NCBI GenBank assembly: GCA_000165345.1
Contig: CM000433.1
Location: 448,001 to 512,000, forward strand
Direction of reading: 5' to 3'
Length of the DNA stretch: 64,000 nt
How positions within the stretch are numbered: the first letter of the stretch is position 1; every line of letters begins with the position of its first letter. The notes below the pieces were generated by a model, which was not told the DNA's origin, ran no database searches, and saw only the letters and a list, made by a program, of their open reading frames with translations. Below are positions 1 to 64,000 of this stretch, piece after piece. The translations under genes and the position numbers were made by a program.

Positions 1-1
1 T

Positions 2-1348
2 TTAGAGAATATTTCTTCAATTAGAACCAGCGTTTTTGGTTCTGTAACACATAACACAAGCTCAGTTTCTGCATCACAACCAATTGCATCAAATTTAGAG
101 TTATTGTTAAATCTATTTCAAGAAACAACCGGATTTCAGGAAGGGAGGTTTTCAAATCAGCAAAAACAACAAGTTTCTTCATTAATACTTTGCATTCTTG
201 AGCAATTAAATAAGCAAGGCCTGGTTAATCCAACTTCAATTATCCCTCATGTCTCTGGGCTATTGTTTTCATCAAATAGAGAAGTTTCATTCAAGTCTTA
301 TCAAATTATAAGTTCTTTATTTGAAAGATTTCCAAATCTTATCATCAATAAATATAAAGAAATATCTCTATATGGGTTCGTGTTTTGCACTTCAAATTTC
401 CCTGGACTACTTGGGGTATACAATTCAAAAACTGATTCCGAAAATGTTCTAAGATCTATTATCTCAAACGATATTGTCAATGATAAGATCCAATCAAAAA
501 GCAGGCCTGAAGTTTTGGAAACTGTTTTTGAATTTTTCACGAGGATTTATTCTGAGAAATGCCGAACTAAAAGAGTATTTAGAGAAAGCATAATCAGAGG
601 ATGCTGCAAGCAACTTGAGTTATTATTATCAATTGATGAAACCGAGATTCTACTCAAAAAACTTAAACTTCATTTAATGCTGGAAAAAAAGGTTTTATTG
701 GTTTTATATATGGAGTTTATTTCTTATATACTTTTAGCAATGCCATTTCAATTTGAATCAGAAATACTACTGGTTCTATTTTGTTTGGGAGAAATCTGTG
801 TGAATTGCTCTCAGAATTTACACAATGATTCTGAGAGTTCTGTAAAAATAGATAAAGAACAAGCTTTTTGCAGTGCGATTCTTGTAACAGTTTGTACAAC
901 AGTCCAATTAATTCTCAAAGAAGAGTACAGAATCTCAGAAAACCAGATTTCTAGCTTCAACCCTTATAATTCCATTAATAAAGAGAAACCCAAGTTCTCT
1001 CATCAAGACTCTGAATTGAATGTTGGCATTATTGAAAATTCTACAAATATAGTTTCATTAGGAGCAGGCACAATGTATGAGTTATTGCAGAGTTTGAGAG
1101 AGAAATTACATATTATTTGGGAAATTTCAGAAGGTTGCGATTCCGAGAAGAAGCTATTAGATTATTCGAATGAAATTATTTATTTTTATACACAAACAAC
1201 ATCTGAAAAAGTTTCAAAGCATACTAGGGGAAAACATACAAAAAGAAAGCAAAATAAAAGAAATAGGGAAAGAGAAGAAGAGTATTCAGATGCATCTTCT
1301 ACACAAAGTTGGAGTCCATCATCTAGAATTAGCAAAAGCCGCAAGTAA
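2..1348 (+). CDS. C-terminal fragment of a larger protein (helical, Leu-rich body, basic K/R tail). The N-terminus lies upstream of the window.
   Basis: The frame is open from nt 2 with no upstream stop, and stops at TAA 1346-1348. The ORF-track start at 104 is a TTG, not an ATG. I recognise no family motif. Confidence 0.55.
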   Translation, partial: LENISSIRTSVFGSVTHNTSSVSASQPIASNLELLLNLFQETTGFQEGRFSNQQKQQVSSLILCILEQLNKQGLVNPTSIIPHVSGLLFSSNREVSFKSYQIISSLFERFPNLIINKYKEISLYGFVFCTSNFPGLLGVYNSKTDSENVLRSIISNDIVNDKIQSKSRPEVLETVFEFFTRIYSEKCRTKRVFRESIIRGCCKQLELLLSIDETEILLKKLKLHLMLEKKVLLVLYMEFISYILLAMPFQFESEILLVLFCLGEICVNCSQNLHNDSESSVKIDKEQAFCSAILVTVCTTVQLILKEEYRISENQISSFNPYNSINKEKPKFSHQDSELNVGIIENSTNIVSLGAGTMYELLQSLREKLHIIWEISEGCDSEKKLLDYSNEIIYFYTQTTSEKVSKHTRGKHTKRKQNKRNREREEEYSDASSTQSWSPSSRISKSRK

Positions 1349-1900
1349 TTAATGTGTTTCTTATCCAAATACGTAAATTAATATCGTTTAGTAACAATTT
1401 TCATTAGTTGATGACAAAATAATATATAAATAATAATGAATTTCCTTGATAATTTGCCATCTATTTAAATTACACCATTCTCGTTATGCAAATCTTGCTT
1501 TTATCGCATTATACATGCAAAAGTACATATATATGCATGCATGCACAATGTGGACATATTTTTGCAATATACAGCGTAGAGGACTGAAAAAATAATGTGT
1601 GCAAATCAAGAAAAAATAAAAATAAGAAACTTAGTGAAATAAATTGTTTATGCTTAAGTTCTTTAGAAGGTAGAAAGAGGAGTTACAATTTATTTGATAG
1701 CTAATTTGACAAGAATTTATTAAGTTTAAAAAAAAAAGGTGGCGGCTTATAGGGTTTAATGCTAATGAATATATGCAGAAAAAAGGTGCGTATAAACAAA
1801 ATTATATAATATTAATAATTTGGGGCGAATTAGCATTTTTTGAGTCTAATAGTTTCAAAGGTTCAAGAAATTCCCTATATATAATCTTGGGAAAAGTAAA

Positions 1901-3946
1901 ATGGTGGCGGATAAAGAAGTTACAGAGTGTGGGGTGGAGAAAAAAGTGGTATTAAAGTATCAAGATGAATTCTTGCATGATTGGACTCTTATTTGCACGA
2001 GAATTGAGAATGGCCTGAAGTTGGGGGACCAACTAAGGCAGGCCTTAGAGGAAAGAGCATCATTGGAGGAAATGTATTCAAACGGATTAGAAAGGATTTC
2101 TTCAAAATTTTTCCCATCAGCAACTGAAAGTACAAGCATGAGCTTTGCAATAAGAACATTAAGGAATGAAACTTATAGAAGATCTCAGCAATGTAGAGAG
2201 CTTTGCGAGACCTTGAGATCCGATGTGTTAAAAGAAACATTAAATAGCATGTTGGACAATCACAAATCTGCATATGATCATTTATTATCATCTGGAAAAA
2301 GAATAACATCAGAGCTTCAGAAGAGATATATGAATTTTACTAGATTAAGAGACAATTATGGGATTGCAAGGCATAATATAGGTCAGCTAAGCTTGAGATA
2401 CCACGAGTTGAATAGATCAAAATCTACACAAGAAAAGATAACTATTTTAAGCAGAGAAATACTTCGAAAAATACTTGAATTAAATGATTTAGAGAAGGAA
2501 TATAACAATAGTGTTGACAACTTTGAAACTTATCACAAGTTTTATTTGACGGAAATGAAGCACATTATTGGTATTTTGGAAGATATGGATACAAAAAGAA
2601 TAAAATGTATTTTGGATACTTTAATGAAAATGATGGTTTATGAAATGAGTTATGTAAGGAATTTACAGTATGACTCAGATCATTTAGTTAAATCAATACA
2701 AGAAATTGATGTTGAGGGAGATATTTATGAATTTGCAAGTAGATTTGGGAATAGTAATAAGAATAAATATTCGGAAAATAATTCGAGTAATTCAACAATT
2801 TTTACTGGAACATACAAAATAAATGCTGATCAAGTAAAGAAGGAGAGTTGGAGAGAAATATGTAAGAAAATGAATAACATAAAAATAAATGATGATGAGT
2901 TTATTACTTTATCTACATCTCAAATGGCTGAGAAAAACATTGCTCTCGATAATATGATAGACATACAAGCTATAATTTCAAATTTGGTGAATCCTGCAAC
3001 CGCAATTAAAGCTCAAAAAGCTGTAAAAATTTTACTTTCTCAATTCAGTATGATAGTAAATGAGAATACGAAGAATTACATCCATGAAAATTATTTTAAA
3101 GATTTGGAATTTCAGGAAAATGTTCAAGAAGATTTGATAAAAGACGAAAAAAGTCAATCAATGGAGTCATTTTCTACAGCATGTTCAAATGAGGCAATCA
3201 TATCTAAAAACAAGGATTGCAATACAGATAATATAGTTAACACAGATGAAAGTCAAACTGAAAATAACATTATTGATGTAATTAATTTTGGAAGCATTTA
3301 CAAAGAGTTTATTGAGAATATAGTGAAGCTAGATAAAAGAGATAATCCAGAATCAAAGCAAATTATTGAAAAAGCACTAAACTTGATACATGACCAAGAT
3401 TCTGGTTTAAAAGAGTATGAAAATTGTGATTTATATTTAAGTAAAATAATAGATGAAATTTTAAAGGCGAAAAATAATAAATTATACTTATATTTTGGTG
3501 ATGAGTTGAGCCAGGCACTATTTAGGCATATGGAAATGATAATGGAACTGATCCAAAATGAAAATAATACTTGGCTATTCAGAAAAATGTTATTTATATC
3601 TGAATCTTTGATTATTGATGATATTGAGTTATTTGCAAATATATACAAACATGATATTTGGAGCGTTGTAAAGATCTGGGAGGAGACAGTCTTAGTATGC
3701 ATCTCTGAACAGTTTCAGAGAAAAATCCTGGAATCTGATAATATTGAGCTTAAAAAATTCAGAATGATAAAGGATATTAATTGCTTTGACATTTTGAACA
3801 ATGTTGAAAGGTTATCATGCTTAATGAAAAGATTTGGGATACCTGAAGTTCCTATTATAACATTATTTGCGAAGGTTTGTAGTCAAAATGGATTAGAAAA
3901 GAATTATTGTGATCAGTTAATTTGTAATATAAAAAATACAAAATAA
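1901..3946 (+). CDS. Putative F-BAR (FCH) domain protein, 681 aa.
   Basis: ATG at 1901, TAA stop. The N-terminal region 'GLKLGDQLRQALEERASLEEMYSNGLERISSKF' fits the FCH/F-BAR signature (G..L...L.ERA.iE..Y...L....kk) and is followed by coiled-coil-like sequence. The family call is pattern-based. Confidence 0.6.
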   Translation: MVADKEVTECGVEKKVVLKYQDEFLHDWTLICTRIENGLKLGDQLRQALEERASLEEMYSNGLERISSKFFPSATESTSMSFAIRTLRNETYRRSQQCRELCETLRSDVLKETLNSMLDNHKSAYDHLLSSGKRITSELQKRYMNFTRLRDNYGIARHNIGQLSLRYHELNRSKSTQEKITILSREILRKILELNDLEKEYNNSVDNFETYHKFYLTEMKHIIGILEDMDTKRIKCILDTLMKMMVYEMSYVRNLQYDSDHLVKSIQEIDVEGDIYEFASRFGNSNKNKYSENNSSNSTIFTGTYKINADQVKKESWREICKKMNNIKINDDEFITLSTSQMAEKNIALDNMIDIQAIISNLVNPATAIKAQKAVKILLSQFSMIVNENTKNYIHENYFKDLEFQENVQEDLIKDEKSQSMESFSTACSNEAIISKNKDCNTDNIVNTDESQTENNIIDVINFGSIYKEFIENIVKLDKRDNPESKQIIEKALNLIHDQDSGLKEYENCDLYLSKIIDEILKAKNNKLYLYFGDELSQALFRHMEMIMELIQNENNTWLFRKMLFISESLIIDDIELFANIYKHDIWSVVKIWEETVLVCISEQFQRKILESDNIELKKFRMIKDINCFDILNNVERLSCLMKRFGIPEVPIITLFAKVCSQNGLEKNYCDQLICNIKNTK

Positions 3947-3993
3947 GTTTATAACTTAAAATATAGCTTCAATTAATCAAGCCAATCTATCAA

Positions 3994-5638
<1,645 letters not shown>

Positions 5639-5717
5639 TACTTGGTATCTCTTTTTTTTATATTATTAATTTGTTTGATCAAAAAATAAACAAGAAGTCA
5701 CTAAATATGAAGAAAAA

Positions 5718-5735
5718 TTTTGAGCGGGAATTTTT
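5718..5735. promoter_or_regulatory. E2F-like site (TTTTGAGCGGGAATTTTT) in the 207-bp divergent DNMT2/ELOF1 intergenic region.
   Basis: The motif is present in the sequence. Its function is inferred from the known over-representation of GGCGGGAA/E2F motifs upstream of Cryptosporidium genes. Confidence 0.35.
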
Positions 5736-5845
5736 ATAAATAATATGTAATTTAAGAATATTTTAAACTAAATATAACAAGTTTACAAACTTATTAGTGA
5801 GAAAAAGTTTGAGAGTAAGCCAAAGAAGGTAATAAAAATTGAGTT

Positions 5846-6592
5846 ATGGGTAAAAGAAAGACGAAGAAGGTGGAAGTTAAGAAAAGTAAAGTACCAAAGC
5901 TTGATAAGGAGTTTAATTGTCCATTTTGTAATAATGTAAAGACTGTAGGTGTTAGAATGAATCATAAAGAGAGATTAGGACATTTGTCATGTAGAGTATG
6001 CGGTGTGGAGTATACATCTAGGATTGGTAAATTTGATGAAGCTGTTGATATATATTCAAATTGGATAGATAAATGCTATGAGGTAAATAGTATGGAGCAG
6101 TCAACTTCATCATCTGCGGTAGAACAGCCTATATTGAGTGAAGATTATGCTTTAACAGGACATAGTGGTGATAACAAGATTTCCCAAGGCTTAGGCAATG
6201 GTGATTTAGCAAATAATATGATTTACTCAAGAAACCAAAAGAAGATTTCATTTACTATGGACGATGATGTTAATGAAGATAGATATTCAAATGAGAATTC
6301 GAGTAGAGGCTTAAGGAGGATGAAGGAAGATGAAGAAGACGATTATGATGATTTACGAGATTTTATTGTAAATGATGATGAAGAAGAGGCAAAAGATAAC
6401 GATAATAGTAAACAGCAGCCAAAGTCATCAAATGATGAAATAATCGAAAAGATGAAGAAAGATTTGGAAATCAATAAATCTAGGAAGATCAAAGAGGATT
6501 CAGGGGTTTTTGATATAAACAACATAACAAAGTCTTCATCAATGCCAAAATCATTTACTGTAAACGAAGATGATGGCTTGTTTAGCGATTAA
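5846..6592 (+). CDS. ELOF1: Transcription elongation factor 1 homologue (ELOF1/Elf1 zinc finger) with an acidic C-terminal extension.
   Basis: ATG at 5846. 'FNCPFCNNVKTVGVRMNHKERLGHLSCRVCGVEYTSRIGKFDEAVDIYSNWIDKC' matches the ELOF1 C4 zinc ribbon (FTCPFCNHEKSC...SCTVC...VDVYSDWIDAC). Confidence 0.85.
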   Translation: MGKRKTKKVEVKKSKVPKLDKEFNCPFCNNVKTVGVRMNHKERLGHLSCRVCGVEYTSRIGKFDEAVDIYSNWIDKCYEVNSMEQSTSSSAVEQPILSEDYALTGHSGDNKISQGLGNGDLANNMIYSRNQKKISFTMDDDVNEDRYSNENSSRGLRRMKEDEEDDYDDLRDFIVNDDEEEAKDNDNSKQQPKSSNDEIIEKMKKDLEINKSRKIKEDSGVFDINNITKSSSMPKSFTVNEDDGLFSD

Positions 6593-6732
6593 TATTAATT
6601 TTAAGTTATAATAAATGGCTATTTGAATCATTAAATGAGTAAGGAGTCAGTAAAATAAAAGATAATTATAATATATATGAAATGTATGAAAGAATTGATT
6701 CAACATTAAAACTTATTTGAAATATATTAAGA

Positions 6733-7536
6733 TTATAATAAATAAGTGGATTCAATTATGGCAGATGAATTCTCATCGCTCTTAATAAGTGATTCGTCTT
6801 TTTCAAAAAGTTGTTTACCAGTGAGTTGGCTGGAATCTTGATTTTCATCTTTCCAGATTTTTTTTTCAATCATTTCTGATTTAAAAGCCATTTTCCAAAG
6901 ATTAAATTGCTCTTCACTAACTCTTTCTTCTATTGGACACAAAATTCGTTCAGTTAAGCCAGAATAAACAACTTCATCATCATCATCATCGTCATCATCA
7001 TCTTTTCCAATAGAATCCAAGCCAATGTTTGTATCTTCTACTTGAAATTCTTGATTAGATATTAATTTTGATGTTATATCGTCAATAAATACTTGCAAAT
7101 TTTCTATTATGTCAAAAAGACAGACTCGTCCAATATAACTTTCTTTAAGTGAATCATAGTAATTAATAATTTCATCCGTATTTATATATATACATGTTGA
7201 ATCATCGAATAAAATTCGATTGTCATCACTTTCTTCATCATGGTAATTGTCTATGGGACATTCGTTCATTGAATATTTTCCATCAAGAATACATATATTT
7301 ATATTGTTGATTTCAGGCGGAGACTTTTCTGGGTACCCTTGATTGATAAGAAAAGCAACTTTAATTTTGATAAATTTAATACTTTCATTTTTCTCACTAG
7401 TGGGATTAATTTCATAATTGGCTTCTTTGATAAGCTGAATATTAATTATTTGACAGTTTTCTTTAGTTTCGATGCTAAGCTCTTTATCGGAGTAAATAGC
7501 TTGTAGTGCTTCTAATTCAAGATTTAGATCGTCCAT
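6733..7536 (-). CDS. RWD-domain protein, RWDD1/GIR2 (DFRP2)-like.
   Basis: ATG at 7536. The N-terminus 'LELEALQAIYSDKE' is an RWD start. It has an acidic D9 tract. The C-terminal 'FNLWKMAFKSEM...LTGKQLFEKDESLIKSD' matches the RWDD1 DFRP domain (FLNWKAKFDAEL...LSGKQLFETDHNLDTSD). Confidence 0.75.
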   Translation of the reverse strand: MDDLNLELEALQAIYSDKELSIETKENCQIINIQLIKEANYEINPTSEKNESIKFIKIKVAFLINQGYPEKSPPEINNINICILDGKYSMNECPIDNYHDEESDDNRILFDDSTCIYINTDEIINYYDSLKESYIGRVCLFDIIENLQVFIDDITSKLISNQEFQVEDTNIGLDSIGKDDDDDDDDDEVVYSGLTERILCPIEERVSEEQFNLWKMAFKSEMIEKKIWKDENQDSSQLTGKQLFEKDESLIKSDENSSAIIESTYLL

Positions 7537-8051
7537 ATTTTAATTAATAAAGTTAACAGAAATGCCGTTTTCTTTTTTTAAGAGCGTTTTAAATTAATTG
7601 TACTGATGATTATGGCCAGTATTTTGTTAGCATAGTATTGCCTTTTAGCTTGGGAGATTGATTTTTCAATAGTATTTGACAAAATAGTTAAACCAAGAAA
7701 GCTAATAAGTTACCAATAAGCTTTTAAAATGGACAAATAACTGAAATCAAATTCTAAAGATAATTCGATTACAGCTTTTAGAGGAATTAATATTTCTTAT
7801 CAAACTTTTCTCGAGTAGATTTATTAGTTAATTGCGTAGAATATTATTTTTTTTAAATTCTTTTCACGTCCCTGTAATGTGGAGGTACCGAAACAAAAAG
7901 ATAAATTTGGCGGTCAAACATGCAATTAACGGAAAAAGAGAATGATTAATTAACTGATCTAAAAAGAAGTAAAAGCTATAAATATAAAAAGATAATTGAA
8001 GGTTTAAAAGAAAATGAATTTGGAGATTTTGGCCAATTTTAATTTCCAAGA

Positions 8052-11000
8052 TTAAGCGATCTTGTTAATAGCAGTACAAGGAAGTAGTATTCTTCCTGAT
8101 CTGGAAGTCTTAATACTTTTGAGAAACTCCTGTAAAAGTTCTTCACAACCGTTAAGATTTTCTTCAGGCTCCCAGGTAGGTTGTACTGGCTGTCCAGGAA
8201 CTTTCCATTTGATTAAGTATTCCTTTTGTTTAGTTAGAGGTTTTTCACGAATGCTGAGTATTTGTTCAACCTCGTATTCAACAAGACTTAGCTTCTTTGA
8301 TTCCCAAGAATAATCTTCATCCTTTTCAGCATAAATTGGATTTTTATCATCCAAATTATTCAAATTATTTGCGTTCTCTTTATCTTCAGTTTTTGTTGAA
8401 GATCTCCTTTCTCTTTTCCTTGTTCTAGAGTTTACCTGAGGTTTAGAAGTGGTATTATTTGAACCCTTTTGGCTAGATAAAGATGATCTTTTGTTGGAAT
8501 TTGGCGGAATAGAGGATAATAAGCAGTTAGATTCTGAGTCATTTTTTTGTTCTGGAATAGCATCCTTGCTCCGTTTGCAAGAATTAGAACTTGTTTTCTT
8601 GGATTCTGTATTTGAATCAAACGCATTTTTTAAAAGAACGGGGGATTCATTAATTGTTGATATATTGTTTGTAGCGTTAGTGGTAGTATTGGAGATAGAA
8701 ATAATAGCACTATCTGTTGTTGGGGATGAGCCAAGTGGAGTAGTATCTTCTGGGACTTGAATAGTTGCAGCTATAGCTTTGGAAGAGCTAGAACTTTTTC
8801 TAGAAGAGGAATTTCTATTGCTAGAGGACCCCCTTCTTTTGTTTGGAACCTGGTTCTGATCATTGGTACAGACTTCATTGGTAGTTACAGTTTGAGTGTT
8901 ATCATTTGAAGGGATATGTAAGGCAGGCAATTCCTGAATAGTAGTTGGCTTTACAATATCTAAAACATTGCTATGGGCTGAATTTCCAGGGGGGTTTAGT
9001 TCTCCCTTGTTTTCCTGAGTTTTGATGGTTTCTTTAATATTGTTGAGGTTAACGGTGGCAGAGAGATTCATCTCTTCGTCATTAAGAGGTTTGTACTGTT
9101 CTTGGGAACAAGGATCAGACTTACAGATACGTTTTGTTGCTTGGGATTTAGAGCTGTTACCTCTTCCTGGACGCCATTTGGCGTTTGGCCTTAAGACTCC
9201 AAAGACTATGGAGTTATAACAAGCTAAGATACGATACACTGGTTTTTCTCTTAGTGAAAGTTTGACTAGGGACCTTTGTATTATTAGCTGTTTTTGTCTA
9301 TCTGGTAAGGATTTGAATTGTCCAAAATTAGAGAGCAGCCCAACCAATGCTATTGGATTAGCTGGGATACATCTTCCCAATCTTGATGATAAGAGAATGC
9401 AGCTGTTAATAGAGGAGTTGTGTTTATTCCAACAGAGCTCGTCCTCTTCAGATGTGAAACCAATTTTTGTATCATATCCATCCCTACCTAAATAATTGTG
9501 AAGAGCTTTTAAAACTCCGTTTTTGTAAAGAATTAAAGTTATACCCTCTAATAGCCATGCACCGATAATTCGGTTATTCTGATTATACATCTCTCCGATT
9601 TCTCTATCAATCATTTCTTTAAGAGTGTTAGAATTTGTATCTCCCTTTTCTGTTTCATTTTCCACGGGAGGTTCCTGACTGGTGTAGCTTTGGGGGCATC
9701 TAGAAGTGATTGAATCAAGAGACCAGTATCTACTATTCGAAAGAGCTTTCTTAACAATCATGTGGTGAGTTTTTGGAGCCAAAATAATTGGATTTTGAAT
9801 TAATGGCCTTTTAAATAAGCTCATTCTATCTGGATCGTTCCATTCATGGATAAATCCATCTTGAGTCAAAGCAATAAATTCTCCATTTAGACTAGAAAAA
9901 TCAATAACTTTTCTCCCAATCAGTGATCCCTTCAAGACTTTTAGGCTAATCTTGCTTGAAAAACACTCTTCACCTCGTCTGTCTAGTTCTCTAATGGAAA
10001 TCTTGGGCTTGAGATCACAGCTCTGCTCTGGCTCTTCTGTCTGAGCTTGTCTTCGATCCCAATTCCAAAGCATCCCATTTTGCAATAATATCAACCCAAA
10101 ATCAGAATTAGACCCACAAAACACCTTTCTACATATAACTGGAAGGTCCAATACAATCATTTTATTATTTTTACCAATTTCACTACTTTTTTTTAGAATG
10201 ATACTATTGCTTTGCCCATCAGCCAAAAGGGAGGTAATGGCCATTCCATATTTATATGGGAAAGATGGAAAGTCATCAAAGGCAATGTCCTGATACTCAC
10301 TATATTCTTCAGCTCTTTCGCCCTTTTCAAAGTCTTTTTTGTACATTGGCATCATCTCTGATAGTGTTACATCAACAGTCCTGTAAAACTCATTGTCTAT
10401 CTTCCTCTCAGATTGGCTTCCATCATGATTCTTTGGGTTTAGCTGAGTTAGATCTATACAGCGGACATTATTAAATCCTCCTTGGATGGATGAGCTATGC
10501 TCCACGATCCAAACTTTGCCATCATTTGCTAGGCACGCCAAAACGAAGCTTTTAATACCGAACTTGTGGTCAAAATTTGTAGCCTCCACCGCCAATGAGG
10601 TGATTCTCAACCCTCGAATATTCTTATCATCTAATTCCTTGATGCTAAGCCAACTGCCTTGGACAATACTACTCTCAAGAAGCAGCGTGTTGCTACTATT
10701 TATACTGTTTCTCTGTTCATTTCCAGATTCGGGACGCTCTTGTTGACTACCAACTAATATCCCTTGGATCTTTTGATAGTTCTCCAAATTGCCGTGAAGA
10801 CTTTCATTCATATCATTAAGTGATACATAAACATGGCCATTGTTCAATAGCACCGCAATGTGATATCTAGACATGGCTAACTCTCTAACAGGAATCTGCT
10901 GAGGAAGTTTTCGCCAAAGACTGGAATAACAGAGCCGAATCCCCATATTTCCTCCACCTGAGTTAAATCCATTTGATTGAGAATATCTATCAAAACCTGC

Positions 11001-11279
11001 AGATAGGCCCACACCAAATCCAATGTACTCCTCCTCTATATTATAGCTTGCTAACTTTGAGTCTGGAAGTGCTTTATCCTCCTCTGACAAAAGCTCTATA
11101 TCACAAACAGAAATGACTCCATTCTTTTCTACAGGAATATCATTCATACTACCTCCCTCAGACTCTGATTTACCTGTCTGCCGTACTTGGTTGCTATGAG
11201 GCCTTGATTTTCCTTTTCGTCCTTTCTGCGTACCTCCACTTCCAGTACCTTCGCTTAAATCTCCACTAACTGTTGTCAT
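8052..11279 (-). CDS. Large chromodomain-containing protein of about 1075 aa. The chromodomain is C-terminal and the N-terminal body is unassigned.
   Basis: The ORF-track start at 11291 is TTG, directly preceded by TAA. The first ATG is 11279 (MTTVSGD...). The C-terminus 'EYEVEQILSIREKPLTKQKEYLIKWKVPGQPVQPTWEPEENLNGCEELLQEF' is a canonical chromo domain. Confidence 0.7.
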   Translation of the reverse strand: MTTVSGDLSEGTGSGGTQKGRKGKSRPHSNQVRQTGKSESEGGSMNDIPVEKNGVISVCDIELLSEEDKALPDSKLASYNIEEEYIGFGVGLSAGFDRYSQSNGFNSGGGNMGIRLCYSSLWRKLPQQIPVRELAMSRYHIAVLLNNGHVYVSLNDMNESLHGNLENYQKIQGILVGSQQERPESGNEQRNSINSSNTLLLESSIVQGSWLSIKELDDKNIRGLRITSLAVEATNFDHKFGIKSFVLACLANDGKVWIVEHSSSIQGGFNNVRCIDLTQLNPKNHDGSQSERKIDNEFYRTVDVTLSEMMPMYKKDFEKGERAEEYSEYQDIAFDDFPSFPYKYGMAITSLLADGQSNSIILKKSSEIGKNNKMIVLDLPVICRKVFCGSNSDFGLILLQNGMLWNWDRRQAQTEEPEQSCDLKPKISIRELDRRGEECFSSKISLKVLKGSLIGRKVIDFSSLNGEFIALTQDGFIHEWNDPDRMSLFKRPLIQNPIILAPKTHHMIVKKALSNSRYWSLDSITSRCPQSYTSQEPPVENETEKGDTNSNTLKEMIDREIGEMYNQNNRIIGAWLLEGITLILYKNGVLKALHNYLGRDGYDTKIGFTSEEDELCWNKHNSSINSCILLSSRLGRCIPANPIALVGLLSNFGQFKSLPDRQKQLIIQRSLVKLSLREKPVYRILACYNSIVFGVLRPNAKWRPGRGNSSKSQATKRICKSDPCSQEQYKPLNDEEMNLSATVNLNNIKETIKTQENKGELNPPGNSAHSNVLDIVKPTTIQELPALHIPSNDNTQTVTTNEVCTNDQNQVPNKRRGSSSNRNSSSRKSSSSSKAIAATIQVPEDTTPLGSSPTTDSAIISISNTTTNATNNISTINESPVLLKNAFDSNTESKKTSSNSCKRSKDAIPEQKNDSESNCLLSSIPPNSNKRSSLSSQKGSNNTTSKPQVNSRTRKRERRSSTKTEDKENANNLNNLDDKNPIYAEKDEDYSWESKKLSLVEYEVEQILSIREKPLTKQKEYLIKWKVPGQPVQPTWEPEENLNGCEELLQEFLKSIKTSRSGRILLPCTAINKIA

Positions 11280-11861
11280 TATAACTTCCAATTATTCCTT
11301 AAATGGTTAATTCGCAGGCTAAGCCTATTACCATAAATTTGAGATTTCTTTCTTTCTTTTTCTATATTCACCCACAAACTTATTTGTGCCTGCCAAGCCC
11401 CAAGCCAAATTATCCAAATTCTTCTACCACAAATTAATTATTTACCTCTACAGCTTGACTCTTAAAACTAATTTCCAACACATATATAAATATGTACACA
11501 CATGGAATTCTTATTCTAAAGTGTCAAGAGAAACTTCAACTATTCCTAATTTTTAACTTCTTCCACCTTTGATATGTACCCAATTGTGTTTAATTTGCGC
11601 ATGTTCTGGCGCCAAAATTTCCCCATACCTTTTAGTACCTCCCCACTTAAACCATACTGACATTTGATTAGATTATGAATAACTGAGAAAAAAAAGAGGG
11701 AAAGGAGCAAAATTGCACAAATTAGGGAAAAGTTAATATAGAAATTAATATATATAAATACAAATAAGGAAATGCTCATAAATAATCGTGAACATTAATT
11801 AGCATATTCGTCTATATGAACAAAAAATACGTAGCTTGACACATTAGTACATATATGCATT

Positions 11862-13580
11862 CTATTTCCTCCTTCCTCTGAAGTTAGAGCCGCAGTTGAA
11901 TACTTTTCTCTTGGCATTAGAGGTGCCTGTAGTTCTATTTGTTTGCACTGCAGACCTGGAGTAGACTGCATTATTTTGATTTGACGCGAAACCGGCGTTG
12001 ATTTGATTACTAACTAGTCGATCATAGTTGTATTGCTGACCTTGTAGTAATTGGTTTGGGTTTCTGCATATAGGATCTTCTTGGAATAAGTGAGCGTGGA
12101 GCTGTAGGTTGTTCTGAAAGTGCTGATATTGTAAATTATGATTATGATAAGAATAGGCTTGATTAGGGATTTGCTGTTGCAAAACATTATGGTTGTGGAT
12201 ATTGAATTGATTAGGATGATGAAATTGGATTTGATTCTGTGGATACGGCCTATTATTTATTTGGTTAAAGTTATTATTTCGAGAAGTGAAGATTGGTCTA
12301 CTTTCTTGTTCGATTTCGACTACTTTATCTTTAACATTTGTTCGATTTAGAGAGCTTTTTGTAAACTCTAAAAGATAAGATATATTAAAAAGCTTATTGC
12401 TAGGGATAATAATGTTAGTTTTCAAGTATTGGTTTCTGTTGATTTGAGCTATAGAGTTAGAATCTTCTGGAAAAATGAGGAATTTGCTTTCTGTTGATGA
12501 AATCATATCTTTGATTTTGGATCCTTTAGAAAACATTGGAGCTTGCCTACCACAATTTACGTGGCCAGTTTGATTGCAATTCAAGCAAATACAAAGCTTA
12601 GAATTGTTGATTTGTATATCGAATTTCTTTCTTTTTGAAAAGCTGAACAAATTTTCAATTAGGTTTCTTTCAGTAAATATATTCTCCCTTTCCATTCTAG
12701 TTGGTAATAGTAGCTGTTGATTAAAGTAACCATATTTAGTATCACAATCTTTAATTTGGTGTCCTTTAAGTAAACATTTAAAACATCTATTAGCTTTACA
12801 GTTTTTAGCCTTTCTATCACATTTAGAAGACCCACAAAACTGGCATCTGCCACTGCTTGTACTTTTTTTAATTCCATTTGTTATTAAGTATAAATTAATT
12901 AAACCATCTCTTGCGTTTTGCTCACTATCAAAAGTACGTGAATAAAATCCCTTATTCTCAGATAAGCCCTTTAGAACTTCATTAATATGAGACAAACAAT
13001 TTTTTTCACTTACATCTTCATCATTAGATGGACTAGAAACATCTTTAACATGAGCAAAAACAACTTCCTGATCCGATTTTCCAGATTTGTTCAAATAAAA
13101 CCTAGATTCTAACATCTTCACATGTTTTGGAGGATTTTCGTATCTTAAAAAAGATGGCCATATATTTGGCCCCATTTCTTTATATAAGTTCCATAATTCC
13201 AAACTAACAATGCTTTCTAATTCACTATCCTGTAAATTCTTAATCTTTTCAATCGATTTACAATTACTTAACTCAAACTTTGAAATATCAAAATCCCAGT
13301 CATCTGAATCACCTTGAACATCATTTTGATGCTGATATTTAATACTCTGGTTATCTTCATAATCTTCGTCATCATCATTAATTTCTCCATCAGACTTTAT
13401 TTCAGACCTATATATGCTAGTTTTGGCATCATCGTCGCTCGTCTTTTGAGTACACTTTTCTGTTTCTGAACCGATTTTGTCAAACTCATATTCAAACCTG
13501 TTATCTTCTGCTTGATCCAAATCATGTTTCACCTCCTCTCCTTCAAGATCAATTGTAAATAGTTCTTCAACCTGCGTCAT
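11862..13580 (-). CDS. CCHC zinc-knuckle protein with an Asn/Gln-rich prion-like C-terminal region.
   Basis: ATG at 13580. It has two CX2CX4HX4C knuckles (CFKCLLKGHQIKDC and CLNCNQTGHVNC). The C-terminal ~150 aa are N/Q/H-rich. No RT, protease, or integrase sequence lies nearby. Confidence 0.7.
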   Translation of the reverse strand: MTQVEELFTIDLEGEEVKHDLDQAEDNRFEYEFDKIGSETEKCTQKTSDDDAKTSIYRSEIKSDGEINDDDEDYEDNQSIKYQHQNDVQGDSDDWDFDISKFELSNCKSIEKIKNLQDSELESIVSLELWNLYKEMGPNIWPSFLRYENPPKHVKMLESRFYLNKSGKSDQEVVFAHVKDVSSPSNDEDVSEKNCLSHINEVLKGLSENKGFYSRTFDSEQNARDGLINLYLITNGIKKSTSSGRCQFCGSSKCDRKAKNCKANRCFKCLLKGHQIKDCDTKYGYFNQQLLLPTRMERENIFTERNLIENLFSFSKRKKFDIQINNSKLCICLNCNQTGHVNCGRQAPMFSKGSKIKDMISSTESKFLIFPEDSNSIAQINRNQYLKTNIIIPSNKLFNISYLLEFTKSSLNRTNVKDKVVEIEQESRPIFTSRNNNFNQINNRPYPQNQIQFHHPNQFNIHNHNVLQQQIPNQAYSYHNHNLQYQHFQNNLQLHAHLFQEDPICRNPNQLLQGQQYNYDRLVSNQINAGFASNQNNAVYSRSAVQTNRTTGTSNAKRKVFNCGSNFRGRRK

Positions 13581-14633
13581 TTCTAATCTTCTTTTCAGTT
13601 TTTTTCACATATGAAAGTTCAGTGTTATAAAGTAGAAAAGTAAAGACGGAGATGTAACACAAAACTTAGCGTATTGTTTGTATATTAGTCAACCAAATTG
13701 AAAATTTCATCAACATAAAACGTTCTAGTGGCGTAATTGATTGTTAGTATTTAACAAGTTTAAACTATCCATACATAAATCTTTTGAATCCCAAATCCCT
13801 CCAGCAATAACTCTTAGAAAATACTGATTAGAAATAGTGACAACTTTATAATGTAGCGTATTAACAATTTCAAATAAATGGGTAAATGTTATTAATAGAT
13901 TTTAAGAACAAATGTTAAAATGGACACCTCCGCAAGTTATCTGAAGCACTAATTCTATTAGAAGCTGCTGAAAATAGCCTCAGTTTAAAAATACTCCTCT
14001 TACTCTGCATTAAAGATAAAGAAATGAATATGTAAGCTCTTAACGCAGTAATTTACACGTAGTTTTACTTCTAGCTACAGCTAAAAGAAATTTACCGTAT
14101 AGTTGCTATAACTTTTAAAGATTTACTATATTAAGAACCTTAGTGTGGTTTATTACTATAATATTTTTTTATTATAATATAATAATAAATCATTTTGATT
14201 AAATATTTTTTCAAATTAACTTTGGAAAATAGATGTGGCGCCAAATCTGGCCATTTAATATTATATACGGTATTTTTGTCTACGGAAAGCTAGTAATGAC
14301 TATTGAGGAGGGCTATGTAATATATCTAGTGCACTTTTTTTTTTACATTAAAGTTTTTTAAAATAGAGTACATACAAAACTTGAGATATTCATTTATGTT
14401 AATATCTCTTGAGCATTTTTCTAACCTTAGATAAAATAGATAGCAGAAATTGTATATAAGGGTAACAACAAAATATCTTAAATAAATTTGGATTGCACTC
14501 AATATAACAAAGCAATACTAAATTTATGTTGAATAAATACGTGAATTATAATAAATAATACATTTAAATGTAAAGTTTGTGCGCGAGTGTAACTTGAATT
14601 ATTCTCGAGAAATATTTGCAATTGTAATTAAGA

Positions 14634-15695
14634 ATGGATTTATTTTGGCATAAATTTACTTGTAGTATATTATTGCTTATATCTGCTATACTTGGATATT
14701 TCTTTCCAGCTAAGATTGATAATGATGAGAAGAATAAGGGACGTAAAAGCAAGATTCTTCCAATTATGACTGCTTTTGGAGCAGGAGCTTTTATTGCACT
14801 GGCACTTGTTCATCTCATTCCAGACGCAATAGAAGATTCAAGCTCTGGATTATTGTCTTTTAAAATAGCAGGCATTGAGGTTAATTGTGTTTGCCATTTA
14901 ATTTTGTTGGGTTTCTTATTTTCGATAATTTTTGAGAGTATTGCTGATGAGTATTTTGGGTCAAATGGAATACATGGTCATAGCCACACTAGGCATAACA
15001 CAGATTCTAATCATATGAAAGATAACATAAACTCCAATATGATGAGTACTAACGTCTCATCCGAGTATTCATCAGATGAAGATTCATGTATTATTGATAA
15101 ATTTGGCACAGATTTAACAGCTGGTAGGGAAAATTCATCGTTATGCATATCTGGTTCAATTAATAAAAACCCAACATTATCATCAAAGAAAGCCAGAGTA
15201 AATTTGGCAGAGAATGATAATGGATTGAAGGCAGAATTAGGCAAAAGCTCAGTTGGATTTGTTTTGGTTTGTGCATTATTCTTCCATTCTCTATTTGAAG
15301 GTATGGTTGTTGGAACTTCAAAAAGTATTATGGGCACTTGGATGATTACCTGCGTTATTTTTGCTCATAAGTGGATTGAAATTTTAATTGTATATATGAC
15401 TCTTATTTCAAAGGGCATTAACCCTTTGGCTTACATTATTATTCTTTCTTTTGGATCACCTTTAGGCGCAATGATTGGAGCCATTGTTATTATCTCAAAT
15501 TCAGTTGCATCAGCTGTTTGTTCAGCTCTTGCAGCAGGGACAATACTTTATGTTGCTTGTATTGAAGTTATACCAGATGTTTTTAATGACAAGCACTCAA
15601 TCCGCACTCTTATAAAGTTAGGATCTTTTGTTACTGGGATTCTAACTGTTTCTACGATTACCTTAGTTAGCGAAATAGTAGAGAATTCTTATTAA
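14634..15695 (+). CDS. ZIP-family (SLC39-like) metal/zinc transporter.
   Basis: ATG at 14634. It has multiple TM segments, a His-rich loop (GHSHTRHNTDSNH), and the ZIP signature 'FFHSLFEGMVVG' with a conserved H/E in the TM helix. Confidence 0.75.
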   Translation: MDLFWHKFTCSILLLISAILGYFFPAKIDNDEKNKGRKSKILPIMTAFGAGAFIALALVHLIPDAIEDSSSGLLSFKIAGIEVNCVCHLILLGFLFSIIFESIADEYFGSNGIHGHSHTRHNTDSNHMKDNINSNMMSTNVSSEYSSDEDSCIIDKFGTDLTAGRENSSLCISGSINKNPTLSSKKARVNLAENDNGLKAELGKSSVGFVLVCALFFHSLFEGMVVGTSKSIMGTWMITCVIFAHKWIEILIVYMTLISKGINPLAYIIILSFGSPLGAMIGAIVIISNSVASAVCSALAAGTILYVACIEVIPDVFNDKHSIRTLIKLGSFVTGILTVSTITLVSEIVENSY

Positions 15696-16013
15696 ACGTT
15701 AATGGTTCTTGGTTTAATTTTTTTGATTCTCTTTTGTTCAATTGGCCACTTCTAATAAATACGTTCTATTCAGAGTTGGCTCCTACTTTTACTTCAATTC
15801 AAATTTGTTTATTTAAAATTTAATCACTTAAAATTTTACAATCTCCCGCATCTTCTATGTAGCGTTTTCTTGCATGCATGCAACAATTAATTCATGTGGA
15901 CAAATAAATTAAGAGGGAAATAATTTAAAAGAATAAGAGGACAAATTAATGGCTTAATAAAAATTTATATTTATTTATGTAAAGTAGATTTTTGGACCCG
16001 AATTTTTTATATA

Positions 16014-16609
16014 ATGGTTTTGGGCGAAGTTTCTGGTTTATCAAAACCTCGTGTAAGTTTTCGAATAGCAGCTTCTTTGAAAGTAAAGCCAAACACGCAG
16101 GATGATGTTGACTAAATTTGAATTTGCTACATATTTAGATAGATGAATTGAGGCAATTCTTCAAGATTGTAGATAGAGATAAAGCAGGAAAAATTTCTGA
16201 AGAGAAGATAATACATATGTTAAATGCTATTGGGGTGCAATTAACAAAAAGAGATAAACTTGCAATTAAAGCAGGTAAGACTTTGACAATTTAAAGACGA
16301 ATTAATAATTCATGAAATTGAATTTCTATTTTAGAGTCCAACGAGAGAGGTCTTTACACTGTTGATGATTTAATTAGAATTGGTGAGGTTGTTTATAATG
16401 ACAGAGCTATTGCCAGGGATTTGGTGGAATCATTGCAATCAATCTCCAATGGAAAAGATACAATAAGTTCTGCCGAATTGAGAAAACATCTCTTAAACAT
16501 TGGGTCAATCATTAAATTAACACCAGAAGAAGTGAACTGTATACTAAGTGATATCGGCGAAAGTAACATAAACATCTATGATTTTGTGTCCTATTGTATT
16601 TCAGAATAA
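16014..16609 (+). CDS. EF-hand protein (calmodulin / myosin-light-chain-like). I predict 3 exons: 16014..16052, 16139..16274 and 16335..16609.
   Basis: The ORF track lists only the last 62 codons. Exon 2 encodes a canonical EF loop, 'DRDKAGKISEEK'. Intron 1 runs from GTAAGT to TATTTAG (86 nt). Intron 2 runs from AG|GTAAGA to TTTTAG (60 nt). Both preserve the frame with no internal stops. A GCATGCATGCA box sits about 140 bp upstream. Confidence 0.55.
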
Positions 16610-17592
16610 AACACATAGACAACGAAGGGAATAATCTAAAAACGCAATCAATCTTCCTAAATATAATGTAAAATCAGAAGATCCGTTTATTTGTCCTCAG
16701 CTATGCATACAGAGTACACATATGTAGGATCAGGTCTGTCCATTTTCGTCATTTTAAACATTATACTAAGTGTATTTTATGATTATGCGTTTAATATACT
16801 TAATTATATAATTTATATAAAGGTTTTTCTTTTTTTTTTTTTGAAAAATAGATTAATTCTTATTTAAACAAAATTAGTTCAAAAAGCTTTAAATATTCAT
16901 GTGAATCAATACATTATTTTAATAACTGTCATTTATCGGTAATATATACATTTGAATTTAAAGTTCAACTCAAAATATCCTGTTTTGGGAATAAATTTAA
17001 TTTTTTTTCATATTTGTTGAGAAGTGGTCATAATCGTTACAAATAGTCAGAAAGACGCTTAAAGTATTTGTCTCTGATACTTTATTAAATCATATTAATT
17101 AGACGTTAATAACATATGCAATTTTAATTTAGTAATAAATATCAACAAAAAATTAAGGCGGTATATTCTGGAATTTAAAATTTGTTTTCGATAATTTAAT
17201 GCATGACATATTAAGATGTCAACAAAAAATTATTTTCAAATAATAAAAGTGAATAAACAAACATAATAGTAATAAAATAATCTATTACAGAACTCTATAA
17301 TTTTTTTTCCAGTAAATCATTAATCAGTTGTATCGGATTATTATTATTTTTTTTACAAATTTAATTATTTATTAATTTATAATGTAAAATTTCTCCCCAC
17401 ATTTCTTGAATTGTAGTGCTAAATAGTATTTCAGAGATAATATTTATAAAAATATATGCCGGCACTTAATATTACGTAATTGCATGCAAATAAATAATAT
17501 TTTTTTAAAAATATGTTTATTTCAAGTAATGAGATTTTAGATAATTGTAAAAAATATAAAGAAAATGAAGCAGAATAGAAAATACTTTAATA

Positions 17593-18094
17593 ATGGCATT
17601 ATTATCTGACTTCATTGAAAAATCATACTTGAATATACTGAAAAATATTGATAACTTTGAATATTCAGAATGCAATGACCCACTAATAAAACAACAGAAA
17701 AGAGCAAATAATGAGTTGGAATCGTTACTTTTTGATCATGTAAGTTTCTTGGATGATTAAAAGAAATTTAATTGGCAAGTAAAACGAATATTAAGTGCCA
17801 TTAAATAATGATAGTAATAAATAATTGACTTTTAATTAATAGAAGAATAGTGGAGAAATCTTATCTAAAAAAGATTCAATTTTGGGTGAACTTGCTACTC
17901 TTAAAGAAGCTCAAGAAAAAAAATTATATCAAAGAAAAAAGAGTAAATATGTCAAAATAAATATGATAAAACATTTGATTAAAGGTGAGTTATTATATAT
18001 AATAAAGATTAAAGTTTAATAGACTTTACAAATTGCAGAGAATTTGGATTCTTTGAATATAATCAAGAGCAAATCTCAGAATATTAGGATTTAA
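17593..18094 (+). CDS. Hypothetical small coiled-coil protein of about 114 aa. I predict 3 exons: 17593..17739, 17843..17984 and 18039..18094.
   Basis: ATG at 17593. Exon 1 ends at the GTAAGT donor at 17740. Exon 2 is bounded by a TTAATAG acceptor and a GTGAGT donor. Exon 3 follows a TTGCAG acceptor. The frame is continuous to TAA at 18092-18094. CCGGCA and GCATGC motifs lie 110-130 bp upstream. I see no family homology; this is a pure gene-model inference. Confidence 0.35.
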
Positions 18095-18155
18095 ATACTG
18101 AAGACATAAATTTATATTAATCCTTCTTTGTTACTTTTTTAGTCATTTAAACTAT

Positions 18156-18530
18156 TTAATAGCCATAAAATCCTTCTTTTTGCATTAATTCAATATGACG
18201 TTCATTCTCCAAACTTAGCATGTTAATCGTTTTATCCATTAACTTTCTAGTCTTTATATCAATAAGCTTTGCCATGGAATATCTACTTATTAATTCGTCA
18301 TCTGTAGCATACCTAGGATTGAATGGCGTTTCATGAGAATATACATACATTCTAGTTTCATTATAAAGCTGATCCACTTCCTTTCTTGTATCATCCAAGT
18401 AATCATAAAGAGGTTCCTGCAAATAATTTGAGAGTCTATTCTTCAATTTAATTATTCCTGTATCAATTTTATGACGAAATTCTTTAATTTTCTTTAGATA
18501 TTCAATACTTTTTTCTTTTTCACTTAACAT
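18156..18530 (-). CDS. Hypothetical protein, 124 aa.
   Basis: ATG at 18530, a clean ORF with composition typical of the other genes. It is tail-to-tail with the 17593 gene. I recognise no motif. Confidence 0.45.
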   Translation of the reverse strand: MLSEKEKSIEYLKKIKEFRHKIDTGIIKLKNRLSNYLQEPLYDYLDDTRKEVDQLYNETRMYVYSHETPFNPRYATDDELISRYSMAKLIDIKTRKLMDKTINMLSLENERHIELMQKEGFYGY

Positions 18531-19229
18531 GTTTTTTTTGTTAGTTACCCACAGTAAATATGTTTAAAGCTTTAGTGATTATTTTTTTTCCTCGCTGCCT
18601 TTTCTTTCAATTTTGCATTTTAAACTCTTAATTTTGGGGTTGATGTAATTACATCAACCTTTTACTACTTTTGATACTAGAAAGATTCTCACCATGCATT
18701 AAATGACCTGTTAGGGCGGGAAATTTTAATCACAATTCACTGTAAGCACTAAGAGCAATATAATCAAGGATGACTAGTTTAAAGTAAACGAATAAAAAAA
18801 GATAATAAAAAAACAAAACATAAATATAAAAATGCATTATTACCTTTTGTGAGTGTTAAATTCAATAAAACATTTCGATAACTTATTCATAGATAAATTT
18901 TCGAATTTTAGATACTTGGCGGCATGTGTGTAAAATAACATGCAAAAAAATAATAATTTAATATATAAGAACTAAAGAAAATTTGACTAAAGTTGTTAGG
19001 CCAAATGGTTAATTTGTTTAGACTACAATGAAGTAGCTAATAATGTTTTTTTATAATTAATAGAGTAGAGAGCGTTTCTTTAATTGTAAATAATACAACT
19101 TTTATTAACCACTATTAAAGTACATAAGTTACCATTTTAATCTTCAAAATCTGCAAAAATTTACTGTTTTATTAACCAATTAGTTTAATTGTTTTCCATA
19201 AAGAATAAAAATAATCATTAATAGAGTTT

Positions 19230-22200
19230 TCAATTAGGTGCTTCTTTTTTTATTGGAATCGGAGGGCTTTTCTTTATAGGAGCAGGAGCAGTAGGAGCGT
19301 CTTTTTTCATAGGCGGCGCAGATGGTAAATCTTTTTTCATTGGTGGAGAAGTTGGTGCACCCTTTTTCATTGTTGGAGATAATGGAGCATCCTTTTTCGC
19401 AGGCGGTATAGCTGGGGCATCCTTAGCTGGAGAATCTGGAGCAGCTGGGGCATCTTTCTTCATTGGAGGTGCAGCAGGAGCGTCCTTCTTCATTGGTGGT
19501 ACAGCGGGAGCATCTTTTTTGGCTGGTGGAGGAGCTGGGGCATCCTTTGCTGGAGATTCTGGAGCTGGTGGAGCATCCTTCTTCATTGGAGGTGCAGCAG
19601 GAGCATCCTTCTTCATTGGAGGTGCAGCAGGAGCGTCCTTCTTCATTGGTGGTGCAGCAGGAGCGTCTTTTTTTGCCGGAGGAGCAGCTGGGATATCCTT
19701 TGCTGGAGATTCTGGAGGGACTGGAGCATCTTTCTTCATTGGAGGTGCAGCAGGAGCGTCCTTCTTCATTGGTGGAGGAGCTGGAGCGTCTTTTTTGGCT
19801 GGTGGAGAAGCAGGAGCATCCTTTGCTGGAGGAGCTGGGGCATCCTTCTTAGCTGGAGGGGCAACAGGAGCATCCTTTGCTGGAGGAGCTGGGGCATCCT
19901 TCTTAGCTGGAGGTGCAGCAGGAGCATCCTTCTTCATCGGTGGTGCAGCGGGAGCATCCTTTGCTGGAGATTCTGGAGCTGGGGCATCCTTCTTAGCTGG
20001 AGGTGCAGCAGGAGCGTCTTTTTTAGCTGGCGGAGCAGCTGGGGCATCCTTCTTAGCTGGAGGTGCAGCAGGAGCGTCTTTTTTAGCTGGCGGAGCAGCT
20101 GGGGTATCCTTCTTAGCTGGAGGTGCAGCAGGAGCGTCTTTTTTAGCTGGTGGAGCAGCAGGAGCATCTTTCTTAGCTGGTGGAGCAGCAGGAGCAGCCG
20201 GGGCATCTTTCTTCATTGGTGGAGCAGCAGGAGCGTCTTTTTTAGCTAACGGAGAAGCTGGGGCATCCTTTGCTGGAGATTCTGGAGCTGGCGGAGCATC
20301 TTTCTTCACTGGTGGAGCGGCAGGAGCGTCTTTTTTAGCTGGCGGAGCAGCAGGGGCATCCTTCTTAGCTGGAGGTGCAGCAGGAGCGTCTTTTTTAGCT
20401 GGTGGAGCAGCAGGAGCATCTTTCTTAGCTGGAGGAGCAGCAGGAGCAGCAGGAGCATCCTTCTTAGCTGGAGGAGCAGCAGGAACAGCTGGGGCATCCT
20501 TCTTCATTGGTGGAGCAGCAGGAGCATCTTTCTTAGCTGGAGGAGCAGTAGGAACAGCTGGGGCATCTTTCTTTAGTGGAGCGGTAGGAGCATCCTTTTT
20601 AGCCGGAGGAGCAGCTGGGGCATCCTTTGCTGGAGATTCTGGAGCTGGTGGAGCATCTTTCTTCATTGGAGGTGAAGCAGGAGCGTCCTTCTTCACTGGT
20701 GGAGCAGCAGGAACAGCCGGGGCATCCTTCTTAGCTGGAAGTGCAGCAGGAGCGTCTTTCTTCATTGGTGGTGCAGCGGGAGCGTCTTTTTTAGCTGGTG
20801 GTGGAACTGGGGCATCCTTTTTAGCTGGAGATTCTGGGGCTGGCGGGGCATCCTTTGCTGGAGGTGCAGCAGGAGCATCCTTCTTCATTGGAGGTGCAGC
20901 AGGAACGTCCTTCTTCATCGGTGGTGCAGCGGGAGCATCCTTCTTAGCTGGCGGAGCAGTAGGAACAGCCGGAGCATCTTTCTTCATTGGAGGCGCAGCA
21001 GGAGCATCCTTTTTAGCCGGAGGAGCAGCTGGGGCATCCTTCTTAGCTGGAGGTGCAGTAGGAACAGCTGGGGCATCCTTTTTAGCTGGCGGAGCAGCAG
21101 GAGCAGCAGGAGCATCCTTCTTTAGTGGTGCGGCAGGAGCAGCTGGGGCATCCTTTTTAGCTGGCGGAGCAGCAGGAGCAGCAGGAGCATCCTTCTTAGC
21201 TGGCGGAGCAGCAGGAGCAGCAGGAGCATCCTTCTTAGCTGGAGGAGTAGCAGGAACAGCTGGGGCATCCTTCTTCATTGGTGGAGCAGCAGGAGCATCT
21301 TTCTTAGCTGGAGGAGCAGCAGGAGTAGCAGGAGTAGCAGGAGCATCCTTCTTAGCTGGAGGAGTAGCAGGAACAGCTGGGGCATCCTTCTTCATTGGTG
21401 GAGCAGCAGGAGCATCTTTCTTAGCTGGAGGAGCAGTAGGAACAGCTGGGGCATCTTTCTTTAGTGGAGCGGTAGGAGCATCCTTCTTAGCCGGAGGAGC
21501 AGCTGGGGCATCCTTTGCTGGAGATTCTGGAGCTGGTGGAGCACCTTTCTTCATTGGAGGTGCAGCAGGAGCGTCCTTCTTCATCGGTGGTGCAGCGGGA
21601 GCATCCTTTGCTGGAGGAGTTGGGGCATCCTTCTTTAGTGGAGCAGCAGGAGCATCCTTCTTAGCTGGAGGAGCAGCGGGAGCATCCTTTTTAGCTGGTG
21701 GGGCAACAGGAGCAGCTGGGGCATCCTTCTTTAGAGGAGCAGCTGGGGCATCCTTCTTAGCTGGAGGAGCAGCAGGAGCAGCTGGGGCATCCTTTTTAGC
21801 TGGCGGAGCAGCAGGAGCAGCAGGAGCATCCTTCTTTAGCGGAGCAGCTGGGGCATCCTTCTTAGCTGGAGGAGCAGCAGGAGCAGCTGGGGCATCCTTC
21901 TTTAGTGGTGCGGCAGGAGCAGCTGGGGCATCCTTTTTAGCTGGCGGAGCAGCAGGAGCAGCAGGAGCATCCTTCTTTAGCGGAGCAGCAGGGGCATCCT
22001 TCTTAGCTGGAGGAGCAGCAGGAGCAGCTGGGGCATCCTTTTTAGCTGGAGGAGCAGCAGGAGCAGCTGGGGCATCCTTTTTAGCTGGAGGAGCAGCAGG
22101 AGCAGCAGGAGCATCCTTCTTTAGCGGAGCAGCAGGGGCATCCTTCTTAGCTGGAGGAGCAGCAGGAGCAGCAGGAGCAGCAGGGGCATCCTTTTTAGCT

Positions 22201-24062
22201 GGAGGAGCAGCAGGAGCAGCTGGGGCATCCTTCTTTAGCGGAGCAGCTGGGGCATCCTTCTTTAGTGGTGCGGCAGGAGCGTCCTTTTTAGCTGGAGGAG
22301 CAGCTGGAGTAGTTGGGGCATCCTTCTTTAGTGGTGCGGCAGGAACATCCTTCTTTAGTGGCGCTGCAGGAGCATCTTTCTTTGCTGGTGGAGCAGTAGG
22401 AGCAACTGGGGCATCCTTCTTTAGCGGAGCAGCAGGGGCATCCTTCTTAGCTGGAGGAGCAGCAGGAGCAGCTGGGGCATCCTTCTTAGCTGGAGGAGCA
22501 GCAGGAGCAGCTGGGGCATCCTTCTTTAGCGGAGCAGCTGGGGCATCCTTTTTAGCTGGCGGAGCAGCAGGAGCAGCAGGAGCATCCTTCTTTAGTGGCG
22601 CAGCAGGGGCTTCTTTCTTTGCTGGAGGCACAACTAGAGCGTCCTTTTTAGCTGGTGGAGCAGCTGGGGCATCTTTTTTGGAAATTAGTGAAGGCTCATT
22701 GCTTTCCAAGCTTGATTTTATAGTTTCAGATGCCTTGGAATTACTTGAATTTAAATCTATAGAGTTATCTTTGTGGCCAGCAGAGCTTAAATTTTGCTCC
22801 TTATTACTTAAAATAGCGCTAGAGTTCTTGGAAGCAGAGATAGAAGGCGACTTCAAAGAGGATGAGACGGACTTACCAACAGATTCAACCATTTCCTTAA
22901 CTTCTCCGATTGGTTTTTCAATATTTTCGATAAATTTATGAATACTTCCCTCTTTTTTAGAAATATCTGTTTTACTTTGTTCAATATGGCTCTTGCTAGT
23001 ATTTAATTTCGATACTGAAGCATTTGATTTGCTTTGAGGCAAAGCCTGCGATAAAGCTTTTGATGATTCCAAAGAAGAACGACTTACTTGGGAATGAGTC
23101 TTTGAATGATCCATGGATGGCATCTTAGATTGTGATTGTTTTGGTGTTGAAAGTTTATCAGATTTTCCAGATTCTAATTGAGACTTGTGCTTAGAATACT
23201 CACTCTCTGGATTAATGTCACTTTCATCGTTAATTTTGCTTGATGAGGGCATTGAATGTTTAGATCCTATAATGTTTTGTTGAATACTTTCAGGATGCTC
23301 CGAATTTTTATTAGCTTCTATCCTTAATCTTTCTTCATTTAACTTGGCTGCTCTACTCTTTTTCTCAAATTCAATAATGTTTTCTTGAAGATGTTTAATG
23401 GAATCATCCAATTTTGGCTCTAATAAATAAATTCTTTGTTGAACTGCTCTCTCTACTAATGCCTTAGAAATATTCAAAGCATTTTCTTCTGGGTTATCAA
23501 GTAAGTACTTCAATGTATAAGAAATGTAATGCACGCATGCATCCAAACATTTTTGGCTATAATTCAAATTACTACTCAAGTTCTTTGAGTCCATTGTTCG
23601 ATTGGCTTTAAGGGCATCTTGAGCAGATTTGAGTGACTCTTCTAGACGGTAATTTTCATCTTGGAGAATCTCATTCTGCTCCTTGAGCTTTTCAAAAAGC
23701 TGCCTTAATTGAGAATAATTATCTCTATATCTTCTTACAGTTTCTTGAGCATCCGAGCCTGTAACAAAATGTTCTGAATGCTGTCCTCTATGAGTATCGC
23801 TAACGCCCATACAACTTGATAGTATACTACCACCCAAGCCTTTTTTAAAGCATCTTGCAATTGAAGACCCTCTTGTACTATCCAAACCAGAATTTATTGC
23901 GCTTGTTGGCCTACTTTTTGAATTTTTAGAATTGAACATAGTCTGGTCAAGAGGTGGAACAGAACTTTGACGATAATTCATTGCTAAAGACTCTGTACTT
24001 CTTCTATTGTTTGGCGATAAACGAGAGCTTGCTCTGTTTTTATCATTGTAGAACGTACTCAT
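19230..24062 (-). CDS. Giant low-complexity protein of 1610 aa. It has an N-terminal ~470-aa Ser-rich/coiled-coil region followed by ~1100 aa of degenerate tandem Pro/Ala/Lys repeats (PPAKKDAPAA, PAAPLKKDAPAA, PPMKKDAP, PAPESPAKDAP).
   Basis: ATG at 24062. It is an uninterrupted ORF through a 3.4-kb DNA tandem array, and the repeat units keep frame. The C-terminus is 'PIKKSPPIPIKKEAPN'. The opposite-strand 1140-aa G/A/S/F ORF is a mirror artefact. Confidence 0.8.
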   Translation of the reverse strand: MSTFYNDKNRASSRLSPNNRRSTESLAMNYRQSSVPPLDQTMFNSKNSKSRPTSAINSGLDSTRGSSIARCFKKGLGGSILSSCMGVSDTHRGQHSEHFVTGSDAQETVRRYRDNYSQLRQLFEKLKEQNEILQDENYRLEESLKSAQDALKANRTMDSKNLSSNLNYSQKCLDACVHYISYTLKYLLDNPEENALNISKALVERAVQQRIYLLEPKLDDSIKHLQENIIEFEKKSRAAKLNEERLRIEANKNSEHPESIQQNIIGSKHSMPSSSKINDESDINPESEYSKHKSQLESGKSDKLSTPKQSQSKMPSMDHSKTHSQVSRSSLESSKALSQALPQSKSNASVSKLNTSKSHIEQSKTDISKKEGSIHKFIENIEKPIGEVKEMVESVGKSVSSSLKSPSISASKNSSAILSNKEQNLSSAGHKDNSIDLNSSNSKASETIKSSLESNEPSLISKKDAPAAPPAKKDALVVPPAKKEAPAAPLKKDAPAAPAAPPAKKDAPAAPLKKDAPAAPAAPPAKKDAPAAPAAPPAKKDAPAAPLKKDAPVAPTAPPAKKDAPAAPLKKDVPAAPLKKDAPTTPAAPPAKKDAPAAPLKKDAPAAPLKKDAPAAPAAPPAKKDAPAAPAAPAAPPAKKDAPAAPLKKDAPAAPAAPPAKKDAPAAPAAPPAKKDAPAAPAAPPAKKDAPAAPLKKDAPAAPAAPPAKKDAPAAPAAPLKKDAPAAPAAPPAKKDAPAAPLKKDAPAAPAAPPAKKDAPAAPAAPPAKKDAPAAPLKKDAPAAPVAPPAKKDAPAAPPAKKDAPAAPLKKDAPTPPAKDAPAAPPMKKDAPAAPPMKKGAPPAPESPAKDAPAAPPAKKDAPTAPLKKDAPAVPTAPPAKKDAPAAPPMKKDAPAVPATPPAKKDAPATPATPAAPPAKKDAPAAPPMKKDAPAVPATPPAKKDAPAAPAAPPAKKDAPAAPAAPPAKKDAPAAPAAPLKKDAPAAPAAPPAKKDAPAVPTAPPAKKDAPAAPPAKKDAPAAPPMKKDAPAVPTAPPAKKDAPAAPPMKKDVPAAPPMKKDAPAAPPAKDAPPAPESPAKKDAPVPPPAKKDAPAAPPMKKDAPAALPAKKDAPAVPAAPPVKKDAPASPPMKKDAPPAPESPAKDAPAAPPAKKDAPTAPLKKDAPAVPTAPPAKKDAPAAPPMKKDAPAVPAAPPAKKDAPAAPAAPPAKKDAPAAPPAKKDAPAAPPAKKDAPAAPPAKKDAPAAPPVKKDAPPAPESPAKDAPASPLAKKDAPAAPPMKKDAPAAPAAPPAKKDAPAAPPAKKDAPAAPPAKKDTPAAPPAKKDAPAAPPAKKDAPAAPPAKKDAPAAPPAKKDAPAPESPAKDAPAAPPMKKDAPAAPPAKKDAPAPPAKDAPVAPPAKKDAPAPPAKDAPASPPAKKDAPAPPPMKKDAPAAPPMKKDAPVPPESPAKDIPAAPPAKKDAPAAPPMKKDAPAAPPMKKDAPAAPPMKKDAPPAPESPAKDAPAPPPAKKDAPAVPPMKKDAPAAPPMKKDAPAAPDSPAKDAPAIPPAKKDAPLSPTMKKGAPTSPPMKKDLPSAPPMKKDAPTAPAPIKKSPPIPIKKEAPN
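19250..22690. repeat. Coding minisatellite. These are tandem 30-nt and 39-nt units (RC: ccagctgctcctgctgctcctccagctaagaaggatgc...). I estimate ~100 copies with point variants.
   Basis: Direct inspection shows near-identical units reiterated across the whole interval. Both strands show long ORFs because of the repeat structure. Confidence 0.9.
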
Positions 24063-24247
24063 TGATTAGGCCTTTACTAAATCAAATTTTATTTCATTTA
24101 AACAAATACAATTTTTTCCACTAGTTTTTATATCCCAATTTTTTATTTATTTTACGATTTTTATTTTTTTAAATATCAATTCTTCACACTTTTTTTTTTA
24201 GATATTTTATTATTCAATCTAAATGCATGTAATTTGTAATGAAAAAG

Positions 24248-24270
24248 TACCGGTAATTCAGGCGGGAAAA
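24248..24270. promoter_or_regulatory. ACCGGTAATTCAGGCGGGAAAA, an ACCGGTA box adjacent to a canonical E2F half-site. It sits in the divergent intergenic region between the repeat-protein gene and the EndoG-like gene.
   Basis: The motif is present in the sequence. Its function is inferred. Confidence 0.35.
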
Positions 24271-24757
24271 GACACGTATTATTTGATAATTATATAAATA
24301 AATTTATATTAACTTGTAAAATTATTTGCCAAATATAGAATTTGAGAAAAATTTATTATTATTTTTTTTTTTATCAGGGAAAATTATGTGTGATTAGAAT
24401 TTACGTAGTGGCAATTACTATATATTATTCTCAATTAGGTAGTTATAATTAGGAGTATTCGTTGTTTTTTTTTTTGAGGAAGTTTAATATATTTAGATTT
24501 TGAAAATATTAGTGAAATTAAAAAAAAAAAAAAAAAAGCATTAAACTATACATTTATTGTGAGTAATTTTTTTTATTAATACGAGGGAAATTTATATAAT
24601 TTCATTTTAATATTTATTGATATAATTTTTTGATTAAATAAATATATATATTATATTCCGGGAATTGCTACATCACAATATAAGACTTGTATTCATTCCA
24701 TATAAAAAAAACTAGTATTTGAATGTAAAAAACCACTGTTAATTTAATGTTGAAAAT

Positions 24758-26176
24758 ATGACTATGAAATCGACAGTCAATCTAATGCTCGGGGTAGCAA
24801 TCGGAACAGCAATTGGCTATAAGCTGTATCCCAATATTGAAGGAAATAATCTGAAGCATAACCTATTAAAGAATATGGATATTCAGCATGTTAATATTGG
24901 ACAGAAATATTTTTCAAAGAAGTTTAATAAGTATTCGGATAAAATTGTAAAATCTGTGACAGGCGGATTCTATCCATCAGTTAAACTTCCTAGTACTGAA
25001 AATCTAATTCTTAGAGAGTCTTATTTATCATCTGTTTCCTTTAGAGACAAAATACCCAATTGGGTAGCTGAGAAGATATCTAATGAAACTTGTTCAGGAA
25101 AAGCAAATAGGGCAGACTGTGTTTTCCAAGTAGACCCAGATGTTCCGTTGATTTGGAGTGCTGAAAACAAGGATTACTTTGCAAGTGGATATAGCAGAGG
25201 ACATATGGCAGCAGCCGGCCAGCATAAAAATACAGAAACGGCCCAATCTGATACATTTTATTTATCTGGAAATATACTCCCACAAGATTTATCCAATAAT
25301 GGAGCAGATTGGTACAGATTGGAGCTCATTTCAAGAGAACTTACAAATTATTATCAAGATGTTTATGTAGTTTCAGGCCCACTATTTGCTCCGAATTATA
25401 TGCGTTCTAAGGACTTTAAAAAATTGGCACAAAATTTAGAAAGTATTAAAAAGGAAGATCCTCCAAAGGATGCGCTTGGCCAGATATGTGTTATACACAA
25501 GAAAGACGTTCTCGACAAGGCTAGAGAATTAGGAGATGAGAAAAAAATGGATCCAAACCTCATTGTTAAATCTGATTTGAAAGATACCCCAGTTAATACT
25601 GTTACTTATGAAGTAATAGGTGACAAGCTCGTCTCCGCTCCACCACATTTATTCAAAGTTATTTTAGCAGTCAATCCAAAGAAAGAAAAGGATATTGATG
25701 TTCCTCCTGTTGCGTTTGGAAGCTTCATTATGAAGAATGAACCTGAAAGCAAGAGACATCTAATTACTGAATACATGGTGCCTTTAAAAAGTATTGAAAT
25801 TTCTACAGGCTTAGACTTCTCAGGTCTCAAAGAATTTACAATCAATTATCTAAAAGCTAATATATCAAGGAAAGATTTTAAAAAGCTTTTAAACTATGAA
25901 GATTTGGATGAATTTGAGAATATGTACAGCATTTGTAATGTTAAAGACACTCTAAGACATGGTAAAAGTGCTCAATCTATATGTAATGATGAGGACTCAG
26001 AAAGAGTAAAGTCTTGGAGGTATCTTGGGTATATTAAATTATCTAAAACTAAAAAAGAACTCGAAGACATATGGAATACCATCAAAAGCAACGGATATGA
26101 TAAAGAAAATTTCTTCCTTAGAAAAGAATATGTAAATAAATGCAAATCTCTTGGAATTGAACCAGAGAAATTCTAA
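24758..26176 (+). CDS. DNA/RNA non-specific endonuclease, EndoG/NUC1-like (His-Me finger), with a hydrophobic N-terminus.
   Basis: ATG at 24758. 'SGYSRGHMAAAGQHKNTETAQSDTFYLSGNILPQ...WYRLELISRELTNYYQDVYVVSGPLFAP' aligns with the EndoG active-site block (FDRGHLAAAANH...DTFYLSNVAPQ...W..LE...R.L...YQNVYVCTGPLF). Confidence 0.85.
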   Translation: MTMKSTVNLMLGVAIGTAIGYKLYPNIEGNNLKHNLLKNMDIQHVNIGQKYFSKKFNKYSDKIVKSVTGGFYPSVKLPSTENLILRESYLSSVSFRDKIPNWVAEKISNETCSGKANRADCVFQVDPDVPLIWSAENKDYFASGYSRGHMAAAGQHKNTETAQSDTFYLSGNILPQDLSNNGADWYRLELISRELTNYYQDVYVVSGPLFAPNYMRSKDFKKLAQNLESIKKEDPPKDALGQICVIHKKDVLDKARELGDEKKMDPNLIVKSDLKDTPVNTVTYEVIGDKLVSAPPHLFKVILAVNPKKEKDIDVPPVAFGSFIMKNEPESKRHLITEYMVPLKSIEISTGLDFSGLKEFTINYLKANISRKDFKKLLNYEDLDEFENMYSICNVKDTLRHGKSAQSICNDEDSERVKSWRYLGYIKLSKTKKELEDIWNTIKSNGYDKENFFLRKEYVNKCKSLGIEPEKF

Positions 26177-26995
26177 ATTTTTCTACTAGTATCTTAATTT
26201 TCGTTTCATAGTACTTTTTTACTTTTCAATTGTAAGGATTCTCTTCATAATTCAACTTTATAGATTAATAATAACATGCAAAGCTTCCCGCCGTCTCTAA
26301 TTAAAAAAAAAAAAAAAATATTCTGTATATTTATCCTTAACTTGAAAAAATTTCAAAGCTTATCTACATATTTCTTTAATAATATATACCAAATTGACAT
26401 AAGTTAGCGGATTTTAACACTAATAAATTATTTTCCCTCTTAAATTAATACTAATACGCACTTTTGCACATTTCCTTCCGCCATTCACTTTTTTCCCACC
26501 AACGTCCTGTATCTAAAATAATAAGCAAAAAGACTGTAAAATAGGATCAATAATTATTAATTCAAATTTCCCGCCAAAATGGCATGACGATTTAGTTACC
26601 AAATATCGCATTAATTGTATTATGTGCGTTTCACCCAAGTATATTCTCTTTCTTTTGATTTATAGAAGAGAAAACTTAAAATCGTGAAATAGTTTGGAGA
26701 ATTATATCCCAATTTTTTTAAATCTTCACTAAAGATTTTTATCAAGTTTAATTTTTCTACTAATTTTTATTACTGGGTATCTACGCTCATAAGCGTGAAT
26801 GTATTGTTCAAAACAGAGAAAATTATTAAGGATTGGAGTTTTTTACTCAGCTCGTAGAATCTCCCGTAAAATCCGTTATATTTAATTGGATTTATCAATT
26901 TCTAATTTGATATCTTTGGAATTGAATGAGTTAAAGGATAAGAATAATATTAAAGATTTCATTGTTTCTAACAAATCTATTGAATATTCTTCCAT

Positions 26996-27081
<86 letters not shown>

Positions 27082-27145
27082 AGGTCAATATAAATCAATA
27101 ATACTCAGAATTTACTTAGGTTAAGTTAAGGGGAAACAATTAAAG

Positions 27146-28948
27146 ATGAATTCAGAACAATTAATTGAATCAGAAACTTCTGATGAAAATTATACTTCTT
27201 CAACAGACGAATTTGAAAGGATTAATACTAACAATGAAGATTTAAACACTAGTGTTGATACATTTCCATTAGGGATAGGTGGTTTGGAAGTCCCACATGA
27301 AAAAGAAGATTTTCGTAGAGTACTTACTCCTTTAAGTAAAGATCAGCTTGTAGAGTTATTAGCTGGTGCATGTATTGAGGATCAAAAAATTTTACAGAGA
27401 GTCTTTGCCGTAATTTGTGAAAGCAGATCCCATAGGCGTCTATATATAAAGAATTTGCCATTTTCTGCTAATACCGAGTCCGTAATAGAAGTTTTTTCTC
27501 AATTTGGAGATGTGGAAGAAGGGATTGTTCTCAAAAAGGATGGGAAATCTAGAGGTTATGCATTTGTAACTTTTAAAACAATAGAGTCAGCACTATTAGC
27601 TTGTAAAAACCCTGTGAGTATGAGTGGCAGGTTTTTGATGGTAAAGCTTGCAGCTGATCCTTTTCCATTTGAAACAAAAAGGTCAGATGCAATACGTAGA
27701 AAGCTTTTTGTTAGAAATTTGGGTTTTGAAACCAATGAAGATTCCTTATCGGAAGTTATGGGGCAATATGGAGAGCTTGAGGAGTCAGTTATTTTGAGGA
27801 CAAAATCTGGGGAATCCAAAGGCTATGGGTTTGTGACGTTTGCTAGCTCTGAAGCTACAATTAAAGCACTTCAACAACCACACCACCTTATTGACGGAAG
27901 ATTAGTTTTTGTACATCAAGCAATAGAGGGCAAAACACGTGTGACCAAAAATAAAGAAGTTTATTTGCAAAATAACTCAAAACAAACTTACGAGAATAAA
28001 GTTATGGAGAGTAAGGATCAGTTGCCAATGCCTTGCAATTTCGATCAAGTGGTACCACCCTCATCTTCACCGACTATTTCTGATTTACAATACGCCAACT
28101 CTAAACTTTCAAGAGATTCATTATTTTTACATTTTATGGAGAAGCCCAATTTAAGTAGTAATTTTGGCACGAAGTATTCTGGAGTTGACAGGGTCTTATT
28201 TGATAATGAATATCCTAACCCTGTTAATGGTATTGATTCAAATTTAAGTAATTTCCCTAATTTAACAGATGATTTTAACTTAATCAAAAGCGTTTCTTTA
28301 AATCAAGGTACTAGTAATAATAACAATAATAATAATATTAATAATATACGTTTCAATAAAGCTAAAGATCATCCAAATCTAAAGTTAGATCACTCTTGTG
28401 ATTTTAATATTCCAAGTAGAGCCAACATTGATATGAGATCAACGAATGCCGTCCATCTTCCTAATAATGACGACCATTCTGAGAGAAATTATAATATTTT
28501 TGTTGATGAGAATATTTTTTCCAACGATCATATGAATAAGAATTTTGGAAGATGGTATTTATCAAATAACACAAAGGCCCGCTCGTTCCCGAATATGCAT
28601 TTCAAGGCGCCAAATCAATCAAACTTGTCAGGAAATTTACCTTCTTCTATTAATTGGGCGATTTCTAATAATTTTAGAGAGAAAATGAAATCAAGAATGG
28701 AGGATATGAACGTATTAGATGCTGAATATAACGAGTTTGAGGACTTTATGTTTAACTCCCATTACAAAGAGTCACGCCAATGTCCGATTAATAAGTCACC
28801 TTCTTGGAATAGCTTTGCAGATAGATTTGGCCATGATTTTATTTCTAACAATCTGCTTCTAAAGGATAAACATATTAATAGAAAGTGCGACTTTAATCGG
28901 ATCGCATATTCACCTTTGATTCTGGATAAAAAATTTACAGCCTTTTGA
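27146..28948 (+). CDS. RNA-binding protein with two RRM domains and an Asn-rich C-terminal half.
   Basis: ATG at 27146. The RNP-1 octamers 'RGYAFVTF' and 'KGYGFVTF' are each preceded by an RNP-2-like 'LYIKNLPF' / 'LFVRNLGF'. Confidence 0.8.
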   Translation: MNSEQLIESETSDENYTSSTDEFERINTNNEDLNTSVDTFPLGIGGLEVPHEKEDFRRVLTPLSKDQLVELLAGACIEDQKILQRVFAVICESRSHRRLYIKNLPFSANTESVIEVFSQFGDVEEGIVLKKDGKSRGYAFVTFKTIESALLACKNPVSMSGRFLMVKLAADPFPFETKRSDAIRRKLFVRNLGFETNEDSLSEVMGQYGELEESVILRTKSGESKGYGFVTFASSEATIKALQQPHHLIDGRLVFVHQAIEGKTRVTKNKEVYLQNNSKQTYENKVMESKDQLPMPCNFDQVVPPSSSPTISDLQYANSKLSRDSLFLHFMEKPNLSSNFGTKYSGVDRVLFDNEYPNPVNGIDSNLSNFPNLTDDFNLIKSVSLNQGTSNNNNNNNINNIRFNKAKDHPNLKLDHSCDFNIPSRANIDMRSTNAVHLPNNDDHSERNYNIFVDENIFSNDHMNKNFGRWYLSNNTKARSFPNMHFKAPNQSNLSGNLPSSINWAISNNFREKMKSRMEDMNVLDAEYNEFEDFMFNSHYKESRQCPINKSPSWNSFADRFGHDFISNNLLLKDKHINRKCDFNRIAYSPLILDKKFTAF

Positions 28949-29440
28949 CATGTAAAATTCATGATTGTAACAATAATTTTAGATTTTAACTATTTTTAAG
29001 TTAAAGCCGTAGATTCATTATTTGTGAAAACTTTAGTTTTAGTTTCCAAGATTGTTTCGATTTTTTAATTTTTTTGTTTTACCAAGTTTCATATTATTAT
29101 TATTATTTGTTTTCATCTTAACTAAGAATCTTTGCTTGGTATCTATTTTTGCCTTGATAGATAACATAATAATTGTTGAAACTGAATTGCAATTTTGCAT
29201 TGATAGGAATATGGTTTAAAAATACACACATACTACACTACTTTGAAGTTAAATGCTAGCTATTACGCTTTACATAATATAAAGAGGCAATATTAAATAA
29301 TTACAAAGTAAAGTCCCAAATTTTAATCAATTAAAGAATAACTAAGTACAAAATAATATCAAATTCTATTCTGTTTTACTATTGACTTTCTAAAAAAAAA
29401 ATATTTTTTCTTATACCCCACTTTTTTTTAGATTTTCCTA

Positions 29441-29496
29441 TACCGGTATAATATTTAAATACCGGCATATAACTATGCAAGGAGACGGCGCCAAAC
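29441..29496. promoter_or_regulatory. Composite upstream module TACCGGTATA-n10-ACCGGCAT-n18-GGCGCCAAA, about 300-350 bp upstream of RPS13.
   Basis: The motifs are seen in the sequence. The same ACCGGYAT + GGCGCC pairing recurs at 31507..31527. Confidence 0.35.
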
Positions 29497-29799
29497 GTAT
29501 TGTCTTGAAAATGAAGTCAATTATGTGAAAAATAATATTAACAATTGTTATTGTTATTAATTATTACTATAAGTAAATGCTAAGAGTTAAAATTAGTTTT
29601 CAAGTTAAATAATATAATATTAATTAAATTTATTTATTTTAAATAAATAACAAAGGAAAGAAAGACAAATTAAATTACGTCTTAAATAGCCTAAAATAAT
29701 AGAAAAAAGTGACACAACAATCTCCAAGGTCAAATTGGAATAATTAATATTTTGTTTCCATTGAAATATTATTATTGAGGATTAATTTAGAGAGGAAAA

Positions 29800-30255
29800 A
29801 TGGGAAGAGTTTACGGACGTGGAAAAGGTATTTCATCATCAGCTAAGCCATATAGAAGACGACCACCAACATGGATTAAGTTAAAGCCATCAGAGGCAGA
29901 AGATTTAATTACAAAGCTTGCCCGTAAAGGTTTGACCCCATCTCAAATTGGCGTTACTTTGAGAGATTCTCATGGTATTCCAATGGTCCAATCTTTAACA
30001 GGTAGTAAGATTTTAAGAATTTTGAAGAAGAATGGTTTAGCTCCAGATATTCCAGAAGATCTCTATTTCTTGATCAAGAGAGCTGTTTCTATCCGCAAGC
30101 ACCTTGAGAAATTCAGAAAGGATACTGCTGCTAAATACAGATTGATTTTGGTTGAGTCTAGAATTCACCGTTTAGCTAGATATTTTAAGCGTTCAAAGCA
30201 GCTTCCAGCCAACTGGAAGTATCAAGCTGCTACTGCCTCTACTTTGGTTGCATAA
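29800..30255 (+). CDS. RPS13: 40S ribosomal protein S13 (uS15).
   Basis: It is 151 aa and collinear with eukaryotic RPS13: MGR...GKG.S.SA.PYRR..P.W.K......[20 protein letters not shown]......TG.KILRILK..GLAPD.PEDLY.LIK.AV..RKHLE..RKD...[16 protein letters not shown]....LP..WKY...TAS.LVA. Confidence 0.95.
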
Positions 30256-30717
30256 GTTTCTTAATTTTGTTATAACCAAACTTCCAAAAGAGATTTCATA
30301 ATTGGTAAAAGAGATAAAGGCTCTTTCATTGATTTATTCTTTTTTATAGATTCTGAATATTCTAAGATTTATTTACTAAATAGTTAGCTATTTAATATTA
30401 ATTAGAAGCTGGTTTTAGTTTAATAAATTTCTAATTGACTTTTTCTCAATTTTCTTTTTAGTTTTAAAATCACTAAATGACTATTTGTTTGGATTTTGAA
30501 AAGAGACAAGTTGTGTTATCTATAGGTTGAAATATATTATAAATCTATTATAAGCTAAGATTGAAAATTATAGAATAGTCTAATGAAGAATATCTAATTA
30601 ATGTTATTAAAATAACATTAATTAATAACATTAATTTATTTTCTTATTTATTAATGTAATAAATCCATTTAAATATATAAATCACTTCCTTTATTAAATT
30701 CAAATATATAATTCCCT

Positions 30718-31098
30718 CTATCTTCTATTACCAAAAGAACCACGAGATTTATTATCAAAATTGCCTCCACCTGATAAATTTGTTGTAGATTTATTTCCAA
30801 ATTTAGGACCAGAAATTGGATTCACTCTTGGTGGATTTTGTTTAGGAGTATCATCTATTAATAAGGCATCTAGTGGTAAAGAGTCTGGTAATATAAAGTA
30901 TCTGATAGTATTTCCTCTTACAGTAATTTGAGAAAGACTAACAGGATTTCTGTGTTTTACACTCATTTTTACATTCTTTAAATAAGTATTCATAGACATA
31001 TCCACAGTTACTATTGTTCCTTGAATAATTGTTCCATTCTTTAATTCAATTACTACTGAATTATTGACTAATTTCATAAGGAATCTAATTAGTTTCAT
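30718..31098 (-). CDS. SNRPD1: Small nuclear ribonucleoprotein Sm D1.
   Basis: ATG at 31098. '[82 protein letters not shown]' is nearly collinear with human SmD1. It has a Gly/Arg-containing tail. Confidence 0.9.
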
Positions 31099-31506
31099 TT
31101 TTCTTCTACTGGTATTGTGAATTAACCAAATCTATATATACTCTTAATTTAACTTAAATAAATTTACATTTAAAAACAAATAAATATTTAATATATCAAT
31201 GTATAATGTACTTCACAATGCTCATAAATTTATAATAAATATCATAACTGATTATGAATTTACTAAAAATGATCCCAATTAATCAAATTGTATTATTTTG
31301 ACTAAATAAAAAGTAATCAAATTTCAAGAATTATGAGGGAAATTAAATTATATTGAAATTTAAGTTTATTTAAATAATTTGAATTGTTTCTTTATTATAT
31401 AAATATATTATATTAAATATATATTTTTTATATATTGAAATATTTTTTTCTTCTAATTTAACATTGTAAATATTTTCATTTAACGCCAATAAATGAGGGG
31501 GGTAAC

Positions 31507-31527
31507 TGCCGGTATAGGCGCCAAAAG
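31507..31527. promoter_or_regulatory. TGCCGGTATAGGCGCCAAAAG composite motif in the SmD1 / Trx-membrane-protein divergent promoter.
   Basis: The motifs are seen in the sequence. Confidence 0.35.
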
Positions 31528-31740
31528 TGTGTAGTTTTTATTATTAATCACAAAATTATTAAATAAAAAAATAAATTTTAAATTGAAATATTAAAACAAT
31601 TTAAGTATTCCACACAATAAATAAAATCTTCATTATATTAATAATAGTTGTAATAAAGTAAAGGGGGAAACAACAAAGTTGAATTAAATTTATGCATTTA
31701 TAATAAAGTCCATCTAGGTTTTGAGAATATAATAATAAAG

Positions 31741-32832
<1,092 letters not shown>

Positions 32833-33173
32833 ATATTATGGAACAGAAAAACCCTGTCAAAGTAAATTAAATTAACTAGCCAAGTGTACATCTGAGGGAA
32901 GGAAGAGAAACGGATTTTTTCCCTGTCTTGGTCTACATTCAAGGTAGACAGCTGTTGTCAATAGAGATGGCAGTATTACTCTAATTTTAAAAAATAGGTA
33001 CGCTTTAAAGTTACTATTCGGCTTTGATCGAAAGACTTTTTCTTATTCTTGTATTCTTTCTTTTTTTCTCATCCTCGCTATGCCCACACTCTTTTTCCTT
33101 TCCTTTACGGAGTGTTCAGAGCCCGCCTAAACTTATGCATGCATTTCTCAGAGAGTGAGAAAAAAAAAGTACT

Positions 33174-34448
33174 CTATTCGAAGAAAATCCTGAAGAAAGG
33201 AGAGTACCTTACGAAGAACCCAAAAATACTTGAAATGATCTGGATAACCAATAGGTAATAAACTAACTGCCTTTCTGTTAAAGGGCCCGTGACCTCCAAA
33301 ACCAGATTAAGAAGAGTAAGATTCTTAGAAGATTCTAGCTTTCCTGTCTTTTTATTTAGTTTAGGAACTCTATGTCTTGGGCAATGAACAATTCCAAAGA
33401 GTTGTGGAATTGAAATAATAAAGTTCAAAATTTGTGGGAGAAAGAAAAGAAGAAGAGTCTTTGAAAAATGCCCCAAAATACTTACAATAGCAAAACAAGC
33501 TCCTGCAAAGTAAGTATAAGTATCGCCAACAAATACCAAAGAAGGATACCTGTTAAAATGGAATAGCGACAGACTTGAAGCTGTAAAGGGAAGTAAGAGT
33601 AAAATTGAAAAAAAATGGTGGTTTGATTTAAAGCTGAATTGCCAATTTGGTAGTATTGTAAGCATCTCAATTATGTTATAAACAATTATTGAAGCTGAGA
33701 TTATTATCGATTGTCCAACTTCTAGACCATTCACTCCTGCATATATATTTATGGAATTTGTACAAAATACTGTCAGGCATAACATATAAAGGTAATAAAA
33801 ATACCCCAAATCTATCAAAATCCTTGCTGAATAGTCTCCACCTGTCTGAAATAAAGGCAAAACTATTTGAGTACCTCCATTATAAGAAACCAAAGTTGGT
33901 AAAGCTGCAAATACTGGTAATACCATCTTATATCTCCATTTCAAATTTAATACATCATCCACAAATCCAAGAAATGTCATCATACAAATTGAAAACAATC
34001 CTGAATTATACTCTAATAATTTTACTGGATCATTACTAAATAGAATTTGGCTGCAAATTGCTGTCATCATAAACATACTTGCCGGTACTATACCTAATGA
34101 TTCTGGTATCTTCTTCTCTACTATATCTTTTTTATCTAATATTACAAGTTCATTGTTTTTACATTCATTTTCTTCCAATAAATTCGTCTTTGAATTAATG
34201 TTACTAATACTGTCACTTCTTTTGTTAATGTCTATTCCAAAAAGACCATTCTCAAGAAGTTTCTCTCCGAATGTTGGAATCAATTTGCTACAAACCAAAT
34301 AAGTTAGCAAAGAAGATATTGAACATATTAGTGTATGTAGAAAATAACTTGTTTTGAATAGAGAAATATTTGTAATCACCAATAATATAATTAATATTGT
34401 TATTATAACAAATTCTCCACTTCTTTGAAATTTATTATTATTTACCAT
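33174..34448 (-). CDS. ALG7: UDP-GlcNAc:dolichyl-phosphate GlcNAc-1-phosphate transferase (ALG7/DPAGT1).
   Basis: ATG at 34448. It is a multi-TM protein with family signatures 'NLKWRYKMVLP', 'NSINIYAGVNGLEVGQS' and 'VFVGDTYTYFAGA'. The C-terminus 'LTLLNLVLEVTGPLTERQL' matches the DPAGT1 C-terminus. Confidence 0.9.
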   Translation of the reverse strand: MVNNNKFQRSGEFVIITILIILLVITNISLFKTSYFLHTLICSISSLLTYLVCSKLIPTFGEKLLENGLFGIDINKRSDSISNINSKTNLLEENECKNNELVILDKKDIVEKKIPESLGIVPASMFMMTAICSQILFSNDPVKLLEYNSGLFSICMMTFLGFVDDVLNLKWRYKMVLPVFAALPTLVSYNGGTQIVLPLFQTGGDYSARILIDLGYFYYLYMLCLTVFCTNSINIYAGVNGLEVGQSIIISASIIVYNIIEMLTILPNWQFSFKSNHHFFSILLLLPFTASSLSLFHFNRYPSLVFVGDTYTYFAGACFAIVSILGHFSKTLLLFFLPQILNFIISIPQLFGIVHCPRHRVPKLNKKTGKLESSKNLTLLNLVLEVTGPLTERQLVYYLLVIQIISSIFGFFVRYSPFFRIFFE

Positions 34449-34936
34449 TATAATTAAGGCTTTAAAGAAGAAAAAAAAATCTGAAATTTTCTATTACTTC
34501 AAATCTTAATAAAATTATTTTAAAAACAAAAAAAGATATATCTTTCTTTATTAATTATTTAGTTTTCAATTCCTTTAATAATCACGTTTTGCTTCTCTCT
34601 TAATAATTTATCAATCATTCATTATACTGACTTGGAAGATATATTCAATAGTTCATAAACTATTTGGTACAAATTCAAGCTTCTTTTTATTATGATCAAC
34701 TTATTAGCTCATTTTATTATTATTGCAATAATCTTATTCTAATTTCTGACTGTTTTCCTTTATATTATTTCCAGTAAATCAGCCAGTATTTCTCCTTATA
34801 TTAGCACACAAACCTGAACAATTTGTCTTTTTTTCAGCCTTAATTACATTACTTTCTTATGTTATTTAATTAAATTTTTATAATAAAATAAATATTGACC
34901 AATTTAAAGCTTAAACAAAAAAAAACCCTCCAGACT

Positions 34937-35008
34937 TTTTTCTTCTTTTTCCCCCCCTCAACATTTTTTTTTCTCTTCTCTCTCTTTCTCTTTCCCCCCC
35001 CTCCACTC
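34937..35008. repeat. Polypyrimidine CT/C-rich tract with two C7-8 runs, in the AT-rich intergenic region between ALG7 and the downstream large gene.
   Basis: This is seen directly: ttttccccccctcaacatttttttttctcttctctctctttctctttcccccccctcc. Confidence 0.9.
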
Positions 35009-35030
35009 AAATGAACAGCCATGCAATAAT

Positions 35031-38000
35031 TCAATTTCTAGCTTGGCCAGGGGGATAAAAATAAAATGATCCTTGATTTTTGTTAGTTAAACCTTCAACA
35101 TACATATATCTTTTGACTTCTTCAGATCCTCCAGATTTCCCACAATAATAGTTAACATGATAGTTACTTCTTCCTAATTCATTAACATACTTATTATTAG
35201 GTTTGATAAAATATTCGGGATATTTTATTTGAGTATGATTATCTCCACCATTATAGTAGTAACTGCTGGTATTAACGTTATTACTATTACTGTTACTAAT
35301 ATTACTAAAATCCCGAATATTCGAATAATTATTGGATGTTGGGGAATTAGAATTACTACCCAAATAGTAACTGTAATAGTTTTTGGTATTATTAATAGGT
35401 TCTAAACTTTTAGGTGAAATATGATTATAATCTTCATATTCGTAATTGTATTTGGGAGTATTTTCTATAATTACTTGACTGTTTTTTGGGATGTTATAAT
35501 TATTTTTTGGACTAAATACTTTAATAGATTCTTCAGAATTACTTTCTGGATAATCTTTTATATATCTTCTACTAGTTTCTTGAGTAATAATATCATATCT
35601 ATTATTACCTGGCTTAATGTATCTTTCCCTATTGTATTTAATATTTGAGCTGGTACTATTTTTAAAGTTATGATCAGTTTCTATTTCAACTTGATCATTG
35701 TTAGCATATCCAGATTTTAATCTTTGAGCTTTTTTGACTAATCTAGTATTATCAAGAATCTTATATATTTCATTTCTAAATATTGAATCAACTTTTTTAT
35801 CTTTTTCAAGGAAATTGGTTGTTTCAGGAACTTGAGAAGAAGTTGATTGATTTTGATCTTCTTTAATATGCTCAAAATGGGTGTTAACACCTTTTTCTTG
35901 GTAATTATTATTAAATTTTGGAATAATTTCTGTGTTAACTGAAGCATCTAAAAATATCTTAGGATTAAAAATTTCATGTGTTGGTAGTATTTCTTCTATG
36001 ACAATATATCCTTCTTCTTTATTTAAAGACGGTCTTTCATTAATATAATTAGAAGAATCAGGCTGAATATCATCAAATTTTACTTTCAAATCAATATCTT
36101 TTTTAGTATAACTTTCTTCTTGATTAAATATAGAGATTTTGTTGTTAATTTCTCTAAATTTCTTATTAAGCTTATTATTAATTCTATAAAGTTTATTAAA
36201 CTGTTTAATTTTATTAACTTTACTACGAGAATGTTGAGTCTTTAAAGCTTCAGATATAAATTCAGAAGATATGTTTGGATGATCATTTTTTCCTGAACAA
36301 CATTCTAATGCTTGAAAAGAATAACCCACCATACCATGTTGATTCTTGACTTGTTTCTCAGAAATAAGCATTGTATTCTCAAATAAGAATTTGTCTGAAG
36401 ATATACTCATAAACAATGAATCATCAATCTCTTGAATACTAACTTGTTGATATAAATGAGGATGATCTTTGTGTAAATCTTGTTGAAGTTGAAAATTAAA
36501 GTGTGTATCCTTTTCTTCAGCTTGATTTTCAAGGCTATTCATATTATATTCATCAGAATTAAGATTTGCATGAGTATGTAAGTTATTAAATAGCTCATTA
36601 TACTCGTCAATATTTAAATTAGTATTCAAGATTTCATCTTCCATTCTTTCAACCATTGTTTGAGTAGTGTCAAAATGATTTTGATGTAAAAGATGAGTTT
36701 CTTCCTCTTCTTTTTCTTCTTCTTCTTTATTAATAATCGAATTATATTCATTTAAGGAGCTTTCCATTGAAGCTTGAATTTCATGATTAATTTCTATATG
36801 CTCTTGATCTGGAGGCTTTTCAATTGTTCCATGGAAGATATTAAGACGATTAGAGTCAATAATTTCTTGGATTAAAGAAATCTCTGAGAGATCTGGAATT
36901 TGTATGATATTTGTATGATCTTGCTTGTTTGCTATGCTGATATGGCTTAATTCTTCCATAATTGTATTTGAATCTGTTGCTATATTTTCTAGTATCTCAT
37001 CCAAATGATTTGTTTCAAAATTAATCTGATCAACTTCTTTTTGTTGATCTTCTGAATAATTTGAATTACTTACAATATTTAAGTAATTTTGTTCGTCTTC
37101 TTTGCTATTTTGGTTCTCTGTCTCTTTTTCTTCTAATTCTTTTTCTTTGTTTTCCTGATACTCCTTTTCGTCTTCCAATTCTTCTTTGTTTTCCTGTTCT
37201 TCTACTTTGCTTTCCTGATCCTCTTTTTTGTCTTCCATGTCATTATTTTTCTCCGGTTCTTCTTTGTTTTCCAAATCTTCTTCTTTGTTTTTCAGTTCAC
37301 CTTTTTCGTTTTCCAGGTCATTCCTCTTTTCCAATTCCTCTTTTTCGCCCTCCAATTCTTCTCCATTTTCCATGCCATCCTTTTTATCCAAATTTTCTTC
37401 CTTTTCCGTCTCTTCTTCTTTATTTTCCTTCAAATCTTCTTCCTTGTCTATCTCTAACTTTTCAACAGGATTCAATTCTAACTCTGAATCAAGTGAATTA
37501 ACTTGTAACTCTGGATTTATTATGTTTGTTTGAGATTGCTTATTTTCCTCAATAATCTCCTTTTCATTATCTTCTTGTAAAGTGACTGAAGTATGATCTT
37601 TATTTCCTTCTTCTGATAAAGTTTCTACCAAAGGAAGATGTATTTCTTCTATATTGGTTTCTTTTTTCATTTTTCCATGAATAACATTCAGAGGTAATTG
37701 ATTCTTATCATTATTTTTTTCCTTTTCAAAGCAATCAACATCTTGTTTTATATCAACATTTTCTTCTTTATTAATCTCTGAATACAAAACAAATTCATTC
37801 TTCTCTTCCTTATTATCTTCCTCTTCTTCAGTATCATGAATATAAAATTCTGAATCAGAAACTTCATCATTTAAAAAACTACTCTTCTTCAGTTCATCAA
37901 TTGGTTGATTAGAATCAACATTTAAATCATTATTTGTTTTCCTCCTTTCCTCTAATTCATCCAAACTTACTGGCTTTACATAATCCCAAATAGAGTTTGC

Positions 38001-39314
38001 AAAATTATAAATAATTTGTCTTTTGGACTTCCTTATTGGAGTGCTTACCAAAGAACCATTGTGAGAATTACTCAATTTTGTACTTGTATTCATAAGAATT
38101 TCCTGATCATTTATATTACCATAATTATTCAAATGACTTATTATTTCTTGAGATTTGCTTCTTTTTAAATCTTCTACTTTATTCAATTCCACTTTTTCAT
38201 CAAGTGATTCATTATTATTTTCAAATGTCTTATTCTCTTCTAATTTTACATTTGAATTATTAATCTCTTTAGTATTCAATTCAACTTCTTCTATATGACT
38301 TTTAAGCAACTCAGATTCATCATTATCCTTATTTTTACTCTCGCCTTCTATAGTTTTTGACTCACTTTGTTTTCTCTCCAATTCATCCAAACTTACTGGC
38401 TTTACATAATCCCAAACAGAATTTGCAAAATTATAAAGCATCTTTCGTTTAGAAAACTTTTTTGGTGAAGAAGATTCTGATTTACTTACTTCTTGAATAC
38501 TATCGTGATTCTCTTCTTTTTTTGTAGATAAATCCATATCATCTAATGATGAATTAACAATTTCCAATAAATTTCCATGTTTTTTGTCTTTTACTACATC
38601 ATCATTCTTTTTTATGTCATTAATAAATTGATCATTAATATCATCATTTTTCTTTGGTGTTAATTCTTTTTCTTTCTTAATTTTGTCATCTAATATTTCA
38701 TCAAACAAATTTTCATATGTATCTATCTTTTCTTCAGGTTTTGTAAGATCAATAACAACATTATCTTGTTTCAAATTATTAATAATCTCTTCATGTTTCT
38801 CTTCAACTATATCCAATAATTCATCATTATCTGAAGAACTACTACTTTCACTAGAATCTGTATCAAACGAACTATTGTTATATTCACTTACACTTCTAAA
38901 TGAGTCTTCCAAACTTAAAAAACTATTAGTTTTTACTTCTTTATCATCATTTCCATCTTTGATTAAACTTTTGAAATTATTGGAATTTGCAACCATTTTC
39001 TTAGATAATTCTCTTATCATCTTTAATTCATCATTTTCTGTTAGAGTTGTTGATTTCTCTTCTTCAGACTTATTTTTATTCTTATTCAAAGACTTTCTTT
39101 TTTTTTCTGCTTTTTTTAATTCTGATTTAGTCATTAATTTCGTCTCTTTTTCAAAATTCTCATTTTCATTATCATCAGAATTTATAGAATTCTTTTTGAT
39201 CTTTCTTCTTTGCTTATAACTTAAATCATCTAATTCAAATATTGGCTTTGGCTCCAAACCTACGTCACTAAATGATAACTTTTTTGAAGATTTGGCCTTT
39301 TTTAATTTGGACAT
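35031..39314 (-). CDS. Large acidic low-complexity protein of about 1427 aa, N/K/E/D/S-rich. It has an internal duplicated 25-aa motif and a Tyr/Asn-rich C-terminus.
   Basis: The ORF-track start at 39326 is TTG preceded by TGA. The first ATG is 39314 (MSKLKKAK...). The motif 'YNFANS[VI]WDYVKPVSLDELE' occurs twice, about 120 aa apart. It has an E/K-rich coiled-coil block. I recognise no catalytic domain. Confidence 0.65.
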   Translation of the reverse strand: MSKLKKAKSSKKLSFSDVGLEPKPIFELDDLSYKQRRKIKKNSINSDDNENENFEKETKLMTKSELKKAEKKRKSLNKNKNKSEEEKSTTLTENDELKMIRELSKKMVANSNNFKSLIKDGNDDKEVKTNSFLSLEDSFRSVSEYNNSSFDTDSSESSSSSDNDELLDIVEEKHEEIINNLKQDNVVIDLTKPEEKIDTYENLFDEILDDKIKKEKELTPKKNDDINDQFINDIKKNDDVVKDKKHGNLLEIVNSSLDDMDLSTKKEENHDSIQEVSKSESSSPKKFSKRKMLYNFANSVWDYVKPVSLDELERKQSESKTIEGESKNKDNDESELLKSHIEEVELNTKEINNSNVKLEENKTFENNNESLDEKVELNKVEDLKRSKSQEIISHLNNYGNINDQEILMNTSTKLSNSHNGSLVSTPIRKSKRQIIYNFANSIWDYVKPVSLDELEERRKTNNDLNVDSNQPIDELKKSSFLNDEVSDSEFYIHDTEEEEDNKEEKNEFVLYSEINKEENVDIKQDVDCFEKEKNNDKNQLPLNVIHGKMKKETNIEEIHLPLVETLSEEGNKDHTSVTLQEDNEKEIIEENKQSQTNIINPELQVNSLDSELELNPVEKLEIDKEEDLKENKEEETEKEENLDKKDGMENGEELEGEKEELEKRNDLENEKGELKNKEEDLENKEEPEKNNDMEDKKEDQESKVEEQENKEELEDEKEYQENKEKELEEKETENQNSKEDEQNYLNIVSNSNYSEDQQKEVDQINFETNHLDEILENIATDSNTIMEELSHISIANKQDHTNIIQIPDLSEISLIQEIIDSNRLNIFHGTIEKPPDQEHIEINHEIQASMESSLNEYNSIINKEEEEKEEEETHLLHQNHFDTTQTMVERMEDEILNTNLNIDEYNELFNNLHTHANLNSDEYNMNSLENQAEEKDTHFNFQLQQDLHKDHPHLYQQVSIQEIDDSLFMSISSDKFLFENTMLISEKQVKNQHGMVGYSFQALECCSGKNDHPNISSEFISEALKTQHSRSKVNKIKQFNKLYRINNKLNKKFREINNKISIFNQEESYTKKDIDLKVKFDDIQPDSSNYINERPSLNKEEGYIVIEEILPTHEIFNPKIFLDASVNTEIIPKFNNNYQEKGVNTHFEHIKEDQNQSTSSQVPETTNFLEKDKKVDSIFRNEIYKILDNTRLVKKAQRLKSGYANNDQVEIETDHNFKNSTSSNIKYNRERYIKPGNNRYDIITQETSRRYIKDYPESNSEESIKVFSPKNNYNIPKNSQVIIENTPKYNYEYEDYNHISPKSLEPINNTKNYYSYYLGSNSNSPTSNNYSNIRDFSNISNSNSNNVNTSSYYYNGGDNHTQIKYPEYFIKPNNKYVNELGRSNYHVNYYCGKSGGSEEVKRYMYVEGLTNKNQGSFYFYPPGQARN

Positions 39315-40363
39315 TTTTTTTACCAATTTCCTCCCTTTAAGTTGAATATTTCAACACTTTTTTTATATGTAAAATTGGTCTTGCAAGTTAATTAATTCAA
39401 CTATTTGTTATTTTAAATCATACATTAATAACCTTTAAATATTTATTATTAATTATCTAAATGTAATTTTCTCTCAGATTATTTCCACATATACATATAT
39501 ATATATATATTTTTTTTAATTTGGTTTTCCTTAGTTAATCTTGTGCAAATAACTTATTCCTTAATATTATATTCTTTCATTTAATTCTGATGTATTGCTT
39601 TAATACATTAATGCATATTCATTTAATATATCCAACGTTATTTGTCTTTAATTTATTCAATTCTTTCTTTATATTGTCGTTTGACTTTTCAGTCTATTTC
39701 TAATTACTTCTTTCTTTTATATTTAAACATGGTACCATATTTATTTTTTTTACTATTAATAAATACATGTAATTTTTGGCGCCGACTCAATGCAATTTTG
39801 ATCAGGCGTATTTTGTCTTAAATTGACTAAGATAACAAAAATTGATTTGTTTATTATTCTTTATCTTTTTTCTTACATATGGTTGAATTTAGAATATCCT
39901 TTGCTTTCTCTTTAATATATCACTTGAATTCTTGTTATATTCTTTTTGATTTAAGTTTCCTTTCAAACTCATAGTTTGTAGTTATAATATAATAAATGTC
40001 AAAAAAAAAAAAATTCTTTTTTTAATTAATTAATTAAATAATAAATTATTGTCATTTCAGGCCCTTCTTATTATTATTCAAGTTTTAATTTTATGTGGAC
40101 AATTTAGTTTACATTGCATGCAAATTGTACATTCACGCAATACCGGTATGCAATAAAAAAAACTTTTTTCTCTGAATGTTAAAAAAACCGCATGCAAAAA
40201 AAAATGAGAAAAGAGGTTTTAAATATGAAAATATATTTGTTTTTTCTTAAAACAGTTATAAAATCTAAGTTTTGAAATTTTGATATTGTTGGTAAATAAT
40301 GCCAATATATTATTAATTTTCACTTATTTATTTTATTAATTGAAAAGCCACCTTAAGCGGCTC

Positions 40364-41245
40364 TTAAAATAAATAATTCTTTAATATTTTTGAAGTATTG
40401 ATATTTTTATCTTCTTCATACTCATCTCCCTCATCTTCACTCTCATATTTACTCTGATTTTTTATAGGATATGATATCATAGACTTTGATGAAACTTGCT
40501 TAACCTGAGAAAGATGACCTTTATTATTAGAATTTAAAGTTTCATCATTTTCTATGTCTTCAGAAGTAGTATCAGTATCAACATCACTATTAACGGCTTG
40601 ATGTTGATTATAAAGCATATTATTTCTTGCTTGATTTCTCATTTCTTTGAATTTTTCAAATGGATCTTTTTTTACTTTATTTTGCTCAACCGACTCCTTT
40701 GACTTCTCCTCTTTCAAATTTTTACGTTCATTTTCTTTGGCTTCATTTTCCATTTCTTTTGCTTGTTTTTTCTGAAGACGCTCTTGTTTCTTTCTTTCTT
40801 GTTCTTCTCTTCGTTTCTGTCTCTTTAGTTCCTCCTCTCTTTTTTTCTCCAGTTCTTTTTGTTTCTTTAACTCCTCTTCTCTTTTTTTCTCTTGCTCTTT
40901 TTGTCTTTTTAACTCCTCTTCTTTTTTTATTTCTTCTTGTTTCATTTTCTTCTCCATTCTTTCTTGCTTCCTTTTATTTATTTTCTTTTTTTTCATACGT
41001 TTTTCTTTAGTAGATACTCTCTTCTTCGATTTTTTTTTGTCATTTCTTGTACTCTTTTTGTTTTTCCTTTGCTTCTTTTGCTTTTTTTTCTTATTCCTAG
41101 ATTTACCTCTTTTTCTTTTCATCAATTCTAAAATTGAGACTTGTGAAGAATATTTGACGAGGCCTTTTTCCTCCACATCTTTTTCCAAGCTTGTAATATA
41201 AATCAATATTATTGCAATTAATAGCCAAAACTTTGAAATATTCAT
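40364..41245 (-). CDS. Secreted Lys/Glu-rich protein with 'EEELKRQKEQEKKR' heptad-like repeats.
   Basis: ATG at 41243-41245. It has an N-terminal signal peptide 'MNISKFWLLIAIILIYITSLE' followed by an extremely basic/acidic repetitive body. Confidence 0.6.
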   Translation of the reverse strand: MNISKFWLLIAIILIYITSLEKDVEEKGLVKYSSQVSILELMKRKRGKSRNKKKKQKKQRKNKKSTRNDKKKSKKRVSTKEKRMKKKKINKRKQERMEKKMKQEEIKKEEELKRQKEQEKKREEELKKQKELEKKREEELKRQKRREEQERKKQERLQKKQAKEMENEAKENERKNLKEEKSKESVEQNKVKKDPFEKFKEMRNQARNNMLYNQHQAVNSDVDTDTTSEDIENDETLNSNNKGHLSQVKQVSSKSMISYPIKNQSKYESEDEGDEYEEDKNINTSKILKNYLF

Positions 41246-41670
41246 TTCCTCCTCTTTCTTAAACGAGTTATTATTAAAGGTAATAAATTATTACTTGTAT
41301 GAATATCTTTCTTTTGATCTCTATATTATATGCATGTGAATTTATTAATACTATTAAAAGAGGGAAACATTTTCGAAATTCATTCCCACATATTTAAAGT
41401 ACACAAAAGAAAAATATTACATGCATGCATACATGAATTCAATTTTTACATAAAACTACATGCAAAACTTAAGAGTGAGCATGATGAACCAATCAAATTA
41501 AAAAAAAAAAAGAAATAAGAAATTATGTAAGATTTAAATTTCTCTATATTGTGTGGAAAAATCTAAATAAAATTTTTCCTCTTCTTTGTTTTTATTGCAA
41601 TTCATTTTCATTTCATGTTTAATTTGCTTAATTGTTAAGCAGTCATGGCATTTTTAAATAGCAAATTTAG

Positions 41671-41683
41671 TTTGGCGCCAAAT
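41671..41683. promoter_or_regulatory. Palindromic E2F-type site TTTGGCGCCAAAT.
   Basis: It matches the perfect consensus TTTSGCGCSAAA. It lies in a 1.4-kb intergenic region that is upstream of the kinase gene at 42675 and of the minus-strand K/E-rich gene whose start is 41245. Confidence 0.35.
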
Positions 41684-42674
41684 CCTCGTCTTGTCGATTT
41701 GATTAAAAATATTAAAAATAAAAAAAAAATTATTTTCTGTTTTTTAATTGAATATTTATAAAATGAATTTTAATAAATAAAAAAAGTAATTTATAATTTA
41801 TTAATGTAATTAAGCAGCAAAGATGTGTTTGTTAATCAGATCTATTATAATCTGATGGTATCTAAAGACTAATAAGAAATTAAGTTATGAAACTTGGAAA
41901 AAACTAAATATCCAGGTCAAAAATGACAATTTTCGTTATAAATCGAAAATAATAATTTCCGATTTTATTCATATTCTCCATATAATTTGGACTGATGTTT
42001 ATTAAATAAAACATTTTTATTGCTTTATAATTTTACTATTATTTTTATTATATTTACTACCAAATATTTTTAATTTGTATATTTCAGACGCATAACCATC
42101 TAATATAAAGTTGGCAAATTATTTAGATGATATTAAAATGATGATAAACAAAAACAATTTGGGTAATTTGCGTCTGAAATTTAATAAGATGCATAACGTT
42201 TTTTTTTATCTGATTAATTTTCATTTTAATAAAAAGCCAAGCTCTAATTGGAACAAATCACTGATATTTTATAACATGAAAATATAATGTTACATTTCTA
42301 TTCTATATTTTTATGTTCACGACAAAGATTTAAAAATGATTTCAGAAGATTATTTTATGACCAATTTGAAAGCTTGACAAAAAACTTAGTGTTTATTGCA
42401 TGTTGATTGTAGCATATTAATTTGACAGATGCCCGCCTTTTATGTCTAGATATTTATATCCATGTAAATCTCAAAATATAAAATAAAGTGATTGAAGTTA
42501 GTTTGAAAATATTTTTATTATTAGATAGTTTTCTTAGATTTAAAAAATATTTGAAATTATGTATGAGGATAGTTGTTGATACTTTGTATAGGAAATCAAA
42601 TATTTCACGGAGAAGAGTGTGAGAATTGAAGACAGTTCATCAATAACTAATTCATCATTATTGAACTAATAATT

Positions 42675-43658
42675 ATGAATTGTACTTTGCCCATTTTAAA
42701 GTATAGCAGAGAATTACAACAAGATCTGCTACTCAGAAATTATGACATTCTGTGGGATGTAGACTTAGGAGGGAGCGAATTTTGTAGAGTAAAACTGGGC
42801 GTTCGCAAATACAATGGTGAATTGGTTGCAATAAAGATAGTAACAAAAACGTTCTGCAGTAACTTTGAAAAGGATGTTGTGTTATATATCCAAGACAAAT
42901 TAACAAGTAATACATCTTTATCCGAACCATTAAATACGAAAAGTTACAATGAATATTTTCCAAAAATTTTTGATACATTTGAAGATATTGATTTTATTTA
43001 CATTGTAATGGAATTGAGTTTTGGTGGTGAGCTTTTTCATTTACTGGTTAGATCTGAAGATAAATTAAGCGAAGAAACTGTGTCACTAATTTTCTCTCAA
43101 ATTTGTAGTGCTTTAAAAGCTCTTCATTCAATAGGAATAATGCATGGAGATATTAAAGCAGAAAATATTACGTTTTCTAAAGAAAGCCGGCTTGATTCAA
43201 TAAAGCTATTAGACTTTGGAAATTCTTGTCTGATGTTAGCTAACGAAAAATCAAGCTTGGGAAAAAATAATGTAGAAACACCAATTTATAATCAATGTTT
43301 TGTATTTAATGATTCAAAAAGAGAAATCCAATTTAATCAAACATATTTTGACTTTTGGTCTTGTGGAAAGCTTCTATACTTGATGCTTACAGGCAAATAT
43401 CTCGAAATAGATTTTTTTGAATGTTTTGACTTTAGTGATAGTACTAAAAAAAAGCTATTTGAGTCGTCAGAATTAAAACTTTGTAGTGACCTTGCTAAAG
43501 ATTTGTTATATAAGCTTCTTTCATATAGTTTTTATCAAAGTGAATCACTTACAATGGACAAAGTTTTGTGTCACCCGTGGTTTAATTTGGCTAAGAATAC
43601 ACCAATAATTAATCATCATATATATCCACACGACGAATTAATCAAAGTAATATCTTGA
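42675..43658 (+). CDS. Ser/Thr protein kinase-like protein (CAMK-like fold) with an atypical catalytic loop HGD and no APE motif.
   Basis: ATG at 42675. It has the subdomain I 'LGGSEFCRV', the VAIK lysine, 'HGDIKAEN' in place of HRDLKPEN, and DFG. No recognisable APE follows the activation segment. Confidence 0.75.
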   Translation: MNCTLPILKYSRELQQDLLLRNYDILWDVDLGGSEFCRVKLGVRKYNGELVAIKIVTKTFCSNFEKDVVLYIQDKLTSNTSLSEPLNTKSYNEYFPKIFDTFEDIDFIYIVMELSFGGELFHLLVRSEDKLSEETVSLIFSQICSALKALHSIGIMHGDIKAENITFSKESRLDSIKLLDFGNSCLMLANEKSSLGKNNVETPIYNQCFVFNDSKREIQFNQTYFDFWSCGKLLYLMLTGKYLEIDFFECFDFSDSTKKKLFESSELKLCSDLAKDLLYKLLSYSFYQSESLTMDKVLCHPWFNLAKNTPIINHHIYPHDELIKVIS

Positions 43659-43723
43659 AAAAAAAAGTTTGATGAGTAATTTATTAATAATATTTTTATA
43701 TATTAATATGCTTTATAGTTTTT

Positions 43724-44353
43724 TCAATGTTTAAAAGTTATTGATTTAATTGTCGAAGGGGACGAACATGTATCAGTATTATATTGAATAGACTCTGACG
43801 ATATATTATTTGAAATTGCTGTGAATAGTTCTATTTGATCTGGAGATTGAAGTTGATTATATAGACTACGACTTATATCTGCTTGAGAAGATACTGGGCT
43901 CGATAAAGGACTTATAAAATCTTTTTTTAACCTAAATGGGATTTCCAAAGTTCTTATCGGGTATTTTTCTCCTTCATTATATTTTGATTGCCTTCCTGCT
44001 TCTAAAGTATTCTTAAATTTTGTATTTACGTTTTCTGTCAAGGGAATTCTCAAATGACTTATTTCACGACTATCAAACCTCTTTATTATTGATTTTATTG
44101 CTACTGCAAGTAGTCCTAATATTGGAGCTGAAATAAGTAGTGACAATATCAATATTGTAAAAATTATTCCATTCGAGTAATTAGCAAGCTTTGTTGAATT
44201 GAATGATATTTCTAAATTCCCAATCCAGAGGACTTTTTCCTTTAATACATACAAATTGCTTGAAAGTAAATTACTCATCGAAACGTGATTATCCTTACAA
44301 GAAATTTTGTAATTGATAGAGATATTACTGTTATTTTCGTTGATAATCATCAT
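43724..44353 (-). CDS. Small membrane protein of 209 aa with one TM segment.
   Basis: ATG ATG at 44353. The TM segment is 'IIFTILILSLLISAPILGLLAVAI'. It lies 66 nt downstream of the stop of the 44420..45628 gene on the same strand. It may be the membrane anchor of that gene. Confidence 0.4.
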   Translation of the reverse strand: MMIINENNSNISINYKISCKDNHVSMSNLLSSNLYVLKEKVLWIGNLEISFNSTKLANYSNGIIFTILILSLLISAPILGLLAVAIKSIIKRFDSREISHLRIPLTENVNTKFKNTLEAGRQSKYNEGEKYPIRTLEIPFRLKKDFISPLSSPVSSQADISRSLYNQLQSPDQIELFTAISNNISSESIQYNTDTCSSPSTIKSITFKH

Positions 44354-44419
44354 GTTTATTATTGAAAATAATTTATAATTACTTGAAAATTTGTGTAAAT
44401 AATTGAATCCTTTGTTTTT

Positions 44420-45628
44420 TTATACATTTTCAATCATCTCCAAATCACGAAATTCATTGTTTTCTTTATCAAAAATCTTAATAATCAAAGATTTTCCGTC
44501 ACTTGATCTTGTATATATATTAATTGAATACTTCCCTAAGCATTTAATTATTTTATTAAATGAAATGTTCAAATAAGTAACAGAATTGCGATTAACTATC
44601 AAATTATTGCTTTTTTTATCAGTTTCAATGACAGAAACAGTATTTTTTTCAAAAAATCTTGTTCCATTTTCGTACTTTGTACATGATTCGGGGTTAATTA
44701 CCTTATTTTCCTTAGAATTTTCTTCCAAATTCTTATATTCATCCTTAATCCAAAATGTATTTGGTGGTACTATCTTAATTAGCAGATAGTATTTATCACT
44801 TTCCAATTTCCCAAAGAATCTAATTCCAAAATTAATAAATAGAGATAATCCCAACTCATTTGAAAGAAGTAAATATCTATTCAAGTGAATCATTTGATCA
44901 TTGTAAATATTGTGGGCGTTAAACAGCGTAATAAATTGCTGATCAAACTCTAAATAGTTAATAATTGGAATATTCAAGCTTGCAAGAACATTAAAGTATT
45001 TCATTTTGTCACCATACATATATTTTTCTGAATATTTATAATTACAAATGTGATCTTCACTTAATAATAAATAGTCATTATTGATGCATTGAGTAAATTC
45101 ACAAAAGTTATTAAAGTGATAAAAATTTAAGCTTGGAAGGTAATTTCCATAAATACAACTTAAATTAATACTCGAAAGTTTTTTAGGCATTATTTTTGGA
45201 GAATCTTGAAAATTTCCTAAATAAAGTTGAATTCTTGTTTCTTTTAATGCTTGCACAACCCGATTAATTTGCAATCCAGAAATTGCATCATTCACAAAAT
45301 CTCCAGATGTTCCTGCAATTGACTCCATTATTCCAAAAAAGTGGGAACTTAAATATATATTTTCTAAAGGCAATAACTTGTTTGTGTGTGTTTCATTTTT
45401 AGTCACTTGACTTGTTTTGTCCAAAAGTATATATCCATTATATTTTGAACATTCAAGAAGATCTGCTGCATCAATTGGGAATAAGGTCTTGTTACTTTTA
45501 TCATTGAATTCAATGACTTTTGTTTTATTTTCATGGTGAAATTTGGTATCATGAGCAATTCCGAACTTATTTTCTAATATAGAAAATAATAACAGAATAG
45601 CAAAATAGTACACACCCAGAAAAATCAT
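44420..45628 (-). CDS. Secreted / extracellular Cys-containing protein of 402 aa.
   Basis: ATG at 45628. It has a signal peptide 'MIFLGVYYFAILLLFSILE' and N-glycosylation sequons. I recognise no family. Confidence 0.55.
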   Translation of the reverse strand: MIFLGVYYFAILLLFSILENKFGIAHDTKFHHENKTKVIEFNDKSNKTLFPIDAADLLECSKYNGYILLDKTSQVTKNETHTNKLLPLENIYLSSHFFGIMESIAGTSGDFVNDAISGLQINRVVQALKETRIQLYLGNFQDSPKIMPKKLSSINLSCIYGNYLPSLNFYHFNNFCEFTQCINNDYLLLSEDHICNYKYSEKYMYGDKMKYFNVLASLNIPIINYLEFDQQFITLFNAHNIYNDQMIHLNRYLLLSNELGLSLFINFGIRFFGKLESDKYYLLIKIVPPNTFWIKDEYKNLEENSKENKVINPESCTKYENGTRFFEKNTVSVIETDKKSNNLIVNRNSVTYLNISFNKIIKCLGKYSINIYTRSSDGKSLIIKIFDKENNEFRDLEMIENV

Positions 45629-46012
45629 TCATTGAGTTTGAAGCAGTTTTATTTTAAGATTAAAATATGTTCCAATGTTTCTTAAAAATAGAAATCCAAT
45701 ATTCTTTTTAGGAACACTAATCTTAAAATTTATGTTACCCCAATTAGTACTCGATACTAGTGATGCGCCAATTATTTAAATTATTGAAAAAAAAAAATTC
45801 TTAAATATTACTCGCTTTAATATTATTAAGAATTGTCGATTTTGTGTGTTTAGAAATATAAACACTTTTTAATACTTGCTCTGACAATAAAAGGTAATTC
45901 TCTGGTTTTATCCTGGTCCAGTTTAACAGACTAAAAATCAATTCAATAATTAATCTTTATATATATATATATATTTTCTCCCATCGCTGATTCACTCTTA
46001 AAAGTTTTAAGT

Positions 46013-46411
46013 ATGAAAAAGTCAACAAATAGCAAGACCCCAAACTCAGAAGTTTCCAGTCCAAAGGTTCCAGCATCAAATAATATATTGGATGTATTTC
46101 AAGAAATGAAACAAGCCTATTTCTCAAAAGTTCCTGAAAATATCCAAATTTTGGATTCTTTTATATTATTTATGGCTTTAATTTCCATTATTCAAATTAT
46201 TTATTGCCTACTTATTCGAACAACTTATCCAATAGACTCTCTGATTGGCGGAGTGTTTTGCACTACTGGAACAGCTCTTTTAGTCTCTGCCCTCAGAATT
46301 CAATTAACTTGCCCTTCATATTTTGGTGACGTTTCTCCAAAAACTGCATTCACTGATTTTGTCATTTGCTGCATTGTATTCTTTATTGGATGCGCATCTG
46401 TATTAGTATAG
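46013..46411 (+). CDS. DAD1: Oligosaccharyltransferase subunit DAD1/OST2.
   Basis: ATG at 46013. 'LDSFILFMALISIIQIIYCLLIRTTYPIDSLIGGVFCTTGTALLVSALRIQLTCPSYFGDVSPKTAFTDFVICC' is collinear with DAD1 ([50 protein letters not shown]...ISPERAFADFLF). Confidence 0.9.
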   Translation: MKKSTNSKTPNSEVSSPKVPASNNILDVFQEMKQAYFSKVPENIQILDSFILFMALISIIQIIYCLLIRTTYPIDSLIGGVFCTTGTALLVSALRIQLTCPSYFGDVSPKTAFTDFVICCIVFFIGCASVLV

Positions 46412-47299
46412 TTGTTCACTAAATACTTATTGTTATTTCTTTTAATTAATTTGTCATATTAAACACCTATTAAACTAATCATTTTATCTCAAATATATTA
46501 AAAAAATTCTTTGGCCTCAATTAAGTAAAGTTCCTAGAATTAAAGAAAAAAGCAATATTTACATGAAGTTTTTTTCTTATGTGGATAGAAATTATGCAAG
46601 TTATGCACGTACCGGCATTTGCATGCAGAACTAGCAAATAAAAACCCACATAAATAATACACGTAATATGATTTTAAAAAATTATTAAAAGAAAATGAAT
46701 TAAAATTTTCATTAAATAGATAACATCTTTTTTTCTTTTTTTAAAAATTTAAATAGATAGTTTGAAGGTTTTAATTGGAAGTAATGAAAAGTAACGTATA
46801 AACCACAAAAGAACCGAATTATTCACGAAAGTTATCGAGGAGAAATTTGAATTTAATATCACACGTAAAAAAAAATCTGACTTTTGAAAACAGTAATAGC
46901 ATGAAAAAAAAATAGATCAGGTTAGTTTGGGAGAATATATTAAAAAAAAAAAAAGAAAGTTAAAGCAATTCATAGTAAGACATTAAATATAAGAAAGATT
47001 ATTAATTTCTTAAGCAAACTATCACAACCAGGCTTAATTGGAAAGTTTTTAGAGAATTATGTTGCAAAATCAAAACAAAAGACAAATTCAATGTGTATGC
47101 TAATATAGACTGATCTTTAAAATGGCGCCTTGTGGGACAATTGGATACTGGAATGCCCGCATGAATGCGTTAAATGCTAATTGTCAGTTAAGCTTCAAGA
47201 TCGGGAGGAAAGGAATTAAATCAGAAAATAGACAAATAAAGTAGTTGTAAGACTACAACTGCGAAATAATACCAGAACCTTTTGATTAGTGGTGGAAAG

Positions 47300-50200
47300 A
47301 TGGATTTGGCGAGAGATTATTTATCCCGTTTACGAAGTAAATGTGGCGAGGACACAGAACTTTATCAAGAATTTCTCAGAATAATGAGAGATTTTAAGCA
47401 TGGAAGCATTAATGCAAGAATGGTTATAGATCAGGTTGCAGAGCTATTTAAAAAAGATACAAGTTTGATAGCAGAGTTTAATAATTTCCTTCCAGAGGAA
47501 CTTAGACTTCAAATTCCTCAAAATGATTGTGAATATGCAGCAGCCTTTGTTAAAAAAGTCAAAGATATCGCACCTGCAATATATAATGATTTTCTAATGT
47601 TACTAAGTAAATATAAGGATGGAGAAAAGTCAGTTAATGAGGTTTGTGAACTATCATCTTCTCTTTTTGCATCATATCCTGATCTACTCGAGGAATTTGT
47701 ATTATTTATTCCTGAGCTTTCGGGAAAGACAGAATCTTTGATATCATCAAACAAACAGTCTACCGAAAAGAATTTATCCGATTCTCAGAATGATTATTTA
47801 GATAAATCTGAATTCTTAAGTTATTTGGCTAGCACTGTACACTCAATTTCAACAAAGAGTGAACCACCAAAGGTGGTAACAAGAAAAGCTTCATCCAACC
47901 TTCCATATGAAATGACAGTTGTTCCTGAGTTGGACAGAATATTAGAGGACCAAAAGAAGAGACTTTCAAATGCAGAGGAAGGCAGTGGAATAACTGATAA
48001 TTTAAAATCAGAAGGAGTTAATCAAGGAATAGTTAGTAATGAAAAAGGATATTCTACTCAGAAAGCTGCACCTCAAAGCTATTATTATAACCCAGAGGAT
48101 ATGTCCATTTGGGAAGCGGATTATCGAATCTTTGAAGAGGTTTACATAGCTTTTGGTGAGAACTGTCAAGATTATTATCAAGATTTTTTGAAGCTTATAC
48201 ACCTTTATACAAGAGGAGTATTAACTGTTGTAGAAACTTTATTAGCTCTTGAGTTCTTCTTCCCAATGGATAGTGGAGATCTACCTTATGAAGTGAAAAG
48301 AATGATAGTACAGAGAGAGTCAGCAAGGAGGAAATATTCGTATTTTTGCTGTAATTTTGCTCAGCTGGATTATACAAACTCTGCTAGGAATGGTAGTAGT
48401 TACCTTCATTTACCTAAAGACTATCCAATAGCGTCATGTACTGGAAGAATTAAAAGCGATCAGGAAAATTTGAATGATAAATGGGTAAGTATCCCTCAAG
48501 GATCTGAAGATTTTTCATTTAAGCATATGCGTAAAAATGTTTATGAAGAAAATCTTTTTAAATGTGAAGATGAGAGATTTGAATTGGATATGGTTATTGA
48601 AAATAATAGATCAACAATAAACGCCTTGGAACCGATAGCAGAAGAAATTAGCAAGTTGTCTCCCGAAGATAAAAAGAATTTTAAACTAGTTAAACCACCA
48701 TTTTCAATTATTCATCTCAAGGCAATTTCTAGAATTTATGGCGATAATGGGCCTGAAATATTGGAATTACTTAAAAGGACACCATATAGTTGTATCCCAG
48801 TAATTTTGAATCGACTTCGTCAAAAGGATGAGGAATGGACTCATGCAAGACATTTAATGAATCAAGGTGTATGGAGAGATATTCAAACTAAGAATTATTT
48901 TAAATCCTTTGATCATCGTTCATTCTATTTCCGACAAGTAGATAAGAAAAACACAAATGTTAAAGGGTTCCTATGCGATATTAACAAGGCTTATATGCAA
49001 AATAGAAGGATTGAAACTGAATCACATAATATTACAGAAACTAATTCTGAGAAAGTTTCAAATCAGCAAGTTGATTCTCAAAATTGTGAAAAAGATAATC
49101 AGATTAAGGAAACGGGAAATGATAAAACTAAAAATATTCCTCTTAGATTCAAAAATGAGTCCAATAGTTGGAGCGTGGACTCAGAATTTACATCTCAAAT
49201 GCCAGATTTGGAAGTTCACAAGGAAGTAATAGAACTTATTAGCTTTACAATTTATCGTCAGGCAAATGGCCCAGCAGCTGGATCCAAAGCCAGAAACTTT
49301 TTACAAAGATTTGTCCGTTCATTATTCTTACAAACTGGATATGGCTCTTTAGATAATGGATTAGTCACGTTAAAAGAGTTGCAAAGCGAAGGAACATCTT
49401 TTAAGGCAGGAGTTAGTAAAAGCATTCAAGGTGGGTCTTCTAATAGTAGTTTTAGCTCATCTTCACTTAGTGGAGCAGGTGAAAAATCTTTACTTACTGT
49501 GGAAGCTTATGTAAATGCAGTCACTGAAGGTAATGGTTCAACAGGATCCATTTCATTTAACGGTAATTCGATGTCTAGAGGAAGAAGGATGACCAGAAAT
49601 CATTTAAGGAAGTCAAATATTTCAGGTCAGATTTCTGAAAATGTCAAGGGTAAATCACAATCAGGGGATTATGCTAATGATTCAGAGGATCAGAATGCTT
49701 CAAAGATTACAGATTTGGTGGCTGGGGTTGGTGAATCTGCTTCAGTTGATGAGACAAATGGAGGCGGAAATTCTTCAAACTCAAATGGTTCAGAAAATGC
49801 TTCTTCAAATGAAGAAAATGATTTGAGTACAATATTTAAATCATTTTCTTCGACTTATGATTGCAGAGGTGGACTTAAGTATATTTGGAATGATAATTGT
49901 AAGGTAAATTGGCATAGTAATAATTTATCTCCAGATTGGTTTTATTCAAAAAAGGTACAATATAACAGCGAAGGAAGAAGAATAAGTATGGAGCCTTTGG
50001 ATATTGGCGAACTAAATACATCATCAACCTCCAATGATTCAGAAGATATGGTTAGGTATATTATGGGTAATGATCATGTTTGTTGTTTTATGAGATATTA
50101 CCAGATAATATATGAGCGTTTGAAAAAGGCAAAAAGTACTATAGAGCAACGCGAGCAGAATCCTCTTCCATTCCAAAGATGGTCTCCAAATGGTCCTGAT

Positions 50201-51574
50201 GTTCCGAGACCAACGTACAAACAAGTGATTTGGTGTTGCTTTGGACTTTTATCTGGAGAATTAGAGCTCAGTTTATTTGAAGACATTTGTAGAGATGCAA
50301 TGGGGAATGATTCATATTGGCTTGGAACAATAGACAAGGTGTTGCAGGGTATTTCGAAGGTGGTTATACATATAGTTAATGATTTAGCTACTTGTAGATT
50401 AATGGCTATGAACTTGGCATACAGAGATACAGTTTTTGATCATTATAAGAAGTTAGAGGAGTTTATAGCAGCATCTAGGTCATTACTTCCAACAATTCAA
50501 ACATCATTCTATATTATTACTTGGTCCCCTGGTAACTCTGTATTGAAAATTAGGATGAGACAGTTGGAGGATTATTCAATGACTTTTGTACCTTTTATTC
50601 AAAATGACTCGAATAATATTGAAAACTTGGATGAACAAATGAAAATTAATGACCAAAAAGGGGAGATATATTCATCTGATTCAGCGAAAGGAATACTGGA
50701 AGAAAATCAAGTGACAAATTTAAGTAATTTTAATGAATTAAATCAGGAATCTAAACCTGAAGTAGAAAAAGAAGGCATAGATAAAGTAGAAGAGGAGAAT
50801 TCAAAGACTGTTAATGAAAATCATGACGATGATCAAAATTCTAAATCGGCTAGTAGTGGCTTAAAATTATTATCTGAAATGAAGTTATTGCCTCCAGAAA
50901 AAGCATTAAAAGACTTAGGAATGGAATCAAACCAAATCGAGGTTGGACAAGCTGTAGATTTAACAAACCATGTAGAGCTTTTACAGCAGATTTTAGTTCA
51001 TCAATTAAGTAATGTTAGTGATGAGGCTATGGAATCTTCTGAAACAATAAAACTGAACCAATTTTCCGATAAAGAAAACGCTAAGATATCCAAGTTATTA
51101 TTAAATAATCCCGTTTCATTCTTTGTATGTATGGAGCAAACCTTTGTAAAACCCTTATTATATTATTCACCAAAAATGAAGTTTATCGCAAAATTGGCAG
51201 CTTCTGCTCAATGGTTAGGATTCTTACCAGATAATAGTCATAGAGATATTGCAAGATCTCCATCAATACTTCGCGAATCCACTTCGACTAATTCCATAAG
51301 AAATAATGCTAATGAGCCAAGAAAAGCGAACCGTCGTGGCTTATTATCTGCTGAAAACCAAACTCAGACAGATGATGATAAAGGACATTGGTCTGAGGAG
51401 TCAGCTGAATCAAATAGTCGAACGATGATATCTACTAATGCTGGGCGAAAAGGAACAGGAAAGAAGAGAACTAGGGGAATGCCAAGCGATATTGTTACTG
51501 AGATTGATGATCTGGATATTAGAGTAACGAGAAGAAGAGCAGGAAATGCTTCAAAAGGTGGATTCAGAAGGTAG
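47300..51574 (+). CDS. SIN3: Sin3 transcriptional co-repressor (paired amphipathic helix repeats).
   Basis: The ORF-track start at 47282 is TTG preceded by TAA, so the first ATG is 47300. PAH1 is 'ARDYLSRLRSKCGEDTELYQEFLRIMRDFKHGSINARMVIDQVAELFKKDTSLIAEFNNFLP'. PAH2 is 'AAAFVKKVKDIAPAIYNDFLMLLSKYKDG...VCELSSSLFASYPDLLEEFVLFIPE'. The long Ser/Asn-rich tail is lineage-specific. Confidence 0.8.
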   Translation: MDLARDYLSRLRSKCGEDTELYQEFLRIMRDFKHGSINARMVIDQVAELFKKDTSLIAEFNNFLPEELRLQIPQNDCEYAAAFVKKVKDIAPAIYNDFLMLLSKYKDGEKSVNEVCELSSSLFASYPDLLEEFVLFIPELSGKTESLISSNKQSTEKNLSDSQNDYLDKSEFLSYLASTVHSISTKSEPPKVVTRKASSNLPYEMTVVPELDRILEDQKKRLSNAEEGSGITDNLKSEGVNQGIVSNEKGYSTQKAAPQSYYYNPEDMSIWEADYRIFEEVYIAFGENCQDYYQDFLKLIHLYTRGVLTVVETLLALEFFFPMDSGDLPYEVKRMIVQRESARRKYSYFCCNFAQLDYTNSARNGSSYLHLPKDYPIASCTGRIKSDQENLNDKWVSIPQGSEDFSFKHMRKNVYEENLFKCEDERFELDMVIENNRSTINALEPIAEEISKLSPEDKKNFKLVKPPFSIIHLKAISRIYGDNGPEILELLKRTPYSCIPVILNRLRQKDEEWTHARHLMNQGVWRDIQTKNYFKSFDHRSFYFRQVDKKNTNVKGFLCDINKAYMQNRRIETESHNITETNSEKVSNQQVDSQNCEKDNQIKETGNDKTKNIPLRFKNESNSWSVDSEFTSQMPDLEVHKEVIELISFTIYRQANGPAAGSKARNFLQRFVRSLFLQTGYGSLDNGLVTLKELQSEGTSFKAGVSKSIQGGSSNSSFSSSSLSGAGEKSLLTVEAYVNAVTEGNGSTGSISFNGNSMSRGRRMTRNHLRKSNISGQISENVKGKSQSGDYANDSEDQNASKITDLVAGVGESASVDETNGGGNSSNSNGSENASSNEENDLSTIFKSFSSTYDCRGGLKYIWNDNCKVNWHSNNLSPDWFYSKKVQYNSEGRRISMEPLDIGELNTSSTSNDSEDMVRYIMGNDHVCCFMRYYQIIYERLKKAKSTIEQREQNPLPFQRWSPNGPDVPRPTYKQVIWCCFGLLSGELELSLFEDICRDAMGNDSYWLGTIDKVLQGISKVVIHIVNDLATCRLMAMNLAYRDTVFDHYKKLEEFIAASRSLLPTIQTSFYIITWSPGNSVLKIRMRQLEDYSMTFVPFIQNDSNNIENLDEQMKINDQKGEIYSSDSAKGILEENQVTNLSNFNELNQESKPEVEKEGIDKVEEENSKTVNENHDDDQNSKSASSGLKLLSEMKLLPPEKALKDLGMESNQIEVGQAVDLTNHVELLQQILVHQLSNVSDEAMESSETIKLNQFSDKENAKISKLLLNNPVSFFVCMEQTFVKPLLYYSPKMKFIAKLAASAQWLGFLPDNSHRDIARSPSILRESTSTNSIRNNANEPRKANRRGLLSAENQTQTDDDKGHWSEESAESNSRTMISTNAGRKGTGKKRTRGMPSDIVTEIDDLDIRVTRRRAGNASKGGFRR

Positions 51575-51683
51575 TAATTAAACTAAATTACTAAACGATA
51601 GCTTTGCTATTGGAATTGGAATAAAAGTGAAGAAGGTATCTTGAATCTGTGTTTATTATATACAAAACAACAAATACTACCAT

Positions 51684-51713
51684 TACTACTACTACTACTA
51701 CTACTACTACTAC
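51684..51713. repeat. (TAC)10 microsatellite.
   Basis: This is seen directly in the 3' flank of the Sin3 gene. Confidence 0.95.
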
Positions 51714-52123
51714 CACTGTTATTACTACTATACTACTATTAATACTATTACTACTATTATTACTAGATCAAAGTCTTGAGTTATATTTTAAAAAAAATGA
51801 AAAAAGCTGAAAATCCTAGAAAATGTCTAATAAATTATTCTCTTTGTTCATTTTCATTATACATTGATTTAGCCATATCTCAATAATATTAAATCTAATT
51901 TTCAAATATATCCAAAAGAAATATGCTCGTATTACTGCTTATTTTAGTTCCCATACGTTTTAAAGATCCATAATAAATTTCTATTTCAAATTTTTAAAAA
52001 TTTCTATCTTATAGTAATTAGTATTGCTATCCGCTCTTCAAAGTCAAACTTAGTTCTGGAGATTACTAATCAACAATAAATCTGTCATAATTAAATTATC
52101 TACTTTATACCTGCTCGTGTAAT

Positions 52124-52197
52124 GCCGCGATAGCTCAATTGGATAGAGCGTTGGACTTCTAATCCAGAGGCTCGGGGTTCGATTCCCCGTCGCGGTG
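52124..52197 (+). tRNA. tRNA-Arg (anticodon TCT).
   Basis: It has a cloverleaf. The acceptor is gccgcga/tcgcggt. The D arm is agctcaattggatagagc. The anticodon loop is ctTCTaa. The T arm is cgggg-ttcgatt-ccccg. CCA is not encoded. Confidence 0.85.
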
Positions 52198-52290
52198 CTC
52201 TTTTTTATATATATAACAAATTATGTGGTTTGGCGGGCTCCAGTTTTTTATAATTGTATAGGCAAACAGTCACTTTTGATTGTACGTGAT

Positions 52291-52364
52291 GCGGGCTTGG
52301 TGTAGTTGGATATCACGTCTGCCTACGGAGCAGAAGGTCAGGAGTTCGAGTCTCTTAGCCCGTG
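52291..52364 (+). tRNA. tRNA-Arg (anticodon ACG).
   Basis: The acceptor is gcgggct/agcccgt. The anticodon stem-loop tctgc-ctACGga-gcaga is highly similar to eukaryotic tRNA-Arg-ACG. The T arm is aggag-ttcgagt-ctctt. Confidence 0.85.
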
Positions 52365-53029
52365 TATTTTTGCAATTTAGTTTTGTTTAGTTGTACTTAT
52401 TTTATGGAATTATTATTATTATTACTTTAATTCAAGATTAATTTTTAAATAAGGCTGTTCCTATATGTAAGAATTGAAATAAATTGACCAAGGTTTTGAT
52501 TATTTCCTTTTCTTTTTAATTATAGAATTCTAATTTACATGCATGCAAAACTGCAATAAACATTATTAATGACGTGTAGAATTTTTTTTAGTACCGACAT
52601 ATAATAATAATAATTTATAATTAAACTTTTTAAGATTTAAATTTAAATTAAAAGTATAAAGATTATTTTCATGGTTCGAGCGTGAAAAGTACTTGACTTT
52701 TTGGTTATTGTAGCTTAAAAATAGCCATTGGTTGAAAAGAATTGCGAAGCTTTGTAAAAAGTTAAGTCAAGTCTTTACCGTAATTTAGTTTTCAATAATT
52801 GCCACAGTAATATTGTTGGATAAATTTGAATGAATTTTTATTTGGAATTTAATATTCAAAATATTTACCGGTAAAAAAAATACAAGTATGAGGGGAGTAA
52901 ACAAGAGGTGTTAGAATTGATGGAATTGTAAGTCTAGCATTGACATAAATTACCTATATAATTGTATTACAATCGAATAGTGAGTTTTCATTATTTTAAT
53001 GTCTAAGATCCAAGTAGCTTGCATTTTTT

Positions 53030-53872
53030 ATGTCGAGAATTGAAAAAGGTTTTAACATCTTAGCTAACTTGGGGATAATGCTGGTTGCAGGTGGAAGCAT
53101 TTTGGCGTCTAATAGTATGTATAACGTAGATGCTGGGCACAGAGCAATAAAGTTCTCAAGAATACATGGAGTTCAAAGAAGGATTTATGGAGAAGGAACC
53201 CATTTTATGCTACCTTGGATTGAAAGACCAGTGATATTTGATATCAGAGCAAGGCCCCGAGTTGTTGTATCTCTAACGGGAAGTAAAGATCTTCAAATGG
53301 TGAATATTACGTGTAGAGTTTTATCAAGGCCTGATAAAGAGAAGCTGGTGGAAATATATAGAAATATAGGGCTGGATCACGATGAGAAGATTCTTCCATC
53401 AATAATTAATGAAGTGTTAAAATCAGTAGTGGCTCAGTATAATGCTTCTCAACTACTAACTATGAGAGAAGATGTGAGCAAAACAATCCGAGATTTACTG
53501 GTAAAAAGAGCCCAAGAGTTTAATATTATTCTGGATGATGTCTCTTTAACCCATTTAAGCTTTTCCCAGGATTATGAGAAGGCTGTAGAGTCCAAGCAAG
53601 TTGCTCAACAACAAGCAGAAAGAGCGAAATATCTTGTTCTCAAGGCAAACGAAGAGAAAAAAAGTACTATTATTAAGGCTGAAGGCGAAGCAAAAGCTGC
53701 AAAACTAATTGGAGATGCAATAAATGAGAATCCTGCCTTTATTGCTCTTAAACAGGTGGAGACTTATAGAGAAATCTCTAATATTTTAGCAAAATCAACT
53801 TCCAAATCGCTTATAAATCTTTCATCATTCTTGCCAAGCCTCCCAAATAGTAATTTACAATCATCTTGTTAG
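53030..53872 (+). CDS. PHB2: Prohibitin (PHB2-like, SPFH/band-7 domain).
   Basis: ATG at 53030. Matching blocks are '[11 protein letters not shown]', '[30 protein letters not shown]', '[37 protein letters not shown]' and '[31 protein letters not shown]'. Confidence 0.9.
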
Positions 53873-53945
53873 AGATAAAATAATTGAAATATTGAATAAT
53901 CCGTTGATCATGTTTTATCAATTAGTCCTGTTGATTTCAATTTCC

Positions 53946-55133
53946 TCAAATGGTTTTTGAGTGAACAATATTAGGACCTTCCTCCATAAATTCTTGCTTA
54001 GAAATCCAAATGGTTTTAAATGTAGCTAAAGACCCTAAAATAGATCCTCCTATCCAAGGCAACAGGTTTCTGTCGCTAGATGCATTAATTCGGATCTTAA
54101 CATCTTTAGGAAGGGCTTTTCTAAGTTCAAAAAGAAGTCGATCTCCAAGTCCTGGAAACATAGTTGACCCTCCAGCTAATACTATTTGAGATGCAAGAGA
54201 TCTTCGTATTTCCAAATCGCACTTGTTAATTGTATGAGTCAGAACTTCATGAATCCCTGGATACTCATATCCAATTAAGCTAGGCTGGAAAAGAAGTTCC
54301 GGCGCTCTAAATCTTTCTTTGCCCAAGTAAATTACTTGACCGTCTGGAAGTTTATAAGGATAGCCCGAAGCTACTCTATTACCGGAACTTGTAACAGCAT
54401 CAAAGGTTGAATTCCCCATTTGGTTCTCATCATTTTCATCTTTCTGAATATTAGAAGAGACAAAACAAGCTGTTTCTTTAATATCTTTAACAATTTCCAT
54501 TTCAGATTTAGTATGGAATACTGTCCCTGCAATTCTAAGCTGTAAATTAAGATACTCAGTAATATTTCGACCAGCAATTTCACTTCTAGTGATTGCATTA
54601 CTTAGAGCAAAGCCTTGATATATTGGTACAGCATGAGTCACTCCATCCCCACTGTCTAAGACAACTCCGGTTGTTCTTCCTGAAGAGTAAAGTGATAAAA
54701 CTGCCTGAGTCGAGATAAATAATGCAGGCACTCTATAAACCTCAAAAAATACTTCTGCCATTTTCTCTCTATGTTTTCGTGGGTTTAAAGCTGCTTCTGT
54801 TAGTAATACTGGATGATCCTCCGATGAAGTTTTCATTTCAGAGAAACAATAGGTCCAGAGAGCTTCCATATCATACCAGTCGGTAATAATTCCATTTGTA
54901 ATTGGATGAGAAATTGACAAAATTCCTCTATTTTCTGTGCACTTACTTCCCACAAAAATATCCCCTTCTAATGCTCCTGCCATGCATCTCTTGTACTTTG
55001 GGCGTCCTACATAACTATTCACAATCACTCTTGGAGCTTCTTCTCCTGCAAATCCACACTTAATCGTGCCAGAACCGTTATCTATGATAGCCGGCTGGCT
55101 TGTGATTACATCATCATAATGTAATGTTGCCAT
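53946..55133 (-). CDS. ARP1: Actin-related protein Arp1 (centractin), a dynactin filament subunit.
   Basis: ATG at 55133. The 395-aa product is collinear with centractin: '[20 protein letters not shown]', '[27 protein letters not shown]', '[23 protein letters not shown]', '[24 protein letters not shown]' and '[27 protein letters not shown]'. Confidence 0.9.
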
Positions 55134-55584
55134 TATTCCAAGTATTTAAAGTTAACTTTTTTAGTGTTTGAGGATGATTACTATTTCATGCATATAATCA
55201 TACATGAATTAATTAATCAAAGCTTTTAAATTTAATTTCAGGGCTATTTACAGTTTCATTCAAATTTGGCTTGCTCAATTTTATGAATGTCTAAATCCTA
55301 TTTCTGAGTATTTACTTCCAAGACTTTTTTTTTTTAATAGGGTTTCAAATAGAGTAATAAATAATTGTATTTAATCAAAATTCTTATACTGAAAAAAATT
55401 CCTAAATTAATGCAAGGTTTACTTTGTCAATTCCTTCTGCATATAGTATTTTTCAAGTATTAAGAATAAACATCCAAATAATTCCGAAATAACTATCTTA
55501 TGAAGAAATGAATAATAAAAATTAGCGAAGCAATTTTTTGAACTATTTTTTATTACATGCGCAAAATTATAATGAACCCCACAC

Positions 55585-55603
55585 GGCGCGCGTTGACACG
55601 TGT
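55585..55603. promoter_or_regulatory. GC-rich island GGCGCGCG-TTG-ACACGTGT, an alternating CG run plus a palindromic CACGTG core, in the Arp1 / SET-like divergent promoter.
   Basis: This is seen in the sequence. It is one of the very few GC-rich stretches in intergenic DNA in this window. Confidence 0.3.
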
Positions 55604-55957
55604 AATTACAAAATTTTTTATTTTAAAAACTTGCAACGCCGGTATAGGAAGGAAATAAATGTGGAAATAAAGTAAATTAAAATTTTCTTTTTTTTTTTTT
55701 TTTTTTTTTAATTTATTAAAAACAAAATAAATAAATAATTAATTATAGTAAATTTATTTTTTAATAAATTAACTACGAGGGCAAGACATTTCAAAGGAAA
55801 TAAATCCTCGTTTCTATAATTTTCAACACATACAAAGAAATTCTGGAGAATAATTTAACACCAAATTTAAAGTAAAATGGATTTATGAGAATTTGTTCAT
55901 GCTCTTAGAATAAAAGGTAACATTAGATGATTTTAAAGTTATATTAATGGAGTTATA

Positions 55958-57532
55958 ATGGATAGCAACTTTTTGGAAAAAACGGAAGATATGGGTGGAG
56001 AATTAAATTGTATTTTTAGAAAAATCAAATTTGATATCCCTACAGAATGTGAGGAAAATAAATCAGATTGTGTATTCATAAAAAGTCAAACTTTTAACAT
56101 ATTAAATTCTCCATGCCAATCCCCAATTTTCTTAATTTTGAAACCAGAAATACCCAAAGAATCAGAAGAAATCAATCAGCCAGACCGTAATTATGCAAAC
56201 TACAGTGTGAGCATTTCTATTAAAGTTAGTCCTATTCTTCAAAATGATAATAAACTATCGGCTTTATCAGAAAGTTTGCAAGGAGTTATATCTAAAAGTG
56301 GAGATAACACCTCGGAGAACTTCACACTCTTCAATGATGACGAAAATTCAGGTAATTACAATTCAAGAAATATTACAACTGGTTCAACACCTGTTGTTAA
56401 TGACAAAATACAGATATCAGATAAGTATCCCTTTGATGTTGAAGAAGTTTCTGTACATTTTATGGGTGAAACGAGCGATCGATCTATACAAGAAAAAAAA
56501 TTGGAAAGTAAACTAACCAAAAGACTTTCTACTATAAAATCCAGTATTAAAAGACAGCTTACAAACAACAGGTACGTTGATATATGCAGAAATCCAGAAT
56601 GGCCATTCATTAAACAAACGAGCAAAGTCTTTTCAAAGAATGAGCAAGCAGGACTTAAGTCTCAAAGAGGCAGAGAAATTATTCAAAAAGGAACAGAAAT
56701 TGACTCGAGTACTGAAGATAAAGATTTAAACTTAGCTTCAAAGAGTTCCTCTAGAGGTAGGACCAGGCAATGGTTGGAATCACTTTCAACTTTATTTGAT
56801 GGAGTGTACACACAAAGAAGCACTTTAGGACGTAGTGCTGGTTTGGGACTTTTTTCAGATCGCCATTTCCGGAAAAACGATATTATCACGGAATTTGTTG
56901 GATGGGTTATTGATCGTAAGGAAGCTCTTAGACTTAGATCTGAAGGAAAAGCCACGCATATATGTGATTTGGTAAAGCCGAGCCTATATTTAGATGGTGA
57001 GAAGGATCCAAAACCATATATTGGTGGAGGTTCTTTTGCTAACGATGGAAGCGCATTTTTGGGAGGGCCTGGGAACAACTCCAGATTTTGGAAGTGGTAT
57101 GACGAAAGAGAAGGTAGATCTAGAGTTTTTCTCAAAGCAACACAAGATATTCAACCTGGTGAAGAGATTTTTGTTGGATATTGTAAGGATTATTGGGTTG
57201 ATTTTGCGGAGAAAGACTCCACCAGCTTAAGCAACAAAACTCATCATGTTAGTTTAGCTCCAAGAAAGCCAAACAAAACTATTCCAGGCGGCAAAAAGAG
57301 AGGCAGGAAACGATCTATCAAAGTATTTGAACCTATCGATAATGTAGAGATGATAGATTCTAATCTAACTGATGATGGAAAATGCTCTTTAGAGTTTGTT
57401 CATGAAATGTATTTGAGCCCTTCAATGAGTGAAATTCAAGACGAAGCTGAATCAAAAAGGAAAAGAAAATCTCTATATTGGGATACTGTATTCAACTGGT
57501 CCACTTCAGATGATGATGAAGGTGATAAGTGA
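55958..57532 (+). CDS. Putative SET-domain-like protein (tentative).
   Basis: ATG at 55958. 'GLGLFSDRHFRKNDIITEFVGWVIDRKEALRLR...YLDG......GGGSFANDG...NSRFW...RVFLKATQDIQPGEEIFVGYCKDYW' resembles the SET core (G.GLFA...I.EY.GE.I...EA..R...Y.F.LD.......GN.ARFINHS...N.......RI.FA.RDI..GEEL..DY). The NH motif is replaced by ND, and no Cys-rich post-SET is visible. Confidence 0.5.
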   Translation: MDSNFLEKTEDMGGELNCIFRKIKFDIPTECEENKSDCVFIKSQTFNILNSPCQSPIFLILKPEIPKESEEINQPDRNYANYSVSISIKVSPILQNDNKLSALSESLQGVISKSGDNTSENFTLFNDDENSGNYNSRNITTGSTPVVNDKIQISDKYPFDVEEVSVHFMGETSDRSIQEKKLESKLTKRLSTIKSSIKRQLTNNRYVDICRNPEWPFIKQTSKVFSKNEQAGLKSQRGREIIQKGTEIDSSTEDKDLNLASKSSSRGRTRQWLESLSTLFDGVYTQRSTLGRSAGLGLFSDRHFRKNDIITEFVGWVIDRKEALRLRSEGKATHICDLVKPSLYLDGEKDPKPYIGGGSFANDGSAFLGGPGNNSRFWKWYDEREGRSRVFLKATQDIQPGEEIFVGYCKDYWVDFAEKDSTSLSNKTHHVSLAPRKPNKTIPGGKKRGRKRSIKVFEPIDNVEMIDSNLTDDGKCSLEFVHEMYLSPSMSEIQDEAESKRKRKSLYWDTVFNWSTSDDDEGDK

Positions 57533-57795
57533 GCTTCTGCTAGCAAATTACTAAAAGCTTACTGGATTCAGGTCATATACTATTTATACTTACATCTATC
57601 CTTAATATACTACCCTTGCAAGTATTTCAGTTTTAAAAATGGTGAATAAACATGCATAGAGAATGCCTCAAAATATATAAATTATATTTAATTATAGATA
57701 CCTTTTTAGATCTACAATATATGATATGATTTGCGCCATTAAATATGGTAAATTGGTACTTTTTCCTAAAACGACTTAAAAATATATAATAACAT

Positions 57796-58062
57796 TTAAT
57801 TCTTAGAATTTTCTTTTATTGCTTCATTTTTTTTATTGATTGAACCTTTGTAATTTATACTCTTGTCTACACTTGGATCTAATGTAGTGAATGACTTTAG
57901 ATCCAGCAGATTCTTTTCTGCAAGCTCCTTGTTTAGACATTGTTCATATATTTTCCACTCATTCACACAGAGACTGCCAAACTCTCCAGTAAGTAATCCA
58001 TTATTCAACCACTCTTTAAAGCAATCTTCAAATTTTTTTTTCTCTTCAATACAAGTTTCCAT
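57796..58062 (-). CDS. TRIAP1: Twin-Cx9C protein of the TRIAP1/Mdm35 family (CHCH fold), 88 aa.
   Basis: The ORF-track start at 58083 is TTG preceded by TAA. The first ATG is 58062 (METC...). 'CIEEKKKFEDCFKEWLNNGLLTGEFGSLCVNEWKIYEQC' has two Cx9C pairs with the family spacing and the conserved CF..W motif. Confidence 0.7.
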   Translation of the reverse strand: METCIEEKKKFEDCFKEWLNNGLLTGEFGSLCVNEWKIYEQCLNKELAEKNLLDLKSFTTLDPSVDKSINYKGSINKKNEAIKENSKN

Positions 58063-58250
58063 GTCTACGGTAAAGTCATTCAATAATAGTTACACAATGC
58101 TAATAATAAATTATCTAGATTAGAAATTGAGTGGCATATAATACTTAAAAATTCAGAATGTGAAATCTCCCAATATTATAATTTTTGATTTTCTGCCACG
58201 TGCTTAAATTCTATGCCAGATTTTATTTATTTTTTAATATTAAAATATTA

Positions 58251-58263
58251 TTTTGGCGGGAAC
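58251..58263. promoter_or_regulatory. E2F site TTTTGGCGGGAAC about 80 bp upstream of the USP39 ATG.
   Basis: It matches the canonical E2F consensus. The GGCGGGAA at 26567..26579 and 26285..26292 are the same motif in reverse complement. Confidence 0.35.
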
Positions 58264-58343
58264 TTGTAAATTTAATTTTACCAGGAGATCTAGTTAACTA
58301 TAAGAAAGCTGGAAAAGGATAATAAAAAGTAGTTCTTGGAGTA

Positions 58344-59840
58344 ATGGGTGACCACTCTGAGAAGGATGGAGAGAGATGCCCGTACTTATCTAGCATTAAA
58401 AGAAGTGTGTTAGACTTTGACTATGAGAAAATCTGCAGCGTGACATTAAGGGAGGAACATATATACTGTTGTCTAGTATGTGGAATAAATTACCAGGGGA
58501 AAGGAAAGGGTTCTATGGCATATAAGCACTCTCTGGAACTAAAACACCATTTATTTATTAATTTAACTAACTCAAGCATAATTTGTCTTCCAAACGATTA
58601 CGAGATTTATGAACATTCTCTTGAAGATATTAAAGGATACCTACAGCCAAGATTTAATTCTGAGATCATCTCCTCATCGCTATATGACGTGTCAAGAACT
58701 TTTGATGGGATTGAGTTTTCTCCAGGATTTATTGGTTTGAGTAATTTTGGTAATAATGACTCTTTAAATTCAATCATTTTAATACTATCTCGAATCACTG
58801 AATTTAGAGACTTATGTCTTAGTTACCAGCTTTATAGCAAGGAAATTGAGAAAAGAATTCCAGATCCACTCTTATTCAGTATCATTGAGTCGATTCAAAA
58901 AATCTATAATCCAAATAATCTTAAAGGGAAATTTTCTCCATATAACCTTGTAAAAATTATAGAGAAGAAATCTAATGGAAAATTTTCATTTTCAAAAATA
59001 TCCAATATTTCAACGTCTTCTAATTCATTCATACAATCAAATGTTGGTACCCAAAACTCAACAATTATTGATCCAATGGCACTATTTTCTTGGATAACAT
59101 ATAATTTAAAGAAAAAGATTGATAAATATCTCAGAAAATTTCAAATTAAATTCATTCCAGATATTGATAAGAATACTAATAAATCCAATATGAATATTTT
59201 TGATGTATGCATTAAGGGAGAACTATATAACAAAGCCAGTAAATATCCAAATAACAAAAAATCTGAATCTAGTACAGATAATTTAATGAAATCTAAAAAA
59301 TGTTCTGAATTAAAATCTACTGCAAGTATTTGTTTTAACTGCCTATCCCTAACTCTACCTTCAATTATTGAAACTACAATGGGTATATCAAATAGTGCTC
59401 AAAGTAATGAAGATAAGACAATTTCCCAGATACCAATATATCAGCTACTAGACTCCAAGTTCTTCTCTTCCTCTTCTAGTTCCCAATTAATATCGAAACT
59501 ACCTTATTACTTATTTATTCATTTTTCCAGATTTTCAAAGGCTAATTTAAATCTGGAAAAAAACAAAACTTTGGTTTCTTTCCCACTTATAGACTTAGAT
59601 CTTTCTTCATATATTCATCCAGATTATATTTCATTGAACCCATGCACTAAATATAACTTAATTGCTAATATATCTCATAAAGGTACAATTCAAAGTGGAA
59701 AATTCCTAACTCAACTCTTGCATCCTACTAGAAACGAATGGATTGAAATTGAGGATATCAATGTCAAGGTCGTTCTTCCTCAGGAAATACTTCTTAACGA
59801 AACTTATATAATCGTTTATAAGAGATCTGACTTAATTTAA
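58344..59840 (+). CDS. USP39: U4/U6.U5 tri-snRNP-associated protein USP39/Sad1 (ZnF-UBP plus an inactive UCH domain).
   Basis: 'CPYLSSIKRSVLDFDYEKICSVTLREEHIYCCLVCGINYQGKGKGSMAYKHSLELKHHLFINL...CLPNDYEIYEHSLEDIKGYLQPRF' is collinear with human USP39 (CPYLDTINRSVLDFDFEKLCSISLS...YACLVCGKYFQGRG..SHAY.HS...HHVFLNL...CLPDNYEI.DSSLEDI.YVL.P.F). I use the ORF-track coordinates. My line count places the ATG 1 nt earlier. Confidence 0.9.
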   Translation: MGDHSEKDGERCPYLSSIKRSVLDFDYEKICSVTLREEHIYCCLVCGINYQGKGKGSMAYKHSLELKHHLFINLTNSSIICLPNDYEIYEHSLEDIKGYLQPRFNSEIISSSLYDVSRTFDGIEFSPGFIGLSNFGNNDSLNSIILILSRITEFRDLCLSYQLYSKEIEKRIPDPLLFSIIESIQKIYNPNNLKGKFSPYNLVKIIEKKSNGKFSFSKISNISTSSNSFIQSNVGTQNSTIIDPMALFSWITYNLKKKIDKYLRKFQIKFIPDIDKNTNKSNMNIFDVCIKGELYNKASKYPNNKKSESSTDNLMKSKKCSELKSTASICFNCLSLTLPSIIETTMGISNSAQSNEDKTISQIPIYQLLDSKFFSSSSSSQLISKLPYYLFIHFSRFSKANLNLEKNKTLVSFPLIDLDLSSYIHPDYISLNPCTKYNLIANISHKGTIQSGKFLTQLLHPTRNEWIEIEDINVKVVLPQEILLNETYIIVYKRSDLI

Positions 59841-60219
59841 AGTAATTCCAGTCATTTCTCATATTATTAATTACATGGCTTTGCCGCTCAACTGAATAAC
59901 ACTGCAATTATTACCCGCCAAATTTAGCATATAATGATTTATGTAGAGTGAAAGATTTAATATATCAATAGGATATTTAAGCAGATAAAACTTACTTAGG
60001 TGAAATTGAGTAACTTTTAGTATAGTTTGTGATAGATCTAACTTTAAATTGTTTGGGTAATTTTTTTTTGCTTATTATTGCATGTTACCTTTATTTTATT
60101 CATCATGTATTAATTCTCAACTCAATTTAATGAGACTAAGGCGCGCAAAAATGTGATTTTTTTTTTTTCTAACTGAAGAATGAAATACTAATAATACTAG
60201 ATATAATATTAATGTAAAT

Positions 60220-60933
60220 ATGGAAGAATTAGCAAAGAGAAAGGGTGAAATAGAGAAGGAGGTAAGTGAATTAACGGAGTTCTTGAATTCATGTGGTCCA
60301 GATGTTGGTATTTCTGGAAAGCTTGTAGATAGTGAGGGGTTTCCAAGGTCAGATATAGATATATATGCAGTAAGAAGAGCAAGAAATAGGATTGCATTAT
60401 TAAACACTGATTATTCGAATGTTATGAAAGAAATTGAAGAAAAACTATTTGATATTCATAGCAAAGAGAAGACTTATGTTCCAATTAATAAGTCAGAAAA
60501 AAGCCAAAGATGCAATGCTTCAGAATGTCTAAATTATCCATTTGGATATGTAAATAGTGTTTTGGAAGGATCACCAGCATTTCAAAGTGGTATAAGGACA
60601 GGAGATTTATTATTGGAATTTGGAAGCCTTAAATCAGAATCCGAGTTACATTCACAAGAAGAATCAAAACATCTGATAGGTCAATTGCCGGGGATTGTAC
60701 AAGATAATTTAGATAAATCAATCAAAGTTACTCTATTAAGAAGCAATAGCAAACAACCTGAGGAACTTCTTTCCGAGTTTTCAACATTTATAGATAATTC
60801 TAACTTAAGCTATAAAGACCTAAATTTACTTGAATTCGAGAAAAAGAGTATCGATCTAGTTCCCAAAAAATGGCAAGGAAAAGGTTATTTGGGATGTAAT
60901 ATAGCGTTCTTACACAAGTTTGTAGAAAAATAG
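60220..60933 (+). CDS. PSMD9: 26S proteasome assembly chaperone PSMD9/p27 (Nas2), a PDZ protein.
   Basis: ATG at 60220. 'LVDSEGFPRSDIDIYAVRRARNRIALLNTDYSNVMKEIEEKL' matches PSMD9 '[42 protein letters not shown]'. The C-terminus 'LVPKKWQGKGYLGCNI' matches 'LVPTRWAGKGLLGCNI'. Confidence 0.85.
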   Translation: MEELAKRKGEIEKEVSELTEFLNSCGPDVGISGKLVDSEGFPRSDIDIYAVRRARNRIALLNTDYSNVMKEIEEKLFDIHSKEKTYVPINKSEKSQRCNASECLNYPFGYVNSVLEGSPAFQSGIRTGDLLLEFGSLKSESELHSQEESKHLIGQLPGIVQDNLDKSIKVTLLRSNSKQPEELLSEFSTFIDNSNLSYKDLNLLEFEKKSIDLVPKKWQGKGYLGCNIAFLHKFVEK

Positions 60934-61046
60934 AAATATGTGTAGGCAAGATAATAAGGTCTTAAACAACAATACTATAGTTAACTAACAATTCTAGTGT
61001 CATTGTTGAATCAAAATCGTTCTCCTTTAACTTATTTAAAGTAAAT

Positions 61047-61415
61047 TTAGTCGAACAATGAGAAACCTAAATCACCTTCTTCTTCCTCCTCTTCTTCCTT
61101 CTTCTTCTTGTCATCAGCAGCAGCAGAGGCTCCAGAATCTTGAGCAGCACCTGCACCTGCACCACCAGCAACTGGTACAGCAACGGAAGCAGCTCCACAG
61201 CCTGCTACGATGTCACTGACGTTAGTAGTGGACAAAGCCTGAGCGAACAAACCTGGGAAGTATGGCTCAACGCTTCCGCCAGCTGCAGAGATAATCTTCT
61301 TGATGTTTTCAGATGTAACTGGAACGCCACCGTCGGATAAAACCAAAGCTGCATAAGAGCAGATTAACTCTTGAACCTGAGATTGTGGTAATTCATTCAT
61401 TGAAACAGCTGCCAT
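61047..61415 (-). CDS. RPLP1: 60S acidic ribosomal stalk protein P1.
   Basis: ATG at 61415. It has the P1-type N-terminus 'ELICSYAALVLSDGGVPVTSENIKKIISAAGGSVEPYFPGLFAQAL', an Ala/Gly hinge, and the stalk C-terminus 'EEEEEEEGDLGFSLFD'. Confidence 0.85.
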   Translation of the reverse strand: MAAVSMNELPQSQVQELICSYAALVLSDGGVPVTSENIKKIISAAGGSVEPYFPGLFAQALSTTNVSDIVAGCGAASVAVPVAGGAGAGAAQDSGASAAADDKKKKEEEEEEEGDLGFSLFD

Positions 61416-61952
61416 CTTGGATTATTAAGTTAACCAACAAAGCGTTTTAAGCTATTTTTAAACTAGGTCTTTTTTATCAACTAATTAAGACTATAAAGAT
61501 CTTAACTTTGAATTTTAAGTGTCCTGGTTAAATGGCAACCTATACGTAATTTTTTTTTAATAGTAACTTTAATAAATAATTATTACTATTTAATTAAGTA
61601 CTATACTTAATCTATATAAGAGACGCCTTTTTTATATTGAAGTTTTAAAAATTAACTTTTTTTCTATATCAATATATATTTCATTATTTTAGGCGTCTCG
61701 CTCATTTTACCGCGTAATTTTTTAACATGAAATTTACTAAAAAGTTTGGCGCAATATTTTGGGGTAGCCCAAATGTTAAATATAAATAGAGCATGCAAAA
61801 AACAGCTTAACTATTAAACGCGCAAAATAAGTGGAAAAAAAGGGGAGAAATAGTTAAAATGATATTAAGCGTTTATATGAAATTAGAATAAAAAATAAAA
61901 ACTGAAAATATACACATGTTTGATATGTTAACAAATATATATAGTGAGAGAA

Positions 61953-63038
61953 TTATTTTTTTTTATTTGATGTTCTACGGCTCAACAAGGCTTGAGCCTC
62001 AATAAGTTCAACCTTTAATTCGTTAATTAGCTTAGAATCTCCTGGTGAATCAGCTTCTAATGTTTTTATTTGACTTTCTAGAGCTGTAACTAGTAGTTCA
62101 TAAAGTTTGCTTTCCTCCATTTTAATTAAATTTGAATAACATGGCTTGTTTTCTTTGGGTCTTAAATCATGGGCATTACCCTTTGAGTCTCTGAAAACAC
62201 CAATATACTCAGATAGCTGGTAAACCTTTGAAAATCCATCTTCATCAACATCAGGAGCTTCTTCCCAATCATCGATAGAAACGAGCCTTAGATTTCTTTC
62301 CTTAAGTAGTGCTTGGTAATCAGTATCTGGTGGAGGCCAATCTGGGAGTGCATGCCACCATCTACATAAAATGGCAGCAACTAATATTTGCTTATGGTCA
62401 CGATCTCTTCGAGGAACATAAGCAGTATTTTCTTCTTCGTCAGAAGAACAGTCTTGAGAATTCGGATCTTTTTCTACAGAAACTCGCTTCTTTTTAACAA
62501 CAGATTTTGTTTTATTTCCAGTATTACCTTTTGCCTTAGATTTAGTTTTAGAACCTACATTAGATTTAGACTTAGTAGAAGCTTTTTTACTTGTTGAAGT
62601 TCCTTTTTTTTGCTTGTTTTCACTTTTAATTTGCTTTGATATAACTGGAGTACCATTTTCAGTTTTAACTAATTTTCTTCTACCTCTTGTAGACAAAGAA
62701 GAATCTGATTCATCATCGGATTCGTTGTCTGACGACTTATTATCTGATTCATCCTCAGATGTTGTATAATTTGATGGTTGTGATTGAAAATTACTAGCCG
62801 ACTCTTCGCTCTCATCTCCTGAAGATTTGCAGCCATCACTACTATCAGAACTGAGAACCCTTTTTGACCTTGTAGATTTGTTAACCATAATTTGTGGGGT
62901 AGATTCTCTTGATGAAACATCAGCATTTTCTTTTATGCTAACTTCTAATTGTTTGATGGGGGTTTCTTCATCATCGGAAGATAGTCGCCTCTTCCTTCCG
63001 GAAACCCCAGCATTCAACCCCATAGCACTATCATCCAT
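61953..63038 (-). CDS. Hypothetical Ser/Lys-rich (probably nuclear) protein with a conserved C-terminal block 'ILCRWWHALPDWPPPD'.
   Basis: ATG at 63038. It has acidic Ser/Asp/Glu clusters (CK2-like) and a Lys-rich basic stretch. The C-terminal ~120 aa are structured and end in a coiled coil. I could not assign a family from memory. Confidence 0.55.
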   Translation of the reverse strand: MDDSAMGLNAGVSGRKRRLSSDDEETPIKQLEVSIKENADVSSRESTPQIMVNKSTRSKRVLSSDSSDGCKSSGDESEESASNFQSQPSNYTTSEDESDNKSSDNESDDESDSSLSTRGRRKLVKTENGTPVISKQIKSENKQKKGTSTSKKASTKSKSNVGSKTKSKAKGNTGNKTKSVVKKKRVSVEKDPNSQDCSSDEEENTAYVPRRDRDHKQILVAAILCRWWHALPDWPPPDTDYQALLKERNLRLVSIDDWEEAPDVDEDGFSKVYQLSEYIGVFRDSKGNAHDLRPKENKPCYSNLIKMEESKLYELLVTALESQIKTLEADSPGDSKLINELKVELIEAQALLSRRTSNKKK

Positions 63039-63457
63039 ATTGATACTTTCCCAATCCTCTTGTTATTTTAATTTTTTCACCCAAATTAACTTATTACCTT
63101 AACAGATTACATAAAATTCTTATTCTAAAAACTGCGCGCCAACACTAGCAACTTTTTGTTTAGCATACGTATTAAAAAAATTGATTAATAGATAAAAATT
63201 GCACTTTTCATCTAATTTGAATATAAACCATGTTATTGTTATTATTAATATTATTTAATAATCGGTGTTGATTATAGAAATATTCAAGTTATTAAAAATA
63301 ATTATTCATCCTTTAAAGTTGAATTTTCAGTTTATTTTTTGAATTTAATGCATTGATTTTTTATACTAGTTAATAAATATATTACTTATAATATTGAATT
63401 ATCAATTAGAATATTTTGTATGCACCAGTATATTTAATTTTTAGTATTTAATAAAGA

Positions 63458-63500
63458 TTATAAATTTGCATGCATTGCAAAAGCGCATGCAAATTTATAA
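63458..63500. promoter_or_regulatory. Perfect 16-bp inverted repeat TTATAAATTTGCATGC / GCATGCAAATTTATAA with an 11-nt spacer. Each arm carries a GCATGC box.
   Basis: This is seen in the sequence. It lies about 420 bp upstream of the minus-strand gene that starts at 63038 and about 460 bp upstream of a possible plus-strand ATG at 63961. Confidence 0.4.
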
Positions 63501-64000
63501 ATTTTCTATAGAGTCCCTATGATTGTAATTTATCATTATTATTTGTATTACTATAGTAATTTTTGCAGCTTAGAAATTACGAATTAATGAGACTTTAATA
63601 AGTGATGTGGTTTTTCAAAAAAAAAATAGCATGATATTTAACAACTAATACAAGTTAAATCCTTAGAGTTTTAATATTTTTAATTTTGTTTTAAATAAAT
63701 ACGCTTTGTTTCAATTATGCTCCGACTTTTTTATTTACCTTTTTTAGTAGTAACTTTCTCTTAGATCTTAATTTACTATTTGTAAGATAGCCAAATAAAA
63801 ATTTTGATATTAAAAAAAAAATAAGTTGATTTGGCGCCAGACTCTGGCAATACAATTGAGTGTTGGTCAAAAAAAACCATAAAGGTGGAGAAAAAAAATC
63901 GAAAGTAAATATTGTGAAAAACAAGAATTTTGATTTGAAAGAGTCGAGTGTTTTCTGGATATGACAGGAAATGTAATAAATTTGGGAGATTATGTAGTTA

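Follow-up and report, generated by a model that had tools for sequence, protein, structure and literature searches.

The 64-kb stretch of Cryptosporidium parvum chromosome 5 analyzed here (the window) holds only one large tandem array, and this array makes up most of the product of cgd5_2180, a highly expressed and uncharacterised gene whose protein is abundant. A predicted coiled-coil head, conserved within Cryptosporidium, is followed by about 1150 residues of short Pro/Ala/Lys units, which most likely serve within the parasite as a long, flexible and charged spacer, not as a surface antigen. We propose, tentatively and at somewhat less than an even chance, that this is an abundant, non-secreted, Cryptosporidium-only modular protein whose array acts as an extended polycationic spacer in a cytoskeletal or pellicular setting. 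Such an abundant, genus-restricted structural protein would be a candidate for understanding how the zoites or zygotes of Cryptosporidium are built.

Gene and protein architecture

The gene is a single ATG-to-stop open reading frame (ORF) of 1610 codons plus stop on the minus strand, annotated as "Uncharacterized protein". It was assigned to cgd5_2180 by gene order (cgd5_2150 ZIP, cgd5_2180, cgd5_2190 endonuclease, cgd5_2200 RRM, cgd5_2240 ALG7), an assignment that was then confirmed, and its DNA is identical to that of the 1610-aa gene of GCA_015245375.1 (CP044418.1). Given its adjacency to EAK88052/EAK88054 and to CPATCC_002229/002227, it presumably corresponds to EAK88053 and CPATCC_002228; the exact 1610-aa sequence was absent from the protein collection, though the gene is called in GCA_015245375.1. 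The frame is coding rather than open by chance, since it stays open over 4.8 kb in a genome of 31% G+C and since, in the minus-strand frame, third codon positions are 4-8x more diverse among units than positions 1-2. A plus-strand ORF of 1140 aa (19519-22941, 'GGAAGASFL...') was considered as a second gene and rejected as the antisense mirror of the repeat. The features of the locus are as follows (window coordinates).

19230..24062, minus strand: complete coding sequence of cgd5_2180 (1610 aa, 162 kDa, pI ~9.8-9.9)
23769..24062, minus strand: residues 1-98, predicted disordered (AlphaFold2, pLDDT <50)
23985-24005, minus strand: RRsTxSL motif, residues 20-26, invariant across the genus
23811-23852, minus strand: CFK...LSSC motif, residues 71-84, invariant across the genus
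23346..23759, minus strand: conserved head domain, residues 102-239, a predicted helical hairpin or coiled coil
22683..23345, minus strand: Ser-rich linker, residues 240-460 (26% Ser), poorly conserved and of low complexity
21627..22682, minus strand: array zone 1, residues 461-812, from unit maps
19233..21626, minus strand: array zone 2, residues 813-1610, from unit maps
20427-20718/21315-21606, minus strand: recent block duplication in array zone 2, 95% identical
19981-20135/20041-20195, minus strand: recent block duplication in array zone 2, 95% identical
24063..24757, no strand: intergenic region of 695 bp between the divergent cgd5_2180 and Nuc1p-like endonuclease G genes, presumed to hold the cgd5_2180 promoter and 5' UTR
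24758-26176, plus strand: Nuc1p-like endonuclease G gene, the divergently transcribed neighbour of cgd5_2180

The N-terminal 460 residues are non-repetitive (20% Ser). The two short motifs of the disordered N-terminus, whose invariant columns were taken from an alignment of C. parvum, C. ryanae and C. andersoni, can be read tentatively: RRsTxSL resembles a site for basophilic kinases, and CFK...LSSC could be an S-acylation pair. The head is predicted to consist of two long helices (102-189 and 193-239; AlphaFold2, pLDDT up to 96). Its sequence identity within the genus is 46-58%, including long stretches that do not vary (TVRRYRDxYSQLRxLFEKLKEQNxILQ, CLDACVH and QRIYLLExKLD). The preliminary description had proposed a homology search of the N-terminal part. 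When this was run with an HMMER profile of the head, exhaustively against 1.84 billion representatives, it retrieved Cryptosporidium proteins only (E 1e-110 to 1e-128) and no homologue outside the genus, and structure comparison returned no specific fold match for the head. A Pfam-A hmmscan of the full protein and of the N-terminal 460 aa gave nothing above threshold; with E up to 0.1, the full protein had only a sub-threshold HALZ match, in the coiled coil. Word-indexed searches with the head alignment and with a 300-aa piece of the array found no match, and they also missed the known head members and the known array-bearing partial proteins of Cryptosporidium, respectively, so that they are uninformative and the HMMER search is the one to rely on for the head. 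Neither a signal peptide nor a transmembrane segment was found (maximum 19-residue Kyte-Doolittle hydropathy 0.62). The polar N-terminus (MSTFYNDKNRASSRLSPNNRR) and the start codon are retained in C. ryanae and C. andersoni, which makes it unlikely that an exon encoding a signal peptide was missed.

The array spans 3.45 kb (19233-22682) and represents 71% of the protein. Cutting it at K[D/E/G] yielded 107 pieces, of which about 105 are real units, all in frame. Most are of 9, 10 or 13 residues and end in KKD or KD (10 aa, n=48; 13 aa, n=27; 9 aa, n=15), with additional 8-, 11-, 12- and 16-aa variants. Its composition is dominated by Ala (34%), Pro (30%), Lys (18%) and Asp (9%; D+E ~10%), so that 64% of residues are Pro or Ala and a KKD/KD charge cluster recurs each 8-13 residues, for a net charge of about +91. 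Thr is scarce (1.6%, 16/1,000 residues) and no Cys is apparent in its translation. Zone 1 opens with three short units and then interleaves the 13-aa 'APAAPAAPPAKKD' with the 9-aa 'APAAPLKKD', without strict alternation. Zone 2 is mainly built of 10-aa 'APAAPPAKKD' and 'APAAPPMKKD' units, interrupted eight times by 'APPAPESPAKD'-type units; both unit types of zone 1 (13 and 9 aa) recur in it, the 9-aa one up to residue 1166. Tandem Repeats Finder reported overlapping arrays with periods of 27, 30 and 39 and their multiples over 19333-22679. The peptide strings of the array include DAPAAPPAK, DAPAAPPMK, DAPAAPLK and DAPAAPAAPPAK. The protein ends in ...PIKKSPPIPIKKEAPN, the degenerate tail of the array.

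The preliminary description, made from the sequence alone, had recognized a genuine Cryptosporidium gene in which a Ser-rich, coiled-coil N-terminal part is joined to a Pro/Ala/Lys polymer, and both the ORF and the predicted structure agree with it; the unit map likewise confirms its in-frame units throughout and its C-terminal end, and the annotation its failure to match any named Cryptosporidium antigen. Its architecture of an N-terminal part of ~470 aa and ~100 units was right in outline, the refined figures being 460 aa and ~105 units; it named no strand for the gene, which lies on the minus strand. Its 30- and 39-nt unit classes both exist, alongside a 27-nt class (9 aa) that it had missed. 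The PPMKKD units and PAPESPAKD variants that it called sporadic are in fact recurrent, the former with 22 copies and the latter with 8, spaced at intervals over the distal two-thirds. Finally, 'near-identical' is accurate for the unit peptides but not for their DNA, as most in-register comparisons are only 60-75% identical.

Age, conservation and turnover of the array

The array is evolutionarily old, its peptide is under purifying selection and its copy number is still turning over. High DNA identity between units had been taken to suggest recent expansion or concerted evolution, an interpretation that is not supported: the array is old, since peptide-identical units have diverged at third codon positions and because its layout is common to several species. 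Indeed, DNA identity between units of the same peptide is 87-94%, with differences at 19-40% of their third positions, and diversity among units reaches 0.22-0.48 at third positions vs 0.04-0.13 at positions 1-2. Only a few multi-unit blocks look recent (155-292 nt, 88-95% identical). A foreign origin of this G+C-rich block was rejected: its total G+C of 56% merely reflects Pro and Ala codons, since GC3 in the array (0.25) matches that of the N-terminal part (0.27). The array thus clearly illustrates that regular coding repeats should not all be taken for recent expansions.

Complete arrays were found in five assemblies, those of C. parvum (1149 and 1137 aa), C. hominis (1127 and 1038 aa) and C. 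meleagridis (1072 aa). All five are free of stops and share the two-zone layout and a constant composition (P 0.29-0.30, K 0.17-0.18), while unit order differs between species despite this retained layout and length (~10% spread). In C. tyzzeri, the array is present but truncated by an assembly gap. In C. ryanae, the 459-aa annotated protein suggested that the array was lacking, which we rejected, as the DNA shows the ORF continuing into a related PPIKKAAPAAKD/PPAKD array, rich in PA/K/D, up to the contig end. In C. andersoni, a Ser/Thr/Pro/basic (S/T/P/K/R) repeat occupies the same position behind the same head, truncated at a gap or contig end. Synteny with the divergent Nuc1p-like endonuclease G gene is retained in C. 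parvum, C. hominis, C. meleagridis, C. tyzzeri, C. ryanae and C. andersoni, and cgd5_2180 displays the features of this orthologue group, i.e., the conserved head, synteny and a long C-terminal Pro-rich basic array. Bulk properties, rather than the exact array sequence, thus appear to be what is conserved.

Within species, the polymorphism in copy number anticipated by the preliminary description was observed between assemblies. The C. parvum pair differs by six in-frame indels (all multiples of 3) in the 3.45 kb of the array, with 8 substitutions in 18 kb of flanks, and the C. hominis pair differs by eleven. Such unit-level indels between near-identical isolates may provide a high-resolution marker, typable only with long reads, as the array measures 3.45 kb and mixes unit lengths. 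The locus is also a known breakpoint of short-read assemblies and a source of wrong gene models: short-read contigs and models stop 37-140 residues into the array or carry a gap of Ns, and models are spliced in C. ryanae (459 aa) and split or partial in C. tyzzeri, C. hominis and C. meleagridis. Guo et al. (2015) listed cgd5_2180 among the 'large repetitive sequences' that gave unmapped contigs.

Expression, proposed function and rival explanations

Transcripts of cgd5_2180 increase from asexual stages (log2 CPM 9.3) to females in vitro (10.8) and in vivo (12.7), and the gene belongs to the top-500 expressed gene lists of sorted stages, asexual included (Tandel 2019, PMC6877471). The same data have been used elsewhere to call it 'female specific'. 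Genes raised in in-vivo females include cgd5_2180 alongside actin, MORN, doublecortin/p25-alpha, articulin and myosin light chain (Tandel 2019, PMC6877471). In excysted oocysts, its TMT log2 intensity (21.75) was near that of gp60 (21.88), above that of alpha-tubulin (21.01) and below that of actin (24.52), in one data set and with the reservation that TMT intensity is inflated for large proteins yielding, as this one does, many copies of identical peptides (PMC12548878); the protein nevertheless has no name. The preliminary description had allowed for an untranscribed locus or a sequence interrupted by stops; both transcript and protein are detected and the ORFs are uninterrupted.

The protein is made of four modules, namely a predicted disordered N-terminus with phospho-site-like and Cys-pair motifs, a coiled-coil head, a Ser-rich linker and the array. 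The head may mediate oligomerisation and/or anchoring. The array would form an intrinsically disordered and proline-stiffened polycationic chain that is extended and measures ~350 nm along its contour; composition (30% Pro, 34% Ala) and charge pattern are what suggest disorder and extension. It would act by bulk physics, i.e., through its length, its stiffness and regularly spaced Lys pairs contacting acidic surfaces weakly and multivalently, as a spacer, spring or entropic bristle that stands out from the structure holding the head. In line with what is expected of an entropic spacer, length and composition are conserved over exact sequence (1038-1149 aa in five assemblies). The likeliest setting would be the cytoskeleton or pellicle assembled as zoites (merozoites, sporozoites) are built, a location suggested in part by co-expression, that is, guilt by association. 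Among the possibilities raised in the preliminary description, 'cytoskeletal/pellicle ruler' and 'disordered scaffold' are the best candidates, while 'surface or secreted fibre' is disfavoured, as neither signal peptide nor hydrophobic segment was found; the rigidity ascribed there to the spacer is conjectural. That the array has the same function across the genus is an assumption, since the repeat chemistry of C. andersoni, rich in Ser/Thr, differs.

Other explanations can be weighed against this one. The Lys pairs could bind RNA, DNA or another polyanion (e.g., stored mRNA or chromatin in macrogamonts and zygotes) while the head multimerises, making this a condensate or packaging protein. 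This is unlikely but deserves consideration: the array could bind nucleic acid equally well as a net-positive (~+91, pI 9.9), Lys-rich polymer, transcript levels are about 10-fold higher in in-vivo females than in asexual stages, the KK-x8-11-KK spacing loosely resembles bipartite nuclear localisation signals, and (P/A)AKK motifs recall the basic tails of histone H1 and AlgP, a likeness that served as a lead for this explanation. However, an Asp stands beside the Lys pair, or beside the single Lys of KD units, in nearly every unit, making the array a polyampholyte; the Pfam scan found no linker-histone, HMG, RRM or other nucleic-acid-binding domain, and the gene is also in the top-500 of asexual stages, with protein abundant in excysted oocysts. 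Somewhat less probable is a functionally neutral, runaway minisatellite, tolerated behind a head that alone matters and kept by slippage and unequal exchange. Its fast indel turnover (six in the C. parvum pair with near-identical flanks, eleven in C. hominis), its unit order not conserved between species and its wholly replaced sequence in C. andersoni would all fit such drift, which is difficult to reconcile with the strong synonymous excess over non-synonymous variation among units, with a frame open for >3 kb in five assemblies of three species at a length constant within ~10%, with the presence of a long, basic and Pro-rich repeat after this head in every species examined, or with the cost of a 111-kDa tail at the observed abundance.

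Tandem arrays rich in Pro typify wall and surface proteins, which counts in favour of a fibre that is secreted, on the surface or in the oocyst wall, as a structural or antigenic polymer of the extensin or mucin kind. Expression is indeed higher in females, which build the oocyst wall, and the protein is present in excysted-oocyst material, walls included. Such a fibre is nonetheless very unlikely, given the lack of a detectable signal peptide or hydrophobic segment together with a conserved start that makes a missed exon improbable, and given a C. parvum array nearly devoid of Ser/Thr for O-glycosylation. The features of COWPs (as described in PMC12548878) and mucins, namely a signal peptide and Ser/Thr-rich or regularly spaced Cys repeats, were not found in cgd5_2180, and its protein level is unchanged in the cowp8 knockout (PMC12548878). 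Least credible of all is an assembly artefact, whether an array wrongly expanded or collapsed or a non-coding satellite mis-called as a gene. Short-read assemblies are unable to cross the array, the exact unit count differs in every assembly, and the window and GCA_015245375.1 come from a single assembly lineage (1 gap in 21.4 kb), their agreement being no independent confirmation. However, uninterrupted ORFs of 1598, 1588, 1499 and 1533 aa, vs 1610 aa here, are present in four further assemblies at chromosome or contig level (another of C. parvum, two of C. hominis, among them the Sanger-era TU502, and one of C. meleagridis), which does not support the worry about a gross artefact voiced in the preliminary description, and the codon-position signature is that of coding DNA, with RNA and protein both detected. 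An internal, polycationic spacer thus remains our preferred explanation.

Comparison with known systems

Polymorphic coding tandem repeats are found elsewhere in the same genome, in gp900, gp60, mucins and the MS, MM and VNTR markers. Those loci encode secreted, Ser/Thr-rich, O-glycosylated proteins or consist of short, PCR-sizable arrays, unlike cgd5_2180, which is Pro/Ala/Lys-rich, devoid of a signal peptide and 3.45 kb long with mixed unit lengths. Alveolin repeats (EKIVEVP-type; Pfam IMCp) had no Pfam match in the protein, with which a pellicular location is still compatible. Histone H1, bacterial AlgP and Hc1-type tails share with the array repeated (P/A)AKK motifs and a net positive charge. 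However, H1 tails contain twice the Lys of the array and nearly no acidic residues, whereas nearly all array units carry Asp (K 18% vs D+E ~10%), and the linker histone globular domain (PF00538) had no Pfam match.

Large cytoskeletal proteins with short repeats offer another parallel. MAP1B (KKEE/KKEx repeats), Trypanosoma brucei MARP-1/2 and Toxoplasma SPM1 contain Lys-Lys-acidic clusters or near-identical units, which provide multivalent binding to acidic tubulin or projection domains, and the protozoan members are abundant and genus-specific. No sequence similarity to them was detected in cgd5_2180, and Cryptosporidium zoites have few microtubules. Ala/Pro linkers, such as those of pyruvate dehydrogenase E2, of the myosin essential light chain A1 ('APKK...(AP)n') and of TonB, are extended, semi-stiff tethers with Lys clusters; in the myosin light chain extension, the Lys-rich tip touches acidic actin residues. 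These linkers measure 20-70 residues, vs 1,150 residues and ~105 units in cgd5_2180, where the array is the bulk of the protein and not an inter-domain linker.

The best model for the possible action of the array is the PEVK region of titin (PF02818), which is disordered and polyproline-II-rich and, anchored at both ends, serves as an entropic spring or spacer. The two share a long tandem organisation with much Pro, Lys and Ala or Val, an acidic residue and literal 'PPAK' strings. This likeness is compositional and convergent and does not reflect homology: the titin PPAK profile had no match in the full protein (Pfam hmmscan, E up to 0.1), and cgd5_2180 differs by units of 9-13 vs ~28 aa, by Asp instead of Glu, by the lack of Ig/Fn3 flanks and by its occurrence in an apicomplexan without sarcomeres. 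A bolder version of the spacer proposal, which we consider a doubtful speculation, would make the array an independently evolved, titin-PEVK-like spring or ruler, a ~350-nm chain tuned by units that sets the spacing or elasticity of the zoite pellicle, the cytoskeleton or another parasite-specific structure. If this were true, natural variation in copy number would translate into measurable differences in cell architecture.

The cgd5_2180 locus and its repeat array

The protein encoded by cgd5_2180 comprises a part devoid of repeats (residues 1-460; Ser 20%, Lys 10%), followed by a long tandem array:

19230-24062, minus strand: cgd5_2180, open reading frame with ATG start, 1610 aa (ORF listing)
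19233-22682, minus strand: head-to-tail array, residues 461-1610, 3.45 kb, 71% of the protein (unit map)
19519-22941, plus strand: 1140-aa stop-free frame (GGAAGASFLAGG...), antisense to the array and a mirror of the repeat

Of the 107 pieces obtained by cutting the array after K[D/E/G], about 105 are real units, mainly of 10 aa (n = 48), 13 aa (n = 27) and 9 aa (n = 15). The commonest peptide was APAAPAAPPAKKD (16 copies), followed by APAAPPAKKD and APAAPPMKKD (14 copies each), APAAPLKKD (11 copies) and APPAPESPAKD (4 identical copies, 8 of that type), with an overall composition of A 34%, P 30%, K 18% and D 9%. The translated frame ended in ...PIKKSPPIPIKKEAPN, as read in the preliminary description. 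Tandem Repeats Finder reported overlapping arrays with periods of 27, 30 and 39 nt and their multiples at 19333-22679. The G+C content of the array region reached 56% against 31% in the window; since GC3 equalled that of the N-terminal part (0.25 vs 0.27), this rise can be attributed to Pro (CCN) and Ala (GCN) codons rather than to a compositional island. The plus-strand frame, a mirror effect of the array codon composition, was rejected as a gene. That the minus-strand frame is the coding one is shown by its extension into a conserved N-terminal domain, its variation at third positions and its correspondence to the annotated gene. Automatic ORF callers could pick up the antisense frame.

No second array of like size was found elsewhere in the 64-kb window. 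Smaller features were observed. Some 180 nt of (GAA/GAG)n (32524-32704) encode a poly-Glu run in a 363-aa ORF (31741-32832, plus strand). Since orthologues from further assemblies and species measure 358-370 aa, this tract may vary in length too, and it would be PCR-sizable, unlike the cgd5_2180 array. A small tandem repeat (37137-37343, periods of 60 and 78 nt, about 2 copies, 75-80% matches) sits in a large uncharacterised 1431-aa ORF (35031-39326, minus strand; 1383-1427 aa in related assemblies). Two tRNA-Arg genes lie 92 bp apart on the plus strand (52124-52198, anticodon TCT; 52290-52365, anticodon ACG).

One flank of cgd5_2180 matched exactly the C. parvum "Nuc1p like endonuclease G" (EAK88052, CPATCC_002229) and the other a 124-aa hypothetical protein (EAK88054, CPATCC_002227). 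The gene was identical in DNA to a 1610-aa gene on CP044418.1 (GCA_015245375.1), and a single 1-bp gap over 21.4 kb (including 14757-19229 vs positions 1-4472 of the fetched locus) separated the window from that record; the two are thus of one strain and assembly lineage, though not byte-identical. The identifier cgd5_2180 follows from gene order: ALG7, a 424-aa glycosyltransferase family 4 gene located six genes downstream, is cgd5_2240 (PMC9713705), and S7 Table of PMC12548878 lists cgd5_2150 (ZIP zinc transporter), cgd5_2180 (Uncharacterized protein) and cgd5_2190 (DNA/RNA non-specific endonuclease) in that order. Among the "large repetitive sequences" behind unmapped contigs in short-read assemblies of C. 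hominis, Guo et al. (2015; PMC4407392) gave cgd5_2180 as an example. The gene was thus already annotated and its repetitiveness remarked on in passing; our literature search retrieved no functional study of it. The exact-match protein collection had no entry for the 1610-aa protein, though the gene is called in the indexed assembly, and word-indexed protein searches with the array or with the head alignment gave zero matches, missing known members too. Highly repetitive proteins seem under-represented or filtered in such collections, so that negatives for them are unreliable there.

Conservation and turnover across Cryptosporidium

Syntenic loci were fetched from other assemblies, with the neighbouring endonuclease gene as anchor.

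Complete, stop-free orthologues of cgd5_2180
C. parvum GCA_048859185.1: 1598 aa
C. hominis TU502: 1588 aa
C. hominis GCA_045269125.1: 1499 aa
C. meleagridis GCA_039657295.1: 1533 aa

The complete arrays of C. parvum, C. hominis and C. meleagridis (1038-1149 aa, 95-107 units) had a near-constant composition and a common two-zone layout, with 13-aa units interleaved with 9-aa units in the proximal zone and mostly 10-aa PPAKKD and PPMKKD units, with PAPESPAKD-type units between them, in the distal zone. Unit order was not the same between species, and just 64-70% of C. parvum units were matched by an identical type in C. hominis or C. meleagridis. Some variants were species-enriched, such as APVAPLKKD (0 in C. 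parvum vs 11 in C. hominis TU502) and APAAPAAPLKKD (2 copies in C. parvum, 0 in C. hominis, 9 in C. meleagridis), showing that some unit turnover and local spreading are still going on.

Other assemblies render the locus poorly. Short-read contigs and "partial" GenBank proteins stop 37-140 residues into the array. In C. tyzzeri (GCA_007210665.1, 6212-9323 of the fetched locus), the array, present with about 100 Ns inside, is evidently collapsed, and annotation splits the gene into separate proteins of 616 and 196 aa. The annotated C. ryanae orthologue (459 aa, spliced; KAH8741553 / XP_067198569) seemingly has no array, a reading that we rejected: in the DNA (GCA_009792415.2, VHLK02000021.1, 8001-10122 of the fetched locus) frame 0 is open from ATG to the contig end (707 codons), passing the annotated splice into PPIKKAAPAAKD, PPAKD and TPAAKD units after about residue 554, and the contig breaks inside the array. 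The spliced model looks like an artefact. In C. andersoni (GCA_001865355.1, 8001-9329 of the fetched locus), the orthologous ORF is still within a repeat of another kind, SPTSPITTRPKSSTNTRSP... (S 31%, T 29%, P 18%, basic residues 12%), where the contig ends; this gastric-clade species has thus kept the architecture, and not the Pro/Ala/Lys/Asp chemistry. The architecture is therefore genus-wide, with a low-complexity linker behind a conserved head and then a long tandem array that is Pro-rich and net-basic, the repeat sequence itself being lineage-specific.

Comparison of the two C. parvum assemblies revealed 8 substitutions and a handful of small indels over 18 kb of flanking and N-terminal coding DNA, and 5 substitutions and 6 indels (9, 39, 42, 18, 105 and 39 nt, each divisible by three) in the 3.45-kb array. 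The two C. hominis arrays were 11 indels apart, up to 65 aa. The copy-number polymorphism anticipated earlier is thus borne out as a difference between assemblies, part of which may reflect mis-assembly. Recent expansion or concerted evolution, also proposed, is not supported for the array as a whole: peptide-identical units occurred as 7-9 distinct DNA versions, 87-94% identical and differing at 19-40% of third positions, which does not point to strong homogenisation. Nucleotide diversity at position 3 (0.34, 0.48 and 0.22 for 9-, 10- and 13-aa units) far exceeded that at positions 1 and 2 (0.04-0.13), pointing to long-lasting purifying selection on the array peptide. Recent duplication was confined to a few multi-unit blocks:

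20427-20718 vs 21315-21606: 292 nt, 95% identical
19981-20135 vs 20041-20195: 155 nt, 95% identical
21646-21920 vs 22336-22610: 275 nt, 88% identical

The picture suggested is that of an old array, whose units are still gained and lost, constrained in peptide type, frame and approximate total length.

The N-terminal head and expression of the gene

Residues 1-240 were 46-58% identical among C. parvum, C. ryanae and C. andersoni, with long invariant blocks in the three-species alignment:

aa 20-26: RRxTxSL
aa 71-73: CFK
aa 81-84: LSSC
aa 108-134: TVRRYRDxYSQLRxLFEKLKEQNxILQ
aa 172-178: CLDACVH
aa 209-219: QRIYLLExKLD

We presume that RRxT/S resembles a PKA/PKG/CDPK-type site, that the invariant Cys pair, which lies in a disordered stretch with basic and hydrophobic surroundings, might be S-acylated, and that CxxxCxH (in CLDACVH) could be a metal or interface site. 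AlphaFold2, run on this alignment, gave no confident structure for residues 1-98, a long helix at 102-189 (pLDDT up to 96) and a second one at 193-239; these form a helical hairpin in the model, and participation in an intermolecular coiled coil is just as plausible. The low pTM (0.27) reflects disorder in 40% of the model. Searched exhaustively with a profile of the head, 1.84 billion representative proteins yielded only the three Cryptosporidium clusters and no relatives outside the genus, a sequence search of the PDB gave no match, and Foldseek none with E < 1, which makes the head a genus-specific coiled-coil module. The linker (residues 240-460) was Ser-rich (26%) and poorly conserved. 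No 19-residue window of the protein exceeded a Kyte-Doolittle mean of 0.62, which argues against a signal peptide or membrane span; a missed upstream exon is argued against by the genus-wide conservation of the protein start.

Mean log2 CPM of cgd5_2180 was 9.29 in sorted asexual stages, 10.75 in females in vitro and 12.67 (about 6,500 CPM) in females from mice (Tandel et al., 2019; PMC6877471, supplementary file 4), and the gene is among the top-500 expressed gene lists (file 7). Absent from the sheet of genes common to sporozoites and in-vivo females, it is entered in the sheet "SporoVSinvivo-Female", together with actin, a MORN protein, a doublecortin/p25-alpha protein, articulin, myosin light chain and kinesin (PMC6877471). 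In TMT proteomics of excysted oocysts, the protein reached a log2 average intensity of 21.75, compared with 21.88 for gp60, 22.49 for COWP1, 21.01 for alpha-tubulin, 19.76 for TRAP-C1 and 24.52 for actin (PMC12548878), intensities that do not give stoichiometry and are biased towards large proteins from which the same peptides arise many times. Its level was unchanged in the cowp8 knockout (PMC12548878). A transcribed, stop-free gene with a detectable product thus confirms the reality of the gene first proposed from the reading frame.

Possible mode of action and known systems

With 30% Pro, the array should be unable to form regular alpha or beta structure. It combines a high Ala content with a KKD/KD cluster every 8-13 residues (net charge about +91, pI 9.9), and its 1,149 residues would span a computed 350 nm or so in full polyproline-II geometry, the actual chain presumably being a stiffened, shorter coil. 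Unit chemistry, frame and approximate length, and not unit order, appear to be what selection maintains; this, and the replacement of the repeat sequence in the gastric species with the architecture kept, would be expected of a domain acting through bulk polymer physics. The array may serve as a spacer or as an entropic bristle or spring, or bind acidic surfaces weakly and multivalently, with the conserved coiled-coil head as the obvious candidate for oligomerisation and attachment.

We tentatively favour, at somewhat short of an even chance, a composite explanation in which cgd5_2180 is a disordered, extended, head-anchored scaffold, structural in the zoite cytoskeleton or pellicle. This setting would be the most economical because export signals are lacking and expression is high in every zoite-assembling stage, and because the protein is abundant in oocyst/sporozoite material and its gene appears beside cytoskeletal ones in the set for in-vivo females. 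The general claim of a disordered, extended scaffold inside the cell, anchored by its head, is considerably more probable than this particular location. The basic charge and the transcript level in females would suit a protein of macrogamonts and zygotes that binds polyanions or forms condensates; the protein signal in excysted oocysts goes against it, and we consider it unlikely. Rather improbable, too, is a functionally neutral runaway repeat carried on a functional head, with which unit turnover is compatible and against which purifying selection on the peptide speaks.

Raised expression in females and presence of the protein in excysted-oocyst material might recall a secreted or wall fibre, which the hydropathy of the protein makes very improbable. 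As for an assembly artefact, the assemblies do differ in array length; the complete orthologues and the detected protein leave it barely credible. The favoured scaffold is, as a proline-rich tandem-repeat disordered protein on a lineage-specific anchor, not categorically new. Its domain architecture, genus-wide conservation, purifying selection, copy-number differences among assemblies and mis-annotated orthologues appear undescribed in the literature searched. It settles no long-standing question yet; the location of such an abundant orphan protein is of interest to Cryptosporidium cell biologists, and the locus is worth knowing for genome assemblers and typers.

Every test of membership in the compared families came out negative, so that cgd5_2180 belongs to none of them: the Pfam scan gave no match to PPAK, linker histone or alveolin profiles, hydropathy no signal peptide, and the translated array no Ser/Thr or Cys repeat chemistry. 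The only family to which it demonstrably belongs is that of its Cryptosporidium orthologues, recognised by the head domain, by synteny with the endonuclease G gene and by the C-terminal array. The titin PEVK segment, built of "PPAK" modules, is, by composition, the nearest functional model for the array, further ones being the repeat domains with Lys-Lys-acidic motifs in MAPs and in protozoan microtubule-associated repeat proteins, and tethers rich in Ala and Pro.

Follow-up and report, generated by a model that had tools for sequence, protein, structure and literature searches.

Comparison of sequences across species indicates that TRCCGGYA (T-A/G-CCGG-C/T-A) is a real, evolutionarily conserved 8-base palindromic promoter element in Cryptosporidium, and that this box stands as a third motif of its own, not as half of an E2F module of fixed form. 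The window (the whole 64-kb stretch of DNA analysed here) is C. parvum DNA and matches CP044418.1. The box was examined in the window, in about 17 kb of its flanks and at orthologous loci; its statistics refer to nine sites in this one region and the orthologues of those sites, and partner definitions and distance thresholds were set post hoc on data that had already been inspected. We put the probability at roughly 60% that TRCCGGYA is a sequence-specific protein-binding promoter element, distinct from E2F and TGCATGCA (AP2_1) sites and auxiliary to a main factor. Most likely, the box is the binding site of a putative dimeric factor acting alongside the main promoter factor; the palindromic form of the sequence suggests a dimer.

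Within the 64-kb window, the 20.6 kb of non-coding DNA contain eight exact copies of TRCCGGYA where 0.16 would be expected, an enrichment of about 50-fold over a dinucleotide model, and one further non-coding box carries a single flank mismatch (CGCCGGTA at 55637). The term non-coding takes in UTRs and small exons, because the gene map was drawn from open reading frames. The coding DNA (43 kb of the window) has double the length of the non-coding DNA and a higher GC content, yet it holds only one copy, TGCCGGTA at 34080-34087 inside a Glycos_transf_4 gene, which is probably incidental. The form TACCGGTA accounts for four exact non-coding copies against 0.06 expected, and nine of the ten non-coding CCGG tetramers stand in an RCCGGY context. 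An unbiased ranking of 6-mers in non-coding DNA places CCGGTA, the strongest half-site of the box, as the third sequence-specific family behind E2F and GCATGC, with 12 copies against 1.16 expected (z = 10). The enrichment was replicated at the C. muris loci (4 copies of TRCCGGYA against 0.11 expected) and at the C. ubiquitum loci (6 against 0.09). The first-pass annotation of this DNA had described an element ACCGGYAT at nine positions and called it always intergenic. A CCGG core is found within 0-4 bp of all nine, and ACCGGYAT is itself enriched (6 strand-hits against 0.47 expected, a number reached in 0 of 100 shuffles), but this form fits four loci only and TRCCGGYA describes the sites better. 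The intergenic position is true for the sites then listed, the coding copy at 34080 having been overlooked.

Conservation singles out the same core. In alignments of C. parvum, C. ubiquitum and C. canis, CCGG is invariant in seven of eight boxes against an intergenic 4-mer background of 10.8%, and CCGGTA tops the 6-mers by excess of invariant copies, with GGCGCC behind it. The boxes at 31507 and 40141 form conserved islands within diverged flanks. Three boxes of the window persist in C. muris, all of them solo or paired with TGCATGCA and without an adjacent E2F core, and none of the four C. muris boxes adjoins an E2F site. The box was lost and the E2F site kept in C. meleagridis at 24248 and in C. 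felis and C. muris at RPS13; because several lineages have lost the box and kept the E2F site, the box is dispensable at those promoters.

Upstream of RPS13 (29800-30255, + strand, ATG at 29800) lie two boxes, a distal TACCGGTA at 29441-29448 and a proximal TACCGGCA at 29460-29467, the latter within a conserved block of about 55 bp at 29460-29512. Their partner is an E2F-type site with a 5' extension, GAGACGGCGCCAAA at 29482-29495 (+), in which GAGACGGCGCC is invariant in all species examined, C. muris included. The distal box stands 45 bp centre-to-centre from the E2F core (a gap of 38 bp) and survives intact in C. parvum and its near relatives C. hominis and C. tyzzeri only, with degenerate versions in C. 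meleagridis, chipmunk genotype I and C. canis. The proximal box is 26 bp centre-to-centre from the GGCGCC core (a gap of 19 bp) in seven species. In C. xiaoi/bovis and C. ryanae the box and E2F site are inverted as a unit at 27 bp centre-to-centre; the flipped pair retains CCGG-22 nt-GGCGCCAAA, compared with 21 nt in C. parvum, and the spacer sequence has been replaced in the C. bovis group.

The divergent promoter of the LSM/SmD1-type gene (30718-31098, - strand) and a thioredoxin-like gene carries the box TGCCGGTA at 31507-31514 and, as its partner, the E2F-type site GGCGCCAAA at 31517-31525 (+). The unit of GCCGGTAT (GTACCGGTTA in C. felis), 2 nt and GGCGCCAA is retained in eight species within flanks that cannot be aligned, and box and E2F core are spaced at +9 bp centre-to-centre in all eight, with a gap of 2 bp. 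Both gene assignments, RPS13 and SmD1, agree with those made in the first-pass annotation, which had also called the arrangements at 29441 and 31507 almost identical; the gap of 2 bp at 31507 against 19 or 38 bp at RPS13 contradicts this. A third composite occupies the divergent promoter between a 1610-aa ORF and an Endonuclease_NS gene, where the box TACCGGTA at 24248-24255 lies in a conserved block of about 125 bp (24130-24290), with the E2F-type site GGCGGGAAA at 24261-24269 (+) as its partner and an AP2_1-type box, TGCATGTA at 24224-24231, 24 bp upstream. Six species keep this box, C. meleagridis has lost it (ACCTAT), and GGCGGG follows the box by 12 bp, at +12 in five species and at +11 in C. 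canis.

Other boxes stand beside TGCATGCA, alone, or far from an E2F core. The box TGCCGGCA at 17457-17464, known from the C. parvum sequence alone, lies about 130 bp upstream of a small spliced gene on the + strand (ATG 17593), and TGCATGCA is found 24 bp downstream of it at 17481-17488. Upstream of a 1427-aa gene on the - strand, the box TACCGGTA at 40141-40148 has TGCATGCA as its partner at 40115-40122; here every species from C. parvum to C. canis shows an unchanged CCGGTAT, and C. muris has GTACCGGTATTTGCATGCAAT. The composite TACCGGCA-TT-TGCATGCA upstream of the Sin3 gene (46610-46627) keeps exactly 10 bp centre-to-centre between box and TRCATGYA in C. parvum, C. ubiquitum, C. canis and C. 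muris, and the sequence of its 2-nt spacer varies between species. At one promoter, that of prohibitin (Band 7), the box has no partner: a solo TACCGGTA at 52866-52873 lies 162 bp upstream of the ATG. Cross-species footprinting there used the prohibitin orthologues, matches to DAD1 being to C. parvum strains only, and placed the box 128-188 bp upstream of the ATG in four of four species, as TGCCGGCA in C. ubiquitum and C. canis and as TACCGGTA in C. muris. In the divergent actin-related/SET promoter, the mismatched box CGCCGGTA (55637-55644) has the counterpart CACCGGTATAGG in both C. ubiquitum and C. canis and none in C. muris, and its distance from GGCGCGCG (55585-55592) is 52-63 bp.

Pairing is a property of most of these promoters. 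A box lies no more than 30 bp from an E2F core or GCATGC in six of eight intergenic regions against 0.84 expected, a count that 0 of 20,000 permutations reach, and GCATGC and E2F sites are unlinked to each other (1/9). TRCATGYA is found 10-26 bp from the box in four of the eight promoters, three of them without a nearby E2F core, and in the 17 kb that flank the window both of two intergenic CCGG sites are near TGCATGCA, at 15 and 25 bp. The box-E2F composite occurs at three promoters at 9, 12 or 26 bp centre-to-centre. At any one promoter, all intestinal-clade species that still carry the box agree in this spacing, exactly or to within 1 bp; between promoters, the box-E2F distance varies (9, 12, 26 and 52 bp centre-to-centre at four promoters). 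Since the spacing is not fixed, E2F is not required and the E2F site outlives the box, the box is an element in its own right and pairs with whichever main site a promoter happens to have. The statement of the first-pass annotation that the element usually lies 10-40 bp from GGCGCC or GGCGGG was too broad: four sites in three promoters are at 9, 12, 26 and 45 bp, a fifth is 52 bp from GGCGCGCG, and the other four are more than 300 bp away or have no E2F core in their intergenic region. Its list of E2F sites is right for GGCGCC at seven of seven places, although the full 12-mer TTTGGCGCCAAA occurs only at 41671; it overlooks GGCGCC at 11608 and 28606, and its site at 5722, given as GGCGGGAA, reads AGCGGGAA. 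Partner distances cluster near 10 and 25 bp, with cases too few to claim helical phasing. Symmetric co-variation of the half-sites was also considered; TACCGGTA is replaced by TGCCGGCA at prohibitin, but boxes of mixed form (TACCGGCA, TGCCGGTA) occur often and no rule emerges.

TRCCGGYA is absent from the Cryptosporidium motif lists in the readable literature, although the first survey of words over-represented in C. parvum non-coding DNA, reportedly that of Bankier et al. 2003 (PMC403770), may list it, and a literature search for Cryptosporidium and CCGG returned primer sequences only. Published de novo motif searches of all C. parvum upstream regions do not report the box as a separate motif. 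A 2025 review lists six Cryptosporidium promoter motifs, namely AP2_1, AP2_2, G-box, E2F, GAGA and CAAT, and the E2F family in Table S3 of Oberstaller 2013 includes the MEME motif CCGGCAAATTTTGGCG for one expression cluster and the AlignACE motif GCCGGCA for another, genome-wide results that also speak for the box. The E2F/DP site is defined by a [C/G]GCGC[G/C] or GGCGGG core with flanking T and A runs (PMC3734150), which is what the partner sites at 24261, 29487 and 31517 contain; the CCGG box lacks both a CGCG and a GCGC core. Nor does it have the central CATG/TGCAT core of AP2_1, its centre being CCGG and never CATG in every box and orthologue.

Several other explanations were weighed against an auxiliary protein-binding element. 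We consider it unlikely that box and E2F site are halves of one dedicated bipartite module of fixed form, read by E2F/DP and one co-factor, as the first-pass annotation had proposed. Three promoters do share the order of box and then GGCG[C/G][C/G]AAA, with a common internal orientation, the spacing stays within 1 bp wherever the box is retained, box and E2F site are flipped together in the C. bovis group, and the MEME consensus CCGGCAAATTTTGGCG of Oberstaller 2013 (Table S3) would fit such a module. However, the gaps differ between promoters (2, 5, 19 and 45 bp), at four of eight promoters no E2F core lies less than 300 bp from the box (three with TGCATGCA, one solo), none of the four C. muris boxes is beside an E2F site, and E2F sites outlast lost boxes. 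What stands of the proposal is the spacing kept at each promoter across species; a spacing common to different promoters and a tie to E2F do not. The AP2_1 site TGCATGCA, bound by ApiAP2 domains of the cgd2_3490 / PF14_0633 type, resembles the box: it too is an 8-bp palindrome with outer T-R-C..G-Y-A, is restricted to intergenic DNA and is abundant in C. parvum promoters, and it differs in its AT centre (CG in the box) and in preferring TG..CA flanks over the TA..TA of the box. The box could be a centre-variant of that site (TRC-CG-GYA for TRC-AT-GYA) read by the same TGCAT-binding ApiAP2 proteins, with box and TGCATGCA as site clusters for one factor. The identical outer positions, the 17 non-coding copies of TRCATGYA beside 8 of TRCCGGYA in the window, the binding of TGCAT-type sites by four C. 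parvum AP2 domains, and TACATGTA at 39764, which adjoins an E2F core as CCGG boxes do, all speak for this. We nevertheless doubt it, as flank preferences differ (TAC...GTA for CCGG boxes, TGC...GCA for CATG boxes), no orthologue in the species examined has exchanged CCGG for CATG or the reverse, and the readable text of the protein-binding-microarray papers gives no CCGG-containing specificity.

Conservation for some reason other than a transcription factor, for instance through a role in the core promoter or at the start site, in the exclusion of nucleosomes or within a conserved non-coding RNA, seems very unlikely. Boxes do lie within longer conserved blocks, for example at 24130-24290 and 29460-29512, but their distance to the ATG ranges from 160 to 830 bp, and the RPS13 pair is found in either orientation with its spacer replaced in the C. 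bovis group, which speaks against both an RNA gene and a start-site element that is directional. A non-coding RNA gene behind the conserved blocks was rejected on the Rfam matches in the window, which are two tRNAs only. Finally, the small sample and a motif defined after inspection of the sequence might point to an artefact of chance or composition, a few GC-rich words in AT-rich spacers; with enrichment of about 50-fold over the dinucleotide model, eight non-coding copies against one coding copy, seven of eight cores invariant in three species, and replication in C. muris and C. ubiquitum, this explanation is effectively refuted already and hardly credible.

Comparison with known systems gives further context for the auxiliary element. 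The Drosophila DRE (TATCGATA), recognized by DREF, acts beside E2F sites in replication-gene promoters; like the box, it is an 8-bp palindrome of housekeeping promoters near E2F sites, with a separate factor of its own, but the sequence differs and the likeness is one of analogy only. CDE/CHR is the bipartite element of DREAM-regulated cell-cycle genes, in which the CHR, TTYGAA, is fixed 4 nt from the CDE. It likewise joins an E2F-like site to a second element, which here is TRCCGGYA at gaps of 2-45 bp, and TTYGAA at +4 was not found around 24261, 29487 and 31517. The Grainyhead/CP2 site is AACCGGTT, and CP2 proteins are known from animals and fungi; the palindromic ACCGGT core of the site is present in four of nine boxes, with T..A flanks in the box and A..T flanks in the CP2 site. 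An ETS-type CCGGAA was rejected, the base after CCGG in the boxes being T or C and never A, as was the c-Myb site YAACNG, for which TAACTG adjoins the 31507 box only.

The palindrome TACCGGTA is also known from oomycetes, as M94 of Phytophthora infestans, as streme-5 of Plasmopara halstedii (ATACCGGTAT) and as motif-9 (GTACCGGTA) of Seidl et al. M94 is an 8-bp palindrome identical to the Cryptosporidium box and, like it, over-represented in promoters, and its P. infestans sibling TACATGTA (M93) differs in the two central bases only, which parallels TRCCGGYA and TRCATGYA in Cryptosporidium. The oomycete palindrome belongs to the stramenopile lineage and is tied to germinated-cyst, hyphal and effector genes, with pairing to E2F unreported, and the match could be coincidental. 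It is a long shot that TRCCGGYA and TRCATGYA are two states of one ancient palindrome pair common to apicomplexans and oomycetes (M94/M93) and read by a factor family predating the ApiAP2 expansion, the CCGG form being a general co-element that would dock by E2F/DP or AP2 at promoter-specific geometry.

For the reading that we prefer, an auxiliary element distinct from E2F and AP2_1 sites, the following mechanism may be envisaged. A putative dimeric factor would occupy TRCCGGYA as the auxiliary partner of a main factor bound 10-26 bp away, the latter being E2F/DP or a TGCAT-binding ApiAP2 protein depending on the promoter. Each promoter would thereby gain a composite element of its own, with a geometry that selection then maintains. 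Protein binding, the dimer and cooperation with the neighbouring factor are what we infer from the sites, and candidates for the factor may be an ApiAP2 domain without published specificity or a DNA-binding Myb protein.

Cryptosporidium has few recognised promoter motifs, and the box adds one entry to them; the gain is incremental and reveals no new kind of mechanism. The box offers a specific bait for identification of its factor, and a four-base mutation in a reporter promoter makes for an easy test, for which the RPS13 and SmD1 promoters are practical cases because they are short and well defined. E2F sites lie upstream of most genes in this organism and expression patterns differ, and the box would provide a concrete candidate for combinatorial control.

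A gene map of the window built from ORFs and Pfam hits divides its sequence (31% G+C) into 43.4 kb of coding DNA (34% G+C) and 20.6 kb of non-coding DNA (24% G+C), the latter taking in UTRs, two tRNA genes and a few small spliced exons because the map derives from ORFs. At every position where the first-pass annotation had placed a recurrent ACCGGYAT element, a CCGG-core element is present within 0-4 bp; the pattern as written is enriched (6 strand-hits vs 0.47 expected) but in its literal form fits four loci only, and the palindrome TRCCGGYA (the box) is the description that covers them all. Non-coding DNA holds eight exact copies (17457, 24248, 29441, 29460, 31507, 40141, 46610 and 52866) vs 0.16 expected, with the near-box CGCCGGTA at 55637 in addition, and coding DNA holds one, at 34080. 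The CCGG tetramer has RCCGGY context in 9 of its 10 non-coding occurrences; of the 20 coding occurrences, 5 are RCCGGY and 1 is a full box. When all 6-mers of non-coding DNA were scored against a dinucleotide model, CCGGTA was found 12 times vs 1.16 expected (z = 10), and the sequence-specific families ranked E2F (GGCGCC, GCGCCA, CCCGCC), then GCATGC/CATGCA, then CCGGTA, with only AT repeats and one further E2F word between them. The enrichment recurs in ~40 kb of orthologous sequence, with 4 non-coding copies vs 0.11 expected in C. muris and 6 vs 0.09 in C. ubiquitum.

The boxes lie upstream of genes that include RPS13 (29800-30255, + strand) and an LSM/SmD1-type gene (30718-31098, - strand); thioredoxin-like, Endonuclease_NS, Sin3, prohibitin (Band 7), actin-related and SET-domain genes also adjoin them. 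Two + strand tRNA genes (52124-52197 and 52291-52364) separate Sin3 from prohibitin, and the GGCGGG at 52232 is doubtful as an E2F site because it falls between them. A 2.4-kb "gap" in the map carries short + strand ORFs at 16148-16609 and 17593-18019 that resemble exons of small spliced genes; one stretch has EF-hand-like sequence and the other appears to correspond to a 107-aa + strand C. tyzzeri gene call running off the start of locus L003. The window also encodes a DNMT2-like C-5 cytosine methyltransferase (3994-4905, - strand), for which other assemblies have a longer annotation (397-407 aa) that takes in additional upstream sequence, with no evident connection to the CpG-containing box.

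Conservation was examined at orthologous loci of C. hominis, C. tyzzeri, C. meleagridis, chipmunk genotype I, C. ubiquitum, C. canis, C. felis, C. xiaoi/bovis, C. ryanae and C. muris, and in three-way alignments of C. parvum, C. ubiquitum and C. canis covering eleven intergenic regions (8.8 kb). In these alignments 37.6% of positions are invariant, as are 10.8% of 4-mers; the CCGG core is unchanged in 7 of 8 boxes, the exception being the distal RPS13 box at 29441, found in the closest relatives only. In an unbiased scan of the alignments, no other 6-mer exceeded expectation in fully invariant copies by as much as CCGGTA (6 of 12, p ~9e-5 uncorrected), which ranked ahead of GGCGCC. In the SmD1/thioredoxin spacer, GGGG.GTAA..GCCGGTAT.GGCGCCAAA forms an identity island whose flanks are no longer alignable, and C. 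muris, the furthest removed of the species sampled, retains the boxes at 40141, 46610 and 52866. There is also turnover: the 24248 box is lost in C. meleagridis, the RPS13 box is absent from C. felis and C. muris, and a box upstream of an acidic ribosomal protein gene is present in C. muris and absent from C. parvum.

Other conserved sequence was observed in promoter regions of the window. A ~125-bp block (24130-24290) in the divergent promoter of the 1610-aa ORF and Endonuclease_NS, with the order AATATCAATTCTTCACAC-T(n)-AGATATTTTATTATTCAATCTAAATGCATGTAATTTG...GTACCGGTAA..GGCGGGAAAAGACACGTA, is nearly invariant even in C. canis and is much longer than the named motifs account for. The SmD1/thioredoxin spacer has further islands, CACACAATAAA (31611-31621), a CACACA-type word of the sort that several AP2 domains bind, and TTTATGCAT (31690-31696). 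The conserved word AAAGACAAAT occurs in three promoter regions (29660-29669; 39640-39650, - strand; 47077-47086), in two of them between the E2F site and the ATG, and could be a start-site element, support for this being thin because the word is also found in coding DNA.

The E2F positions annotated earlier are correct for the GGCGCC core; the 12-mer TTTGGCGCCAAA occurs only at 41671, two more GGCGCC sites, absent from that annotation, lie at 11608 and 28606, and the site at 5722 in fact reads AGCGGGAA. Upstream of RPS13, GAGAC immediately adjoins the E2F core as GAGACGGCGCC (29482-29492), unchanged in every species including C. muris (locus L027:9742-9757), and GAGACGGCGGG is found at 26287-26297 on the - strand. 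GAGAC-E2F corresponds to two motifs published as "unknown", 17 (VYGTCBC, ribosomal-protein cluster-specific) and 10 (RMGACG), so these may extend E2F sites and not stand as separate motifs. ACGTAT lies 2-6 bp past the E2F core at two promoters (24272-24277 and 29495-29500) and is kept across species; a 2013 study (PMC3734150) had obtained a CACGTA/TACGTG word with FIRE.

Measured centre-to-centre to the closest E2F-type core within the same intergenic region, the boxes lie at 9 bp (31507), 12 bp (24248), 26 bp (29460), 45 bp (29441), 52 bp (55637, the core being GGCGCGCG), 364 bp (40141), 513 bp (46610) and 635 bp (52866), and the 17457 box has no such core in its region. Three of the E2F-distant boxes adjoin a TGCATGCA site (17457 at 24 bp, 40141 at 26 bp, 46610 at 10 bp), and the 24248 box additionally has TGCATGTA 24 bp away. 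Boxes were re-placed at random inside their own intergenic regions in 20,000 permutations, with thresholds and partner set picked after the data were seen: with a 30-bp limit, an E2F core accompanied the box in 3 of 8 regions (vs 0.56 expected, p = 0.013), GCATGC did so in 3 of 8 (vs 0.27, p = 0.0008) and one or the other in 6 of 8 (vs 0.84), the last value being reached by none of the permutations. GCATGC and E2F sites are not themselves close together (1 of 9 regions at <=60 bp vs 1.35 expected), so the pairing does not reflect a clustering of promoter motifs in general. In the 17 kb flanking the window, a small independent sample, the two intergenic CCGG sites are both near TGCATGCA, at 15 and 25 bp. 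The CATG-type palindrome pairs with E2F too: at 39764-39783, GGCGCC is found 14 bp downstream of TACATGTA, both well conserved across species including C. canis, and a published MEME consensus, ACATGTTGGCGCCAAAAATG (Table S3 of PMC3734150, cluster 7), seems to represent this composite.

The box had been proposed to form one fixed bipartite module with E2F sites, a reading that the data support only in part. The element itself is real and conserved, and within a promoter its geometry is retained in species that keep it: +9 at SmD1/thioredoxin in eight species, +12 at the 24248 promoter in six species (C. canis being +11), +26 at RPS13 in seven, and +10 from box to TRCATGYA at Sin3 in 4 of 4 species including C. 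muris, though the 2-nt spacer varies. Box-to-E2F gaps nevertheless differ among promoters (2, 5, 19 and 45 bp), so the pairs do not form one fixed module, and with E2F and TGCATGCA sites as alternative partners a dedicated E2F module is unlikely; the box is an independent motif pairing with either. In C. xiaoi/bovis and C. ryanae (L028:9726-9765; L029:9696-9735; L033:7330-7365), where the RRM-to-RPS13 spacer is ~3 kb vs 0.85 kb in C. parvum, the RPS13 pair is flipped with respect to the gene: CCGG, 22 nt, then GGCGCCAAA, the C. parvum spacer being 21 nt and sharing with it only the GAGAC beside the E2F core. Together with the spacing kept per promoter, this inversion suggests that the placement of two bound proteins with respect to one another is constrained, and it disfavours both an RNA gene and a start-site element that works in one direction; functions other than transcription-factor binding are quite improbable.

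With the counts and conservation described, a chance origin of the pattern is hardly credible. A closer competitor is that the box is a centre-variant of the AP2_1 site TRCATGYA, read by the same proteins. The outer positions are identical and the central two bases are the sole difference (17 TRCATGYA and 8 TRCCGGYA in non-coding DNA of the window), but CATG boxes prefer the flanks TGC..GCA and CCGG boxes TAC..GTA, and no switching between CCGG and CATG was seen among the orthologous boxes compared. We therefore regard the two forms as distinct specificities, which may belong to related factors, and consider a shared reader doubtful.

No CCGG motif is among the 25 motifs of the genome-wide C. 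parvum study (Table 1), in the 2007 study, in the P. falciparum ApiAP2 survey, in the six-motif table of a 2025 review or in the text, motif logos aside, of the 2014 ApiAP2 binding study; a sporozoite ATAC-seq preprint has E2F and poly-T motifs only. Judged against these sources, the box appears to be an uncatalogued motif in Cryptosporidium. In oomycetes, the same palindrome has been described as a promoter motif, as Phytophthora infestans M94 TACCGGTA (accompanied by M93 TACATGTA), a Plasmopara halstedii motif ATACCGGTAT and GTACCGGTA from an earlier Phytophthora study. Under the E2F family, Table S3 of the 2013 study (PMC3734150) gives CCGGCAAATTTTGGCG as a MEME consensus (cluster 2, 16 genes, motif present in 70%) and GCCGGCA as an AlignACE consensus (cluster 82), which suggests that other parts of the genome also carry box-plus-E2F composites and that these were subsumed under the E2F motif.

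The best-supported reading of these sequence patterns is that TRCCGGYA is the predicted site of a probably dimeric factor that would bind beside, and may cooperate with, the main promoter factor. Candidates for this factor are DNA-binding Myb proteins or ApiAP2 domains without a published specificity, about a third of ApiAP2 domains having yielded no motif according to the text of the 2014 study. The two factors would thereby form composite elements specific to each promoter.
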